NCBI GenBank assembly: GCA_000146465.1
Contig: CP001942.1
Length of the DNA stretch: 64,000 nucleotides
Reading direction: 5' to 3' (one strand)
The translations under genes and the position numbers were made by a program. The notes under the pieces are model-generated. The model made no database searches, was not told where the DNA came from, and was given only the letters and a program-made list of their open reading frames with translations. Below are positions 1 to 64,000 of the stretch, one piece after another; positions within the stretch are counted from its first letter, which is position 1; each line of letters starts with the position of its first letter.

Positions 1-2
1 TA

Positions 3-860
3 CTGGAAAAGTGTTTTGAAGGGCCTTATGATCCGGAACGAAGATATATCATATGTATTCAAGGGCCCACCTCAAGTGGAAAAAGCACGTTTGCAAGGAG
101 ACTTCATGGGCTACTAAATAGAAACGGGATCAACACATATTTGCTTGCGTTAGACTCCTATTACTTCAAACCTATAAACCCAGACCTTGATGAAGAAGAT
201 TACGACTTTGACAATCCGGCTGCACTCGATTGGGAAAGCATCTTCTGTGTTCTGAAGAGACTAAGAGACAAAAGTCCGTTTCTTGAGCACAGAACATACT
301 CTGGATCCACCTATGGGAAGGCCTTTGTTTGGAAGGAGAAAAATTCCATGCCTAATGTTGTAATAATAGAAGGAGTTCAGGGATTCAACACGGTTTGCGA
401 TAAGATTTTCAACATCGAGATGTTTGATCCGTACCACAGTAGTAAGCCCATTGAAGACGAGTTTGTGGACAGATCCCTTGATCTGGGAGACTTCAAGATC
501 CTTAAGATCTTCATGGCAAACTGTGCCTCTAAGGTCCTTTCAGTGAGGCTTAGAAGAGATGAAATGAGGGGAAGAAAGAGAGATGCAATAATTAGAAGGT
601 TTTATTCGAAGACATTACCCAGCATGCTAAGATGGATATATTCCCCGATGTACACCGAGTTCATCAAGGTTATTCATGGAAACTTCAACAGCAAGAAGAT
701 CGAATTGCTTATGAATGAGCTAAGCCTGTATTTCTTTGGAAAAGAGATACCTACAGAAGAGACCAAGGAAATGGACCTCTATCAGGAATTTGGAGTTGAA
801 TGCACTGGGGAGTGCAGGTATGGAGAAGGGCCCTACATTTCTCTAGATGACAAGGTGTAA
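3..860 (+). CDS. Uridine/cytidine kinase (PRK/UK family), 5'-truncated by window edge
   Basis: The frame is open from nt 3 in the same frame as the 141..860 ORF. The upstream translation gives a P-loop, 'ICIQGPTSSGKSTFARRL', typical of uridine kinase. The gene continues upstream of the window. Confidence 0.7.
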   Translation: MEKCFEGPYDPERRYIICIQGPTSSGKSTFARRLHGLLNRNGINTYLLALDSYYFKPINPDLDEEDYDFDNPAALDWESIFCVLKRLRDKSPFLEHRTYSGSTYGKAFVWKEKNSMPNVVIIEGVQGFNTVCDKIFNIEMFDPYHSSKPIEDEFVDRSLDLGDFKILKIFMANCASKVLSVRLRRDEMRGRKRDAIIRRFYSKTLPSMLRWIYSPMYTEFIKVIHGNFNSKKIELLMNELSLYFFGKEIPTEETKEMDLYQEFGVECTGECRYGEGPYISLDDKV

Positions 861-886
861 GACTCGGCATCTGGAAGAGTCCCTGA

Positions 887-1330
887 TCACAGGAACAAGT
901 CTTCGTAGAAGTAGAAGAGAAGAGAGATCCCACTTAGGAACAAATATGTTATGGACCAGAAGATGAAGTGGCTTTTTTTATGGACAGCCATGAAACTGAA
1001 CATGTAGAATGCATGGAATGCAACGAAGGTCAAATTTGCAAAACTCTTGATTTCGAACTCCATGTCGAACAACGGCTTCAGGCCGAGGATGATGCATGCC
1101 AAGCTCAAGCCGTAAAGTACAACTATCATTAAAATCTTTGTGAATCCCCAATGAACTCTTTCTTCGTGACTGCTGGCATAGTCTTCTGCTGGCATTTGTT
1201 TCCTGATTTGAAAGTGTTTTATAGTTTCTCGAGTTTGAAACAGAAGGTTGTTTCTGGAAATAGAGGAAATGTTTTGGTATAAAGTTAGTTTCTTTTTAAT
1301 TGAAGGATTTGGCGGTTTTTTAGACTTCAA
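887..1330 (-). CDS. Small hypothetical multi-pass membrane protein
   Basis: A 147-aa ORF fills the gap between flanking genes. It has about three hydrophobic helices and no recognisable motif. Confidence 0.35.
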   Translation of the reverse strand: MKSKKPPNPSIKKKLTLYQNISSISRNNLLFQTRETIKHFQIRKQMPAEDYASSHEERVHWGFTKILMIVVLYGLSLACIILGLKPLFDMEFEIKSFANLTFVAFHAFYMFSFMAVHKKSHFIFWSITYLFLSGISLLFYFYEDLFL

Positions 1331-1361
1331 AGTATAAAAGGCGGCTCAGCCCCTTGAGCAG

Positions 1362-2048
1362 ATGACAAGGGGAGTTCTGAGGTTTGTGACTTCTCCGATG
1401 AACTCTGGAAAGACAACTAGTATGCTGCTGAAGGCAAGGCATGCCTCCTCCCTAGGAAGAAAGGTGCTCCTTGTGAAACCCCAGACCGATACAAGATACA
1501 AAGGATCTGTGATAAAATCACGATGTGGGACCGAGATGGAATGCAACCTGTATGTTGACTCTAAGTTTAACTTCAAGAGGGATGTTTCTTACAAGGGCGT
1601 GGACATGGTGTTTATAGATGAGGCACAGTTTCTGAGCTCTAAACAAATAGAGGAACTGAGAGAGGTTGTGGATATCTATGGAGTTTCGGTGTGGTGCTAT
1701 GGGCTTCTTACAGATTTCAAGAAGAATCTTTTTGAAGGATCGAGACGACTGGTTGAACTGTGTGACAAGATGTCTGAGTTTGACATTCTGTGTTACTTCT
1801 GTATGGAGAGCGGGAGATTCCACTTGAAGTACATTGATGGAAAGGCGGATACTTCTGGACCCTCCATCGATGTCTGCGAGGAAGGAAATGAGAAGTTTGT
1901 TTCTGTATGCCATGTTTGTTGGGTGGAGAAGACGACATCTGAGGAAGCTCGGTTTTCGAAACTCTACAATAGAAGTATTTCCGTGGACAAACAATGTGTT
2001 TCATACTCTGGACCCTCTATGAATGAATTTACAAACATGGTACCCTGA
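1362..2048 (+). CDS. Thymidine kinase
   Basis: The P-loop 'SPMNSGKTTSML' is followed by 'VFIDEAQF' and C-terminal Cys pairs ('CYFC', 'CHVC') typical of TK1-type thymidine kinase. The length of about 228 aa fits the family. Confidence 0.8.
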   Translation: MTRGVLRFVTSPMNSGKTTSMLLKARHASSLGRKVLLVKPQTDTRYKGSVIKSRCGTEMECNLYVDSKFNFKRDVSYKGVDMVFIDEAQFLSSKQIEELREVVDIYGVSVWCYGLLTDFKKNLFEGSRRLVELCDKMSEFDILCYFCMESGRFHLKYIDGKADTSGPSIDVCEEGNEKFVSVCHVCWVEKTTSEEARFSKLYNRSISVDKQCVSYSGPSMNEFTNMVP

Positions 2049-2051
2049 ACA

Positions 2052-3059
2052 ATGAAGAAGATCGTTGCTTATGGGGCCACACATTTCATCCTACTTGCTA
2101 TATACACTATGAAGGTAACTCATGGGAGCTGGACTATGTACAATATCCTTACGACTACAACACGCAACAGCACAGTGCACATCCTCCACGCCACATTTCT
2201 GATTTTCCTGATGTGTTCCTTGGCAGGCTTGGTAATAGATAGAGTGTTCAAAAGCCTCCGGCCCGAGGAGATAAGCAACTTCAACGAGTCTCTGCTCTAT
2301 TTCTTGACCGACTTTCTTCTTGTTGTATCTACGTTTGACAGCGATGTCAGTTTCAGGAATGGTCTTCTCTTTGTTATGCTCCTCTGTGTGAAGTCTCTGA
2401 ACTGGCTGCTGGTCTCAAGGATCAAAAGGAATGTCTATCCCTCCTTGTATGGGCTTGCATATGGGATATCCCTATTCTCTGGGCTTATGGTGGTTTTGTT
2501 CACCCTTTCTTGCATTTCTTCCATCACTGGCCAGATCCTCTTTCTTTTCGAATACACTCTTCTTGTGATTGCCTCTATAAAGAACATATGTGTCATGAAC
2601 TTGATTCAGTCTGATGACGATGGTAAGAGATCTCTGTACAACTTCTATATTGACATAGCCTACATGAGTATCATGCTTCTTGTTTATGCTCTATTCATAG
2701 GAATCACCTCCATCAACTACAGGCTTCCCCTGAATCTCTTCCGGTCTGCATTGACGATATTGGATGCCTTGATTTCGAAGGTTAAGATGTTTCTCAGCTA
2801 TCTCAGACTATGCAAGGAGCTTGAGAAGTGTGTAGAAGGGTCGGGAGATGGCTTCTGTGCAATCTGCAGAGATGATATGGAGGTCGGGAAAAAGCTGGCC
2901 TGTGGGCACTGCTTCCACATCGAATGCCTGAAGATGTGGTGTGAGCAGCAGCAGACATGTCCAATATGCAAGTCCAAGCTTGCCTTCGATGTCAAAAAGG
3001 AGAGTTTTGTTGTGGGAAATGAATACATCTCGGGAATTCCTGTGACAATCGACGGCTAA
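2052..3059 (+). CDS. HRD1: Multi-pass membrane RING-H2 E3 ubiquitin ligase, Hrd1/synoviolin-like
   Basis: Several N-terminal TM helices precede a C-terminal RING-H2, 'CAICRDDM...CGHCFHIECLKMWCEQQQTCPICK'. This matches the Hrd1 consensus 'W..RQQTCP.CR'. The ATG lies 3 nt after the TK stop, in the same frame. Confidence 0.6.
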   Translation: MKKIVAYGATHFILLAIYTMKVTHGSWTMYNILTTTTRNSTVHILHATFLIFLMCSLAGLVIDRVFKSLRPEEISNFNESLLYFLTDFLLVVSTFDSDVSFRNGLLFVMLLCVKSLNWLLVSRIKRNVYPSLYGLAYGISLFSGLMVVLFTLSCISSITGQILFLFEYTLLVIASIKNICVMNLIQSDDDGKRSLYNFYIDIAYMSIMLLVYALFIGITSINYRLPLNLFRSALTILDALISKVKMFLSYLRLCKELEKCVEGSGDGFCAICRDDMEVGKKLACGHCFHIECLKMWCEQQQTCPICKSKLAFDVKKESFVVGNEYISGIPVTIDG

Positions 3060-3077
3060 AAATAACAATAAAGGATT

Positions 3078-3794
3078 TTATTCTTTGGAATCTAAGGTCT
3101 TTGGCAAATTCTTTATCTCCTTGACTTTTTCTATGGTTTCACTGCCTATCTTGACCAGATGGACTCCAGAGCGTGAATCTTGAGACTTAGTCACATGATA
3201 CTTGTGCCGAACTACAACTCCGTTTCTTTCTCCCTGTATGTTAATCACTGCCTCCTTCATTCCAGAGGACAGCCTGTATAACCCAGCCTTCTTTGCTGCA
3301 GAATAGGGGAATTTGGAGGGATACACACGCCTCTCTCCAAATTCATTTGAAATCTCTTCTCCTTCGTCATTGACTTCGATGAAGTTTATCTTTGTGGTGT
3401 AGTAGTAGGACGCCTTTTTGCTCATCACTCGGAACTTATCACTCAAGTCGATGTGCTTCCTGTCCTCTTTGAACACATCCTTGTACTTCTCCAGAATCTC
3501 TTTCCATTTCCCATGCCCAAACTCCTTGATTCCTTTGATCAGTGCTTCCGACTCCTCGGGTGTCCAAGGTTTAGGTTTTCTCCTTGGATTTTTAGTATAG
3601 GTCCTTACAAAAAGGTTTTCACTAACATGCTTTTTTCTTGGAACTTTGCTGTAAATGTGCAGTTTGATTTTCGAAGATGGTCTACTGCATTCTCCGCCCT
3701 CCATTATGAGGGGCTGCAGTTCTCGGCAAATTCCATATGGATTTCGCCTGCTTAATTGCTTTACTGCTATTCTGTGGAGAATGGCTCTTTTCAT
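3078..3794 (-). CDS. Myb/SANT-domain DNA-binding protein, tandem paralogue A
   Basis: It carries a single Myb-like repeat, 'KPWTPEESEALIKGIKEFGHGKWKEILEKY'. The Myb region is clearly paralogous to that of the upstream ORF. Confidence 0.5.
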   Translation of the reverse strand: MKRAILHRIAVKQLSRRNPYGICRELQPLIMEGGECSRPSSKIKLHIYSKVPRKKHVSENLFVRTYTKNPRRKPKPWTPEESEALIKGIKEFGHGKWKEILEKYKDVFKEDRKHIDLSDKFRVMSKKASYYYTTKINFIEVNDEGEEISNEFGERRVYPSKFPYSAAKKAGLYRLSSGMKEAVINIQGERNGVVVRHKYHVTKSQDSRSGVHLVKIGSETIEKVKEIKNLPKTLDSKE

Positions 3795-3797
3795 GCC

Positions 3798-4370
3798 CTA
3801 TGGATCCATGCAGATTTCGTACGGATGCTTTCTTAGATGGTTTTTTATGGCATGTTTCCACTCATACTCCAGCACCTTATCTTCCATGTAGACTGTCGAG
3901 ATAGGATTCACTTCCACAAGCCCATCATCCAGAGAGACCTTGTACTGGTGCATCTTACTAACAGAATCGAAATGTGTGCCCACAAAGATGTCTTCCCTCT
4001 CCAGATACTCTTTTCTATTCTTCTCAACCATCCTTTTCAGCATCGGGAGAGGATCAACACAAAAGAAGTATACAATCCTTCCATTTCTGTAGATTGGCAT
4101 TCCATACATGTTGACCACAATTGCATGCTTCATATCAAACTCCCTTAAACACCTATCCTGAATGTTTTCGTAGTACTGTCTTTTTATCTCTCGTTCGTCC
4201 TTATCCGATCCAAGATATCTTCCATACTTCTCTAGTATCATAGCCCAGTTTGTGCCAAAGCAGAGTATACCGGTGTCCAGGGCGTCCAACTCGGAGTCTT
4301 TCCACTGTGGAAGAACTTTTTTTTTTGGAATGGTGTGGAAATGAGCATTCCTTTTGGAACTGTTTTCCAT
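3798..4370 (-). CDS. Myb/SANT-domain DNA-binding protein, tandem paralogue B
   Basis: The Myb-like repeat is 'WKDSELDALDTGILCFGTNWAMILEKY'. The listed ORF was trimmed to the Met at 4368-4370 because its N-terminal 50 aa ('MTGFEPV...') are an antisense read-through of the tRNA-Ser gene. Confidence 0.5.
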   Translation of the reverse strand: MENSSKRNAHFHTIPKKKVLPQWKDSELDALDTGILCFGTNWAMILEKYGRYLGSDKDEREIKRQYYENIQDRCLREFDMKHAIVVNMYGMPIYRNGRIVYFFCVDPLPMLKRMVEKNRKEYLEREDIFVGTHFDSVSKMHQYKVSLDDGLVEVNPISTVYMEDKVLEYEWKHAIKNHLRKHPYEICMDP

Positions 4371-4443
4371 GTATGCTGGGTGAAGAAGGATTTTAAAGTC
4401 TTGAAGTGATGTGGTACCTTGCTTGTGTGCAAAGGACACTTTA

Positions 4444-4525
4444 GAAGGTGTGGCCGAGTGGTTATGGCGTTGGTCTAGAAAACCAATGGGCACCGCCCTC
4501 ACAGGTTCGAATCCTGTCACCTTCG
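4444..4525 (+). tRNA. tRNA-Ser (anticodon AGA)
   Basis: A cloverleaf was folded by hand. The acceptor stem is GAAGGTG/CACCTTC and the D-arm is GCC..GGC. The anticodon stem is TTGGT/ACCAA with loop CTAGAAA, giving anticodon AGA. A long variable arm typical of Ser/Leu is present, followed by T-arm ACAGG-TTCGAAT-CCTGT and discriminator G. A T6 run follows directly. Confidence 0.85.
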
Positions 4526-4532
4526 CTTTTTT
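4526..4532 (+). terminator. Pol III-type oligo(T) terminator after tRNA-Ser
   Basis: The sequence 'CTTTTTTG' sits immediately 3' of the discriminator base. Confidence 0.4.
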
Positions 4533-4545
4533 GTTGCAAATCCCT

Positions 4546-5862
4546 ATGAAATCCCAGTGTCTTCAGCCCATGAACTGCCAAATATGCACAGGAGCCATGG
4601 ACATCTTTGCAACATACACCTGTGGCCACCAGCTATGCATGACATGCTCTGCAAGACTTGTGTTTCTATATATGCAACCAAACTGTCCTTTGTGCAGAAG
4701 GCCTTCCAAGTCTGTTGTTTTTTCATCACTCCTAACAACTGGAAAGTCTTCCAAACGGCCATGGAAGGGCAGGAAGGTTCCGGTAGATGTCTTCTACGAA
4801 GGAGACTATGCGAGAGAGAAGATGGAGGACCTTCTGTCCAACAAGTGCCAAAAGTGCTACGCCAAGCTTGGAACTTTGATGGAGCTCAAGAAACACTACA
4901 CACAGCATGGACTTGTTCTTTGCTTTGAATGCATCAAAAACAGAAAGGACTTCTGGAATGAAATCAAACTCTATAGAAGTGACACAATCCGAGACCACAA
5001 GAATGGAAGTCTTCGGGAAGAAGGATTTGAAGGACATGTGTTCTGCATTCATTGTAAAATCTATCTATTTGATTCCGACGACGCAAAGAGACACTGTAAC
5101 CTCAAGCACGAGCTGTGCCATGTTTGTGACATGACAGGAACAAAATATCAGTACTATAATGGCTTTAAGGACTTGGAAACACACTACAAAAGTGCCCATT
5201 ACTGCTGCAGCTTCCAGACATGCCAGACAAACAAGTGCTATGTATTTCCCTATCAAACAGAGCTTTTCGAGCATCTCACCAGGTTCCATGGAGTGGATAT
5301 CAGACTGCTGGAGATTCCAATGGCTGGGAAATGCAATGTTCCTGTGATGAACCCGTTCAAGAGGAGACGGCAACTTCCCCAGGTGAGTGTGGTAGATCCA
5401 AGTGGAAGAGAAGTCCGATCTCAGCTCCCTCCAGGCCCCAATGTATCTCAAAGGATGGATACTTCCAATACTGGGTCTGGGCTTCCTGGATACTTGGATA
5501 GAGCCATTTTAGAGGAAGAAAGAAGAAAACAGCAGAGGCGTAGAATGGCTATAGACCGCATATGCAAGGGGGCTGCGGATGAGGTAGAGGAAATTGTAAA
5601 CGGGTTTCTAGAGGGCTCCATGGATGTCAAGGAAGCATTCAACAAAGTGTCGGGAACAGTTGGTGATGCATTAGCACTTAAACTATTTGAGTCGGGGCAC
5701 TTTGGGCCTAAACAGAGTGTGGTAGAGGGTAGCATAAAGGCCTTGAGGAAGGAAGTCATGTTTCCAAAGTTCACCTCGGAGGAGCCTACAAGATATAAAG
5801 AGCCCGAGAAGAAAAAGAACCCTGGATTCAGAGTCATAGATCTACACCAAAGAAAGCAATAA
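4546..5862 (+). CDS. RING + multiple C2H2 zinc-finger E3 ligase, ZNF598/Hel2-like
   Basis: An N-terminal RING ('CQICTGAMD...CGHQLCMTCSARL...CPLCR') is followed by spaced C..C/H..H pairs, for example 'CQKCYAKLGTLMELKKHYTQH' and 'HCNLKHELCHVC'. This is the ZNF598/Hel2 architecture. The start was moved to the first Met downstream of the tRNA. Confidence 0.55.
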   Translation: MKSQCLQPMNCQICTGAMDIFATYTCGHQLCMTCSARLVFLYMQPNCPLCRRPSKSVVFSSLLTTGKSSKRPWKGRKVPVDVFYEGDYAREKMEDLLSNKCQKCYAKLGTLMELKKHYTQHGLVLCFECIKNRKDFWNEIKLYRSDTIRDHKNGSLREEGFEGHVFCIHCKIYLFDSDDAKRHCNLKHELCHVCDMTGTKYQYYNGFKDLETHYKSAHYCCSFQTCQTNKCYVFPYQTELFEHLTRFHGVDIRLLEIPMAGKCNVPVMNPFKRRRQLPQVSVVDPSGREVRSQLPPGPNVSQRMDTSNTGSGLPGYLDRAILEEERRKQQRRRMAIDRICKGAADEVEEIVNGFLEGSMDVKEAFNKVSGTVGDALALKLFESGHFGPKQSVVEGSIKALRKEVMFPKFTSEEPTRYKEPEKKKNPGFRVIDLHQRKQ

Positions 5863-5880
5863 AACAAGCTAAAAACATCT

Positions 5881-6537
5881 TTATTTCACTATCTTCTTAG
5901 ATATATAGAACTCCTTTGTTTTCCTATTGATGTACATCAAAGTGGCAAATATTGTAACTATCTTAAGAAGCACTATTCTGTTTATGAGCTTAAAGATGCT
6001 GTTGTACAGACTTGTGTATTCAACCTCATCCCAGTCGTCCAGCTTCTGAAGATCAAAGTTGTTTTTCGAAACATAAAGTAAATCGCTCATCTTTCTTGTC
6101 AGCCATTCCATCTGGTAGTCTGTGCCGGAAACAATTTCGGGAGTCCAGGGCCTTCCCTCATAGATAGAAAGCCCAAGTGCCAATTCTCCCGTGACATCTG
6201 TTTCCAGAGAAAATACCATTGTGTAGTATCCTGTGTCGGGGGTTGTGTAAAAGAATGTGCTGAATGTCTCATGCTTGACATCCTTGAATATAAGATTCTT
6301 TGGGTCTGGGTCTGCATTTTTGTAATCCCCTTCTGACTTGTATATGCTAAGCTTGATTCCAGCATTGATCCCCTTTGCCTCCTTCCACGGGAGACTGGGG
6401 GACGTCCTATGGAACACCTTTGCCTGCATTAGGACCACGGTCTGCCCGTTCAGTCTTAGAGCACTTTCGACCTCCTTTGTCTCGTCCAAATAGAACAAGG
6501 TTTGTGAGAAAACATGTGCCAGGAACAGGAAAAACAT
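5881..6537 (-). CDS. Type-I membrane protein with signal peptide, possibly p24/emp24-like
   Basis: A hydrophobic N-terminus ('MFFLFLAHVFS') leads into a lumenal domain of about 150 aa, a predicted coil, one C-terminal TM and a short K-rich tail ('SKKIVK'). The family assignment is weak. Confidence 0.35.
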   Translation of the reverse strand: MFFLFLAHVFSQTLFYLDETKEVESALRLNGQTVVLMQAKVFHRTSPSLPWKEAKGINAGIKLSIYKSEGDYKNADPDPKNLIFKDVKHETFSTFFYTTPDTGYYTMVFSLETDVTGELALGLSIYEGRPWTPEIVSGTDYQMEWLTRKMSDLLYVSKNNFDLQKLDDWDEVEYTSLYNSIFKLINRIVLLKIVTIFATLMYINRKTKEFYISKKIVK

Positions 6538-6623
6538 TCTCGAAGGGTTTGGGAGAGCAAGATAATATTTCAGGTCTTCAAGAAGAAGACAAATAAACAC
6601 AGTTTATTTGCAGAACAATCCCA

Positions 6624-8003
6624 TCAGGACATAAGCGACTTTCTCCAGTCCTTGGAAAGACCGTCCAGATTTCTCTCTGCCCACTTCACAGACGTGAAGG
6701 AGTCGACAGCCTTTCTGTTGATCTTATGCCTTTCAATCCTCTCCTCGACCGGCATCTCGATGGCCTTCTGGATGCCATCTGCAATCTCTTCAATATTCCA
6801 TGAATTTATCTCCAGTCCTCCACATAGAGTTGTCGAAGCCCCTGCACTCTCGCTCAGTAGGAGTACTCCATTCTTTTCGTCTTGGCATGAGACATACTCC
6901 AGGGCAACAAGATTCATCCCGTCCTTCAACGACGTCACAAGAAGCATGTCACTTACTGCATACAGGGCACACAGTTCGTTGAAGTCTACACTCTTATTGA
7001 GGAAGTACACATGCATCTCTTCAATTGATCCAACCTTACTGTTCGTTTCCGATGAAAGCTCGTTTAGTTTGGTAGTATATGAAGAATACTCTTTAACACT
7101 CGTTCTGCTGGGAACACCGACTTGAAGAAACACAACCTTACCAATAAACTCGGGATACTTTTCAAGGAATCTTTGGAATCCTTTAAGACGGTGGGGCATT
7201 CCTTTTATGTAATCAGTCCTGTCCACTCCCAGGATGATCTTCTTTCCTTGGAACATCTTTTTGAATTCCTCTATTCTTTCTATCGTCTTCTTTTCTTTCA
7301 GTGTGTCCCGGAACATTTCGGGATCTATCCCGATCGGAATTGCATCCAGCTGGGTCCTTACTTCGATGTTGTTCGCTGCACACGTGTCGTGGAAGTTTAT
7401 AGCATAATCGAACGAGTGAAATGCAACCAAATCACTGTGGGCCATTCCACTTACTATTTCCCTCCGGCATGCAAGGGTCTCCATCATCTCCGCAGGTGGA
7501 AACGGAGTATGTAGGAAGAACATGATCTTGAAGTTCTTATTTGATTTCTTTTTCAACATCTCAGGAAGTATCATCAGATGGTAGTCGTGGACCCAGACAA
7601 TGTCTCCATCCTCGATGGTTTCACATATCTTATCACAGAAGATCCTGTTGTACTCTACATATGCATTGTAGTTCTTAATGGTGAATGCAACGTCATCCTT
7701 GAAGGAGTGTAGTATAGGCCACAGGATGGCATTACAGAAACCATCATAGCAGTCGTGATTTAGTACCGGATCGATGAACACAGGAATTGAGTGGAACTTT
7801 TCCCAGCAATTTCTCCTTATTGTTTCCTTCTCCTCTTCGTCTAGCTCGGTGCCGCTTATGTTTCCAAACCACTCAAACCTAATTGTATCGTTGATGCTTT
7901 TCAGACCAGTCACCAGTCCTCCGCTTGTCCTTGTGTATTCAAATCCATTTTCTCCTTTCTTTATTGTTATCGGCAGGCGATTGCTTACAACCAGAAGTTT
8001 CAT
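6624..8003 (-). CDS. TPS1: Trehalose-6-phosphate synthase (GT20)
   Basis: The N-terminus 'MKLLVVSNRLPIT' is typical of TPS, and GT20-like blocks ('WVHDYHLMILP', 'FFLHTPFP') follow. The start was set at the internal Met, since TPS proteins begin near 'VVSNRLP'. Confidence 0.85.
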   Translation of the reverse strand: MKLLVVSNRLPITIKKGENGFEYTRTSGGLVTGLKSINDTIRFEWFGNISGTELDEEEKETIRRNCWEKFHSIPVFIDPVLNHDCYDGFCNAILWPILHSFKDDVAFTIKNYNAYVEYNRIFCDKICETIEDGDIVWVHDYHLMILPEMLKKKSNKNFKIMFFLHTPFPPAEMMETLACRREIVSGMAHSDLVAFHSFDYAINFHDTCAANNIEVRTQLDAIPIGIDPEMFRDTLKEKKTIERIEEFKKMFQGKKIILGVDRTDYIKGMPHRLKGFQRFLEKYPEFIGKVVFLQVGVPSRTSVKEYSSYTTKLNELSSETNSKVGSIEEMHVYFLNKSVDFNELCALYAVSDMLLVTSLKDGMNLVALEYVSCQDEKNGVLLLSESAGASTTLCGGLEINSWNIEEIADGIQKAIEMPVEERIERHKINRKAVDSFTSVKWAERNLDGLSKDWRKSLMS

Positions 8004-8141
8004 GCAGAGCCGACAGACTTGGTATTTATCTGGAATAAAAATAATGAAGTTTCTGACAGGCTGTCCAACCAATCGAGAGATTCCGAGAAATCAATAGAAA
8101 GACCAGGCGAGAACTTACAACGAAAGAACAAGTCAAAGGGT

Positions 8142-8708
8142 TTAATCCACCTTAAAAGGGGGCCGATTGAGTTTTCCAAGGTAACTGCCTAGGCTCATGA
8201 ACACACGATCGAATCCAACCACATATGTGAGAAGGAGCACTCCAAAGTTGGACATCACAAAGATAAGGTAAAAGAAAGTGTTCAGCATGTCCATTCCAAA
8301 AAAAGCCGTCAACGAGCAGAATGTTTGACCAACTAATCCCAGAACAAGTAGGCTGGTTGTTCTGTCATTCAAGGACTTGAATATATATGCACTGAGGAAG
8401 TTGATGAGCAGGACTAGTGCCATGTAGGTGAACCCGCGCTGGGCCTTCATCACCCTGTACTTCATCCGGTCGTTCTTGCATATCTTTGCCATCGAACGCA
8501 TCGTCTCAAGCATAAATCCAATGGTTGTTGTGGAGAATGAGAACAGAAAGCAGAACACCCCCTTAGCTTCCGACACACGCAAAAAAGAGCATGTGGAAAG
8601 ATAGTTTACTCCTGAAGGAATGATCCTGCTTTCGGAAATGGCCACAATCAACAAAAAGGAAATGTATACAGCAATCTGGCCTGCAAACAAATGTCCGAGT
8701 TGCATCAT
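8142..8708 (-). CDS. Hypothetical multi-pass membrane protein
   Basis: The 188-aa ORF has 4-5 hydrophobic helices and no recognisable motif. Confidence 0.4.
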   Translation of the reverse strand: MMQLGHLFAGQIAVYISFLLIVAISESRIIPSGVNYLSTCSFLRVSEAKGVFCFLFSFSTTTIGFMLETMRSMAKICKNDRMKYRVMKAQRGFTYMALVLLINFLSAYIFKSLNDRTTSLLVLGLVGQTFCSLTAFFGMDMLNTFFYLIFVMSNFGVLLLTYVVGFDRVFMSLGSYLGKLNRPPFKVD

Positions 8709-8789
8709 CAGGGTAACCTAGATTTTCCTCATTAGCTTGAGGATACAAAAAGACCAAAGATGTATTTTTACAGTCTGCTTTTATTTACA

Positions 8790-18464: not shown

Positions 18465-18866
18465 TTAGGAAGAAACCCCCTTTAGTAAAGCAGCTTGAAC
18501 AAACCCAGCTTCAGATGTCTGCTCGCAGTAGTCCTGGATTCCTGCAACACAACATCCTTTGGTCTTTACTTTTCCACTGGAGTTGGCATTCTCTACTCCA
18601 ACAATCTTTCCAAGTTCAAGGCGGGTTTCAATCGAGATAATTGGAATCTCCTTTTTCTTTGCCAGAAGTGTAACAAGCTTTGCAATTCTTGGCTCGGCAT
18701 CCTCTGCAAGCATCACAAAGTTCATTTTACCTGCAAGCATTTTCTTTGTTGTTTCCCGAGCCCCTCTGCTTAGCTTACAATATGTCCTAGACACCTTGCA
18801 CACCTTCGAAAGTGCATCCTGGAGGGTCATCTCCGGCTCCATCATCGGTTCTTGCATTTCGCTCAT
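18465..18866 (-). CDS. RPS12: 40S ribosomal protein S12e (L7Ae/L30e fold)
   Basis: 'LSKVCKVSRTY..LSRGARETTKKMLAGKMNFVMLAEDAEP...VTLLAKKKEIPII...GCCVAGIQDY' matches the S12e consensus. The start was trimmed to the 'MSEMQEP' Met, and 'MLTKEK' at 18894 is an alternative. Confidence 0.75.
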   Translation of the reverse strand: MSEMQEPMMEPEMTLQDALSKVCKVSRTYCKLSRGARETTKKMLAGKMNFVMLAEDAEPRIAKLVTLLAKKKEIPIISIETRLELGKIVGVENANSSGKVKTKGCCVAGIQDYCEQTSEAGFVQAALLKGVSS

Positions 18867-19002
18867 TGGAGGGTAAATTTTTTCTTTCGTTAACATTCCT
18901 ACAAACCAAAGATGCCGAGGCCATAGAAACACCATAGCACCCTGTTGTTGCGGGACTTTGCTCTAAAAGTCTTCATATTACTTTTCCAGAAAACATTCTG
19001 GA

Positions 19003-19434
19003 ATGCATTTTATTGGTAAACAAAACAACCCCAAGATGCCAATTGTTGTACGCGACTGCAGTGGGATGAGCACCGGCGAGATTAGTGCAAAGGTAAGAGA
19101 GATAGGAAAGCCGGTTCTTCTGAAATTCTCTTCAGAGGGATGTGCTCCGTGCGAAGACCTAAAGGAGAAGCTTGGGCAGTACCAAACAGACCTGGAGGTC
19201 AATGTTTTGGAACTTCGAAGAACAAGAACATCCTCCTACGCGGATCTCTGGGACAAGTTTGACATCACAGCATTTCCAACAATTGTGCTTGTAGATAAAG
19301 ATTTGGAGGAGATAAGGAGCACCGATGAAATAAACGGCAAAACTCTAAGCAGGATCATTGGCTCAAACATCAAGAAATTTGAAGAGCTCATCAATGGACA
19401 CAGGAATTTGTTTAAGCAGGGCTGTTCTCAATAA
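19003..19434 (+). CDS. Thioredoxin-fold protein
   Basis: A CxxC active site ('SSEGCAPCEDLK') and the downstream 'FPTIVLV' cis-Pro region are present. The start may be the Met at 19036. Confidence 0.55.
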   Translation: MHFIGKQNNPKMPIVVRDCSGMSTGEISAKVREIGKPVLLKFSSEGCAPCEDLKEKLGQYQTDLEVNVLELRRTRTSSYADLWDKFDITAFPTIVLVDKDLEEIRSTDEINGKTLSRIIGSNIKKFEELINGHRNLFKQGCSQ

Positions 19435-19438
19435 ACTT

Positions 19439-19918
19439 TTATAGTCCCTTCCATTCTGGTCTGCTGTGATATTTCCTGATGTTCTCTTTTACATTCTCTA
19501 TATATCTTTGTGGGTCTTTTTTGAAACATGCACTAGCATCTGTGTTTGCAGGGCTGCGTGTGTTAGGACTTCCAAGCAGCTGCTGAATTCCGCACAAGAC
19601 ATTCATCACATTCAAACTGGGCTTCCATCTGTCTCCAATAATATCGAGGCATACCTGGTTTGTAGGATATACATTCGGATGGTACACAGGATGCTTGAAC
19701 ATAACCTGTGGAGGGCTGAATGGATAGTCATCTGGGAAGTCCACGTAAAGTGTGTAATAAGATCCTTCGTATACACTGTCTTGGGGCCCAGGAATTCCAC
19801 ATTCCCATCTTGTTATACCTCTTCTCGGCTTCTTAGGTACCGGAACTGCATAAAACTTGTACTTTCTGTTTTTAGTTAAGTTCTCCTGCTCTGCTAAAAG
19901 CCTTTCCAGATTTGCCAT
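19439..19918 (-). CDS. UBC9: SUMO-conjugating enzyme UBC9
   Basis: 'FYAVPVPKK..RWECGIPGPQDSVYEGSYYTLYVDFPDDYPFSPPQVMFKHPVYHPNVYPTNQVCLDII' matches UBC9. The start was trimmed to 'MANLERLLAEQ'. Confidence 0.75.
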   Translation of the reverse strand: MANLERLLAEQENLTKNRKYKFYAVPVPKKPRRGITRWECGIPGPQDSVYEGSYYTLYVDFPDDYPFSPPQVMFKHPVYHPNVYPTNQVCLDIIGDRWKPSLNVMNVLCGIQQLLGSPNTRSPANTDASACFKKDPQRYIENVKENIRKYHSRPEWKGL

Positions 19919-19989
19919 TAAAGGGATGTGCCAGAGGCCAAAAGAAACTACAGCCAAATGACCAGAAAAGGCCTCGTTTTGCAGCCCTA

Positions 19990-20478
19990 ATGGAAAGAGA
20001 AGCGTTTACCGAGTCTGACGAGGAAAACATCCAAGTGATTCTAAACCCATATCCTTTGGCTACCGAAAACGCCCTAAACGGAATAGACGCATCCAGTGAT
20101 CCAGAAGAAAGAAATAAGTTTGTCCAGGATCTCTCCATCATTCTGTCAAACTATGCTGCTGTTTTGAATCCAAAGGTCCAGGAAAAGTTCCCAGCACTCG
20201 TCCGCCTACTGAAGAGCAAGGACATATACAATTCCAGTGCCCTGATGCTGTCGGATGCATGTCGGCATATAGTCGGCATCCAAAATGCATTCAAAGCCCT
20301 TGGTGTCTTCGAGAATCTGGATTTCACCCCAGACCATTACAAGGCATCTGTATCTCTGGTATACTCCCTGTGCATGGAGAACAAGACCAATACAACGTAC
20401 TTCATCGAAAAATACTATAATGAGGAGCGGGATAAAGACAATCCTCTTTTACAAAGCATCAGAAACCAGTCGTTTTGA
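19990..20478 (+). CDS. Hypothetical protein
   Basis: The ORF is 162 aa. The start was moved to the Met at 19990 to avoid overlapping the divergent UBC9 start. No recognisable motif. Confidence 0.35.
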   Translation: MEREAFTESDEENIQVILNPYPLATENALNGIDASSDPEERNKFVQDLSIILSNYAAVLNPKVQEKFPALVRLLKSKDIYNSSALMLSDACRHIVGIQNAFKALGVFENLDFTPDHYKASVSLVYSLCMENKTNTTYFIEKYYNEERDKDNPLLQSIRNQSF

Positions 20479-20520
20479 GCCCATCTCTTAAACACCTACA
20501 ATAAAAGCAAATTTCCTTTA

Positions 20521-20808
20521 TTATTTCCAATTGATTTTGAACTCAAGGATACTTTCAAGCTCCTGTGCAATCTTTTCATTGTAGACCGCTTCACCTCTTT
20601 CCCAACTATCGATCACAGATACATTTTTTTTCATCTTTTGAGCCAGATCTTTTCTTGACATTCCCTTCCGAGTCCTTGCATTTGCTATGGAATCCCCAGC
20701 CTCCTTGCTCACCATCTTAAGTTCGGAGTCTTCTAAGGCCGCTGTCTTCGGCTTGTTTTGGTCTTCGGGCTTCTTCTTCGTTAGAATTATCGGCTTGTTG
20801 TTTCTCAT
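20521..20808 (-). CDS. MBF1: Multiprotein bridging factor 1 (MBF1, HTH-XRE)
   Basis: The N-terminus 'PIILTKKKP' is followed by an HTH region, 'ARTRKGMSRKDLAQKMKKNVSVIDSWERGEA', typical of MBF1. The longer ORF to 20898 would overlap the Hop2 3' end. Confidence 0.6.
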   Translation of the reverse strand: MRNNKPIILTKKKPEDQNKPKTAALEDSELKMVSKEAGDSIANARTRKGMSRKDLAQKMKKNVSVIDSWERGEAVYNEKIAQELESILEFKINWK

Positions 20809-20872
20809 AAGGGATATCTTTACACTTCTAAAATATTGCCGTTTAATGATATGAAAAACCTGCTCCTGGGAA

Positions 20873-21466
20873 TCAGACCTCAATCCCAATTTCTTCATAT
20901 ACCTCGGACTTCTTCATATCCATCCCCTCGGAAAGCCTTTCAACAACTTCATTGAATATCCTTCTGATCTTCTTGAGCCCGGACTGTGCTTTTTCATAAC
21001 TCTTTCGGGCGCTTTCCATATCTTTCTTGGATACCTTCCTCTCTCCGTTTCTGAAGTTCTCAAGTCTTTCAGAGTTGTCTCCAACTGCCCTATCCAGAAG
21101 CCCGATACTTTCCTCCAGCTGTTCAATGGACAGCATCTTATCAAGCATCCGGATCTCCATATTGATCGCATTGGTTTCGTCTTCAAGCAACTTTTTTTTC
21201 TCTTCATATTCTTGGAGCTCGGCACTTAATTTAACATCCTCTTCATTCTGAAATAGATCTTGGTTGACAAGATATATTTTTGACTTTCCATAAGTCTTTG
21301 TTACCAGTCTTCCCTCCTGCTCCAGATCGTCTAGGATTTCCTGTATTCCTGTTCCTCCTATCTCTCCCTTGAAGTATGCCACCACCTCAGACTTGGATGT
21401 GGGTCTGTTACACTTGTACATCATTTGAAATACTCTTTCCCCATCATCCTCATAATTTTCCTTCAT
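20873..21466 (-). CDS. HOP2: Homologous-pairing protein 2 (Hop2/TBPIP) homologue
   Basis: An N-terminal winged-helix region ('YKCNRPTSKSEVVAYFK...GRLVTKTYGKSKIYLVNQD') leads into a coiled coil. The C-terminus 'VYEEIGIEV' resembles the Hop2 family tail. Confidence 0.55.
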   Translation of the reverse strand: MKENYEDDGERVFQMMYKCNRPTSKSEVVAYFKGEIGGTGIQEILDDLEQEGRLVTKTYGKSKIYLVNQDLFQNEEDVKLSAELQEYEEKKKLLEDETNAINMEIRMLDKMLSIEQLEESIGLLDRAVGDNSERLENFRNGERKVSKKDMESARKSYEKAQSGLKKIRRIFNEVVERLSEGMDMKKSEVYEEIGIEV

Positions 21467-21549
21467 TATAGGGTGATTTCAACCTATCAAATCTATTCTA
21501 TGTTTGGAAATCTGTCAAGCATAAATCTCCAGGTTCCGAAAGCCCTAGA

Positions 21550-22455
21550 ATGATCTGCAAAACTCAGAAGCTTAACAACGGAAACGAGATGCCCACTGTG
21601 GGTCTTGGAACATGGGGGCTGGAGGACGAGGAAGTTCTTGAATGCTCAATAAGAAACGCGCTCGATATGGGATATAGGCACATAGACACTGCATTTATAT
21701 ACGGTAATGAAAAGATTATAGGAAACATTCTAAGGAAACTGTTTAAAGAAGGTGTAGTGCAAAGAAAAGATCTGTTCATAACCTCGAAGCTTTGGAATAC
21801 TTTCCACGGATGCCCTGAGGATGCGTTGAGAAATACATTGAATGACCTTCAGACAGACTACGTGGACTTGTATCTTATCCATTGGCCTGTAGCACTCGAT
21901 CCGGCACCCGACGGTACTGTAGAGTCTTTCGGAAAAAAATACAGTGTTGGGAAGTTTAACCCGGTCTCTCTGTGGAAGAAGATGGAGAAACTTGTTGACC
22001 TTGGCCTAGCAAAGTCGATTGGGATATCGAATTTCGGCAAAGACAACACAGAGAAGATTCTCCAGGAATGCAGAATCCTCCCGGCAGTGGCTCAAATTGA
22101 ACTACATCCATACTTGAACCAGAAGGAACTTGTGGAATTCATGAAGTCCAAGAATATCCAAGTTGTAAGCTATTCGTCCCTTGGATCGGCATCGGACTCA
22201 CCCCTGAAGGTTCGAGATGACGAGACCATCAAGAGCATAGCCAGGAAATACGAATGCACTCCGTCCCAAGTAATACTCAGTTACATTACTTCCCAGGGGA
22301 TTTGTGTGATTCCAAGGAGTAAGTCTAAGGAACATCTGAAAGAAAACATCGACCTGAAAGAGTTGTCGAAGGAAGATATCTCTGCCATTGATGCCCTCGA
22401 CAGAGGACACAGGTATATCGATCCTACCAGATTTGGGCCTGACAGATTCCTATAA
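21550..22455 (+). CDS. Aldo-keto reductase
   Basis: AKR signatures are present: 'GYRHIDTAFIYGNE', 'LYLIHWPVA' and 'IGISNF'. Confidence 0.75.
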   Translation: MICKTQKLNNGNEMPTVGLGTWGLEDEEVLECSIRNALDMGYRHIDTAFIYGNEKIIGNILRKLFKEGVVQRKDLFITSKLWNTFHGCPEDALRNTLNDLQTDYVDLYLIHWPVALDPAPDGTVESFGKKYSVGKFNPVSLWKKMEKLVDLGLAKSIGISNFGKDNTEKILQECRILPAVAQIELHPYLNQKELVEFMKSKNIQVVSYSSLGSASDSPLKVRDDETIKSIARKYECTPSQVILSYITSQGICVIPRSKSKEHLKENIDLKELSKEDISAIDALDRGHRYIDPTRFGPDRFL

Positions 22456-22497
22456 AGGATCTGATTTGATTTTCTTGATATTTTGCAATGAAGCCCA

Positions 22498-22761
22498 ATG
22501 GACTGGGGGAATCTCAAGGACATGAAGAGAGAAACAATTTATCTAATAGTGGGAGATGACATTGCTTATCTCGACAAAGAGAGTGTACAAAAGAAAAGAG
22601 TCCATTCAGTCGACTACTTCACAGTAGGAGGAGCGTGTGTGATAAAGGGAAGAACTAAGTATTTATGCTCTTGTGGTTATGAGATATGCTGGCATTCCAT
22701 AAGGGTTTCTACTTTCGTTGAGACAACGGCAGAGGAGTGGAGGGACAGATCTCCAGGCTAA
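22498..22761 (+). CDS. Small hypothetical protein with Cys cluster
   Basis: The 87-aa ORF is the only one filling a roughly 300-bp gap. It carries 'GGACVIKGRTKYLCSCGYEICWH', which may be a zinc-ribbon-like motif. Confidence 0.25.
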   Translation: MDWGNLKDMKRETIYLIVGDDIAYLDKESVQKKRVHSVDYFTVGGACVIKGRTKYLCSCGYEICWHSIRVSTFVETTAEEWRDRSPG

Positions 22762-22763
22762 TG

Positions 22764-24038
22764 CTAAAGATGCTTAAGACTTATCAACTTCGGTGAGCTA
22801 CCAGATATACAGATGCACAAGTATGACCCACTTGTAGAAAATAAAAGTTTGAAGACACTTCCGTCCACCTTGTATCTGTAAACTTCTCTGCATCTGGAAT
22901 CACTAAGTATTACCTCTCCGTCCAAAGAGCCACTTGCAATCAGATATGAGGAGCAGTCAACTGCTAAAACTTTGTCTTTGTGTTCTAACCTGCAGACAGG
23001 TGTTGACTTCTCAATGTCCCACAACTTGACAAGCCTATCAGATCCACATGTCACAATCTTGTCATTTGTCCATTTATGGTCATTGACACCACCCTCGTGG
23101 GCATTTATCTTACTTCCCTCCATAGACCCGACATCCCACACCCCAAAGGTACCGTCATGGGATGATGTTGATAGCATCGACTCATTATACTCCATTCCAC
23201 TGATTTGGCCTTTGTGGGTGCCAATTCGAGACACCTTCGACTCGCTAACATCCACAAAAGAAACAGAAAAGTCACTTAGGCTGCATCCAACTTCATTTTC
23301 CCCCATCCATACAACATCCTCTACCTCACATTCTGAGACATTCACCTCTGTAATTCCATTGTTCATCATAACAATGCGTCCATCTCTTCCAGAAGAAAGA
23401 ATTCCTCTTCCTCGTTGCCTTACTCTTGTGACGCTCTTGCTATGGCACGCATAGCTTCTTGTCCTTCCGCTTGACACATTAACAGTTATTACTTCTCCAC
23501 CTTCGTTCCCAACAACTAGCTCATCGTCGTTCCAGGATAGCGATGTCAGATTCTTCATCTCTCTTTTCCATCGAAGACCTTCACTCCCAATCCCAAGAAC
23601 TTCCCCAGCTGCAGTGTAAATCCCCAGGGAGTCTCTATTCCAGCAGGAAAGGAGCCCAACCCCCATCCTGTCAAGACTTATTTCTTCGACATCAACCGAC
23701 ATGGTTCCCTTTTCTTCAGAGATATGATCTTCTCTGGAACTTGGAGGTTCTTTCTTCAGAAAGCCACATACATGCTCCTCCGATAGACAGAATCTGGTTT
23801 CACAGGCAACCACTGAATTTCCTTGAAGATGCTTAGTTCCATACAGATACTGCAGTCCTTTTCCAACAAGAGATATCAGACTATGGGGTAAAGGTTTGTC
23901 GCTGGGGGCTGCCTCGTTCTTAAATGTGAAAAGAGTGTATATGTATCCTTCATCCTCAAGATACTTGTAAACTAGCTGGTTTATCTCGTCCCTCGACATT
24001 TCGATCATTGTTCTTAAACTTCTATGGGCTGGCATCAA
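22764..24038 (-). CDS. LisH + WD40 repeat protein (TBL1/Sif2-like)
   Basis: An N-terminal LisH motif ('EINQLVYKYLEDEGYIYTLFTF') precedes a C-terminal WD40 propeller with several 'GS.D..VKLWD'-type repeats. Confidence 0.55.
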   Translation of the reverse strand: MMPAHRSLRTMIEMSRDEINQLVYKYLEDEGYIYTLFTFKNEAAPSDKPLPHSLISLVGKGLQYLYGTKHLQGNSVVACETRFCLSEEHVCGFLKKEPPSSREDHISEEKGTMSVDVEEISLDRMGVGLLSCWNRDSLGIYTAAGEVLGIGSEGLRWKREMKNLTSLSWNDDELVVGNEGGEVITVNVSSGRTRSYACHSKSVTRVRQRGRGILSSGRDGRIVMMNNGITEVNVSECEVEDVVWMGENEVGCSLSDFSVSFVDVSESKVSRIGTHKGQISGMEYNESMLSTSSHDGTFGVWDVGSMEGSKINAHEGGVNDHKWTNDKIVTCGSDRLVKLWDIEKSTPVCRLEHKDKVLAVDCSSYLIASGSLDGEVILSDSRCREVYRYKVDGSVFKLLFSTSGSYLCICISGSSPKLISLKHL

Positions 24039-27000
24039 GTGTTATCATTTAAGCGTTGTAATGGACTCAAATGGTTACCCCGGAGAATGCTGATAGGCAA
24101 GTTGGAGGAGTTTCCATCGCTCAAAAACCCTTCTGGACAGGAAGGAAATCCACTCAGACGCAAGAAGAGGAAGCTTATTCTGTATTCCCTGTACATCTTC
24201 TCTGTAATTGCAATGTGCCGTCTGACCAAGACATTCTATTGGCTTTACACTTTAGACCTTAGTAAGTTGCAACTCAACAAAGTGGTTTATGACACAAAGA
24301 CATGGAAGAAAATAGAGGTGGGAATTTCGCTTGAGAACTCGGAGTCCCCGATTCATGTGAAGTTTACAGATGTATATGCCAATCTATTCAGTATATCACC
24401 AGATGGAAGCGAGAATCCTTTACTTTCACTGAGGATTCCAATGGCAAACATTGCAAAGCACAAGAATATCCTGTTTAATGGAGACATATACATAGAAAAC
24501 TTCAATAGGAGGAATGTGATTGAATCAAGATTTTCGGTTCACTTTGGAATCAGAATGGATGCACGGATGTACCCCCGGTTGTGCTTTATAAGATTTCCTT
24601 TTCGTAACTCGCAATCCTTCTCCCTGGGGAGCTCTGTCTCAAGTCCTGGGAAAGAGGTTGTGCTTAAACAGGTGTATGCAGAATCGAGAGATGGAATGCT
24701 TCTGCTAGAGTGTGAGATAGACAACAAAAAATTCAATGTCCCGAAGTTTGTTGCGATCCGGAGCCGTGGGGTTGTGATTAACTTTGGAGGGAAGGGCAAC
24801 CCAAGGATTGTAAACGTCGGACCTGTGGAGGTGGATGGATCCATATTCCTGACTCCCTTGATTATAAGGATCAGCATCACCCCTGAATGGGGAGAAGAGC
24901 TTAAGGAAAATCTCATCAAGGGACTTAATGGAGAAGAGGTAAGCATCAAGGTGAAGGGCTTCTACTTTAAGGGAGACGACGAAAACCCGTCGGAAAAATG
25001 GATTGGCCTCGGACTTAGTATTGGGTTCAATACCAGAAGCTTTCGAAGCCATGACATAGCGTTTAAGAACAGGAAGAAGAAATGCCCTATTCTTAAGAAG
25101 CCATTGGTAATTCTAAAGAACGGCATATTGGAAGACCTTCCAGGGTTCCGTGCATTTATTCGAAAGGAAATCTTTCCGTTCATCGAGAGCCACAGCATCC
25201 TAGTGATGCGCTCGAACATGTTCTTCGGGGACATCTATTTCAACAAATTCCTGATTGGAAGGATCAAAATCTTCATTGATAACGGAGACGAGTATTTTGT
25301 GGTGACATGCATGCTTTCTGAATTTGATTCTGAGGAGCTTCTGAAGGCCTTCAGATCGTCGAATGAAAAGGAAGTGAAGATTGTCTTTGGTTCTTCCAAC
25401 GGCCTGATGGTTCTTGTAAATGACATTGAGCTTGTGTGGAATCTATCTAAAGGACTGTTGTATCTTTTTTACAAGAACCACGAGTACAACATTTTGTCCT
25501 CCCAAAAGGATTTGAATGTAATTGATGTCTTACATACTGTTTCAAGTGGTTTATCATCCCTCCGGATCGATACCCTGGCCAGGTTTTCTCCAGGGAGGAA
25601 GAGCTCCTTTACAACCTTCCAACTGAAGCTTGTTGGATTCGACTTTTCCTTTTCCAATGCGGGAATAAATGCGAAATTCTCTGTGGAGGACACCAACATA
25701 ATATACCAGAACAGTGAAGAGCCGTTGAACAGAAGGATCTTTGGGGAGTTTTTGATGCATACAAACATCAGCGACTCACTGAAAAGCATACTTGAGAAGT
25801 TAGAACACAACGGAGACTCTTCGGAGAAGGAAGAGAAGGAGGATGGCAGAAGACTCCTCCTCAAATACAACAAGGACAAGCCTTGCAAAATAAGAAAGCA
25901 TTTTTTCTCTGTGCATCTCCTGGAGGATGAAACACCCCAGTACTCTGGAGTAGTCATACGAAATGTTATTAGAATACCATGCGACACAAGGTTCAATCTG
26001 ACAGCCTACACAAAGAACCTAAACCTGAAGAGGGCCAAGCCAGTTGTTGTAAACTTTGGGTATACCAAGATCTGCTATTTGTTGATGAAAGGTGGATCAC
26101 GGATAGAGCTTGGGAATGGGATAGACTTTTCGGTGTCTTTTTCGAACCTACATGACCTCGTAGCGTTAGGAGCGAATAATGTAGCTGTTGTTTGTGATGA
26201 GGGGGATTATGTAGCAAGAGCAATCAAGGACATACTTGCTTGGATCACAAGAAGAGACGATGAGGATGGTGTTAAAAAGCAGATATGTCCTAAAGACATG
26301 GTGTTTAAGTCTAAGTTAAAGAGGTTGAAGGACTGGGCTCTGAGCACCGGGCGTGTATATGAAGGAATCACAGAGATATCCATTCCCATTGAGATGTTCA
26401 ATTCTACAAACATTGAATTCGATATTCCAAACGTTGGATTTATGGTCTTGGAAGAGGAGAACAAGAGCACACCCTATAGGGGGTTTGGGTCCATAGAAAT
26501 CTTGCCCAGCATCCAATACATGTTTGAGGGCCATATATACAAATCTTTTGGAGTGCTATACAGATTTTCCGAGATTTCCTCAAACAATACTTTGTTAAAC
26601 ATGCATCTTATTGTCGAGGATAAGATATACGAATCGGAGATAATAAATTACGACTCATACAGAAGAGTGATGGGGGATGTAAGGGATGAGATGTTCAAAA
26701 AGGATGACAAGAAGGAAAAGAAGGGAATGTCTGTTGAGATCTCCAGCTCAACCAACTTTAGGATACAGAGGATTGGGAAGACTATCTCTTCCGAGGGAGA
26801 CACCTGGTTTGTGAAGATTGTTAACAATAATCTGAGAGACTTCTTGTTTTTGGGGATTCCTAATCTTCTTTTGAAGTCTTTCTATGGGGTTATACCGTCA
26901 GGAATAAGGTTTGAGATTGACATGGACAAAAATGCCATGGGGCTTTACATAGGGTCACGAGAAACAAATCCTTGGGAAATCCAAGGAGAGAGGAAGGAAG

Positions 27001-27794
27001 ACGGATTCTATGACATTCTCGACGTTAGACTCTCCAGAATCTTGTTCTCCGACATGATCAAATACAATTTCGAGGTCGTGGAGAAGTATTCTAATGGGAA
27101 GAAAATCACAATAGTGAAAAGTCCATACCACAACTCTTTCGAAGATACATCAGAGTATAAGGATTGGAACCTCAGCAGCAAGTTTGAATTAGAAGGAACT
27201 ATCCCAAACCAGGGGGGCGTATGGATTACCAAGTTAAAGTTCAGTATACCAATTGCATTTGCTTTTGCAAGTCTCTTCCCCGGAAATGGTCCCTATTCTC
27301 CCAAGATGAATGCCTTAGGAATGTACCTGGAGTTTTTCCTTCCGTTTGACCTCTTTATTAAATCTTCGGAGCTCCCGGCCGAGATTGTGCTTGTTTCAAA
27401 ATCCAATGACAGGGAGCTCTGTAGACTTGGGTTTGGGATGGCAGCAAAGAGGCCAAACGTGTTTTTTATGAGTATCTCTGTCCCGCCAAAGTCGTACATA
27501 CTAAGTCTTAAAAATGTTTTAGAGCGCTATAGAATTAGGAGGAAGTATAAGAATGACATCAACCTTCCTAAGATCCAGCAGGATGTATCGATATCAGTCT
27601 CTGTTAATGGAGTTGAGGTCTTCAAGGTCCTCAATAGAATATTAATAGATGCTTATGAATTTAGCGGTTTCATACACACATTGGCTTTCCTCGAAAAACG
27701 CCTGGTAAAGCTCACAGGCTTCATGGCAAAGAGGATTCAAGTAGGGCTTCAAGAAAAGAAAAAGAAACAACCTCCAGCATTGGAGGGCCATTAG
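24024..27794 (+). CDS. Large 1256-aa hypothetical protein (beta-rich; function unknown)
   Basis: The ORF is uninterrupted over 3.7 kb. A basic N-terminus ('RRKKRK') is followed by a hydrophobic anchor-like segment ('LILYSLYIFSVIAMC'), a long non-repetitive body rich in F/I/V/N/S/K/E, and a basic C-terminus ('QEKKKKQ'). The true start may be an internal Met. Confidence 0.5.
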   Translation: MGWHQVLSFKRCNGLKWLPRRMLIGKLEEFPSLKNPSGQEGNPLRRKKRKLILYSLYIFSVIAMCRLTKTFYWLYTLDLSKLQLNKVVYDTKTWKKIEVGISLENSESPIHVKFTDVYANLFSISPDGSENPLLSLRIPMANIAKHKNILFNGDIYIENFNRRNVIESRFSVHFGIRMDARMYPRLCFIRFPFRNSQSFSLGSSVSSPGKEVVLKQVYAESRDGMLLLECEIDNKKFNVPKFVAIRSRGVVINFGGKGNPRIVNVGPVEVDGSIFLTPLIIRISITPEWGEELKENLIKGLNGEEVSIKVKGFYFKGDDENPSEKWIGLGLSIGFNTRSFRSHDIAFKNRKKKCPILKKPLVILKNGILEDLPGFRAFIRKEIFPFIESHSILVMRSNMFFGDIYFNKFLIGRIKIFIDNGDEYFVVTCMLSEFDSEELLKAFRSSNEKEVKIVFGSSNGLMVLVNDIELVWNLSKGLLYLFYKNHEYNILSSQKDLNVIDVLHTVSSGLSSLRIDTLARFSPGRKSSFTTFQLKLVGFDFSFSNAGINAKFSVEDTNIIYQNSEEPLNRRIFGEFLMHTNISDSLKSILEKLEHNGDSSEKEEKEDGRRLLLKYNKDKPCKIRKHFFSVHLLEDETPQYSGVVIRNVIRIPCDTRFNLTAYTKNLNLKRAKPVVVNFGYTKICYLLMKGGSRIELGNGIDFSVSFSNLHDLVALGANNVAVVCDEGDYVARAIKDILAWITRRDDEDGVKKQICPKDMVFKSKLKRLKDWALSTGRVYEGITEISIPIEMFNSTNIEFDIPNVGFMVLEEENKSTPYRGFGSIEILPSIQYMFEGHIYKSFGVLYRFSEISSNNTLLNMHLIVEDKIYESEIINYDSYRRVMGDVRDEMFKKDDKKEKKGMSVEISSSTNFRIQRIGKTISSEGDTWFVKIVNNNLRDFLFLGIPNLLLKSFYGVIPSGIRFEIDMDKNAMGLYIGSRETNPWEIQGERKEDGFYDILDVRLSRILFSDMIKYNFEVVEKYSNGKKITIVKSPYHNSFEDTSEYKDWNLSSKFELEGTIPNQGGVWITKLKFSIPIAFAFASLFPGNGPYSPKMNALGMYLEFFLPFDLFIKSSELPAEIVLVSKSNDRELCRLGFGMAAKRPNVFFMSISVPPKSYILSLKNVLERYRIRRKYKNDINLPKIQQDVSISVSVNGVEVFKVLNRILIDAYEFSGFIHTLAFLEKRLVKLTGFMAKRIQVGLQEKKKKQPPALEGH

Positions 27795-27880
27795 TAAATA
27801 TATATCTTAAATGGACGTGCTTCTTCTGCATAGGCTTTTCCGAGAAACCTCAAAACAAAATCCCTGCCCATCGATACCAA

Positions 27881-28450
27881 ATGAAATCAAATGTGATTTT
27901 CAATGTTCCAAACTCTGTTGGATATCTCAGAATTATTCTCCTAGTCCTGTCTGTCTTTGCACCTGGCAGAGGATTTGTTGTCTTGTATAGTCTTTCGTCC
28001 CTCCTTGACATCTTTGATGGGCACCTTGCAAGAATGTTTGGCCAATGCACATTGCTAGGATCATGCCTAGACATGATAACCGATCGGACCTCTACCGTCG
28101 TGATCTCCCTTCACATAATCCACAAGAGGCCTGAATTCCTCCAGCTCCTAGTTTTGTACATAGTACTCGATCTTGTTTCTCATTTCATATACTTCCACAT
28201 GTCGGCGCTGTCTGGGAAACACCACAAAGGAACAGACAATAAAATCCTGAGGACCTACTACGACAGGCGGGTCCTGGGGCCTATATGTCTACTGAGCGAG
28301 GTGTTCTTTATGTATGTCTACTGCTTCTCCAACAGAGGAATCCTTTTCTATACTCTCGCAGGAATTGTTGCAACCAAAACAATATTCCATCTTGCCCAGC
28401 TTTTTGAAGCAATTTCAGCCATAAGCAACATTCATTCCAATGGGAAGTGA
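27881..28450 (+). CDS. PIS1: CDP-diacylglycerol--inositol 3-phosphatidyltransferase (PI synthase)
   Basis: The CDP-alcohol phosphatidyltransferase motif 'DIFDGHLARMFGQCTLLGSCLDMITDRTS' matches the D-G-x2-A-R-x8-G-x3-D-x3-D pattern. The protein is small and multi-pass. Confidence 0.7.
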   Translation: MKSNVIFNVPNSVGYLRIILLVLSVFAPGRGFVVLYSLSSLLDIFDGHLARMFGQCTLLGSCLDMITDRTSTVVISLHIIHKRPEFLQLLVLYIVLDLVSHFIYFHMSALSGKHHKGTDNKILRTYYDRRVLGPICLLSEVFFMYVYCFSNRGILFYTLAGIVATKTIFHLAQLFEAISAISNIHSNGK

Positions 28451-28526
28451 TGCCAAAGAAATCGATTAAACTTCTCATCAACAAGACACTTGCAGAGATG
28501 AGAAAATATTTTATTGAAGCCTATAA

Positions 28527-29102
28527 CTAGTCTTCGGACTCCATTTCCAATGCTATTTCCCTGGCCTGAGGGTCTGAGCTCCTGAGCTTCTCATCTTCTT
28601 CCCTAGCTATTTTAATAACCTCCTTGGAATATTCTTCAGGGTTGTCCCTGTGCATGACAGAAGCATCTACATTTGCTGGAGACGATGTGTTGGGGGCATT
28701 GAGGATCACAATCACAGAAAGAAGAATCGTTCTGATGTTTTGGACAGGTGCCCATTTGTCTTTCGAGTCTCCATACCCGGTTGGATCGAGAATGTCTTCT
28801 TCGAGAATTGATATGCACATTCTTCCATCCTCATAGATGTTTGGATGAAACATCTTCGAAACAAACTTAAGCGTTGGAGGCTGAAGGGGATAGCAGTCTG
28901 GAAATTCCATGACAGCCTTCAGTATCCTCCCTGCATATAAGGAATCTCCACCGAGGGTGAAGTAGATATCCCAAACCTTGTAGTTTCTGTTTTCCCTAGG
29001 CCCTCTAGGACATGCTCTGAAGAGCTTTCTTTCATCTCCTGTAGAGTCTTTTAGCATATCCTCTTCCTTCGATAGCCTTCTGCGGGCCCCAGATGACAAC
29101 AT
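28527..29102 (-). CDS. UBC7: Ubiquitin-conjugating enzyme E2, UBC7/UBE2G-like
   Basis: The UBC core 'FHPNIYEDGRMCISIL' is followed by the acidic-loop insertion 'EEDILDPTGYGDSKDKWAPVQNIRTILLSV' characteristic of UBC7/Cdc34-type E2s. The start was trimmed to 'MLSSGARRRL'. Confidence 0.7.
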   Translation of the reverse strand: MLSSGARRRLSKEEDMLKDSTGDERKLFRACPRGPRENRNYKVWDIYFTLGGDSLYAGRILKAVMEFPDCYPLQPPTLKFVSKMFHPNIYEDGRMCISILEEDILDPTGYGDSKDKWAPVQNIRTILLSVIVILNAPNTSSPANVDASVMHRDNPEEYSKEVIKIAREEDEKLRSSDPQAREIALEMESED

Positions 29103-29156
29103 TTGCAGGGGTTGTGTATTTATTTTTATATCCTCTAGCCTGGGCATACAGATTCC

Positions 29157-29954
29157 TTAAGACCTGTTATTATCTGCCACAAAATACAGGATCTGTGCAC
29201 TGACTAGCTTGTAGAAGGGATGTCCAGGAGTAAAGTCACAGAAAAGCGAAATCCCTGAACAAATCCACTCTGTAGAGGAAAACGACAGTGAATATGCCAC
29301 AAAGGATATCCAATACGATTTTTCGACGGGAACCAGCGGCGAGCAGCATATGAGGGCCTTTGTGAAGCACGGCAGCTTTCCCATAAGCAACGGCGTCCGG
29401 AAGTCGATTCGAAATTCTGGAAGCACCATCTTCCTGCATCTCACAATTGCCCTGTATTCGTTAGCCCTGTCTGTAAATGAGGCTTCTCTTAAGAGCCTTG
29501 CAACCTTCTTGTATGCTTGGCCGTAGTCTTCGCTTTCTATTGGAGGAGGAGACAGATGGTATATATTGAAAAAATGGAAGACTGCAAGGCACATGCTCAC
29601 TGTGCGATTGTTTAGTGAGTACAGCGAAAGCAACATTCCCATGGATTCCATAATCCCAGCTATTTCTAGGTTTCCCCTGTGGAACTTGTCTATGCAAAGA
29701 TTGCTTACAGAAACATATGTTGCAGCTACTGTAAATCCATAGCACAGGAAGTAGATGTTTGGAAACAGCAGAGAAAGAATAAACAAGGAGTTCGATATGT
29801 ACATCTTTCTTTTTGTGCCTGGGACAAGAAGTGCAACAAGAGAGGAAGGAATGGACAAAGCAAATAGATATGGGCCTGGAAAATGGCTTGCTGCCAGAAA
29901 AAGAGGTATAGCATAAAGCACAGCCTGCCTTCTTAGACTTCCTGGATTTTCCAT
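29157..29954 (-). CDS. Hypothetical multi-pass membrane protein
   Basis: The 265-aa ORF has 5-6 hydrophobic segments and no confident family. Confidence 0.4.
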   Translation of the reverse strand: MENPGSLRRQAVLYAIPLFLAASHFPGPYLFALSIPSSLVALLVPGTKRKMYISNSLFILSLLFPNIYFLCYGFTVAATYVSVSNLCIDKFHRGNLEIAGIMESMGMLLSLYSLNNRTVSMCLAVFHFFNIYHLSPPPIESEDYGQAYKKVARLLREASFTDRANEYRAIVRCRKMVLPEFRIDFRTPLLMGKLPCFTKALICCSPLVPVEKSYWISFVAYSLSFSSTEWICSGISLFCDFTPGHPFYKLVSAQILYFVADNNRS

Positions 29955-30036
29955 CGGATATTTGTTTATCTCACTAGCAGGGAAAACAAAAAGACTTCAT
30001 TCTGGGGCTTTAATAGGTATATGTAGATGCGATACA

Positions 30037-30759
30037 TCACTCGGCGTTTTCTTCATAAAGAATCCCAAGCACATCATTCTTAAGGTCTTCGTCGAGCCCT
30101 TTCCTCTCAAGAAAATATTTCTCGATGGTAAATAGCTTTTTAAAGTAGAAGTCTCTTTCCTTTTCAAAGGTCATCAGTAAGGACTTAACTTCATCGTCAT
30201 CAAATCCTCTAGGTACAGATCGGGAGGCCAATGCTTGCTCCATCATATTTTGTTCATCTTCCATCTGCTTGACCTGATCCCTCATTTCTGCAATTGTGTC
30301 TTCGAGCTCTTTAATTCTATTCTCCTTCAGGGCCATAACCTCTGTAATGTTCCGGCATTTGGAACAGTGAACTGCAGTGGAGGGAAGGGGGGATGGAGCC
30401 TTTGAACTTCTACTGCTGATGCCTTCTCTGGGATGTCTCTCTCCCATATTCTTGAAGTAGTACTTTGCCAGCCATTGTGCAACCTCTAGGTTATCCTGCA
30501 TTTTACATTTGACTAGTCTGTCAATAGGGAAATAGAGCTTAATGTTTCTTAATCCAAAAAATTCTTGGCATATCTTCATGTTTCTCAAGTAGTCGTGTTC
30601 TCCAATGGGATTTCTAACAAAATTCGATGGAAAGTCCTTGTGTATTATAGATAAAATCCTACAAATCACCACTCCTCTTCCAAGCTCCTCGATGGCGGAA
30701 ATCTCGATGCCTAGAGACCTTATCCACTCAATCAGCTCTCTACGACTTTTCTGTGTCAT
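30037..30759 (-). CDS. BIM1: Microtubule plus-end binding protein EB1/Bim1
   Basis: The CH domain 'RRELIEWIRSL...VKCKMQDNLEVAQWLAKYYFKN' matches EB1 'VKGKFQDNFEFVQWFKKFF'. A C-terminal EB1-like coil, 'FYFKKLFTIEKYFLE', is also present. Confidence 0.75.
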   Translation of the reverse strand: MTQKSRRELIEWIRSLGIEISAIEELGRGVVICRILSIIHKDFPSNFVRNPIGEHDYLRNMKICQEFFGLRNIKLYFPIDRLVKCKMQDNLEVAQWLAKYYFKNMGERHPREGISSRSSKAPSPLPSTAVHCSKCRNITEVMALKENRIKELEDTIAEMRDQVKQMEDEQNMMEQALASRSVPRGFDDDEVKSLLMTFEKERDFYFKKLFTIEKYFLERKGLDEDLKNDVLGILYEENAE

Positions 30760-30813
30760 GCCCGGAGGGCCCTCCCTTCACCTAATTGATATGTACTTTG
30801 AATCCCTAATCCA

Positions 30814-31299
30814 ATGGTGAATATACAGAAGAAGCTCGAAAAGATTCAGCAGGAGCAGCCGACCATCCACGAGGTAAATAAGGACAGGCTGAGCGAAATA
30901 CTATCTGTGGTTCAGGCAAAAAAGTACCAGGACCCCTCCACATACTATCCCCAGTCTCCTCTTTCGAGAATGCTTCCAAATTGCTATCCAAAAGCACCGA
31001 ATGAGGGAATCTTCAAAGTTAATATAGAGGATATGAAAATGGACAACCTCCACGAAGAGACACTTTTCTATATTTTCTATACATTTCCGGGCGACAAGTT
31101 GCAGACCAAGGCATATGATAACATCCTCAAGAGAAAATACATCTTCTGCAGGATGTACAAATGTTTTGTTACATTCAACTCTCCAGCAATCGCCGACCAT
31201 GTCAAGAGACTCATTGTGATGTTCGACCCGTTCAGCTGGTCGAAGGTGTCGATAGAAGTTGTTTTTGATGAAAAATTCATCAGGTCTCTTGAAAGATAA
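30814..31299 (+). CDS. CCR4-NOT subunit with NOT-box (Not2/Not3/Not5 family)
   Basis: The NOT-box 'ETLFYIFYTFPGDKLQTKAYDNILKRKYIFC' matches 'LFYIFYSMP.D' in the family. Confidence 0.55.
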   Translation: MVNIQKKLEKIQQEQPTIHEVNKDRLSEILSVVQAKKYQDPSTYYPQSPLSRMLPNCYPKAPNEGIFKVNIEDMKMDNLHEETLFYIFYTFPGDKLQTKAYDNILKRKYIFCRMYKCFVTFNSPAIADHVKRLIVMFDPFSWSKVSIEVVFDEKFIRSLER

Positions 31300-31350
31300 A
31301 ATACATGATCCATACAAATAAACTTCCCCACTTCATTTATTTTATAACAT

Positions 31351-33042
31351 TCACGACTTCCCACGCTCCACAGACGGCTCAAGTATACTTTGAAAAGATG
31401 GCTCGTTGTTTCGGAGATACCCGTAGAAGCTACAGAGATGCCCTTCAACAATCCTTCTCTTCTGTGAAGCTAAGCTCTTGTCCTTCATCGTGTCTGTAAA
31501 TCTGTCCCTAATGTAGACCACCAGTGTTCTTTTTATTTCTGCATTTACATCTTCAGGAAATCGCAGCTCCCTGACTCTTGAAAACAACTTAAGGAGATCG
31601 ACTCCGAAATCTCCACTCTTGGTAACTGTTCCAAAGAGCTTGTCGATCTCTTTTTCCCTCTGTTTTATCACTTCCTCCATAAATCTCTTGTTTCCCTTGT
31701 CTATCTCCGACATACAGTTGAACTCCACATTTCTATAGAAGTCGTTCTTTTCAATGGCATGTCTTAAAACATCTCTGGCAGCTGACTGTCCATCTAAAAA
31801 TAGGTCCATGTTGTCCTTTCCTTCGTCGAGAAGTTTGCATAGATACTGGTCTATCTTCTTTGCGAGAAGCTCATCAAGTTCATTTGAAAACTGGAATATG
31901 TTAGACACAAAGTCATTACACTCGTCAATAAAGCCTGTCATCGAAAGCTTCAGTTGGTCCACCCCGTTGCTTTCAAGATCCACATCCTTAGGCCCTTGCG
32001 TTTCAAAGTAGCCAATCGCCACAGAGCTTATGATTCTATCTACATTCTCGTAGTCGATTCCAAGATGGACTGTAAGCTTTCGGAGAGTAATTAGCATTTT
32101 CCTTACTTGAGAAAAGTTTTGGCTTTCATGAAGCACTTTGCTTTTTGACAGAATCCCAATTACAAGCTGGTTGTGCATCTTAAAGTCTGAATCCAGAGCT
32201 GAAAGATAGTGGCTCCACAGAATAAACCCTGCTGCATCGGAAATCATCAGGGGACTGTTCACTTCTCCAATCCTCTCTCCAAACACTTTTCTCTTCTCAT
32301 TGACTCTCTCTACCACCTTCGACCCAATTCCTAGCCTTTTCGACTCGTGAAGAATGCATAGAAAACTCTTGGATATAAACTGATGTCTTAAAGAGCCAAG
32401 AGGGTCAAATATGTAGGACTTTTCCTTATCCTTCCAGAACATTTCGTTTATTTCCATTCCCACCTGTCGGATATTGTTGGAAGCACTCTTCATCCATAGG
32501 TCAATGTCCTTTATCATCAAGTCTGCAAGTAACTTTCTCGACCTGATGCATATCTGGTTTACATTCACAAAGAACCTGTATTTCTCGAACATACATAGTT
32601 TCTTTTCCATTTCTAGCACGTTCTTTGCCATCTTGTAGTAGTATAGCGGATCCTCCCGGTCCTCCTTGTCTGTTTTCTCGTATTCAAATGCAATATTGAT
32701 GAAGCCGAGAATCTCCTTCATCTCAGATACAACCAGGTTGAGACGGGACTCCACTATGGAGTTCTCCTCAATATCATGGAGAATATTTGCGTGCTGTATA
32801 ACAGCATCAGAAACAGAGCAAAGCAGTTCATTATTTATGTTTACAATTTCTGGCAGCTTTTGCTTGACCTTCTCCAAGTCACTGCATTTGTTAATTATGT
32901 TCATGTAGTCCCGAGAAATGCTCTTCATCATCTCTTTTTCCTTTTTCTCAATCTCTTTGGAAAGCTCTACCAGTAACTCTTCTTTCTTGTCAGACTTTAG
33001 CATCTCTTTGAACCTCTCTTCTTCGTCGGGACTAAAGTTCAT
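31351..33042 (-). CDS. Large alpha-helical hypothetical protein (possible vesicle-tethering/CATCHR-like subunit)
   Basis: The 563-aa protein has an N-terminal coiled coil and then an all-helical body. The assignment is tentative. Confidence 0.35.
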   Translation of the reverse strand: MNFSPDEEERFKEMLKSDKKEELLVELSKEIEKKEKEMMKSISRDYMNIINKCSDLEKVKQKLPEIVNINNELLCSVSDAVIQHANILHDIEENSIVESRLNLVVSEMKEILGFINIAFEYEKTDKEDREDPLYYYKMAKNVLEMEKKLCMFEKYRFFVNVNQICIRSRKLLADLMIKDIDLWMKSASNNIRQVGMEINEMFWKDKEKSYIFDPLGSLRHQFISKSFLCILHESKRLGIGSKVVERVNEKRKVFGERIGEVNSPLMISDAAGFILWSHYLSALDSDFKMHNQLVIGILSKSKVLHESQNFSQVRKMLITLRKLTVHLGIDYENVDRIISSVAIGYFETQGPKDVDLESNGVDQLKLSMTGFIDECNDFVSNIFQFSNELDELLAKKIDQYLCKLLDEGKDNMDLFLDGQSAARDVLRHAIEKNDFYRNVEFNCMSEIDKGNKRFMEEVIKQREKEIDKLFGTVTKSGDFGVDLLKLFSRVRELRFPEDVNAEIKRTLVVYIRDRFTDTMKDKSLASQKRRIVEGHLCSFYGYLRNNEPSFQSILEPSVERGKS

Positions 33043-33062
33043 AAGGGATCGAAGATCAAGAC

Positions 33063-35081
33063 CTAAGGCTTTGGATTCAATTTCCTATTCTTTTTGTTAC
33101 CTTTGCCGGACGAATTGGATCTTAGTGTCTTTTTCTCGATATAGGCCATTTCATCTCCCCCACTAAAGCTCTTCAGTCTTGCTGTGCTATATATAGTCCC
33201 TTCCTCGTCTCCACTCTCCTCACTCTCCAATTCCTTTTCAGATGCGAGAAGCACTCCAGCCAGCAACTCCCTCTGCTGTCCTTTTGTTCTGTACACACAG
33301 TGTTCATTTTCGTGAGCTTCCGGTATGTCTGTAAGTATCGTAAACGTGTAGCCCTGGTCTATCAGAAACTGTTGTCTCTTGTTCGAATAGAACATCTCAT
33401 CCGTGTCCTTACTCACCAAAGAGTAGAAATAGACCTTAAAGTCTGGGTCGTTTCTCCTCTTGGCCCGGAGGATTCTTCCAAGTCTTTGCGCTTCTTGCCT
33501 ACGGCTTCCAAAATGGCTGCTTATTTGGATCAAACATGTAGCTTCTGGAAGATCGATAGATGTGTCTCCAACCTTGCTCAGAAATATCGTGTTGATAACC
33601 GGGTTTGTCTGAAATTGCTTGAGAATTCTCATCCTCTCTGTTTGCCCTGTAGGCCCATAAATAAACGGCTTCCCAAGCTTTAGGGCATACGCTTTCAGTG
33701 CATACACACTGTCTGAAAATACAATGATCTTGTCTCCTCTACTTTCGTGTTTGTTGATCAGATATTCACACATTTGAAACTTCGTCGGGTTCATTATCGA
33801 AAGAAGCCTTCTTCTCCGCGTCGGCTGCGAAAGATATTCTCTATAGAAATCTCCAGTCATTCTGCACCATACCTCCACACACGACACCCTGGCTATATGC
33901 CCTTTGGCACTAAGGTCTTGCCAGTCTGCCTCATAAAGCTTAGGTCCAATCAAGAAGTTAAGATCTTCAATCTTGTCGTCTTCCCGGACAAGGGTTGCAG
34001 TAAGCCCAAGCTTGCAGTGATGCCCCACCAGTGACAATACTCTTCTGAACATCATTGCAGGAACAACATGAACCTCATCCAGCACAAGCAATCCCCATTC
34101 CGTCTTCCGTATAAGGTCCATGATCTTCTGGGCTTCATACGATCGCTTTCCCGTGTATGCAAGCATCGTGTATGTTGTAACAACTATTCCACAATCGTCC
34201 TTCGGCCACTCCTTGTGATCGGAAGTAAACCTGCCCACATTCTCGGGGGATATGTTGGTGAATTGCAATGTCTGCTGCTTCCACTGCTCAACAGACACAG
34301 CAGATGTACACAGCACAAGACAGCTCTTCTTGATAGTGCTTATTGCCGTAATTCCCACAATTGTCTTTCCCGACCCACAAGGAAGTACAATTATTCCCGA
34401 CCTTGCCCGTCCATTCCCAAACATCTTGTTGAGACATATTTCTTGATAGGATCTAATAATCGTCGTGGGCTTGAGATCTATCTGAAGGCTTCGAAGTGTC
34501 TTGTCGTTTCGGAAATCGTACTCTTCAATTAGTGGATAGTCAACTTCAATGCACCTTTTCTTAACCAGCTCAACATCTTCTACTTCAATCGATAGTCCGC
34601 TTCCCTCTTTGGGCTTACAAACCGTGTGCGATCGTATCACAGTGTCTTCAGACAGCATTTTGTACACAGACTCATTAGCCGCCTCCAGGAAAAAGCTGTT
34701 TTCCTTCAGAATAAGCTTTACTTTCCCATAGCTTAGTGTGCATTCCGTGATAAACACCTTAACAGATCTCGGAAGATAGTTCTTTGAAAACCGGTCCAAT
34801 GTCTTGATGATGTCGTCTGTCGTCAGTCCAACACTTACTGCAGCATATAACGAATACGCCGTAATCTGAAATTCATGTATCTTCAGTGGCCTGCTCACGG
34901 GCTCTGCAATGGCTATTAGGAAGTCACAGGCTTGCCGGGAAGACTCTCTGAACATCTCCAGTATGATTAGTCCATCGTAATTCACCCACATCGGAAAGCC
35001 GTCGTTGTCCTCCTTGAGAACAAGCTCTTCATATGGGAACTGATGCTTTGTTGCTTTCTTGGGAATCACAAGCTCATTCAT
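33063..35081 (-). CDS. SSL2: TFIIH helicase XPB/ERCC3 (SSL2/RAD25)
   Basis: SF2 helicase motifs are present: 'VLPCGSGKT', '[10 protein letters not shown]' and '[15 protein letters not shown]'. Overall collinearity with XPB includes the 'RILRAKRR' C-terminal region. Confidence 0.85.
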
Positions 35082-35501
35082 GTTTGGGATGCTATTCCCA
35101 CAGATTTATCTAATCCACTTACATCGAAACAGTCCCCACCCCATGTTCGTCCAAGACCATACATACTACACAGATGCATTTCTGGACGCATGTCTTCTGA
35201 ACTTCGAAAGAATCGAGCTGACCGCCAAGCCGTTCACAAACATAAAGGACGAGGACTTGGAGGAATCCCCAGTTCCTCTCAACAAAGATCATCCCTTCCC
35301 AATAGACTTCGAGCTTACCCCGCGGAATGCCTAACTAGAAGAAAACAAATAATTAAATGAATGTTTATTCTGATTGAAGGAGGGAATGGTATTCTTACAA
35401 TCTGTACGGATGCTTATACATGGTAACGCCATAACCAAACCTCAATGCATCGCCCTTTACCCCATTATCTATGGTCCATTGAATTCTGGATATAGGCGTT
35501 A

Positions 35502-36647
35502 TTACTTTTTTTCATCGTAACATGAATCGCTTGTCAATTCGCTGGTCTCTTCCTTTTCATCGTCGTCGGCTTTCATGCCTTTTTTCCTTCTGTAGTCCTT
35601 GCAGTAATTGATGCATTCTTCCTTCATGCTTGGAGAATCATATCTATCCATGTCTGCACACATCTCCTTTGTGCACGACATCTCTGCCATTTCCGACGAA
35701 TGAGGCCCAGAACCTTGGTTGTCTTCCCCTCCCTTCCATTCACTTGAGGCATCCTCCTTGTATCTTCTGGATCTTCCTCTCCTTCTTCCTCGCCTTGGCC
35801 GGCGCTGCTTGTCCCAGCTCTCTGAAGGACCTTTATTATAAGGTCCACTGGGATTTCCTTGCATCTCCTCAGACTCTTCGCCTCCCTGGCGAGAAGACTT
35901 CTCCTGCCGGTCTAGGATGTTGGTTATGGCTTCGTATTTGCTCTGTTCTATGGGATATATTAGCACCCCAGGCGGAATTCCCTTTCCGGCTCCAAGAGAA
36001 GATATACCATTCTCTTCATTACAACCTTCTTCCCCCCTAGCACATGAGGTCAGGCTTCCAAGCTTGTTTCCTATCTTCTTCAAGCTTCCCTTAAGAGAGT
36101 TTAGCAAGGAATCCTTCAATTGGTCCATATTGAGGTTCTTCAAGATCTCATTTGCAATCTTGTCCTGGCATTTTTTGTCTTTACAACTCTTTTCACCATC
36201 TTCTTCGTTACAGGAGGCGTTCCCTCCGTTGAGCACATCAAGACATTTCTGATCAATACAGCATTCCTTGGCATTTTCCCCAAGTGTTTTCCTGCAATTC
36301 TCTAATATGTTCTTGAACTTCTCGAGCTGTTCAGACAAACACTTCTTAAGCTGTTCTTTTTTCTCAGACATATCACAGACATTTGCGTACTGAATGTTTC
36401 CCGGAGGCTGAAGAGCTAAGGGAGATATCCCCATCTGCTGCCCAACCCCTCCATCAGGCGCAAACGATAGCAGTTGCCCTGGCTTACTTGAAGGAGCACT
36501 GATCGTCTGAACCTGAGGCATGGGGCCTACAAATCCCTGATCAAAAAGAGGTGAGTTCGATGGAAGAATCGAATATAACGGGCTTCCTGCATCTGCCGTC
36601 TCCACATATTTCCAAAGCGTTACCACCAAACTCAATTGCCCTATCAT
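35502..36647 (-). CDS. Cys-rich, low-complexity, putatively secreted protein (candidate spore-wall/polar-tube component)
   Basis: A hydrophobic N-terminus leads into a Pro/Gly/Gln-rich segment. A Cys-rich middle follows ('KECCIDQKC', 'CNEEDGEKSCKDKKCQDK'), then the Arg cluster 'RRPRRGRRRGRSRR' and an acidic Cys-containing tail. Confidence 0.5.
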   Translation of the reverse strand: MIGQLSLVVTLWKYVETADAGSPLYSILPSNSPLFDQGFVGPMPQVQTISAPSSKPGQLLSFAPDGGVGQQMGISPLALQPPGNIQYANVCDMSEKKEQLKKCLSEQLEKFKNILENCRKTLGENAKECCIDQKCLDVLNGGNASCNEEDGEKSCKDKKCQDKIANEILKNLNMDQLKDSLLNSLKGSLKKIGNKLGSLTSCARGEEGCNEENGISSLGAGKGIPPGVLIYPIEQSKYEAITNILDRQEKSSRQGGEESEEMQGNPSGPYNKGPSESWDKQRRPRRGRRRGRSRRYKEDASSEWKGGEDNQGSGPHSSEMAEMSCTKEMCADMDRYDSPSMKEECINYCKDYRRKKGMKADDDEKEETSELTSDSCYDEKK

Positions 36648-36770
36648 CTGGTGTTTTGTTTATCAGAACTTGATTTGCCCATAGATATCAGCCATTTCTG
36701 TAACAGTTTCATTCAAACAATAAAGTGTTTCAAGGGCTTACCATGGTGCATGTAAATAGATATAAGAACT

Positions 36771-37691
36771 TTAATACTTCTTCTGAATCTTTGCATAAAA
36801 GAACCCGTCCATGTTGTGCACATGTGGATAGATCCTTCTAGCCATCTTGAGAGACCCGTTGTAGTTTCTTCCCTTGAAACTCATGAATCCATCCTTTCCA
36901 ATGTCTATCTCGCATTGGGCCATTCGGGCGGAAGGACATTTGTTGAGAAGATAATTAACAACCTCCTCGTTTTCCTTGACAAGCACAGAACATGTCGAGT
37001 ACATCAGTATCCCTCCAGGCCTCAGCATCTCAAATCCATGAAGTATCAGTTCTTTCTGAAGCGTAACCATTCTATCTATCTCACTTCTTGTTCTGTTGGT
37101 CTTCACTGACGGATCCTTCGATATCACTCCGGTCCCAGAACACGGTGCATCCACCAGAACCCTATCTACCTTTCCAACATTCACCTTCCTTCCGTCCATG
37201 TTCATTATTATGCAGTTCTTCACCCCCATTCTCTGTACGTTGCTCTTTAATCCTGCTATTCTCTCCTCGTTCATATCGTTTGCATAGATCGTCCCTGTGT
37301 TTTCCATAAGTGCAGCAATGTGTGTTGTCTTCCCCCCAGGTGCTGCGCACAAATCAACAACAGTCAGACCCTCTTTGAGCTCCATGTTAAGGACCGGGAG
37401 CATCGATGCAGCTCCTTGAAGACAATAGTATCCGGCAAGATACTCGGGCGTGGCCCCAATAGGAACAGAGGACTTGAAGATAACACATCCGCTGTCTGTC
37501 CAGCTGAGATCGTCAATATCCACACCCCTTCCACGTAAGAGCTTCGACACGTCTTTTCTACGCTTCAAAAGCGTATTGATTCGTATCGTTGTAGGCCTTT
37601 GCTTTTCGCTCTCCTCAATAAAAACCTCTGCCTCTTTACGTGGAAACAACTCGCATATCTTCTCCAGAAGATACTCGTTGTACGTATCCAT
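36771..37691 (-). CDS. NOL1/NOP2/Sun-family RNA (cytosine-C5)-methyltransferase
   Basis: The SAM-binding motif 'VDLCAAPGGKTTHIA' is present with catalytic Cys motifs ('DAPCSGTG', 'YSTCS'). Confidence 0.75.
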   Translation of the reverse strand: MDTYNEYLLEKICELFPRKEAEVFIEESEKQRPTTIRINTLLKRRKDVSKLLRGRGVDIDDLSWTDSGCVIFKSSVPIGATPEYLAGYYCLQGAASMLPVLNMELKEGLTVVDLCAAPGGKTTHIAALMENTGTIYANDMNEERIAGLKSNVQRMGVKNCIIMNMDGRKVNVGKVDRVLVDAPCSGTGVISKDPSVKTNRTRSEIDRMVTLQKELILHGFEMLRPGGILMYSTCSVLVKENEEVVNYLLNKCPSARMAQCEIDIGKDGFMSFKGRNYNGSLKMARRIYPHVHNMDGFFYAKIQKKY

Positions 37692-37771
37692 TAGAGGGCA
37701 ATTTTTTCTTCAAAAAATCGTTCCTGTAGCTTGGCCAAATCCATAGAGTTTAATCATCCCATCCAGCCCAT

Positions 37772-39559
37772 TCACCTCTTGAAAAGAACCCCTGCCGTTG
37801 TACAAAATATAATCTCCTCCTTGGAATTACCGATATACTTCGCTGGAGGTGTTGTGAGTTTTCGGCCGAAGTTATACAGGCTGGCCTCAAGCCTTTGCTC
37901 GTTGTAGCTGAGACCCTTGAAATACCTATTATAATACTGCCGAAGATCCCCTGAAGTCTTTGCAGGAAAGTATGCTGCCATAGACACCCAGTTCTTGTTG
38001 TAGTATGGAAAATATATTGCAAACACCTGCCTTTCGTCTATAGTCCACTTCTTCAGCACATCTTCCTTGCTTATAGAAGCTCTTTTTACGGGCTCGCCCG
38101 TTTTTTCTAAGCTTTCATTCTGAGGCAGGACAAACTTTGTGTAGTATCTAAAAAACATCTTGAGATCTCTTTCCGGCCTATTTATCAATGGACGGTATTT
38201 TCCCCATGACTTTCCAAACACCCTGAAATGCTGAATAAATATATTTCTTTCATACTCCGACCATCCTCTTTCGATTATGAGCTTGACCTCCAAATCCGAG
38301 ATCCTTCCAGACTTGTGTTTCATGTATGAGTATGTCTTGTCTTTTGCCAAATAGTACTTTAGAATACACTTTTTAGTCTCTAGGTGTGATGCTGTCTCCT
38401 CAATCTTCCTGAAGTTGTTTCTGTACTTCTGTATAAGTTCGGAGGCTATCTTGTCCTCTTCTTCAGAAAATCCAATCGGTGGAATCTCGGGAATACAAGA
38501 AATGATAGTCATTGGTGCTTTGGATGGCCCGCTTCCTACATCCGGAATCTCTGCCTTGTTGTTTTTAGCCCTCTTTAGAAGCATGGTCCTTTGATCTTCA
38601 ATGTATTTTTGGATCTTCTCATCATCCCTCTGCATCGTTGGAAAAGCTCTTTTCAGGAAATATTTGTATCTACAGTCATTCATATCCAAGGGAACCATCT
38701 CCTTGTCCCTGCCACGTGCTTTTCCGTCTTCCAAATTCGTCTCTGTCTTTCTCTTTTTTCCAGAGCTGGACTTCATCTTGCCTTTTTCCGAAGAAACCAA
38801 TAATTTCCTTGGGTCCTCTTCCAGAGACATCGGGAAAGATGCTACCGACCTAAATCCACTTGCCTTGAGTTCTCTACTATTTTCAAAGAAACAGAGTATA
38901 GGGACTATCTCATGCCCGGGAATGTCGATGGAAACATCGTTCATCACATCCCTGTATAGCATGTTCTCTATCTCCTCGATGTTGATATTGTTCGCCGAAG
39001 TATGCAAACCACACAATGGTCCATTAAGCAACTGATGGCTTCTGGAACTTTTGTTTAAGTAAGCCTCGCTTTCTGCTGACTTATTTTTTGGTATCCCTTT
39101 TTCTCCTCTTCTCTTTCCCTTCATCCCCTCCTGGCAGAATTTTCCTTCCTTTCTTCTGTTTTCTTCGTCTTCTTTATAGTTCTCATCCTGCTTCCTAGCT
39201 CTTTCCTTACCTCCCTTTCTCTCCCCCAGGCCCCGAACATTCCAGTCTACCTCCTCTCCTCGAACAACTCTCCCATCTTCCCCCAATTCTCGAACTCCAT
39301 GCTCTTCTGTTCTCCTCCCTTTCCCCCGAGAAAACCCTTCTCTTTTGCCTCGAGTCCAGCCCTTCTGTCTTCCCTCGCTTCTCTCCAAATAGCCAGTAGA
39401 ACTTGTCCTTTCGTCATATCCCTCAATTCTTCGTCCCCTCTCTTCGGAACCCTTATGGTCTCCAAAGAGCTCCGTCCCTTGCCCACCTAAATCTCCCTCC
39501 CCCATCTCCTTGCTCTTGTCATGGTCTTCTAAATTCCCTCTTACCTCGTTACTCTTCAT
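37772..39559 (-). CDS. Double SANT-domain protein (N-CoR/SMRT/Snt1-like) with RG/E/K-rich N-terminus
   Basis: Two SANT/Myb-like repeats lie in the C-terminal third ('WSEYERNIFIQHFRVFGKSWGKY', 'WTIDERQVFAIYFPYYNKNWVSMAAYF'). The N-terminal roughly 150 aa are low-complexity G/E/R/K. Confidence 0.5.
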   Translation of the reverse strand: MKSNEVRGNLEDHDKSKEMGEGDLGGQGTELFGDHKGSEERGRRIEGYDERTSSTGYLERSEGRQKGWTRGKREGFSRGKGRRTEEHGVRELGEDGRVVRGEEVDWNVRGLGERKGGKERARKQDENYKEDEENRRKEGKFCQEGMKGKRRGEKGIPKNKSAESEAYLNKSSRSHQLLNGPLCGLHTSANNINIEEIENMLYRDVMNDVSIDIPGHEIVPILCFFENSRELKASGFRSVASFPMSLEEDPRKLLVSSEKGKMKSSSGKKRKTETNLEDGKARGRDKEMVPLDMNDCRYKYFLKRAFPTMQRDDEKIQKYIEDQRTMLLKRAKNNKAEIPDVGSGPSKAPMTIISCIPEIPPIGFSEEEDKIASELIQKYRNNFRKIEETASHLETKKCILKYYLAKDKTYSYMKHKSGRISDLEVKLIIERGWSEYERNIFIQHFRVFGKSWGKYRPLINRPERDLKMFFRYYTKFVLPQNESLEKTGEPVKRASISKEDVLKKWTIDERQVFAIYFPYYNKNWVSMAAYFPAKTSGDLRQYYNRYFKGLSYNEQRLEASLYNFGRKLTTPPAKYIGNSKEEIIFCTTAGVLFKR

Positions 39560-39619
39560 CGAATCCCAGAATGGTGTCTAAGTGGGGCAAGAGAATCAAC
39601 CCCTCAAATATACAAAGAC

Positions 39620-39910
39620 ATGGAGAACAAAGAAATAATAAAGCTGAAGAAATGGAATCTGGTTGCCCTTTGGTCTTTGGACATGAAGATTGAAACCTGT
39701 GCAATCTGCAGAAACCACATCATGGATACCTGTGTGGAGTGCCAGAACGGGCTTATAAACAATGACGAATGCAAGGTATCTTGGGGTGTCTGCAACCATG
39801 CATTCCATACCCATTGTATAACAAGGTGGTTGAGCTCGAAAAACGTCTGCCCCTTGGATACAAAGAAATGGGTTTACTATGACCCGGAGGAAAAGCAAGA
39901 TGCAAAATAG
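39620..39910 (+). CDS. RBX1: RING-box protein RBX1/HRT1 (cullin-RING ligase subunit)
   Basis: 'WSLDMKIETCAICRNHIMDTCVECQ...DECKVSWGVCNHAFHTHCITRWLSSKNVCPLD' is the canonical Rbx1 RING-H2 with its extra zinc site. Confidence 0.8.
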   Translation: MENKEIIKLKKWNLVALWSLDMKIETCAICRNHIMDTCVECQNGLINNDECKVSWGVCNHAFHTHCITRWLSSKNVCPLDTKKWVYYDPEEKQDAK

Positions 39911-39950
39911 AGTTTAATAAACATTTTGCCCACTCCAAGAGGATTTCTGC

Positions 39951-40562
39951 CTATCTTTTCTTGCGCGGGCTCCTTATTCTTTTCCGAGTTCCATATTTCT
40001 CTCTGAGTTCAGAAGCCTTTACTCTATAAGCTTCATCAAGCTTCTTTTTGTACTCAAGAATCTTTTCTTTAGCAACCTTCTTATATGCCTCTCGCATCTC
40101 TTCGAGCTTTCTACTATACTTATTCTCTAGACTCTCCATTTCCGCTTTCCTTTTGGATTCAATTCGACGCTTCAACTCTCCAACTTCTTTCTCCATTGCC
40201 CGTATTAGCTTTCTCCGATCTCTCAATACCTTTCTATGTATTTCCTTTAGTTCCTCAAATTCCTTTTGGATCTTCAAAAGCATGTTGGAATTCTTCTCTT
40301 CTCCACTTTCAACCTCCTTTCTTCCTTCTCCCAGGCCTTTTCTAGGCTCCTCAGTAAAGTCTCGAAAAATCACCTTACCTCGCACCTCATTTCCAAGACC
40401 TTTTAGGCTTTTGGACGTGTCTTGAGTCTCGGCCTTCTTTTCTCCACCCAGCTTCTCATCCTCAGGTCTGTTTGTAATGTTTGCAAAAGCACGTCTTTTA
40501 CGGATCCTGACTCTCTCGTCAAACACCTCCCCAAAATCTCCATCTTCAGACAAAACATCCAT
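39951..40562 (-). CDS. K/E/R-rich coiled-coil hypothetical protein
   Basis: The 203-aa protein is highly charged and has predicted coiled coils. No motif was recognised. Confidence 0.35.
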   Translation of the reverse strand: MDVLSEDGDFGEVFDERVRIRKRRAFANITNRPEDEKLGGEKKAETQDTSKSLKGLGNEVRGKVIFRDFTEEPRKGLGEGRKEVESGEEKNSNMLLKIQKEFEELKEIHRKVLRDRRKLIRAMEKEVGELKRRIESKRKAEMESLENKYSRKLEEMREAYKKVAKEKILEYKKKLDEAYRVKASELREKYGTRKRIRSPRKKR

Positions 40563-40920
40563 TCCAAGGGCTTCTCTTTTGCTGCCTTAGGAAGGTAGAG
40601 TACAGGCCCCAACCACAAAGTCTACAAAAAAACTTAAACATTAAATATTACAAAAAAGCCTTCAGATTACGGAATATGCTCCTGCAGCAAGGGCAAACCT
40701 TTGACTCAGAGAGTGCAGTGCATCGGAAGATTCTCCATTCAAAGTACATCGAATAGGTGGAAAAATCAAGGTTAGACATCATTAGATGCTGGAATGGACC
40801 TCCTTTTATCTGTAATTATCATCACAAGACTTTAGGGGTAGCTTCTATTAAGTAGTTTAATACTAAGAACCTGAAAATTCCTTAAATTAAAAATATCAGC
40901 CAGGAAATTTATAGAGATAT

Positions 40921-41517
40921 TCATATAAGCAGCACAAACCTCAGGAGAATGTAGAAGAAACATACCATGAAGAAAAATAACAGAATAAACGAAAGAAAAA
41001 ACGCAACTCCTCCAATAATCGCATTGGCAAAAGAGCCCTTTAGATCTTCACTTCGGAATATCTTCTTTTGGAGCTCTCTGTTGCACACCAAATCAAGTTC
41101 GTTCCCTATAAACACTGCTTTCACCACAGAATCCCTTCCTGGGTGGTCTACCAAGTCTCCTTTGATCCCATTCATTTCCTCCTCTCTCCTCCGCAGGAAA
41201 TTGCTTTTCTGGATATCTTTGAATATCCTAACGTACAAGGGGTTCTTGACAACCTCAAAGTACAAAATATCTTTGACCTCGTTTCTGGTCGAAGGGTCCT
41301 TCAGTTTGTATATCCGAACCGTCCCAGAAACTGCATATCTCATATTAATTATACTTCTTGCCAAATACACGTGCTTGGTACTCTCACAAACCAAAATACA
41401 AAAAACTGCAGATCCTGTGCTCGACAGAAGCTCCTCATAAGTCTCTAGGGTCAACGGATCTACACTCTGGAGATCCTCCGAATGTATCACCTCCCCGTCC
41501 TTCACAAACTCCAGCAT
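40921..41517 (-). CDS. Tail-anchored membrane protein (unassigned; possibly SNARE/longin-like)
   Basis: A soluble domain of about 160 aa is followed by a single long C-terminal hydrophobic segment ('AIIGGVAFFLSFILLFFFMVCFFYILL'). Confidence 0.35.
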   Translation of the reverse strand: MLEFVKDGEVIHSEDLQSVDPLTLETYEELLSSTGSAVFCILVCESTKHVYLARSIINMRYAVSGTVRIYKLKDPSTRNEVKDILYFEVVKNPLYVRIFKDIQKSNFLRRREEEMNGIKGDLVDHPGRDSVVKAVFIGNELDLVCNRELQKKIFRSEDLKGSFANAIIGGVAFFLSFILLFFFMVCFFYILLRFVLLI

Positions 41518-41634
41518 CTCTATGGGTTTTAGTAATTGTTTGTGGGAAATTTAAATGTTTATATGCTCCACTTCCTCATCACTCAAATCATCTCGACATG
41601 TAATTCATCTTATGTTGATGGCACTTCCCCTTTG

Positions 41635-41919
41635 CTACTGCCTGCTAATGACTCCCACAATACTATTGAATAGCAGCTCCTCCTTGTTTACATAGGAATG
41701 GGCTTTGTTGAATGCATCGGTACAATCCTTCCCTGCATACTTCATTATGGTCTCTGCTCCTCCTGGATGCACTCGAAGGAAGTCGGTGACATCATACACC
41801 GTTCCATCCATTATGATCCAGCAATCTTCCAGCTTATTGTGCTTGGATACTTCTTCCACACTAAGTGCCCTGAAGGATGGGCTTGTGCGTCTTTCCCGAG
41901 ACCATCTTATCAGATTCAT
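41635..41919 (-). CDS. Cytochrome b5-like heme-binding domain protein
   Basis: The 'HPGG' heme-binding motif is present: 'DVTDFLRVHPGGAETIMKYAGKDCTDAF'. Confidence 0.65.
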   Translation of the reverse strand: MNLIRWSRERRTSPSFRALSVEEVSKHNKLEDCWIIMDGTVYDVTDFLRVHPGGAETIMKYAGKDCTDAFNKAHSYVNKEELLFNSIVGVISRQ

Positions 41920-41970
41920 TGGAAAACCCAGGGCTGAGAATGCTATTGATTAAGCAAATTTTGTCCCTCG

Positions 41971-43404
41971 ATGAAAGGCATAGAGCAAAGCGATCTCTGT
42001 ATCAAGATCGATCCATTGTTTAATGCATCCATGAAGACATCGGCAACTATATATGTTGATGAGGAGCTGAGGAAACCTTTGATTGAAGAGTTGGATGCTG
42101 GGGTGGCTCTGTCTTCTATTTCTCAGATATCTGATGTCTGCTCTCTACCAGGACTCATTGGAGATGTCATAGGATTGCCAGACATACACACTGGGTATGG
42201 ATTTCCAATAGGATCTGTTGCTGCATTCGACATCAACAATCCCGAGTCGGTGGTAAGTCCTGGAGGGGTTGGATATGACATCAACTGTGGAGTTAGAGCA
42301 TTGAGGGCCAACCTCGACATAGACCACTTTAGAGCTTGTGCGGAATCTCTTGCTGATGAACTCTTCAATATAATACCCACTGGAGTAGGAAATGATAAAG
42401 GATCAAGAATTGAAATGAGTACGTTGAATTCCATCCTGGATCTCGGGTTAAGTCATCTGCTGAAATCAAAGGAGATATGTGATGAGGATGTGGAATATTG
42501 CGAAAGCAGGGGATATATGGATGGAAACAGCCGTCTTATTGGACAGAAATCAAAGGGGAGGGGATTGAATCAACTTGGGACTCTTGGGTCTGGAAATCAT
42601 TATCTAGAGGTTCAATATGTCGACGAGGTGTATGACACAGAGAAGGCAGAAATAATGGGCATAAGGAAAGGACAGATAATTGTGATGATCCACACAGGAA
42701 GCCGTGGTCTTGGACATGGAGTATGCCACAATTCTCTAATGAAGATGGCGGGAATGGCGCCTGACTATGGCCAGCTTGCATGTTCCCGTTTCAACTCGGA
42801 GGAATCCCAAGAGTATCTTCTTTCGATGGGATGTGCGGCAAACTTTGCCTTTGCTAACAGAGCGATGATAACCAAGAGTGCTAGGAAGGCGTTTGAAAAG
42901 GTGTTTCCAGGCTCGAGGCTTGAGCTGATTTATGATGTTTGCCACAATATTGCAAAGAAAGAGAAGCATAGAGTCCATGGGAAAGAATACGATGTTCTCG
43001 TGCACAGAAAAGGAGCTTCCAGGGCATTTCCTCCATTCCATGCAGACATTCCGTGGAAATACAAAGAAATAGGACAGCCAGTGATAGTAGGGGGATCGAT
43101 GGGAACATACAGCTACATTCTGTGTGGATCGGAGAAGTCCATGGAGTTGAGTTTTGGATCAACATGCCATGGGGCAGGACGTGTCCTTTCTAGAAGCAGG
43201 TCAAAGGATTTATTTACTCAAGAGAGCGTGCGTGATCTTCTAAGGAGTCAAGACATAGTATTTAGGTGTGCAAGCAGCCCTGGAATGGTTGAAGAATCGC
43301 CTGGCTGCTACAAAGATGTCAATAGAGTTGTTAATCTAAGCGACGCAATCGGACTAACGAAGAAGGTTTGCCGTTTAAAGCCGTGCCTGGTCATTAAAGG
43401 CTAA
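41971..43404 (+). CDS. RTCB: tRNA-splicing ligase RtcB (HSPC117)
   Basis: The RtcB signature 'GSGNHYLEVQ', the metal-binding His residues and catalytic 'CHGAGR' are all present. The length is about 477 aa. Confidence 0.85.
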   Translation: MKGIEQSDLCIKIDPLFNASMKTSATIYVDEELRKPLIEELDAGVALSSISQISDVCSLPGLIGDVIGLPDIHTGYGFPIGSVAAFDINNPESVVSPGGVGYDINCGVRALRANLDIDHFRACAESLADELFNIIPTGVGNDKGSRIEMSTLNSILDLGLSHLLKSKEICDEDVEYCESRGYMDGNSRLIGQKSKGRGLNQLGTLGSGNHYLEVQYVDEVYDTEKAEIMGIRKGQIIVMIHTGSRGLGHGVCHNSLMKMAGMAPDYGQLACSRFNSEESQEYLLSMGCAANFAFANRAMITKSARKAFEKVFPGSRLELIYDVCHNIAKKEKHRVHGKEYDVLVHRKGASRAFPPFHADIPWKYKEIGQPVIVGGSMGTYSYILCGSEKSMELSFGSTCHGAGRVLSRSRSKDLFTQESVRDLLRSQDIVFRCASSPGMVEESPGCYKDVNRVVNLSDAIGLTKKVCRLKPCLVIKG

Positions 43405-43411
43405 ACAATAG

Positions 43412-44809
43412 CTACTCCGTCTTGTTATTGATTCTTTTTAAGAGTTTCTCCATGGATAGCATCGGAAGCTTTTTTCTTTTACTGCTAAGAAGTGCTGGTA
43501 ATGGCCATAGAATAGAATCCTCGTAGTTACTGGTGGCGCTGTCTTCTACAACACGAGCATCGCTTATTATGCGACTCTTCAACGTGTAAGGGTCGTAGTT
43601 GTAGTATGTAAGATATGCAGCCATGACTCCTGTGGTGTGTGGAGCAGCCATGGATGTCCCGGAAACAATCTTTTGGGTTCCCCCTGTCCAGGAGCTGAGT
43701 ATGTCTACACCAGGAGCAAAGATGTTCACACACTCTCCAAAGTTGCTGAAGAACGCAATGGTATCTCTGTATGTCGACGCGCCTGTTGTTATGCTTGCCT
43801 TCGAAGATCCAGGTGAGAAGTCGCATGCATCCTCATGCTCGTTTCCTGCAGCAGTCGAAAAGTGGATTCCTAGCTTCGATGCATACTCAATTGCAAAGTT
43901 GAGTGCAGCGTTCCTGAATCCTCCAACACTGAGGTTAACAATTGTTTTTGGTTGCAAGGCCTTCTCTGAAACAATGTCTACCAGGTGCTGTATTGAAGGA
44001 GGTTCAGGGCGGATGAAGGAAAAGCTCTCGGAGCCATCTATCTCCACCTCAATATCAGAAGACCCGCTGGAATTGAGATACTTATCTGCTGCAGCTTCAT
44101 AGAGTTTGTCTTTTTTCCTTTCATGCTCCTTAATGACAAAGTCCACTCCTTGCAGAAGCCTCGAAGTCATCCCAGATCCATACTTGTCAAGAACCTTGAC
44201 GGCTATGATCTTTGACTCCTTGGATATTCCAAAGTTCTTCCCGCCAATCACTCCTGCGCAATGTGTTCCATGCCCATGGTCATCTCCATCCTGGCTTTCT
44301 GGGACAAAGTTGGCACCCCATCTGGCTCTTCCTTCAAATTCAGGATGATCGATCTCCACCCCCGTATCCAGAACATACACGTCAACACCCTCTCCAGAGT
44401 TGACAGGATAGCAATAGCTTCTCTGGACCAAAGACATACTTCCTGCTACCCTGGCAAGGCCCCACGGTGCATGTCTTTGCATTAGAATACTGCCTTTCTC
44501 GTTGTTATTAAGGTCTCCAAGCTTCAGCCTACTGATTCTTACAGAACTATCTTCTACAACCATTTTCACATTTGGGTGTTTCCTCATTCTTTCGGCTGGA
44601 GTATCGCTCATGCGAGCTACGAATCCATTGGTCATCTTTATTCCGATGGTTTCGTTGGGGCCAAGAATCCTTTGTGCCTCCAGGATGTTTATATTGTACA
44701 ATGCATTCATGGATGCCCTGTCCATTCTTGGATCCTGATCAAACATTACAATATAATCCCTCGCTTCCTTGCACAATACTAAAGATAGAAGTGTAATTCC
44801 GAAGATCAT
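43412..44809 (-). CDS. Subtilisin-like serine protease (S8) with signal peptide
   Basis: The catalytic triad motifs are 'VLDTGV' (Asp), 'HGTHCAGVIGG' (His) and 'GTSMAAPHTTG' (Ser). The N-terminal signal is 'MIFGITLLSLVLC'. Confidence 0.8.
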   Translation of the reverse strand: MIFGITLLSLVLCKEARDYIVMFDQDPRMDRASMNALYNINILEAQRILGPNETIGIKMTNGFVARMSDTPAERMRKHPNVKMVVEDSSVRISRLKLGDLNNNEKGSILMQRHAPWGLARVAGSMSLVQRSYCYPVNSGEGVDVYVLDTGVEIDHPEFEGRARWGANFVPESQDGDDHGHGTHCAGVIGGKNFGISKESKIIAVKVLDKYGSGMTSRLLQGVDFVIKEHERKKDKLYEAAADKYLNSSGSSDIEVEIDGSESFSFIRPEPPSIQHLVDIVSEKALQPKTIVNLSVGGFRNAALNFAIEYASKLGIHFSTAAGNEHEDACDFSPGSSKASITTGASTYRDTIAFFSNFGECVNIFAPGVDILSSWTGGTQKIVSGTSMAAPHTTGVMAAYLTYYNYDPYTLKSRIISDARVVEDSATSNYEDSILWPLPALLSSKRKKLPMLSMEKLLKRINNKTE

Positions 44810-44868
44810 TTTACTCTTTAATATTTATTTCGTCTCATATTTATTCCTTGCCTGAAACGTACGTTTGG

Positions 44869-45993
44869 TTAGTCACAGCAAGAGTCTACAGTTCTGCTTA
44901 TGCCTCTGTCAATTACCAACTCCTTGGTGGACCTTCGTCTTGTCTTCTCTTGGCTTAAGATCTTCCTCACTTCGTCCCGGAGTTTGTCTTTTATTTTGTA
45001 CAGGTAGCAATCAACAGCCAGGTTCTGAAACACCTCAATCAAATCTTTGAACGTTCTGATTCCATAAACCTTTGTAATTTGGATAAACCTCGACTTCAGT
45101 AATGTAGAAGAAAATCTCACATATAATTTTATGGTTCTCCAGAAAATATCCTCGACATCAATTGGAATGTCCAGTGTATAACTGTCCAGCCTTGGAATTA
45201 GCTTGGAGATTTCTTCTTTTATCCTTTCTCGCCCCACCGTCTCCTCCCCTTCAATGCCACTTTCATCTATAAGCTTAAGAATTTCGGAAATCTGTATCCC
45301 GATTGAGCAGAAGTGGTTGTGCAATATAACATAGCCCATAAGCGCCATGTTGTTGTATTCGTTCCAGAAGGGCACAACAAGTTTGCTTGATATGTATCCG
45401 TTTATCAAGTGCGACAGTCTTTTTCGGGTGGTCTTGAGCTTCTCACACATTCCATCCCACTCTTCATCCGTAGTTGGAATCCCCTCCTCAGGCATCTTGA
45501 AGCTTTTCCTATACAAGTAGCCAAATCCCATTATTCTATAGTACTTGGAAATGCACTTTCTAGAGGTCTTGTTCATTATCCCGCATATCTTCTTCCACTT
45601 GAATCCAAAGATTCTGACAAGATTCAGAAGCTGAATTTCGTTCTCGGGCTCCCATTTTGAATCAATGTATGGATGGTAGTGGTAGGAAACATAGACCCAT
45701 AAGGAATTCATTGTTCTTTGCTTCAGTGCATTGCTCACTTCAATCAAGAGCTCTCGGATTGGGAACTCCGGCTCCTCCTCGAGAAAAAAACTATACAAGT
45801 TCTTCATCTCCATCTTGTTCTCCTTCAGAAACTTTTGTATGGCCGAGTCAACCACTTTGGCTTCATAAGAGTTGTAGCATCCCCTCTTCATAGATATGTT
45901 GTATTTCTTCATGATCTCCTTGACCTCATGCGCATCTGTGAACTTTGTCCGTAGATGGTTTTCGGCCTCTTCCTTAGTCCTAAAGATATGCAT
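44869..45993 (-). CDS. Myb/SANT-like DNA-binding hypothetical protein
   Basis: An internal Myb-like segment, 'WEPENEIQLLNLVRIFGFKWKKICGIMNKTSRKCISKYYR', is the only recognisable feature. Confidence 0.4.
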   Translation of the reverse strand: MHIFRTKEEAENHLRTKFTDAHEVKEIMKKYNISMKRGCYNSYEAKVVDSAIQKFLKENKMEMKNLYSFFLEEEPEFPIRELLIEVSNALKQRTMNSLWVYVSYHYHPYIDSKWEPENEIQLLNLVRIFGFKWKKICGIMNKTSRKCISKYYRIMGFGYLYRKSFKMPEEGIPTTDEEWDGMCEKLKTTRKRLSHLINGYISSKLVVPFWNEYNNMALMGYVILHNHFCSIGIQISEILKLIDESGIEGEETVGRERIKEEISKLIPRLDSYTLDIPIDVEDIFWRTIKLYVRFSSTLLKSRFIQITKVYGIRTFKDLIEVFQNLAVDCYLYKIKDKLRDEVRKILSQEKTRRRSTKELVIDRGISRTVDSCCD

Positions 45994-46006
45994 GGGTGCA
46001 GCACCA

Positions 46007-46594
46007 TCATTTCTTTAATACGACCGACTTTATTTCCTCAACCAACGCCCTGTTCACCCTCACTCCAAAAAAGCATTCAAAGAGACTAAGTTCCTCATCG
46101 TCTAGAACACTCAATGCAACCATTTCCGGCTCATACACCCCATTGAAGTATTTGATGAGATTTACTCTTCCATCTCCATGCACCTCGTCCAAAACAACAA
46201 GCTTCTTTAAGACATCTACATTCAGTGTCTTCCCAATCCTCAAAAGGAAGAATTGAGCAGGCCTAATGTTGAACTGGAACTCGATAAGCTCGATCACCTT
46301 GCACTCAATGGCTATAAGACGCTCCCTGGGGGGAATTGTGCCCGCATGTGTGGCTCTGGGCATTGCCTCAAGAATGGCTTCCAGCTTTATTAACGTTTCG
46401 TTGATTTTGGATGCCAAGTAAACACAGACAAGAACAACTATGTTGTAGCTCTCCTTCCTGAAGAGCTTTGGATATGTCTGCTGGAATATTATCTGGGATA
46501 TTATCTTGGATCTATATGGGATCGAGAGGAGCTTTGAAAGATTCAGGATTGTTTTGTTTCCTTCGGCAATATCGTTTTTGAGCATGGATTCCAT
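46007..46594 (-). CDS. Cyclin-box protein (cyclin C/H-like)
   Basis: The cyclin-fold signature 'VVLVCVYLASKINE...IELIEFQFNI' is present. Confidence 0.45.
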   Translation of the reverse strand: MESMLKNDIAEGNKTILNLSKLLSIPYRSKIISQIIFQQTYPKLFRKESYNIVVLVCVYLASKINETLIKLEAILEAMPRATHAGTIPPRERLIAIECKVIELIEFQFNIRPAQFFLLRIGKTLNVDVLKKLVVLDEVHGDGRVNLIKYFNGVYEPEMVALSVLDDEELSLFECFFGVRVNRALVEEIKSVVLKK

Positions 46595-46629
46595 GGCAGG
46601 GATTTGATGGATTTTTATCTATCCCTTGG

Positions 46630-49600
46630 ATGTTCATCAAGGAGATAGTTCTCGATGGGTTTAAATGCTATGAGGAAAAAGTGGTGGTAGCCAATCTCGA
46701 CAGATCGTTCAATGCAGTAACTGGGATGAATGGATCTGGGAAGTCCAATGTACTTGACGGGATCCTGTTTGCTCTTGGGCTTGAAGGTACAAAGGCGCTG
46801 CGTGCGAACAACATCAAGGAGCTTATCAATAGCAACAGAAAGGAATGTAAGGTAAGTGTTGTGATGTGTAACAAAGAAAAGGCGAGGAGTCCACCTGGGT
46901 ACGAACATTATGATGAGATTTGTGTTTCCCGGGCGATTGATAGTGAGGGAAGAACAAAATGCTATATAAATAATCACCTTTGTACCTTTTCGACGCTGAG
47001 CAAGCTGTGCGGGTCGATGGGCCTCACGTCCCGGGGATCTTTTTCTTCTGTTGTGATGCAAGGGCACATAACAAAAGTTCTGAGTATGAAGAGCTCTGAT
47101 CTCCGGGGGCTTATTGAAGAGACAGCAGGAACAAAGTCCTATGAGAAGGAGAAAGAGAAGGCAATGAGTATGATTGAGAAGAAAGAAGAGAAACTTAGAG
47201 AGGCCCAGGAGATGCTGAAGAGAAGGATATCGCCGTTTTACGACAAGCTTCGGGAGGAAAGAGCAAGGTTTCTGGAGACCCGAGACCTGAAGGAAAGGAA
47301 GAGGATTCTGTCGCAAAGGGAACAGGAAGTTAAAGAGATCCTGGTTGTGGATGAGGTTCGGGAAGAGATAGATGTTCTAGACAGGAGCTTAAGAAGTTAT
47401 ATTGAAGAGATGAAGAGCTTGGAACTGATTGAGAAAAGAATAGAGGAGATTTCGGGAGCAAAGGAGGAAGTGGATATTGTGTGGATTAAGGCATCTATTG
47501 ATGGAGAAAAGTTGAAATTGGATGAGATGAAGGGCAAAGGATTGGAAGAAAGACTTTTAAAGAAGAAGGAAGAAGTAAGGATGATGGAAGGATTGAGGCC
47601 AGGCCTAGAGCTTGCTAGACTTGTTGAGAGGGAAAGATTGCTTGCGGAGAGCTTAAGAAGAATGGACACTGGGGAAAACGATGTCCTGAGAAAAGCTGAA
47701 GAACTTACATCTCTTAAATTACAGAGGTCCCGAATTGAATTTGAGTTTAACTCAATCTCAGAGGGAGTTTTCTCTCAGGAGAGATTAGACGAGATTGAGA
47801 GGATTAAAGTCTCTGAAGAGGAGATTGAGGAGCTTCGGAAGAAGGCACAAGTACTAAGGTCTAAAATCAACTATCCTCTTGTTGAAGGGGTTTTCGGGAC
47901 TGTTGAGGAGAATGTTGAGGTATGTGATGAAAGATATCTTGAGGCGGTGTATACTGTAATGGGGGCCAGGGCCAAGTATGTTATAACATCGGACGAAAAA
48001 GTTGGGGGCCTTCTACTGAGCACTGCAGAGAGGAGTGTGAGCGTAATACCACTTTCGAAGATAAGGGTGTTTTGCCTCTCGGCAAGTGTTTTGAAAGAGA
48101 TAGAATCGAGAGGAGGTGTGAGTATGGTCAACCTTTTGAGATTTGACAACAGTGTTCGAAAGGCCATTGAGTTTGTATTTGGTAACTTCTTTATGTTTGA
48201 AAGCAAGGAGATGGCTAGAAAAGTCTGTTTTGAGCAGAAGGTGATGTGTGTAACCATTGATGGAACTGTATATGATCCAAAAGGAACACTTAGTGGAGGA
48301 AAGACGAGCTTCAAGATTGGTACTGTACGAAGAAAGGATGTGGAGGAGATAGAAAGGCTTGTTGAGTCTCTGGAGTTGAATAGAAGGAAGTTTGAGGCAC
48401 TGAAGGAGGAATATGCAAGGTTATTGAGGGGGAAGGTCTTGGATGAGAGAAGGTTAAAGCTTAAAAAGGAGATGGGGTCTCTGGATACACGGATCTCCGT
48501 TTTGTCTGATCTGTGCGAGGATGGAATGAACATCAGAGAGGAATTAAGGGTTGTACGAGAAAAGATAGTTGAAGGAATGAAGGAGAAGAGCAAAGCGGAT
48601 ATTATTGAAGAAAAGAAGAAGAAGTTAGAGTCCCAAATAAGAGAAATGGAGTTGGAGATCAAACAGAACCAAGAGGAGATGAGAAGGTGTGAAGAAAGGA
48701 TCTTGTCCTACGAAAAGATGCTTGGGAAACATGATGTTGAGAATGACAACAGAAGGATGAGCGAACGAGAGATGGATGGGCTTGAGTCCAAGCAAAGACA
48801 CTTGATTAGAAGTACTGGAAAGCTACAAAACAAGATTGCAAAGATTTATAATGATGTTGAGAGGAAGCTTAGACAAACTCTTAATGGTGAGGAGGAACAC
48901 ATATATGAAGACAGAGTACTTGATGAAGAGATCTATAAGACTGCCGAATCCATTGGAGTTAATCCTAGATATCTTTTAATCCGAAAGCAAAACATGGCAG
49001 AGAAAGAACGACTTGAATTGGTGGAGGAGCTGGAGATGATTAGAAGTGAAATGAAGAGGCTAAGCAGCATGAAGAAAAGTACGATGGACCCGGCGAACTT
49101 TGATCTTCTGGAGCGGAACGAACTGATGATCGAGGATCTAAAGGTGAAGATCGACAAGCTGGAAAAAGACAGGCTTGCGATTATACAAAGCATCTCAAGA
49201 TTTGATGATCTAGGATATAAGGAGAATCTGAAAGCGTTCCACCACATCAATGGAAGATTGGGAAGGTTTCTTAGATACTTCATACCAGAGTCGGATGCAA
49301 GGATCGATGAAAACAATGGAGAGTATTCCTTAAGAGTCAAGATAGGAAACTGGAAGGAGTCTTTGGGAGAGCTTAGCGGGGGGCAGAGATCTCTTGTAGC
49401 TCTTTGTCTAATATTTTCCATGCTTACATACAGACCATCCTCATTTTATATTTTCGACGAGATTGATTCTGCATTGGACCTAAGCTATACACAAGGAATT
49501 GGAGAGATCATAAGGAACGAGTTTAGCAATGCCCAGTTCATAGTGGTATCCCTAAAGAATGGGATGTTTGACAATGCAAATAACATATTCAAGGTGTATC

Positions 49601-49638
49601 TACAGGATGGAAAGTCGAGGATATGTAGAATAAAGTGA
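46630..49638 (+). CDS. SMC2: Structural maintenance of chromosomes protein, SMC2-like (condensin)
   Basis: The N-terminus 'IKEIVLDGFKCY...AVTGMNGSGKSNVLDGILFALG' and 'VMQGHITKVLSMK' match SMC2. A long coiled coil and hinge follow, and the C-terminal 'LSGGQRSLVALCLIFSM...FYIFDEIDSALD' supplies the signature and Walker B. Confidence 0.8.
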   Translation: MFIKEIVLDGFKCYEEKVVVANLDRSFNAVTGMNGSGKSNVLDGILFALGLEGTKALRANNIKELINSNRKECKVSVVMCNKEKARSPPGYEHYDEICVSRAIDSEGRTKCYINNHLCTFSTLSKLCGSMGLTSRGSFSSVVMQGHITKVLSMKSSDLRGLIEETAGTKSYEKEKEKAMSMIEKKEEKLREAQEMLKRRISPFYDKLREERARFLETRDLKERKRILSQREQEVKEILVVDEVREEIDVLDRSLRSYIEEMKSLELIEKRIEEISGAKEEVDIVWIKASIDGEKLKLDEMKGKGLEERLLKKKEEVRMMEGLRPGLELARLVERERLLAESLRRMDTGENDVLRKAEELTSLKLQRSRIEFEFNSISEGVFSQERLDEIERIKVSEEEIEELRKKAQVLRSKINYPLVEGVFGTVEENVEVCDERYLEAVYTVMGARAKYVITSDEKVGGLLLSTAERSVSVIPLSKIRVFCLSASVLKEIESRGGVSMVNLLRFDNSVRKAIEFVFGNFFMFESKEMARKVCFEQKVMCVTIDGTVYDPKGTLSGGKTSFKIGTVRRKDVEEIERLVESLELNRRKFEALKEEYARLLRGKVLDERRLKLKKEMGSLDTRISVLSDLCEDGMNIREELRVVREKIVEGMKEKSKADIIEEKKKKLESQIREMELEIKQNQEEMRRCEERILSYEKMLGKHDVENDNRRMSEREMDGLESKQRHLIRSTGKLQNKIAKIYNDVERKLRQTLNGEEEHIYEDRVLDEEIYKTAESIGVNPRYLLIRKQNMAEKERLELVEELEMIRSEMKRLSSMKKSTMDPANFDLLERNELMIEDLKVKIDKLEKDRLAIIQSISRFDDLGYKENLKAFHHINGRLGRFLRYFIPESDARIDENNGEYSLRVKIGNWKESLGELSGGQRSLVALCLIFSMLTYRPSSFYIFDEIDSALDLSYTQGIGEIIRNEFSNAQFIVVSLKNGMFDNANNIFKVYLQDGKSRICRIK

Positions 49639-49670
49639 CGATTGCATGGAATTAAAATATTTTATAGTCT

Positions 49671-51560
49671 ATGTTTGTGGATCGGAAACACCCTCAGGGA
49701 ATGAATGAGACTATGAAAAGCGCAAAGTTTGATCTAGACACAGGAGACAGCGATAGCCATAACTACATCCACAACGAGTCGGAAAGCTACTCTGCCGAGG
49801 ATGGAAAGTACGAGGTAGGAAAGGAGGAAAACAACGATCCATTTGAGAAGCTGAAGAGTAGTGCAGCAGACACTCTTCATCAGAGGACAGGATGGATTTT
49901 CCTGATAGGTGTTTTTCTATCCATACTTGCTGTGTGCTGCTGGAATTTTCACATGGATGTCAAAGATAGGAATGAAGCGACTTTCAGCGTCCGAGTGAGA
50001 GATGTTCTACTTGTATGTTCTGCAGGAGTGTTTTTCTTCATTGCCTTAAACTTCATTATCTTTAAGACGAGTTTTCTAGGAATGAAGAGGTCCAACAGCC
50101 TAAACACATTCTTCTACTACACCAACGAGCTCTCGGAACATATTTCTGTGGGAACCATCTTGATCTTTGGATTTTTCTTTGTGTTTCTGAAGGACTTGGA
50201 CTGTTGTGTATATAACAAGCAAAGCCTTGATCTATTTCTCACTGATGTGTTTGGCAGTCTGTTGATAGCAATCTTTATGCTCGGGGTTGTAAGGGTATTC
50301 CATCGGGCCATATCGATGAATTTCAACTACTCTGTGTACATTAAGAGGATTAGAAGGGTGCTCCTGGAGGATGCATTTATCAACCTTCTTGGAGTCCTGG
50401 ACACCAAGAGGAACAGGGGGATTGAGAGGTCCAGGCTGAACAAGTCCCAAGAGATTATGTACAGGAGCGATGCGATTTCGTCGATAAACGAATATATGGA
50501 GGACTTATATGGGTACAACGAGCCTACCAACGAGCTGGACCTTCCCAGAAAGAGAGTTCTTCTTAAGGAGTTTCAAAGACTCATGCGGCGTTCAAGCGGG
50601 ATTCGTGGAGATGTCATGAAAATGTCCCAAAGACTCAAGAACAGGGCAGGGAGTAAGGCAAGCAAGATAGTTGGAAAGGATGGAAGTATTGGTCCTATGT
50701 CTGATCTGTCGCTATATTTCCACAACCCAGAGGTGTTCAAATTCCTGATGAAGGAAATCGGTGTTGAAGAAGGGTTTAAATTCAGCAAAAGCAGCCTGGC
50801 GGACTTTATTGAAAGAACATACCGGGAGAGACACTTCTTGAAAGAGAATCTCGAGCACATGAATTCAGCCATAGACAAGGTTGCATTTGGCCTCAAAATC
50901 ATAATAGGAGGACTTATTATAGCAATGATGTACATCAGAGCAGGAGGAGAAGGAGTTACAACCATCGGAGTGATTTCTGCATTGTTTGGTACACAGTTTA
51001 TATCCAACTCGTTTTCCGAGAGTGTGATTGGTAGCATAATCTTTCTATTTTTCATTCATCCGTATGACATTGGAGATCGGATCTTTGTGACTCTAGATGG
51101 AGAGGAAGAGAACTTGGTTGTATCGGAGCTGAATGTGTTTTCGACTGTATTCTACAGATGGGATGGGGTCTACATAACAATCCTCAATACAGTGTTGGCA
51201 CAGAAAGCAATCAGAAATCTTCGAAGGAGTGGAATCATGGCCGAGTCCCATAAGATTCAAGTAAACAGCAGGACTAACCAGAAGAAGTTGATCCGTTTGA
51301 AGGAACTCATAGAGGACTTTGTCAAGAGCAACCCAGAAGACTATACAGAGTACATAATGCTAAATCATGAATTTATTTCGGATGCATCGAAGCTGCACAT
51401 GAAAGTCTATATGCAGTATAAGAGCAGCTGGCAGAACTTCGAGTTATACCTCCGAAGAAAAACCAAGTTCCTGTCTTTTTTGAATAGAGCCCTCCAGGAG
51501 TTAGAGATAGAGTATATTCTGCCACCAATGCCGATTTCCTTAAGGAATGTCCAGAACTAG
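49671..51560 (+). CDS. MscS-like mechanosensitive ion channel (eukaryotic Msy/MSL type)
   Basis: Multiple TM helices precede the MscS pore/beta-domain motif 'IGSIIFLFFIHPYDIGDRIFVTLDGEEENLVVSELNVFSTVFYRWDG'. Confidence 0.7.
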   Translation: MFVDRKHPQGMNETMKSAKFDLDTGDSDSHNYIHNESESYSAEDGKYEVGKEENNDPFEKLKSSAADTLHQRTGWIFLIGVFLSILAVCCWNFHMDVKDRNEATFSVRVRDVLLVCSAGVFFFIALNFIIFKTSFLGMKRSNSLNTFFYYTNELSEHISVGTILIFGFFFVFLKDLDCCVYNKQSLDLFLTDVFGSLLIAIFMLGVVRVFHRAISMNFNYSVYIKRIRRVLLEDAFINLLGVLDTKRNRGIERSRLNKSQEIMYRSDAISSINEYMEDLYGYNEPTNELDLPRKRVLLKEFQRLMRRSSGIRGDVMKMSQRLKNRAGSKASKIVGKDGSIGPMSDLSLYFHNPEVFKFLMKEIGVEEGFKFSKSSLADFIERTYRERHFLKENLEHMNSAIDKVAFGLKIIIGGLIIAMMYIRAGGEGVTTIGVISALFGTQFISNSFSESVIGSIIFLFFIHPYDIGDRIFVTLDGEEENLVVSELNVFSTVFYRWDGVYITILNTVLAQKAIRNLRRSGIMAESHKIQVNSRTNQKKLIRLKELIEDFVKSNPEDYTEYIMLNHEFISDASKLHMKVYMQYKSSWQNFELYLRRKTKFLSFLNRALQELEIEYILPPMPISLRNVQN

Positions 51561-51627
51561 GTCGTTCTCCTCTCGAAAGGAATATGCCTTTTTGGTAAGG
51601 ACCAAGAATTGAGAATAGCCCTGAGAA

Positions 51628-52779
51628 ATGGGAAGCCAGCTTTGGGCTGAGAGGTATAGGCCTAGGAAATACACAGAGCTGGTGTTCAAAGGAGATGTCC
51701 ATCACGATGCCCTAAAATGGCTAAAGGACTATCCAGAGCATGGAAAGATCCTCTTGCTGCGGGGACCCTCAGGGACTGGCAAGACTTCATTGGCATATGT
51801 TCTTTCATCTGCACTTGGATTCGATCTTGTTGAGTTCAATGCAGACAACGATCCTGACTGGATGGATAGGATGCTTAACAGCAACAGGATTATTAATGGA
51901 AGAAAAAATATAATTCTTGTCGATGAAATAGACGGGAACCCATTTCTAAATGTGGATAAGCTGATATCTTCTCCGAAGTTAGTTTGTCCTCTAGTGATGA
52001 CGTCTAACGAAATGTGCCTGAAAGATGTTTACACTGTGGAGATTCAAAGACCAGGATTTGAAGAAGTCAGAAGAGGGATAGAAAAGATTTGTAAGGAACA
52101 AGGAATCAGTATTGAGAACTCCATTCTGTCGCAGATGGCCTCAGAATCGGGAGGAGATCTTAGAACAATAATAAATCATCTTCAAATACATGGGAAAAGG
52201 CTAAAAAGCTCAGGCTATCTAGGAATTCACAAAACAAATACAATAAGCCAACACAAAGCGGCAGAGCTTATTCTGTCAAGAAACATAGGATGGAAAGCGT
52301 ATGAAGATATATATTCCAGTAGTGTCCTGTCTCTATGCCACAGTTCGTTCCCATACAATACAAATATGATGAAATGCATTGCAGATATAAGTGAGGCCAC
52401 GTCAATTGCGGACCTCCTCCCTGAGGAATTCAAGTATATAGCCCTGTCGAAGTACGGCACCTGTAATAACAGAAAGCCCAACATACAGGGAATAGAGTAT
52501 TATAATGAGCCTAGAAGCGATCTTCTAAAAGAGACGGTCCTTCCATTTTTCAAAAAATATGATCTGAATAGGTCGGACAGAAGAAGTCTAAACCATCTTA
52601 AGGAAATAGTGAAGACATATGGCATCAAAGATGTGAAGCTGAAGGAAGAGAACTTAACAGAAGTGGGTGGAAGTAAGGCTTCTAAGAAATTCAAATTTAA
52701 ATACAAGTCCGGGTGTTCGGTGGCATTTCGAAGGGACGTAACAATGGACGATATCATGGATTGGTTTTTTAAGTCTTAG
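51628..52779 (+). CDS. RFC-like AAA+ clamp-loader subunit (RFC1/Ctf18-like)
   Basis: The RFC box 'WAERYRPRKYTELV' is followed by Walker A 'LLRGPSGTGKTSLA' and Walker B 'IILVDEIDG'. Confidence 0.55.
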   Translation: MGSQLWAERYRPRKYTELVFKGDVHHDALKWLKDYPEHGKILLLRGPSGTGKTSLAYVLSSALGFDLVEFNADNDPDWMDRMLNSNRIINGRKNIILVDEIDGNPFLNVDKLISSPKLVCPLVMTSNEMCLKDVYTVEIQRPGFEEVRRGIEKICKEQGISIENSILSQMASESGGDLRTIINHLQIHGKRLKSSGYLGIHKTNTISQHKAAELILSRNIGWKAYEDIYSSSVLSLCHSSFPYNTNMMKCIADISEATSIADLLPEEFKYIALSKYGTCNNRKPNIQGIEYYNEPRSDLLKETVLPFFKKYDLNRSDRRSLNHLKEIVKTYGIKDVKLKEENLTEVGGSKASKKFKFKYKSGCSVAFRRDVTMDDIMDWFFKS

Positions 52780-53914
52780 ATTCGTCTAGGTCTTTTTCTA
52801 GCAAGGAATAAATGAGTTCTGTAAGTTCTTTTGGATTTATAACAGATTTATGGTACAAGACAAGAAGTAAGTCTACTACTGAGGGACTTTTCCTTTCTTG
52901 CCTAACAAACTTAGCTATATCATCCATGAATACGTTTCCATGTAGAGTAAGGGTGTTCCACTTTTTCATCAAAGCAAGGGAATTCTCTGGAAGTTCTGAC
53001 TCTGATTCTATGTTTCTATTTATCAGGGTTGAAAGGGTATCTATCGACCAGACTCCGGCGGCAAAACTCTCAGATGTTTTCTGGTCCGTTGGATCTTTTC
53101 TTGATTCTAGTCCTTTTCTTCTATATCTTCTGGAAAGATAAGTCAAGGTTCTAGAGGCTTCCGGGGCTTCTGCCTCGGATTTCTTAAGGTAAAGAGACTT
53201 TTCTTTCTGTATGCATTCATATCCAGAGTGTATGCGGCTAATATGGAACACCAGAGAGTCAATAGATTCAAACTCCTTAATACAGAAAACACAACAAAAA
53301 CCATACACACAATACTTTTCCCCTTCAATTTCAAAATTGAGAACATGTTTAGACCGTCTTCCTACATCGCTTGAGAAGCCCCAATAATAATGAAGAAGAC
53401 CTTTGCTCTTACTTTTGATATTTATGGACTTGAGTACTAGATCGTGAGAAGGTTCCCTGTCCATTCTGTAGAATCCGTCCTCATGGAATAGCTCGATCCT
53501 ATACAAAGGCACTTTGGAATCTCTAAGAGAATGGCATCCACTAAAATGAGCGTGATACACAGAAGCTTTTCCATCCATATCTACAATAAACATATAGAGA
53601 ACAGTCTTATCATGGCACGAAAAGTTTGTCATTCTAGTTTTCTGTACTTCTCTAATAGAATAGCAATCGCCTGCTTCCAGGGCAGACGAAAAGTTTATTC
53701 CAGATCTAACTCCATCATTCCAATGGTATCCTCTCACTAGTAGGGTAGCAGGTTGTGGCTTCCCAACTCTGGGCACAATGGATACCATATAGGACACCGA
53801 ACATTCCTTTGTATTGTTCAGGAAAACCTTCCTTTCCTTTTCCATTTTTCTTGGGTGCCTCAATAGAACAGGCGGAAACAAACCAAGACTATTCTCCACA
53901 AGCCAATTAATCAT
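52769..53914 (-). CDS. C2H2 zinc-finger hypothetical protein
   Basis: A single clear C2H2-like element, 'CVFCIKEFESIDSLVFHISRIH', is present. Confidence 0.4.
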   Translation of the reverse strand: MINWLVENSLGLFPPVLLRHPRKMEKERKVFLNNTKECSVSYMVSIVPRVGKPQPATLLVRGYHWNDGVRSGINFSSALEAGDCYSIREVQKTRMTNFSCHDKTVLYMFIVDMDGKASVYHAHFSGCHSLRDSKVPLYRIELFHEDGFYRMDREPSHDLVLKSINIKSKSKGLLHYYWGFSSDVGRRSKHVLNFEIEGEKYCVYGFCCVFCIKEFESIDSLVFHISRIHSGYECIQKEKSLYLKKSEAEAPEASRTLTYLSRRYRRKGLESRKDPTDQKTSESFAAGVWSIDTLSTLINRNIESESELPENSLALMKKWNTLTLHGNVFMDDIAKFVRQERKSPSVVDLLLVLYHKSVINPKELTELIYSLLEKDLDESKT

Positions 53915-53985
53915 ACTAATGGGTTGTTTGAGGTAGAAGAAACTTTATTAAATAGTCTTTACAGGGCTAAACTCAATCAATGTTG

Positions 53986-55116
53986 TCAATGGGGAGAAGA
54001 TTCAGGAGCTATCGAGAAGATACTCTCGTTGTCGGAGTAATTTAACGATGTAGGATTTTCAATGTTTTTGTTGTAGAAGTGGCTGTAGACGCTCTGTGCA
54101 TTCTCAAGTTTTTTTACAAGCCCTATGTTTTCAGTCTCAAGATCTTTCAATCTGGACTCTTTTGCTTTCAATTCCTCCTTCATCTTTTTCATTTTCTCTT
54201 CCATTCCCTTCATCTTCTTCTTGAGGTCCTCGATCTCAGCTTTGTACTTCTTGTTGTTCAACCGAAGATCCTTTGACGCTTCTTCATTTCCATTTATTGT
54301 GCTCTTCATCTGTGCCATATCATCGTTGTACTTTCTTATTATCCCATTTGCTGTGTTTAGTTCCTCTTTGAGAGTTTTGTTTTCGTCCTCTATCTCTTGG
54401 GCTCTTTCAACAAGCCCTGAGTTCTTCACATCCTGAAGTTTAAGCTTATCCAGATCATACTGTAGTCTCCCGTTTTCCTTTTCTAAATCATAAACTCTAT
54501 TGCTCAATCGGTCAACCTCTTCCTTCCGGGAGTTGTTATTTTCGCTCAGCATCTCATTCTCCTTATATAGCTTATCTATTTTCTTTTGTGAAGCAGAAAC
54601 TTCCTCTTCCAGGTATCTGATCCTGTCTCTTACCTCCTTCTCTCCATTCTTGCACTTGTCTCGAAGCATTCCATTCTCTTTAATAAGCCTCACGTTGTCA
54701 GATTCCATTCGGCCTATCATGTCTCCAAGATACATCTTGTAATGTGTTTCGTCGGGCTTTGAAAACTTCAATTCTAGCCTGATTATGTTCCTAAAATCAT
54801 CCTTCTCAACAAACAGAAACTTGTTGGTTTCCTTCGAAAACAATCCCCTCAGCTTTCCACTGTGCAGGCTATGGAACATTTTCACCAAAATCGATACAAA
54901 CCTTTCGTAGTCAACAATAATGTCTTGCTCTCTCTTCATTACATAGAAGTCTCCTGGAGATATTGTGCTGAAGTAGAATGTAAAGATATCTCTTGTATCT
55001 ATGAGTCGGATCTCAATCTCATCGTCCGAGCGCACAATGTCACACTTCATCTGCCAAGGTATTTCTTCGTTTGGGCACGATATAGGAATCTTCCCAGTGA
55101 AAATCGACTCCCTCAT
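53986..55116 (-). CDS. Coiled-coil protein with globular N-terminal head (XRCC4/SAS-6-superfamily-like architecture)
   Basis: A head of about 120 aa is followed by a roughly 200-aa heptad-rich coiled coil (E/K/L-rich) and a Ser/Asn-rich tail. The family assignment is speculative. Confidence 0.35.
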   Translation of the reverse strand: MRESIFTGKIPISCPNEEIPWQMKCDIVRSDDEIEIRLIDTRDIFTFYFSTISPGDFYVMKREQDIIVDYERFVSILVKMFHSLHSGKLRGLFSKETNKFLFVEKDDFRNIIRLELKFSKPDETHYKMYLGDMIGRMESDNVRLIKENGMLRDKCKNGEKEVRDRIRYLEEEVSASQKKIDKLYKENEMLSENNNSRKEEVDRLSNRVYDLEKENGRLQYDLDKLKLQDVKNSGLVERAQEIEDENKTLKEELNTANGIIRKYNDDMAQMKSTINGNEEASKDLRLNNKKYKAEIEDLKKKMKGMEEKMKKMKEELKAKESRLKDLETENIGLVKKLENAQSVYSHFYNKNIENPTSLNYSDNESIFSIAPESSPH

Positions 55117-55181
55117 TTCGGGGTTGGGTTTAGGTATTCAGTAATATAAGTCTGTTCATCCAAGAACATGTTCTCTACCCC

Positions 55182-56945
55182 ATGGCAGACATCAAGAAGA
55201 TACACAGACTGCAAGACATCAGCTCTGCTATGTCATGTCTTGGCATCGATATGCCACAGATAGTAGCAATAGGATCACAAAGCAGTGGAAAGAGTAGCGT
55301 GCTAGAGCAGATAATAAAAAGAGAGGTTCTTCCTCGAGGCACAAACCTAGTGACAAGATGTCCAATTGTCCTACATCTTAGAAGATGTGAAGATGGTGCA
55401 GAAGGCGTGGTATTTGATCATCTTGCAGGGTCTGTTGACTTTGGCACTGCAGGCTCTATAATTATAAAAAGAATGGAAGAAATATGCGGAATCAACAAAG
55501 GAATTAGCAGTAGACCAATAACTGCCTTTGTTAATCTAAAGGACACGCTTGAGATGACTGTGGTCGACCTTCCGGGCCTTATAAAGGTCCCTATTGGAGA
55601 GCAGCCCGAAGACATCGAGATACAGGTTGAGGACATGGTTCTTGGCTACGCAATGAAGGACTCGTCGATAATCCTAGCTCTTGTAAATGCCAATGCAGAC
55701 ATCGCAACAAATGAAGCACTTAAGATAGCTAAAAAGGCGGATCCTCAGTTGAAAAGGACTCTGGGTGTGGTTACAAAAATCGATCTAATGGATGCAGGAA
55801 CAGATTGCATGAACATCCTTTCGAATAGGAATCCAAAACTGGCTCTTGGATATATTGGTGTGATAAATAGAGGGCAGCAGGATATTGCCAAGGGTGTATC
55901 TATAAACGAGGCTATTCATAAGGAGTCGAAGTACTTCAAGGAAAATCCCTTATATGGCAAAATATATCCCAATATAGGGTCGGAATACCTTATAAAGAGA
56001 CTAAACGAAATATTCTACGAGAAGGCAATGGAATCAGTCCCGGGAATTAAGACAGCTGTGAAAAACCAGTTGAACGACAAGGCAAAAAGACTCCATGAAA
56101 TAGAATCAGGGAATTCTGTGAAAAGGGAGCAGTCTCTTGTGCTAGATTACCACCAAGCCATTCTGGAAATATTCAGGCACGTTAGGCCGAATGTTGGAGT
56201 GTTTTCCAAGAGTTCCTCGGGCTTTTTGAATGAGCTCAAGAAGGCATTTGAAGAAGATGAGTTTCTTGCAATCTTCGAGGACCTACCCTCCAGGCTTAGC
56301 AGATCTTCATACATATTTATATCGGAGGCTGTTTTCTATGACGTGGTGAGAGAAAACATAAAGAAAATGGCTACAGAATATCTGGAGAAAGTCGATAATA
56401 TTGTGAAGCTACTCATTAAAGAGATCTGGTCAATATCAAGTCCAAGCTTTGCAGTACTCTCCAAGAAACTTAATGGTGTGGTGAGTGAATGCATAGAAGA
56501 GCAAAGATGCAAACTAGCCGATAGCATACACTTATACTCGTCGATCCAGTCGTCGTACATCAATGTAAACCACCCAGACTTTGACAGGCCGAGAGCCCTG
56601 AGCCTGATTCTTCGAAAAATACCAAGAAGCGAATCCGGTCTTTTGGGGATGTTCAACTCCAAAGAAGTGTCTTTTGAAGACAAGGCCTTTGAAGTGAGAC
56701 TTATAAAGGAGCTAGCCGGATCCTATCTTAGAATTGTAAACAAGGAAATGAGAAATTATGTCCTAAAAGCAATTCATTACTACTTATGTGAGTACATGGA
56801 TTCTAGGCTTCCTAGCGTTCTTACAGAGCTGGAAATTGAGGAGACCGAGATGGCCGAGTGTCCTGAGATTGTTGGAGAAAGAAATAGCCTTGCTAAAGAC
56901 ATAGAGATATTGAAGAATGCACTTTCCAGCCTAAGCGGATTCTGA
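55182..56945 (+). CDS. Dynamin-family GTPase (Vps1/Dnm1-like, no PH domain)
   Basis: The G1 motif 'GSQSSGKSSVLE' and G2-G4 motifs ('LPRG', 'DLPG', 'TKID') are followed by middle and GED-like regions. Confidence 0.85.
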   Translation: MADIKKIHRLQDISSAMSCLGIDMPQIVAIGSQSSGKSSVLEQIIKREVLPRGTNLVTRCPIVLHLRRCEDGAEGVVFDHLAGSVDFGTAGSIIIKRMEEICGINKGISSRPITAFVNLKDTLEMTVVDLPGLIKVPIGEQPEDIEIQVEDMVLGYAMKDSSIILALVNANADIATNEALKIAKKADPQLKRTLGVVTKIDLMDAGTDCMNILSNRNPKLALGYIGVINRGQQDIAKGVSINEAIHKESKYFKENPLYGKIYPNIGSEYLIKRLNEIFYEKAMESVPGIKTAVKNQLNDKAKRLHEIESGNSVKREQSLVLDYHQAILEIFRHVRPNVGVFSKSSSGFLNELKKAFEEDEFLAIFEDLPSRLSRSSYIFISEAVFYDVVRENIKKMATEYLEKVDNIVKLLIKEIWSISSPSFAVLSKKLNGVVSECIEEQRCKLADSIHLYSSIQSSYINVNHPDFDRPRALSLILRKIPRSESGLLGMFNSKEVSFEDKAFEVRLIKELAGSYLRIVNKEMRNYVLKAIHYYLCEYMDSRLPSVLTELEIEETEMAECPEIVGERNSLAKDIEILKNALSSLSGF

Positions 56946-56982
56946 TTTCCAAAATAAAAGCCCAATGGAATGATTTTTCCTT

Positions 56983-64000: not shown

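Follow-up and report, generated by a model that had tools for sequence, protein, structure and literature searches.

Genes A and B, two minus-strand neighbours of Encephalitozoon intestinalis, are very probably two genes that are expressed independently, go back to an old tandem duplication and owe their joint layout to chance, as judged from comparative sequence analysis. That only a TAG interrupts their common frame is a coincidence in a very compact genome and marks neither a broken gene nor a read-through signal. The window analysed, 64,000 nucleotides long, is a stretch of E. intestinalis chromosome I.

Gene identity and the A/B junction

The two genes are already annotated separately: A matches Eint_010660 (190 aa) and B matches Eint_010650 (annotated as 208 aa), each at 100% in E. 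intestinalis ATCC 50506. Their E. cuniculi counterparts are ECU01_0770 for A, which shares the start of the E. intestinalis protein (MENR... against MENS...), and ECU01_0760 for B. In the literature, main texts mention neither Eint_010650/60 nor ECU01_0760/70. The features of the locus are as follows.

4444..4526, plus strand: tRNA-Ser(AGA), bounding the A/B block upstream; all loci compared carry the tRNA motif in antisense
4378..4380, minus strand: CCC motif, 8-10 nt 5' of A's ATG, a putative core promoter/TSS signal
3798..4370, minus strand: gene A (Eint_010660), 190 aa plus TAG, the divergent paralogue
3798..3800, minus strand: genuine stop codon of A (TAG); three other A-bearing lineages stop about 12-17 codons later
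3705..3797, minus strand: A-B spacer of 93 nt, open in frame by chance and holding the fortuitous ATG 3794..3792
3710..3713, minus strand: CCCC motif, 6-9 nt 5' of B's conserved ATG
3078..3704, minus strand: gene B (Eint_010650), 208 aa plus TAA, with the conserved start MEGGECSRPSSKIKLH

At the junction the minus strand reads ...CAT CCG TAC GAA ATC TGC ATG GAT CCA TAG GGC ATG AAA AGA GCC.... The TAG (3800..3798) is followed by a single GGC (Gly) codon and by ATG 3794..3792, and the ORF that this ATG opens runs to TAA 3080..3078 on the same strand. Both ORFs lie in one frame (4370-3794 = 576 = 192x3). The ORF coordinates, the shared frame and the order TAG, Gly codon, ATG given in the original prediction are thereby confirmed on the minus-strand sequence.

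The start codon of B

The Met of the motif M-x(3-8)-SS[KR]I[KR]LH aligns in all ten genomes compared (listed below) and corresponds to ATG 3704..3702 in E. intestinalis. Directly 5' of it stands an in-frame TAA in E. cuniculi and E. hellem, and in E. romaleae an in-frame TAG lies seven codons 5'. A CCC(C) run precedes the aligned ATG by a few nucleotides in 10/10 genomes, including L012, the relative in which A and B are fused. In E. cuniculi, 5'UTRs are shorter than 7 nt and starts are marked by CCC, a motif by which 364 start codons were corrected; the supplement of that study has separate upstream signals for ECU01_0760 ('actaagatttgaagcccttggtaa') and ECU01_0770 (PMC2803860).

By this alignment, B almost certainly starts 30 codons after the first ATG, at ATG 3704 (Met31 of the ORF first predicted), and comprises 208 aa. 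With the conserved start placed there, the real A-B spacer measures 93 nt, and the 3-nt spacer initially reported is an artefact of taking the first ATG. The trap is a known one in the annotation of compact microsporidian genomes, where the first ATG after a stop yields a wrong start, here 238 instead of 208 aa. A 238-aa isoform of B may nonetheless be made from ATG 3794, which one automatic gene caller picked as the start and which is directly preceded by GGG, a rare alternative to CCC in E. cuniculi (PMC2803860).

The N-terminal peptide of the 208-aa B is MEGGECSRPSSK. Read in frame, 3705..3797 would encode peptides such as ELQPLIMEGGECSR; this peptide or NPYGICR would point to a 238-aa B or to read-through.

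Orthologous loci and the linker

We fetched the locus from nine other genomes, through B itself or the neighbouring HRD1-like gene: three strains each of E. cuniculi and E. hellem, E. romaleae, two Ordospora species (O. colligata and O. pajunii) and, from assemblies of public runs, four relatives (L012-L015), of which L012 and L014 are uncultured. Synteny is complete, in the order trehalose-P synthase, a 219-aa gene, a ZNF598-like RING gene, tRNA-Ser, A where present, B, HRD1 and TK. B orthologues of the nine genomes measure 189-212 aa. In 10/10 genomes tRNA-Ser adjoins A or, where A is absent, B. B stands alone, 100-213 nt from the tRNA, in the five genomes from which A is absent, those of E. 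hellem, E. romaleae, L015 and both Ordospora species.

For the five A-bearing genomes, the linker was defined from six-frame translations and junction analysis as the stretch between the conserved '...HPYDI' of A and the conserved Met of B.

E. intestinalis: linker of 108 nt; A stops with TAG at linker codon 5; B in the same frame
E. cuniculi: linker of 107 nt; A stops with TGA at codon 20; B in a different frame
L012: linker of 108 nt; no stop, one 418-aa A-linker-B ORF; B in the same frame
L013: linker of 120 nt; A stops with TAG at codon 22, followed, like the TAG of E. intestinalis, by a single codon and an ATG; B in the same frame
L014: linker of 76 nt; A stops with TGA at codon 17; B in a different frame

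A and B are thus two genes in four of the five, and share a frame in three (E. intestinalis, L012 and L013). Conservation of the linker at the protein level was looked for between E. intestinalis and L012 and not found: 2/36 residues are identical, against 52% in the flanking part of A and 59% in that of B. In relatives, the 3705..3797 spacer aligns with the poorly conserved 3' tail of A and the promoter region of B. Comparison of orthologues had been set beforehand as the means of telling one gene from two; it returns separately conserved genes with independent starts, that is, a plain tandem pair.

Chance and the shared frame

When shuffled, the 93-nt spacer is free of in-frame stops 17% of the time; multiplied by 1/3 for the frame, this gives the layout a chance of about 6% per same-strand pair. 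At three places in the 64-kb window a single in-frame stop separates two open stretches of 150 codons or more each, and two of these three pairs consist of unrelated genes.

1338..3056: TK/HRD1 pair, unrelated genes, with stop, one codon and ATG at 2046..2054 as in A/B
28527..29954: a membrane protein followed by a UBC-type E2, unrelated genes, with a single in-frame stop

Given this frequency and the unrelated pairs that are laid out alike, the arrangement of A and B is not beyond chance.

A match between the C-terminal 'AIKNHLRKHPYEICMD' of A and 'AVKQLSRRNPYGICRE' of the linker (BLASTP E 0.017) was considered as a small internal duplication. It is probably coincidental, since the linker part overlaps a CCA[T]ATGGA DNA motif, which also occurs in the non-coding region 5' of B in E. 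cuniculi and E. hellem.

Paralogy, age and loss of A

That A and B are tandem paralogues with one Myb-like repeat each, as first proposed, holds on BLASTP (17/36 identities, E 3e-5, Myb repeat only). The relationship extends further: profiles built from five A and ten B orthologues align with 97.8% probability and E 8.5e-13 over 143 columns (hhalign), spanning both the Myb and the following domain. On these alignments, A and B are full-length paralogues, far beyond chance.

Between E. intestinalis and E. cuniculi, pN of A is 0.19 against a pS of 0.74, and by this measure A is under purifying selection and functional. Synonymous sites are saturated (pS 0.7-0.8), so that the values are usable as a pN/pS contrast only and not as dN/dS proper.

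A neighbour-joining tree of HRD1, RING and TK (888 columns) resolves a first clade ((((E. hellem, E. romaleae), E. intestinalis), E. cuniculi), L012) and a second one (L013, (L014, L015)), plus Ordospora, with bootstraps of 82-100. A occurs in five lineages across the two clades, and from this distribution it predates their split. The tree implies at least two losses of A, one in the common ancestor of E. hellem and E. romaleae and one in L015. When the spacers between tRNA and B in E. hellem, E. romaleae, L015 and Ordospora were aligned locally with A-bearing regions, their scores did not leave the range of shuffled sequence, so the losses rest on the tree and not on remnants. Together with the saturation of synonymous sites, the spread and repeated loss of A contradict the suggestion that the duplication was recent.

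Domain architecture

Each protein combines a Myb-like repeat with a C-terminal alpha/beta domain.

4167..4310, minus strand: degenerate Myb/SANT repeat of A (aa 21-68), in which helix 3 'EIKRQYYENI' replaces the telobox
3891..4130, minus strand: C-terminal alpha/beta domain of A (aa ~81-160), homologous to the MC1-like domain of B (hhalign), its secondary structure taken from a low-confidence AF2 model
3426..3572, minus strand: TRF-like (telobox-type) Myb of B (aa 45-93), with the basic N-terminal arm 'KNPRRKPKPW' and helix 3 'IDLSDKFRVMSKK'
3129..3392, minus strand: MC1-like alpha/beta domain of B (aa ~105-192), predicted as beta-beta-alpha-beta-beta-beta (AF2)

The Myb of B passes Pfam PF00249 (Myb_DNA-binding) with 33.1 bits (cut-off 24.4), and this profile is matched by 36/36 members of the B family at the reporting threshold of E<=1. 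A of E. intestinalis stays below Pfam thresholds, with 16.9 bits for SANT_DAMP1_like (cut-off 29.1) and 13.3 bits for Myb_DNA-bind_7; PF00249 is weakly matched by 2/5 A orthologues. Among the 24 best PDB matches of the B Myb, 23 are telomeric (TRF1, TRF2, TBP1, Tbf1, Terfa and S. pombe trf1; E 7e-8 to 1e-4), and the E. hellem orthologue already bears the name 'telomere repeat binding factor-like DNA-binding domain-containing protein'.

The telobox motif of helix 3 is approximately VDLKDKWRT. Helix 3 of B reads IDLSDKFRV (VDLKDKYRQ in L014), keeping D-L-x-D-K-x-R with Trp replaced by Phe/Tyr. The telobox is lost from helix 3 of A (EIKRQYYEN), where 'KRQYY' stands in place of 'SDKFR', and most species have also lost the basic arm before the A Myb. 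With these two changes, A would be unlikely to keep the DNA specificity of B.

An exhaustive profile search returned 81 representatives of the B family at E<=1e-10, many of them 180-250 aa long and matching both the Myb and the C-terminal domain; the only named example comes from Hamiltosporidium. By these matches, the family reaches at least Hamiltosporidium besides Encephalitozoon and Ordospora.

The C-terminal domain of B is rather probably related to MC1. With a profile of 36 members, hmmsearch found MC1 (1t23/2khl/2nbj) as its sole PDB sequence match, at E 0.005, the next match having E 1.7. In hhalign, the B-family profile matched MC1 with 95.3% probability and E 2e-8 over 61 columns; residues 13-63 of the MC1 query sequence were verified against the hmmsearch alignment. 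MC1 is described as having five strands and one helix, with which the predicted beta-beta-alpha-beta-beta-beta order agrees. The family consensus scores 17.2 bits (E 0.006) against Pfam MC1 (PF05854), below the gathering threshold of 23 bits, and 1/36 members scores E 0.025. Structure searches with AF2 models of poor pLDDT (49 and 62) gave nothing significant, two giant-virus 'MC1 domain' proteins standing in the BFVD top ten (E 0.013 and 0.075). The helix 1 Arg critical for bending by MC1 ('QPRQAA') aligns with Tyr/His of 'FPY/HxAA' and is not kept in the B family; some viral MC1 homologues also lack it (mimivirus preprint). A literature search found no link between MC1 and microsporidia. As far as these profiles tell, a telomere-type Myb followed by a probable MC1-like architectural domain defines a small protein family in microsporidia.

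Proposed history of the locus and its alternatives

We propose that a gene of the B type, the ancestral form with a Myb and an MC1-like domain, was duplicated in tandem long ago, and that A and B would each be expressed from their own start codon after a microsporidian CCC promoter/TSS motif. The poorly constrained tail of A would have let its stop wander; E. cuniculi, L013 and L014 would retain the original position, some 17-22 codons past HPYDI. An early TAG would then have arisen in the tail of E. intestinalis A, after which the old stop decayed. By chance, the 93 nt left before the ATG of B are divisible by three and contain no stop, and a fortuitous ATG just after the TAG would give the false impression of a 3-nt spacer or of an interrupted gene. 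In L012, the stop of A would have been lost without replacement, giving the A-B fusion.

The opposite order of events, in which an ancestral fused Myb-MC1-Myb-MC1 gene like that of L012 was split by a nonsense mutation in E. intestinalis and B was rescued by an internal start, appears improbable. The continuous 418-aa ORF of L012 speaks for it, as does the frame kept in three lineages by linkers of 108, 108 and 120 nt. However, the single-module B type is widespread, in Ordospora, Hamiltosporidium and dozens of 180-250-aa representatives, and the ATG of B is conserved with its CCC motif in every genome, that of L012 too. Moreover, E. cuniculi, L013 and L014 have the stop of A at similar places in the linker (codons 17-22), which suggests that L012 lost an ancestral stop and that its fusion is derived. 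One two-repeat Myb gene broken by a nonsense mutation, as the original prediction also envisaged, is likewise at odds with B alone in five genomes, with the differing frames of E. cuniculi and L014 and with the unconserved linker.

Programmed read-through of the TAG would supply some A-B fusion in E. intestinalis and L013, the in-frame layout being under selection. Both genomes do have a single stop followed by an open in-frame linker, and the natural fusion of L012 implies that a fused product is tolerated. Yet the position of the stop is not conserved, being at codon 5 in E. intestinalis and codon 22 in L013 and, across the five genomes, at codon 5, 17, 20, 22 or none; the linker lacks protein-level conservation, 2/5 genomes (E. 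cuniculi and L014) do not keep the frame, and unrelated gene pairs in the window share the layout. To our knowledge, the TAG-GGC-ATG context fits no known read-through motif. We found no supporting evidence for the read-through candidate originally raised, and consider it very improbable.

A sequencing or assembly error in one continuous gene, which the in-frame layout and nothing more would favour, is scarcely credible, since the junction is identical in three assemblies: the window, GCA_051312775.1 and the Logan assembly of run ERR13302946 do not differ over the stretch 3060..4560, which includes the 1293 bp from A to B, and six contigs encode the exact 190-aa product of A.

Possible function

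Encephalitozoon telomeres consist of TTAGG repeats, and a published table of their telomere proteins contains TERT, Stn1, Ten1, Pot1 and Tpz1 and no duplex binder (PMC10158259). Given this table and its TRF-like Myb, B is a reasonable candidate for a duplex-telomere (TTAGG) binder. In our model of two independent genes, B would bind duplex DNA, most likely the TTAGG telomere repeat, by its TRF-like Myb, and its MC1-like domain would bend or compact the DNA. The dispensable A, devoid of the basic arm and the telobox helix, would probably be a modulating partner or a sub-functionalised copy.

A more specific version, that B is the missing microsporidian duplex-telomere (TTAGG) binder, pairing a telobox Myb with an MC1-type DNA-bending domain, and A its lineage-specific heterodimer partner, is tentative and rather doubtful. 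Were it true, the fusion in L012, an uncultured Encephalitozoon relative, would be a 'Rosetta-stone' sign of A and B acting together, and low-level TAG read-through in E. intestinalis could yield the same fused product.

Discussion

As a layout, the A/B pair is ordinary: a compact microsporidian genome sets same-strand genes so close that a single frame results. Followed through about ten close genomes, this one gene pair displays a duplication, repeated loss, wandering of a stop and one stop-loss fusion, and the locus is a compact example of gene-boundary drift at spacers of about 100 nt. What remains of interest is the stop-loss fusion of L012 and the architecture of a telobox-type Myb with an MC1-like domain.

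Like other compact microsporidian gene pairs, A and B lie on the same strand with a very short spacer, and the promoter signal of the downstream gene falls in the tail of the upstream one; they differ from the typical pair solely in being paralogues. Transcription overrun is documented in E. cuniculi (PMC2803860).

R2R3-type Myb proteins likewise have two Myb-like repeats encoded in one frame. Unlike theirs, however, the repeats of A and B are about 230 residues apart, each with its own MC1-like domain and in a separate gene; not being adjacent, they do not form one DNA-binding unit.

We compared B with the telobox/TRF-like Mybs, namely human TRF1/TRF2, plant TBP1/NgTRF1, yeast Tbf1 and S. pombe Taz1/Teb1. 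As in these proteins, there is a single Myb repeat, in which helix 1 follows a basic arm and helix 3 resembles the telobox. In contrast to them, the Myb of B is not C-terminal and is followed by an MC1-like domain, the whole protein measures only about 200 aa, there is no TRFH or other known dimerisation domain, and the telobox Trp is replaced by Phe/Tyr. A departs further, having neither the basic arm nor the telobox residues.

Finally, the C-terminal domain of the B family, about 90 aa long, resembles MC1 of Methanosarcina (PF05854) and the MC1-like proteins of giant viruses (mimivirus gp275), and a 'P-x-x-A-A-x-K-x-A' helix is common to MC1 and the B family. Unlike MC1, the B family carries a 7-residue insertion in the first hairpin, and its domain occurs in a cellular eukaryote, joined to a Myb, whereas the MC1 papers searched describe the protein in archaea and giant viruses only.

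The A-B junction in related genomes

The tandem paralogues Eint_010660 (A) and Eint_010650 (B), each pairing a Myb domain with an MC1-like domain, lie in one frame across a single stop in E. intestinalis. The same arrangement of stop, one codon and in-frame ATG recurs at the A-B junction of L013, a locus from an uncultured relative (L013:4785..4793, minus strand), and it is a second, independent case in a clade other than that of E. intestinalis. The ATG at this junction is not the conserved B start, which is found 17 codons downstream, at 4736.

In L012, from an uncultured Encephalitozoon relative (Logan assembly of SRR21633403, contig of 16.8 kb), A and B are joined through 36 linker codons into a single stop-free ORF of 418 aa (L012:4386..5642, minus strand), a fused product seen on this one contig only. 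B's own ATG and the CCC motif, a putative microsporidian promoter or transcription start signal, are retained inside the fused ORF.

A short motif, CCA(T)ATGGA(A/C)T, is found approximately 25-40 nt 5' of B's ATG in three species, where it may act as a B promoter element:

3728..3745, minus strand: motif in the E. intestinalis window
L001:3963..3980: motif in E. cuniculi
L004:3967..3982: motif in E. hellem

The likeness of 'NPYGIC' to 'HPYEIC' at the C-terminus of A is spurious and originates from this motif.

The B profile also matches six proteins that carry 4-5 TRF-like Myb repeats in tandem and lack the MC1-like domain (P0027, P0028, P0029, P0032, P0041 and P0079).

Neighbouring genes

On both strands, mechanical ORFs read across the tRNA-Ser gene at 4444..4526 (3798..4520, minus strand; 4411..5862, plus strand), which gives A an inflated length of 240 aa and the ZNF598-like RING gene one of 483 aa. 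The true start of A is ATG 4370; that of the RING gene is an internal Met (430 aa in locus L008).

In E. hellem, E. romaleae, Ordospora and the uncultured relatives L012-L015, the 102-aa gene is separated from thioredoxin by a PRK (uridine-kinase-like) gene. Comparing L001:6392..7143 with L004:6871..7803 and L010:1792..2754, no PRK gene was called at the corresponding position in any of the three E. cuniculi strains, which may reflect a lineage-specific loss.

Other in-frame pairs

Two further pairs in the window share a frame across a single stop:

1362..3059, plus strand: thymidine kinase and HRD1-like E3 ligase, stop and one codon between them
28527..29954, minus strand: 265-aa membrane protein and 206-aa UBC-type E2, one stop and 9 nt between them

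The latter is the third such pair within the window. In the former, 2048 is the last base of the thymidine kinase stop and the HRD1-like ATG is at 2052; the corresponding spacer in E. cuniculi measures 101 nt. The layout of this junction is identical to that between A and B; the genes here are unrelated.

What the first reader, a model, noticed from the sequence alone, without database searches (positions are those of the whole stretch)
24024..27794. Uncharacterised 1256-aa ORF with basic termini and an N-terminal hydrophobic anchor
It is the largest gene in the window, 3.7 kb without a stop, in a genome where every nucleotide seems to be used. Its N-terminus is basic ('RRKKRK') and runs into a hydrophobic segment, and the C-terminus is also basic ('QEKKKKQ'). 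The body is long, non-repetitive, mixed-charge and rich in F/I/V/N, which suggests a beta-rich fold. I could not match it to any family by eye. One hypothesis is a structural spore or polar-tube component. From memory, Encephalitozoon PTP3 is reported at about this length with basic termini, but I cannot verify the number. The other hypothesis is a membrane-anchored bridge-like lipid-transfer protein (repeating beta-groove, Fmp27/Csf1-like). Either would be notable.
Basis: partly seen in the sequence, partly recalled or inferred. Interest (0 to 1): 0.65.

Follow-up and report, generated by a model that had tools for sequence, protein, structure and literature searches.

The report
Membrane-anchored chain of beta-sandwich domains
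The largest gene in this Encephalitozoon intestinalis window encodes an unstudied, microsporidia-only membrane protein whose long body is predicted to be a string of small beta-sandwich domains of the LEA-2 type; it is neither polar tube protein 3 nor a bridge-like lipid-transfer protein.

Summary
The ORF is real, but the true start is most likely 24087, giving 1235 aa, not 24024 (1256 aa). It is E. intestinalis Eint_010900, the orthologue of E. cuniculi ECU01_0990. Orthologues of about 1180-1370 aa occur in Encephalitozoon, Ordospora, Nosema and Vairimorpha, and nothing outside microsporidia was found. All are annotated as hypothetical, and I found no paper naming them.

Every member has a short tail ending in a basic cluster, then one transmembrane helix with a buried, near-invariant Arg, then a beta-rich body. 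The charge distribution predicts that the body lies outside the cytosol (type II).

An AlphaFold model of residues 30-870 (18-sequence alignment, pLDDT 76.5) shows about six consecutive beta-sandwich domains. [quoted passage not shown] Plant LEA14 and the TMEM106B luminal domain also rank in the top 16. [quoted passage not shown]

PTP3 is excluded: it is Eint_111330 on chromosome 11 and is acidic. The repeating-beta-groove (BLTP) fold is not supported.

No sequence-level link to LEA-2 could be shown, and the function is inferred only. The closest analogues are the fungal Tag1/DUF3712 multi-LEA-2 proteins.

The parts
24024..24086 (+). In-frame upstream extension (21 codons) of the ORF; most likely not translated, and part of a 51-78 bp divergent intergenic/5' region
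   Evidence: All orthologues start at MLIGKLEEF = 24087. The minus-strand LisH/WD40 gene has an ATG at 24035 that overlaps this stretch.
24087..24173 (+). N-terminal tail, residues 1-29. Carries the conserved motif G-[KR]-LEEFPSLK-x-PS (Encephalitozoon/Ordospora clade) and ends in the universal basic cluster RRKKR[KR]. Predicted cytosolic.
   Evidence: Alignments A1/A2/A6. Net charge is +4 to +7 in the 15 residues before the TM and about 0 after it in 14 of the 15 aligned sequences; the fifteenth, P0014, is N-terminally truncated and lacks the region. The tail is 90 % identical to E. cuniculi.
24174..24251 (+). Single transmembrane helix (signal anchor), residues 30-55, with a near-invariant Arg (R45) in the middle of the hydrophobic stretch
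   Evidence: It is the strongest hydrophobic segment of the protein. It is present in all full-length members. It is helical in both AF2 models. R45 is nearly invariant.
24258..24632 (+). Domain 1, residues 58-182. LEA-2-like beta-sandwich: b1 61-69, b2 75-86, invariant S87-P88 turn, b3 91-103, b4 109-122, b5 127-139, helix 141-149, b6 153-165, b7 172-180. Contains the invariant R164-x-C166 (YPRLCF motif). The most conserved globular part.
   Evidence: DSSP of model m3f4e3a6b4e67. Invariant columns. 86 % identity to E. cuniculi against 40-58 % for distal domains. The LEA-2 definition is taken from Levine 2021.
24663..25028 (+). Domain 2, residues ~193-314: beta-sandwich with the pattern strands - helix (266-280) - two strands
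   Evidence: AF2 model, block pLDDT 75-90.
25056..25442 (+). Domain 3, residues ~324-452: beta-sandwich with helix 415-424 followed by two strands
   Evidence: AF2 model, block pLDDT mostly 79-91.
25455..25922 (+). Domain 4, residues ~457-612: beta-sandwich with helix 565-574. Includes a disordered acidic loop (~574-587) that is an insertion hot-spot in relatives.
   Evidence: AF2 model. Insertions in P0006 and P0014 at this loop.
25950..26252 (+). Domain 5, residues ~622-722: beta-sandwich followed by two helices
   Evidence: AF2 model.
26301..26693 (+). Domain 6, residues ~739-869: beta-sandwich ending in helix 855-869
   Evidence: AF2 model.
26694..27650 (+). C-terminal third, residues 870-1188. 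Beta-rich, probably two or three more sandwich domains, but not confidently modelled. The loop at ~870-900 is an insertion hot-spot.
   Evidence: Only the low-confidence full-length model covers it (pLDDT < 50). Alignment.
27651..27761 (+). C-terminal amphipathic, basic helix, residues ~1189-1225 (…FIHTLAFLEKRLVKLTGFMAKRIQVGLQEKKKK)
   Evidence: Predicted as a long helix. Maximal hydrophobic moment in the last 70 residues is 0.51-0.74 across the five Encephalitozoon-type sequences and 0.66 in the Ordospora representative; there is no such helix in P0007 or P0013.
27792..27794 (+). Stop codon

Best explanation
The gene (CDS 24087..27794, Eint_010900, orthologue of ECU01_0990) encodes a single-pass type II membrane protein found only in microsporidia.

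Architecture. A 29-residue basic tail is predicted to stay in the cytosol. One transmembrane helix with a buried Arg anchors the protein. The remaining ~1180 residues are predicted to lie outside the cytosol, either in the lumen of an endomembrane compartment or on the parasite surface. There they form a rod of roughly eight or nine consecutive beta-sandwich domains of the LEA-2 type, capped in the Encephalitozoon and Ordospora members by an amphipathic basic helix (other members vary; absent in P0007 and P0013). This is the same building plan as fungal Tag1/DUF3712 multi-LEA-2 proteins and archaeal tandem LEA-2 proteins.

Inferred mechanism (not shown). The conserved tail, TM and domain 1 form the functional core at the membrane, probably pairing through the buried Arg with a partner or with itself. 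The LEA-2-like array binds or passes hydrophobic molecules (lipids), or acts as a spacer of fixed length (rough estimate ~30 nm). The C-terminal amphipathic helix touches a facing membrane.

Status of each step. Shown: the gene, the family, the TM and the beta-sandwich array. Supported but not proven: LEA-2 fold class and type II topology. Purely inferred: lipid handling and location.
For: - Real, conserved gene. Eight close orthologues were found. A HMMER scan of 1.84 billion representatives found 17 hits, and every hit that carries a name is microsporidian: Ordospora pajunii, Nosema granulosis, N. bombycis, Vairimorpha bombi and V. necatrix (the rest are unnamed Logan/JGI assemblies). Synteny is conserved.
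- Topology. There is one TM. Charge is +4 to +7 before it and ~0 after it in 14 of the 15 aligned sequences; the fifteenth is N-terminally truncated.
- Fold. The AF2 model of residues 30-870 with an 18-sequence alignment has mean pLDDT 76.5 and pTM 0.64. Foldseek against PDB returns multi-domain Ig-like beta-sandwich chains: integrin legs, IgE, C5 MG domains, PapD/FimC chaperones and FXIII barrels.
- Strand order. [quoted passage not shown] An invariant S-P turn follows strand 2, where LEA-2 has its N-p-N turn. These match Levine's definition.
- Context. 3BUT itself comes from a type II protein with tandem LEA-2 domains. Fungal DUF3712 proteins carry up to 15 gapless LEA-2 domains behind a short tail and one TM. 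A basic cluster at the cytosolic end of the TM is a shared LEA-2 feature.
Against: - No sequence-level link to LEA-2. Pfam LEA_2, DUF3712, TMEM106 and Vac7 models never hit, even with 70 domain-sized pieces at E <= 10.
- Profile searches of the PDB gave nothing at E <= 10.
- hhalign of each domain against LEA14/1YYC and TMEM106B gave probabilities <= 1.1 %, no better than reversed-sequence controls.
- The output does not say which domain matched 3BUT.
- The C-terminal 365 residues are not confidently modelled.
- No internal repeat signal links the domains to each other.
- Topology is predicted from charge only.
- No localisation, expression or lipid-binding data exist; I found no paper naming any orthologue.
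Confidence: 0.5

Rival explanations
1. It is a generic Ig-like/adhesin-type ectodomain. The protein sits in the parasite plasma membrane and its chain of beta-sandwiches acts as a structural spacer or adhesin, for example linking the plasma membrane to the endospore or spore wall, or contacting the parasitophorous-vacuole or host membranes. It has no relationship to LEA-2 and no lipid function.
For: Foldseek hits are dominated by Ig-like arrays of adhesion and immune proteins and pilus chaperones. No sequence similarity to LEA-2 was found. Predicted type II topology would expose the body at the surface.
Confidence: 0.22
2. It is the missing microsporidian pore-membrane protein, an analogue of fungal Pom152 or Nup210. 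A short pore-side tail and a TM anchor a ~1200-aa array of beta-sandwiches that forms the luminal ring of the nuclear pore.
For: Size and plan resemble Pom152 (1337 aa per my own knowledge, with an N-terminal TM region and luminal Ig-like repeats). Human NUP210 appears at Foldseek rank 8. Neither Pom152 nor Pom34 could be found in E. cuniculi, where only seven Nups were detected (PMC2951903), so the slot is open.
Confidence: 0.08
3. It is an ER-anchored bridge-like lipid-transfer protein of the repeating-beta-groove superfamily (a reduced Fmp27/Hobbit or Csf1/Tweek).
For: It has an N-terminal TM, a long beta-rich body and a C-terminal amphipathic helix.
Confidence: 0.04
4. It is polar tube protein 3 or a PTP3-like polar-tube scaffold.
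For: Only the coincidence of length (1256 aa from the spurious ATG) and the basic termini.
Against: EiPTP3 is Eint_111330 on chromosome 11, with pI 5.3 and rich in Glu. This gene is Eint_010900 on chromosome 1 with pI 9.2. The true length is 1235 aa. It has a signal-anchor TM rather than the cleavable signal peptide I recall for PTP3. VNE6903_025 is absent from the held V. necatrix polar-tube mass-spectrometry tables.
Confidence: 0.01

Closest known systems
Fungal multi-LEA-2 proteins: S. cerevisiae Tag1 (YLR173W) and DUF3712 (PF12505) proteins such as U. maydis UM15053
   Same: Short unstructured cytosolic N-tail, a single TM with type II orientation, then LEA-2-type beta-sandwiches concatenated without linkers (3 in Tag1, up to 15 in UM15053, lengths 240 to over 4000 aa) (Levine 2021). 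Microsporidia are fungal relatives.
   Different: No detectable sequence or profile similarity. There are about 8-9 domains plus a C-terminal amphipathic helix. A conserved Arg lies inside the TM. Tag1 is vacuolar, whereas the location here is unknown.
Archaeal tandem LEA-2 proteins (PDB 3BUT, Af_0446)
   Different: Only 4 % identity. The archaeal proteins have two domains (~310 aa), against ~1235 aa here.
TMEM106B / Vac7 (single LEA-2 domain type II proteins of lysosome and vacuole)
   Different: They carry a single LEA-2 domain and long cytosolic regions. hhalign probability is 0.4 %. The small-xxx-small TM dimerisation motifs described for TMEM106B and Vac7 were not examined here.
Pom152 / Nup210 luminal Ig-like arrays of the nuclear pore
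   Same: Membrane-anchored arrays of beta-sandwich domains, about 1200-1800 aa, in a lumen.
Bridge-like lipid-transfer proteins (VPS13, ATG2, Fmp27/Hobbit, Csf1/Tweek; bacterial TamB/AsmA)
   Same: N-terminal membrane anchor, a long beta-rich rod and a C-terminal amphipathic helix. A role as a conduit between two membranes is possible.
   Different: The fold is different: discrete sandwiches rather than a continuous repeating beta-groove. There are no structural or Pfam hits. The predicted orientation is opposite to the eukaryotic ER-anchored members.

Membership tests
LEA-2 superfamily (LEA_2 PF03168 / DUF3712 / TMEM106 / Vac7 / Tag1) | [quoted passage not shown] | tested here: met
   Domain 1 DSSP: b1 61-69, b2 75-86, b3 91-103, b4 109-122, b5 127-139, helix 141-149, b6 153-165, b7 172-180. 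The same 'strands - helix - two strands' order recurs in domains 2-4, read from the DSSP string only.
LEA-2 superfamily | Closest solved structure is a LEA-2 domain (3BUT) | tested here: met
LEA-2 superfamily | N-p-N (Asx-turn) motif after strand 2 | tested here: inconclusive
   The turn after strand 2 reads N84-S-E-S87-P88. S87 and P88 are invariant in all 15 sequences, while N84 is conserved only in the Encephalitozoon-like clade. By eye it resembles plant LEA14 'NPYSHSIP', but it is not the canonical motif and was not tested statistically.
LEA-2 superfamily | Significant sequence or profile similarity to LEA_2 / DUF3712 / TMEM106B | tested here: not met
   No Pfam hit for whole proteins or for 70 domain-sized pieces. 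PDB profile searches were empty. hhalign against LEA14/1YYC/TMEM106B gave <= 1.1 %, equal to reversed controls. The reference profiles were very thin (1-2 sequences), so this test is weak.
LEA-2 superfamily | Type II membrane topology with a positive cluster at the cytosolic end of the TM | tested here: met
   RRKKR[KR] lies immediately before the TM. Net charge is +4 to +7 before and ~0 after in the 14 aligned sequences that include the region. This compares with RLRPRRTK in TMEM106B. Topology is predicted, not measured.
LEA-2 superfamily | Conserved hydrophobic lipid-binding groove or cavity between strands 1 and 7 | not testable with these tools
Repeating-beta-groove BLTPs (VPS13/ATG2/Hobbit/Tweek) | Continuous beta-groove (taco) fold with structural similarity to VPS13/ATG2/BLTP/TamB | tested here: not met
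Repeating-beta-groove BLTPs | Chorein_N / Fmp27 / Apt1 / Csf1 sequence signatures | tested here: not met
   No Pfam hit in any of 15 family members.
Polar tube protein 3 (PTP3) | Orthology to ECU11_1440 / Eint_111330; acidic protein with a cleavable signal peptide | tested here: not met
   It is a different locus (chromosome 1 against chromosome 11) with pI 9.2 against 5.3. No homologue found is named PTP3.
Polar tube protein 3 (PTP3) | Presence in polar-tube preparations | tested here: inconclusive
   VNE6903_025 is absent from the held V. necatrix polar-tube mass-spectrometry tables. EHEL_010870 is absent from the small E. hellem supplements held. These files may be incomplete.
Pom152 / Nup210 | Pom152/Nup210 Ig-like repeat similarity | tested here: not met
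Pom152 / Nup210 | Nuclear-envelope / pore localisation | not testable with these tools
   No localisation data exist.

The most novel reading that the evidence does not exclude
The protein is an extracytosolic lipid conduit or tether built from tandem LEA-2 domains. It is anchored by its TM in one membrane and reaches a facing membrane with its C-terminal amphipathic helix. The anchoring membrane could be the parasite plasma membrane or the polaroplast/ER. The facing membrane could be the parasitophorous-vacuole or host membrane, or the opposite leaflet of a narrow lumen. That would make it a bridge-type lipid-transfer or scavenging device with a fold different from the VPS13/RBG class, in organisms that depend on host lipids.
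Probability: 0.12. Interest if true: 0.8.

Novelty: new variant of a known kind. Interest (0 to 1): 0.45.

Why it matters
This is the largest gene in the region. It is conserved in length, architecture and synteny across the human-infecting Encephalitozoon species and the insect-infecting Nosema/Vairimorpha group, yet it carries no annotation and I found no literature on it.

Assigning it a fold class (type II, tandem LEA-2-like sandwiches) gives the first testable handle on it. The topology, location and lipid binding can all be checked directly.

If the LEA-2 link is real, it extends the Tag1/DUF3712/TMEM106B superfamily to microsporidia. It would also offer a compact model for asking what concatenated LEA-2 domains do, which is still unknown even in yeast.

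If the protein lies on the parasite surface, its very conserved membrane-proximal module would be a candidate pan-Encephalitozoon antigen or target.

Tried and rejected
- Pfam on the whole protein, on all 8 close orthologues, on 8 distant members and on 70 domain-sized pieces found nothing above noise.
- PDB sequence and profile searches found nothing.
- Two further word-indexed homologue searches with profiles A1 and A6 added only one sequence. The third was effectively wasted.
- The first representative-library job failed because the profile exceeded 1200 positions. I trimmed it and re-ran it.
- The first AF2 run (residues 30-1229, 8 sequences) gave pLDDT 38.8 and was not used for fold comparison.
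- The afdb50 fold library was unavailable, so fungal DUF3712/Tag1 AlphaFold models could not be compared.
- Internal-repeat detection by hhalign, with arbitrary and then model-based boundaries, found no signal.
- hhalign against LEA14/1YYC/TMEM106B found no signal above reversed controls. I had recalled these sequences from memory, and they were confirmed identical to the PDB chains.
- Literature searches for every locus tag gave zero papers. Searches for BLTP/RBG in microsporidia gave nothing relevant.
- A paralogue search in the window found none.
- Rejected: a fused or artefactual ORF, because orthologues have the same length; PTP3; and RBG-BLTP.
Full report
OBSERVATION. The window is Encephalitozoon intestinalis chromosome 1. 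The protein is 100 % identical over its 1235 residues to P7C65_01s1g00860, and the same cluster holds Eint_010900. An open frame runs 24024..27794 on the plus strand, 1256 codons from the first ATG, and it is the longest ORF in the window.

The basic stretch RRKKRK, the hydrophobic segment that follows it and the basic C-terminus QEKKKKQ are all present. Composition is Ile/Leu/Phe/Asn/Val-rich and pI is 9.2.

The start needs correcting. ATG 24024 lies within the 5' end of the divergently transcribed LisH/WD40 gene, whose ATG is at 24035 on the minus strand. Every orthologue begins at MLIGKLEEFPSLK, which corresponds to 24087. The CDS is therefore 24087..27794, 1235 aa.

IS IT A REAL GENE, AND HOW WIDE IS THE FAMILY? 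Orthologues of the same length exist in several species:
- E. cuniculi: ECU01_0990 / Q8SWK2, 56 % identity
- E. hellem: EHEL_010870
- E. romaleae: EROM_010790
- Four unnamed assemblies: 28-53 % identity

In two of the distant ones the neighbourhood is the same as here: aldo-keto reductase | this gene | CDP-alcohol phosphatidyltransferase | E2 enzyme.

A HMMER profile scan of 1.84 billion representative proteins found only 17 hits at E < 1e-3, none identifiable as non-microsporidian. The named ones are:
- Ordospora pajunii: cluster representative, E 3e-187
- Nosema granulosis NGRA_0291: 1e-30
- Vairimorpha bombi: 1e-25
- V. necatrix VNE69_03025: 4e-18, named 'Membrane protein' by UniRef
- N. 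bombycis: a fragment

I found no paper that mentions any of these locus tags. No paralogue lies in the window. Conservation is steeply graded. The tail, TM and first domain are 81-90 % identical between E. intestinalis and E. cuniculi, while domains 3 to 6 and most of the C-terminal third are 40-58 %; domain 2 (72 %) and the C-terminal helix (69 %) lie between.

SEQUENCE-LEVEL ANNOTATION. Nothing was found. Pfam gave no hit for the protein, for 15 relatives or for 70 domain-sized fragments. PDB sequence and profile searches were empty. No internal repeats were detected.

TOPOLOGY. There is one strongly hydrophobic segment, residues 30-55, present in every full-length member. The 15 residues before it carry a net charge of +4 to +7 and those after it carry ~0. 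By the positive-inside rule, which is established knowledge, the N-tail is cytosolic and the ~1180-residue body is luminal or extracellular (type II). An Arg (R45) in the middle of the helix is nearly invariant.

STRUCTURE. A first AlphaFold2 run with eight close sequences failed (pLDDT 38.8). After adding the Nosema, Vairimorpha and Ordospora relatives, a model of residues 30-870 from 18 sequences reached mean pLDDT 76.5 and pTM 0.64. After the TM helix it is 51 % strand and 14 % helix. It parses into about six consecutive beta-sandwich domains.

Foldseek against the PDB returned chains of Ig-like sandwiches: integrin alpha-V legs, IgE, complement C5, mastigoneme, PapD/FimC/Caf1M chaperones and factor XIII/transglutaminase barrels, with NUP210 only at probability 0.23. 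No repeating-beta-groove protein appears among the 50 rows shown.

- Ranks 3 and 4: the lipid-binding sandwiches PDE6delta and UNC119

[quoted passage not shown] It notes that 3BUT comes from a type II protein with tandem LEA-2 domains. It also notes that fungal DUF3712/Tag1 proteins have a short tail, one TM and 3 to 15 gapless LEA-2 domains (bioRxiv 10.1101/2021.03.12.435176).

Domain 1 here has exactly that strand and helix order: b1-b5, helix 141-149, b6, b7. It also has an invariant S87-P88 turn after strand 2. The 'strands - helix - two strands' pattern recurs in domains 2-4.

PTP3 is excluded. E. intestinalis PTP3 is Eint_111330 on chromosome 11, 1256 aa, pI 5.3 and Glu-rich (PMC10468886). 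The equal length comes from the spurious upstream ATG. The V. necatrix orthologue is not in the held polar-tube mass-spectrometry tables.

The Fmp27/Csf1-type BLTP idea is not supported, for three reasons. The fold is a string of discrete sandwiches. No RBG structure or Pfam signature matches. The predicted orientation puts the body outside the cytosol.

MOST LIKELY MECHANISM. The architecture is supported by the model; the function is inferred only. The protein is a type II membrane protein. Its conserved tail, TM and domain 1 form a membrane-proximal functional core. Its tandem LEA-2-like domains form a rod outside the cytosol. That rod either handles hydrophobic ligands, as proposed for LEA-2 domains, or sets a fixed distance to a facing membrane contacted by the C-terminal helix. 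I put the architecture at about 0.8, LEA-2 homology at about 0.5 and a lipid function at about 0.2-0.25.

Rivals are a plain Ig-like spacer or adhesin at the parasite surface (0.22) and a Pom152/Nup210-like luminal pore protein (0.08). The second is attractive because no Pom152 was found in E. cuniculi (PMC2951903), but it is not supported structurally.

NOVELTY AND VERDICT. The family is unannotated, and I found no literature on it. At fold level it looks like a very divergent microsporidian version of the known type II tandem LEA-2 plan (Tag1/DUF3712), hence 'new variant of a known kind'. It is a worthwhile but not spectacular finding. It corrects the gene start, removes two tempting mislabels and gives a concrete, testable structural hypothesis.

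Noticed in passing
window 24174-24251 (residue R45 = 24219-24221): A nearly invariant arginine sits in the middle of the single transmembrane helix in all family members, from Encephalitozoon to Vairimorpha. This suggests pairing with a partner TM, or oligomerisation, rather than a passive anchor.
   Followed up: partly
window 24009-24086: The divergent promoter region between the LisH/WD40 gene (minus strand, ATG at 24035 or 24008) and this gene (ATG 24087) is only about 51-78 bp. The ORF-finder's first ATG (24024) falls inside it.
   Followed up: partly
window 27881-28450 (+); also L001 8799-9353 and L003 7990-8562: A 189-aa CDP-alcohol phosphatidyltransferase (a phospholipid-synthesis enzyme family) lies 86 bp downstream on the same strand. 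This adjacency is kept in relatives only 28-30 % identical. It is probably just microsporidian synteny, but it is a lipid-synthesis neighbour.
   Followed up: partly
window 29157-29954 (-): A 265-aa ORF, hydrophobic by eye and likely multi-pass, has no Pfam hit. It is conserved in position in L001 (262 aa) and L003 (261 aa), where it also has no Pfam hit.
   Followed up: no
window 24582-24584 (C166) and motif YPRLCF, residues 162-167: A single cysteine and the preceding arginine (R164) are invariant across all 15 aligned family members. They lie at the strand 6/7 region of domain 1. The cysteine is a possible intermolecular disulphide or functional site.
   Followed up: no
window 46630-49638 (+): The second-largest ORF of the window (1002 aa) was not examined.
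   Followed up: no
residues ~574-587 and ~870-900 (window ~25806-25847 and ~26694-26786): Two acidic or lysine-rich loops are insertion hot-spots. Relatives P0006, P0014 and P0007 carry insertions of tens of residues, and in P0007 more than 100 in total, exactly there. This marks flexible inter-domain or surface loops.
   Followed up: partly

Follow-up and report, generated by a model that had tools for sequence, protein, structure and literature searches.

Eint_010980 of Encephalitozoon intestinalis represents a microsporidia-specific family of predicted secreted proteins with a six-cysteine core

We find that Eint_010980, a gene of Encephalitozoon intestinalis, a microsporidian parasite infecting humans, encodes what sequence comparison identifies as the single-copy orthologue of a secreted-protein family that had no name and is found only in microsporidia. 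We think it probable, at roughly 0.6, that the protein is secreted and becomes cross-linked by disulfides into the wall or the invasion apparatus of the spore. The comparisons establish a single-copy, syntenic, phylum-wide family with a defined six-Cys module, and one of its members, EHEL_010950 of E. hellem, has been recovered as a genuine spore protein in the disulfide-bonded fraction. Few microsporidia-specific secreted proteins are conserved phylum-wide, and the polar tube proteins (PTPs) and some spore wall proteins (SWPs) build the structures for cell invasion; the Eint_010980 family is thus a well-delimited candidate for experimental work. We regard the finding as useful but unsurprising, since rapid evolution and stabilisation by Cys are a known pattern among microsporidian spore proteins. 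The gene lies in a stretch of 64,000 nucleotides, here called the window, and its features are collected in Table 1.

Table 1. Position of Eint_010980, its parts and its upstream neighbour in the window
Feature	Position	Strand	Basis or content
Complete CDS Eint_010980	35502..36647	-	381 aa + stop at 35502-35504
Signal-peptide-like N-terminus, aa 1 to ~20	36588..36647	-	Hydropathy; hydrophobic core LSLVVTLW
Cys-free P/G/S/Q-rich, nearly uncharged region, aa 21-90	36378..36587	-	Composition; pLDDT <50
Family-defining six-Cys core, aa 91-135	36243..36377	-	C-x11-C-x14-C-x10-CC-x4-C = CDMSEKKEQLKKCLSEQLEKFKNILENCRKTLGENAKECCIDQKC
Clade-specific extension, aa 136-210	36018..36242	-	Five more Cys, Lys-rich helices (…IANEILKNLNMDQLKDSLLNSLKGSLKKIGNKLGSLTSC…)
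Acidic linker with conserved GVLIYPIEQSKYEAITNIL motif, aa 211-280	35808..36017	-	Alignments; net charge -5
Arg block RRPRRGRRRGRSRR, aa 282-295	35763..35804	-	Fastest-evolving part of the protein
12-nt tandem duplication (2.1 copies) in Arg block	35772..35796	.	Tandem Repeats Finder, 92% match, score 43
Acidic Cys-containing C-terminal tail, aa 324-381	35505..35678	-	C-x4-C … C-x3-C … LTSDSC-YDEKK
NOL1/NOP2/Sun (RsmB/F) methyltransferase, upstream neighbour	36771..37691	-	Pfam PF01189, E = 4.8e-66

Coding frame, family and genomic context

The open reading frame runs from ATG to stop, and its product matches ADM10960.1 and three other E. intestinalis accessions at 100% identity; the gene is annotated as "uncharacterized". 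All the strings quoted in the preliminary description are present in its translation. That description had also pointed to long antisense ORFs and left the coding frame to be confirmed. Plus-strand ORFs of 136, 111 and 61 aa do overlap the gene, but it is the minus-strand frame that codes, with a dN/dS of 0.09-0.13 against E. hellem and E. cuniculi and with differences among orthologues dominated by the third codon position (e.g., 57/49/173 by codon position). The ORF is conserved in related genomes, with nine homologues from a protein-level search and 27 from a profile search, and we conclude that it is a real gene under purifying selection. The sense strand is 61% purine, and because such a bias would make antisense stop codons scarce, the antisense ORFs are presumably by-products. 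The opposite reading, in which the minus-strand ORF is spurious and the true gene (or none) lies on the plus strand, could appeal to the two longer overlapping ORFs. It is refuted by the dN/dS of ~0.1, by the homologues and profile matches, by the orthologue peptides detected by mass spectrometry and by the open antisense stretches of the orthologous genes, which shift in frame and length across species and are not conserved, and we give it practically no weight; the plus-strand ORFs are likewise ruled out as genes by the dN/dS and this lack of antisense conservation.

The hallmark of the family is the six-Cys core, which was the best-matching stretch in all 27 profile matches (25 of them below 1e-10) and occurs once in the window. 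Across the family its spacing is C-x(11-12)-C-x14-C-x(9-10)-C-C-x4-C, flanked by QPP…CD and ENC[RK]K.LG motifs. C1, C2, C3, C4 and C6 are invariant in 25-26 aligned sequences, and C5, the second Cys of the CC pair, is substituted in a few members. Named members come from Ordospora, Trachipleistophora, Spraguea, Hamiltosporidium, Antonospora, Astathelohania, Gurleya, Binucleata and Nosema granulosis, and follow-up searches seeded with the core alignment or the family alignment returned no members beyond the 27. In every genome checked the family is annotated as "hypothetical" or "uncharacterized". The E. hellem orthologue carries the UniRef name "Seminal fluid protein", which is backed by no significant profile, sequence or fold match, and the Eint_010980 protein itself has no Pfam domain and no significant match to a solved structure in the PDB or to a known fold. 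The core is modelled as a long helix followed by a short one, with pLDDT 67-81 over the core; because the models score poorly, at pLDDT 41.7 over the whole protein and 59.8 for the core, the disulfide-stapled hairpin is a prediction only.

The preliminary description called the protein Cys-rich and proposed comparing its Cys spacing across Encephalitozoon species. With 16 Cys (4.2%) it does belong to the top handful of the ~50 ORFs in the window, though it is not extreme. Every one of the 16 is shared by four Encephalitozoon species, and 12 of them hold across 11 sequences with identities as low as 33%. The title of the description implies a "first" Cys-rich protein, which is probably the minus-strand ORF at 8790..9836, an apparent orthologue of EnP1.

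The family gene often adjoins the gene for the NOP2/Sun methyltransferase, out to T. hominis. This neighbourhood is found in E. cuniculi, E. hellem, the relative L004, the distant microsporidian L007, and T. hominis (L008); in Gurleya vavrai (L005) the family gene also lies beside NOP2/Sun, but inverted. The two genes are no longer adjacent in A. locustae, B. daphniae or one metagenomic contig.

Secretion signal, cysteine modules and the arginine block

The hydrophobic N-terminus noted earlier is present, with MIGQLSLVVTLW at aa 1-12. A signal peptide was judged by eye from hydropathy and from the score of the E. hellem orthologue, which is 71% identical and listed as "Signal Peptide: Yes" (Han et al., 2019, Table S1; PMC6703431). 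In this putative signal peptide the hydrophobic stretch is short (8-11 aa) and the n-region carries no positive charge. Nearly all family members have hydrophobic N-termini, and those of aligned orthologues end in small-residue patterns (AEA/TD, VKA/TD, VGA/TD, the slash marking the boundary); in Eint_010980, cleavage is likely near VET/AD or ADA/GS. There is no second hydrophobic segment in the protein, where the maximum KD19 is 0.97, and a transmembrane segment is thereby ruled out. As the C-terminus is hydrophilic, a GPI anchor is not suggested and was set aside, and no ER-retention-type ending is conserved in the family alignment.

The composition of the remaining parts agrees well with what had been described. 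The Pro/Gly/Gln-rich stretch corresponds to aa 21-90 (P 16%, G 13%, S 13%, Q 11%, zero Cys) and is closed by a conserved SP...QPPGN.QYAN motif, in which QPP is nearly invariant across the family. The coil with clustered Cys is represented by KECCIDQKC (aa 127-135) and CNEEDGEKSCKDKKCQDK (aa 146-163); helices are predicted at 158-171 and 174-200 of the extension, the counterpart of which in other microsporidia is an SL.EFL.FLKK.L helix. The acidic tail contains SCTKEMCADMD...CINYCKD at aa 324-351, and its C325, C330, C345, C349 and C376 are invariant in 11 sequences of the Encephalitozoon/Ordospora clade. Many distant members, though not all, also have a Cys close to their C-terminus (C.DPC[DE]). 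The pI of the mature protein is ~5.4.

The polyarginine block, described as striking, cannot be put down to chance, as a stretch of 14 residues holds 10 of the 17 Arg in the protein, a density matched in 0 of 20,000 shuffles. It is, however, no conserved hallmark, and what is kept at this site, within the genus, is a basic patch. E. hellem, E. romaleae and E. cuniculi have basic patches of differing sequence here, the indels around the block among orthologues are all in frame, and pN is 0.38-0.45 in the region against ~0.1 elsewhere in the gene. On the coding strand the duplicated 12-nt unit reads AGGCGAGGAAGA / AGGAGAGGAAGA and gives RRGR-RRGR. Judged from these alignments, the block appears to be a genus-level basic patch densified in E. 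intestinalis by the 12-nt duplication, and in this form a recent feature of one species, not of the family. Clusters of at least six K/R per 12 residues do lie downstream of the six-Cys core in most family members. No conserved heparin-binding motif of the Cardin-Weintraub type was made out: the protein has a single match to XBBXBX (SRRYKE, aa 293-298) and none to XBBBXXBX, and matches in the orthologues fall at other positions; the Arg block is also far more basic than the consensus.

Spore proteomics, expression and the predicted role

Protein evidence comes from E. hellem, where EHEL_010950 (43.6 kDa) is the fourth of 22 entries in Table S1 of an LC-MS/MS study of spores (Han et al., 2019; PMC6703431). 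[quoted passage not shown] Polar tube material held together by disulfides is classically recognised by its solubility in DTT (PMC7040029). As ~300 "hypothetical" proteins came from the same fraction (PMC6703431), presence in it is weak evidence for residence in the polar tube or wall. Sera were reportedly raised against all 18 unknown proteins of the list, EHEL_010950 among them, and that paper published no result for the EHEL_010950 antibodies (PMC6703431). Transcripts of the E. cuniculi gene ECU01_1070 were at modest levels of 78, 111 and 133 FPKM at 24, 48 and 72 hpi. This rise has the same direction as that of spore genes, but its log2 value of ~0.8 from 24 to 72 h compares with 1.55-2.45 for PTP1, PTP2 and SWP1. 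The mRNA is also ~100-200-fold below that of EnP1, and a difference of ~100-fold already argues against a bulk structural protein; weak expression together with a weak rise is in keeping with a minor component or with a role that is not structural.

In the open-access literature, we found no family member except one line in a supplementary proteomics table, and no published localisation. Main texts gave zero matches to ECU01_1070, Eint_010980, EHEL_010950, EROM_010870, KMI_010880, THOM_2374, SLOPH_900, M896_010970 or the accessions, and the supplements that matched family identifiers were those of Grisdale 2013 and Han 2019 only. Text searches found no family members in the supplements of the T. 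hominis spore proteome, the S. lophii secretome and Nakjang 2013, nor, with core-motif strings, in that of the A. algerae polar tube proteome.

The general class of a secreted microsporidian spore protein, set apart from the housekeeping neighbours as the preliminary description had it, fits on account of the purifying selection, the signal-peptide-like N-terminus, the Cys conservation and the presence of the orthologue in the DTT-released fraction. The N-terminus and that fraction speak for the secreted spore protein that was proposed; its placement in the wall or polar tube goes further than they do. In the reading that we favor, the signal peptide (~17-20 aa) would route the protein into the secretory pathway during sporogony, and the helical core, with its long and short helix, would form a folded module stapled by intramolecular disulfides. 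The other conserved Cys, including one a few residues from the C-terminus, could make further disulfides within or between molecules. Such bonds would anchor the protein in the cross-linked material of the inner spore wall or the invasion apparatus (endospore, polar tube, anchoring disc). Flexible spacing or interaction may be the part played by the P/G/S/Q segment, which lacks Cys, and by the charged C-terminal half. The Arg block, as a lineage-specific strengthening of a basic patch through the 12-nt duplication, would most plausibly contact polyanions electrostatically, either acidic spore partners or, once exposed, host sulfated glycans, much like the heparin-binding motifs of EnP1, without being the conserved functional heart of the protein.

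A bolder version, which we put forward tentatively and would not bet on, is that the family is an unrecognised part of the ancient core of the invasion machinery, amounting to one more protein of the polar tube or anchoring disc, and that the six-Cys module is a new disulfide-stapled fold. Under it, the family would have been conserved from Trachipleistophora and Spraguea to Encephalitozoon. An eleven-genome comparison in 2013 found only PTP2 and one spore wall protein family as signal-peptide-bearing, microsporidia-specific core families (PMC3879972). If the idea is true, an additional core family, missed through divergence, would be a prime handle on tube assembly.

The proteomic and expression data also bear on the possibility, unlikely in our view, that the protein belongs to the secretory pathway, the sporoplasm surface or the vacuole lumen, for instance as an assembly factor for tube or wall, and was a minor passenger in the DTT fraction; it would then act in proliferative and sporogonial stages and be no structural part of the mature spore. 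Expression of ECU01_1070 is low and nearly flat, like that of its housekeeping neighbours, the fraction is unselective, given its many hypothetical proteins, and SSP1, the sole characterised protein of the same 22, is a surface protein of sporoplasm and meront, not of tube or wall. Yet EHEL_010950 withstood the SDS and urea washes and came out only with DTT, even if the use of a thiol-cleavable cross-linker qualifies this, and Eint_010980 has neither a membrane anchor nor a family-conserved ER-retention-type C-terminus.

It is quite improbable that the protein is a host-directed effector, secreted from intracellular stages, with the Arg-rich block as an NLS or a cell-penetrating (Tat/oligo-arginine-like) signal into the host cell or nucleus. 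Eint_010980 does pair a putative signal peptide with a dense basic block, transcripts of ECU01_1070 are present by 24 hpi, ahead of spore formation, and interaction with the host could equally be behind the rapid change of the basic region; there is also a precedent in E. hellem EnP1, which has a signal peptide and NLSs and enters the host nucleus (PMC11348272). But when host nuclei of cells infected with E. hellem were screened by proximity labelling, EnP1 and EnP2 stood out and EHEL_010950 did not (PMC11348272), and 16 conserved Cys with retention in DTT-extractable spore material look more like an extracellular matrix component. Moreover, the Cys core is conserved beyond the genus and the basic patch is not, so the conserved function should lie elsewhere than in the patch. 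Very doubtful, too, is a proprotein in which the multibasic block, with six overlapping RR sites, is cut by a subtilisin/kexin-type protease. The pieces would be an N-terminal core-domain fragment of ~28 kDa and a C-terminal Cys-rich acidic peptide of ~10 kDa. The RR sites cluster in a linker predicted to be disordered and exposed, and the window encodes a secreted subtilase (Peptidase_S8 with I9 propeptide) at 43412..44809, but this enzyme lacks a match to the P-domain family characteristic of kexins, and dibasic density varies widely among the orthologues (KR/RR counts 1-10). Such processing, deduced purely from sequence, is compatible with the favored role and does not compete with it.

Comparison with known spore proteins

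The preliminary description suggested a comparison with the PTP and SWP families, and the Eint_010980 protein falls in none of the named ones that were checked. The likeness to EnP1 (ECU01_0820/EiEnP1), a protein of the spore wall and the anchoring-disc complex, is one of type. Both are microsporidia-specific, Cys-rich proteins of ~350-380 aa with a signal peptide and basic clusters, both families are in the DTT-released E. hellem fraction, and both genes lie on chromosome I; the ORF at 8790..9836, the probable EnP1 orthologue, has the published size of EiEnP1 (1047 nt/348 aa). A paralogous origin was rejected, as BLASTP of Eint_010980 against this 348-aa ORF gave a best E of 0.76 and no sequence similarity, and in Han 2019 EnP1 is EHEL_010690, separate from EHEL_010950. 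EnP1 is basic overall (reported pI ~8.8-9.1), whereas mature Eint_010980 is acidic, as given above; its heparin-binding motifs and NLSs have been tested by experiment, whereas Eint_010980 is known from sequence; and its homologues are named only in Encephalitozoon (in review tables), whereas the Eint_010980 family spans distant microsporidian lineages.

NbSWP25, NbSWP26 and AlocSWP2 are, like Eint_010980, small secreted spore proteins with conserved Cys (few in their case) and basic motifs, and are thought to bind host sulfated glycosaminoglycans; the one canonical XBBXBX match of Eint_010980 differs in being at a position that is not conserved. Membership of the AlocSWP2/EnP2 (SWP3) family was rejected, since its published Encephalitozoon members (Q8SWG8, E0S5M3) differ in accession from Q8SWJ8/ADM10960; the hallmarks of that family are four conserved Cys and a GPI signal, in place of which Eint_010980 has its hydrophilic C-terminus. 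EhSSP1 (EHEL_111090) came from the same screen as EHEL_010950, for "hypothetical" proteins with signal peptides in the cross-linked DTT extract, and was likewise uncharacterised until an antibody was made. The two are different genes, and EhSSP1 has been localised to the sporoplasm and meront surface with PTP4 and host VDAC as partners, whereas EHEL_010950 is known from proteomics.

The known polar tube proteins are, by locus identity only, other genes (PTP2, EHEL_060160; PTP3, EHEL_111330; PTP4, EHEL_071080; PTP6, Eint_081680; none of them Eint_010980 or EHEL_010950), and PTP1 and PTP2 are induced far more in sporogony than ECU01_1070. In Table S1 of Han 2019, PTP2, PTP3 and PTP4 each have a row of their own, apart from EHEL_010950. 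With PTP1 and PTP2 the Eint_010980 family nevertheless shares secretion, Cys positions that are conserved despite rapid divergence, low-complexity Pro- or Lys-rich segments and release by reducing agents only. In both cases micro-synteny helped to identify orthologues, through the ptp1-ptp2 cluster for the PTPs and through linkage to NOP2 for the family described here.

Coding strand and layout of Eint_010980

Translation of Eint_010980, an ORF running from ATG to stop (Table), recovers all the strings that the preliminary description had quoted for a Cys-rich, low-complexity protein with a polyarginine block, in the order and position stated. The protein is 100% identical to that of E. intestinalis ATCC 50506 and to three more accessions of this species; its predicted mature form has a pI of ~5.4 and a mass of ~40 kDa, and a transmembrane segment is absent.

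Table. Features of the window and regions of Eint_010980
Feature	Position	Strand	Description
Eint_010980	35502..36647	-	381 aa
N-terminus	aa 1-20		hydrophobic
Low-complexity region	aa 21-90		without Cys; P 16%, G 13%, S 13%, Q 11%
Helical region	aa 91-210		predicted helices rich in Lys/Leu/Glu; 11 Cys
Six-Cys core	aa 91-135		CDMSEKKEQLKKCLSEQLEKFKNILENCRKTLGENAKECCIDQKC
Linker	aa 211-280		acidic
Basic patch	aa 281-296		net charge +10; Arg 62%
Arg block	35763..35804 (aa 282-295)	-	within basic patch
Tandem duplication	35772..35796		12-nt unit, 2.1 copies, 92% match
Tail	aa 324-381		acidic; another five Cys
RING-H2 protein	2052..3059	+	335 aa; synoviolin/Hrd1-like TPR region and RING-H2 finger
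Cys-rich ORF	8790..9836	-	348 aa; 7.2% Cys; N-terminus MKLLGLLISAFGAINALK; no Pfam match
Conserved ORF	31351..33042	-	563 aa; no Pfam match
Small conserved ORF	35143..35334	+	63 aa (MFVQDHTYYTDAFLDACLL…FPIDFELTPRNA); no Pfam match
Subtilisin-like protease	43412..44809	-	Peptidase_S8 and Inhibitor_I9 propeptide; signal-peptide-like N-terminus (MIFGITLLSLVLC)

The antisense ORFs for which the coding frame had been doubted do exist (plus strand; 136, 111 and 61 aa). Orthologues are found in E. hellem (EHEL_010950, 71% identity), E. romaleae (EROM_010870, 70%) and E. cuniculi (ECU01_1070, 67%). In codon alignments with the E. hellem and E. cuniculi genes dN/dS is 0.09-0.125, indicating purifying selection; differences from orthologues at the three codon positions amount, for example, to 57/49/173, and every indel flanking the Arg block in the Encephalitozoon orthologues is in frame. 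Among species the longest antisense open stretches differ in frame and length: they span 136/142 codons in E. intestinalis and 144 in E. hellem, and in E. cuniculi 287 codons lie open in a different frame. The low dN/dS, the in-frame indels and the shifting antisense stretches therefore identify the minus strand as the gene. Nothing that the preliminary description had named as counting against its reading was found. A real gene on the plus strand instead, which the antisense ORFs might have suggested, has next to no chance of being correct, as it is also refuted by the 27 homologous proteins found with a profile of the minus-strand protein and by detection of the E. hellem orthologue by LC-MS/MS.

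As the sense strand is purine-biased (61%), antisense stop codons are presumably scarce. GC skew and AT skew follow gene orientation in 30000..42000 and across the window, both (plus strand) being consistently negative over the minus-strand gene run at ~30 to 42 kb and positive over the plus-strand genes at 46-52 kb. Purine richness is thus a property of the coding strands, and we infer that it also accounts for the frequency of long spurious antisense ORFs in the window.

A six-Cys family and its gene neighbourhood

Conservation of the Cys spacing was borne out: 16 of 16 Cys are kept in four Encephalitozoon species, and 12 of the 16 are invariant across 11 Encephalitozoon/Ordospora-clade sequences, at identities down to 33%. 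When a profile was built from the first nine homologues and run against 1.84 billion representative proteins, it matched 27, 25 of them below 1e-10. Common to all is the six-Cys core, C-x11-C-x14-C-x10-CC-x4-C, usually preceded by SP…QPP. Members, annotated as 'hypothetical', occur in Ordospora colligata and O. pajunii, Trachipleistophora hominis (THOM_2374), Spraguea lophii (SLOPH_900), Hamiltosporidium species, Antonospora locustae, Astathelohania contejeani, Gurleya vavrai, Binucleata daphniae and Nosema granulosis. Most are 220-330 aa long and share a signal-peptide-like N-terminus, an N[LF][TA]PG.[FY]FP motif, a low-complexity Q/P/N/S region and the core, followed by an amphipathic SL.EFL.FLKK.L helix and a charged tail with K/R clusters, often with C.DPC[DE] at or near the C-terminus. 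The Encephalitozoon/Ordospora version is longer, with additional Cys, a GVLIYP.EQSKYEAITNIL motif and a C-terminal module, CT.EMC…EC..YCKDYRRK…LTSDSC.

The gene lies directly downstream of a NOL1/NOP2/Sun methyltransferase gene in the window, and likewise in E. cuniculi, E. hellem, another relative, a distant microsporidian and T. hominis; in G. vavrai the two adjoin in inverted orientation, and the linkage has been lost in A. locustae and B. daphniae and on one metagenomic contig. This linkage and the fact that the core motif occurs only once in the window indicate that the family is one ancient orthologous gene and not a shuffled domain. In the 420-bp gap between Eint_010980 and the XPB helicase gene sits the 63-aa ORF; clear orthologues are annotated at the corresponding position, with lengths of 73 aa in E. 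cuniculi, 57 aa in E. hellem and 63 aa in a relative. Just past the helicase gene, on the far side from Eint_010980, the uncharacterised 563-aa ORF keeps its position, and its length of 563 aa, in both E. cuniculi and E. hellem.

The Arg block, described earlier as striking, is real and non-random, with 10 of 17 Arg within 14 residues, a density reached in 0 of 20,000 shuffles, but represents an elaboration specific to the lineage, not the defining feature. Since the patches at the homologous site differ (PRRGDRRRARGAKR in E. hellem, PRRESREGRRKRPRGTKR in E. romaleae, PKRRGRRSRKARLRNR in E. cuniculi), the genus keeps a basic patch and not its sequence. The region evolves fastest in the protein (pN 0.38-0.45 vs ~0.1 elsewhere), and the acidic Trp-containing segment that follows the patch in other species is missing in E. 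intestinalis. The site is not alignable beyond Encephalitozoon, and most members have some K/R cluster downstream of the core. A single canonical match to the heparin-binding consensus (SRRYKE) is not conserved in position. The tandem duplication inside the block reads AGGCGAGGAAGA / AGGAGAGGAAGA on the coding strand, encoding RRGR-RRGR, an example of how, in a very compact genome, a purine-rich micro-duplication gives rise to a homopolymer-like run of amino acids.

Spore proteomics, expression and excluded identities

Han et al. [quoted passage not shown] A signal peptide was predicted for 22 of the ~300 'hypothetical' proteins; EHEL_010950 (43.6 kDa) is entry 4 of these, alongside PTP2, PTP3, PTP4, EnP1 and the protein that they later named SSP1, the only one reported from sera made to all 18 unknowns (PMC6703431). 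This shows that EHEL_010950 is translated, is in spores and is held in reducing-agent-dependent material; the list is so large that the fraction does not place the protein within the spore. In the E. cuniculi data of Grisdale et al. (2013, PMC3629993, Additional file 1), ECU01_1070 has FPKM of 78, 111 and 133 at 24, 48 and 72 hpi, compared with 9,119, 24,265 and 23,714 for EnP1 (ECU01_0820); for PTP1 and PTP2 the study reports fold-change values of 2.05-2.45, for SWP1 one of 1.55. ECU01_1070 is thus expressed and rises modestly with sporogony, its level resembling that of the housekeeping genes around it, which argues against a bulk structural role.

Pfam gave nothing above cut-off for Eint_010980 or the 25 core sequences of the family, and no PDB chain is related to Eint_010980 by sequence. 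Eint_010980 is not EnP1, the endospore and anchoring-disc protein with heparin-binding motifs (EiEnP1 in E. intestinalis): the separate Cys-rich ORF has the published EiEnP1 size (1047 nt/348 aa), shows no similarity to Eint_010980 (E = 0.76) and is probably the EnP1 orthologue, and probably also the 'first' Cys-rich protein hinted at in the title of the preliminary description. PTP2, PTP3, PTP4 and SSP1 are each separate entries beside EHEL_010950, PTP6 is another locus (Eint_081680), and Eint_010980 is not a member of the AlocSWP2/EnP2 family. In 2020 review tables of known SWPs and PTPs, chromosome I is represented only by ECU01_0820 and ECU01_1270. The label 'Seminal fluid protein' on the E. 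hellem orthologue (UniRef A0A9Q9C6P6_ENCHE) is unsupported by sequence, profile or fold search and looks like an over-transferred annotation. The RING-H2 protein, with a hydrophobic N-terminus and 4.2% Cys owing to its finger, is an ERAD-type E3 ligase and not a secreted Cys-rich protein.

Proposed role

We favor, with a probability of roughly 60%, the view that Eint_010980 is a signal-peptide-directed, disulfide-stabilised part of the cross-linked invasion apparatus or inner spore wall. Alternatively, it could be a stage-specific secretory, sporoplasm-surface or vacuolar protein and a mere passenger in the DTT fraction, for which the low expression of ECU01_1070 and the precedent of SSP1 speak; we consider this unlikely. 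That the Arg block is a nuclear localisation or cell-penetrating signal of a host-directed effector is plausible in that EnP1 acts exactly so, but the host-nucleus proximity screen highlighted EnP1 and EnP2 and not the orthologue of Eint_010980 (PMC11348272); we regard this reading as distinctly improbable. Cleavage of a proprotein at the multibasic site would be compatible with the favored view, and a secreted S8 subtilase is encoded in the window, but that enzyme has no match to the P-domain family marking kexins, and we give this very little weight. A subtilase also lies near the family member of the distant microsporidian, which suggests an extended conserved gene neighbourhood.

Eint_010980 was already annotated and one orthologue is in a supplementary proteomics table, no member being characterised; the six-Cys family, its module and its NOP2 linkage were not found in the searched literature or domain databases. 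The secreted microsporidian class proposed in the preliminary description agrees with the conserved Cys and with the orthologue in the DTT-released fraction, and Eint_010980 fits the fast-evolving, Cys-stabilised, secreted spore proteins of microsporidia. We speculate, tentatively and with some doubt, that the family has gone unrecognised as an ancient core constituent of the polar tube or the anchoring disc. This would stand out, given that only two microsporidia-specific core families with a signal peptide emerged from a comparison made in 2013 (PMC3879972).

As a disulfide-stabilised component of the spore, Eint_010980 would have its signal peptide cleaved and its helical core stapled by intramolecular disulfides, while the other conserved Cys, among them the one near the C-terminus, may form intermolecular bonds and the low-complexity parts may act as flexible spacers. 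By analogy with EnP1 and other spore proteins bearing heparin-binding motifs, the basic patch could bind polyanions electrostatically, either acidic spore partners or host sulfated glycans.
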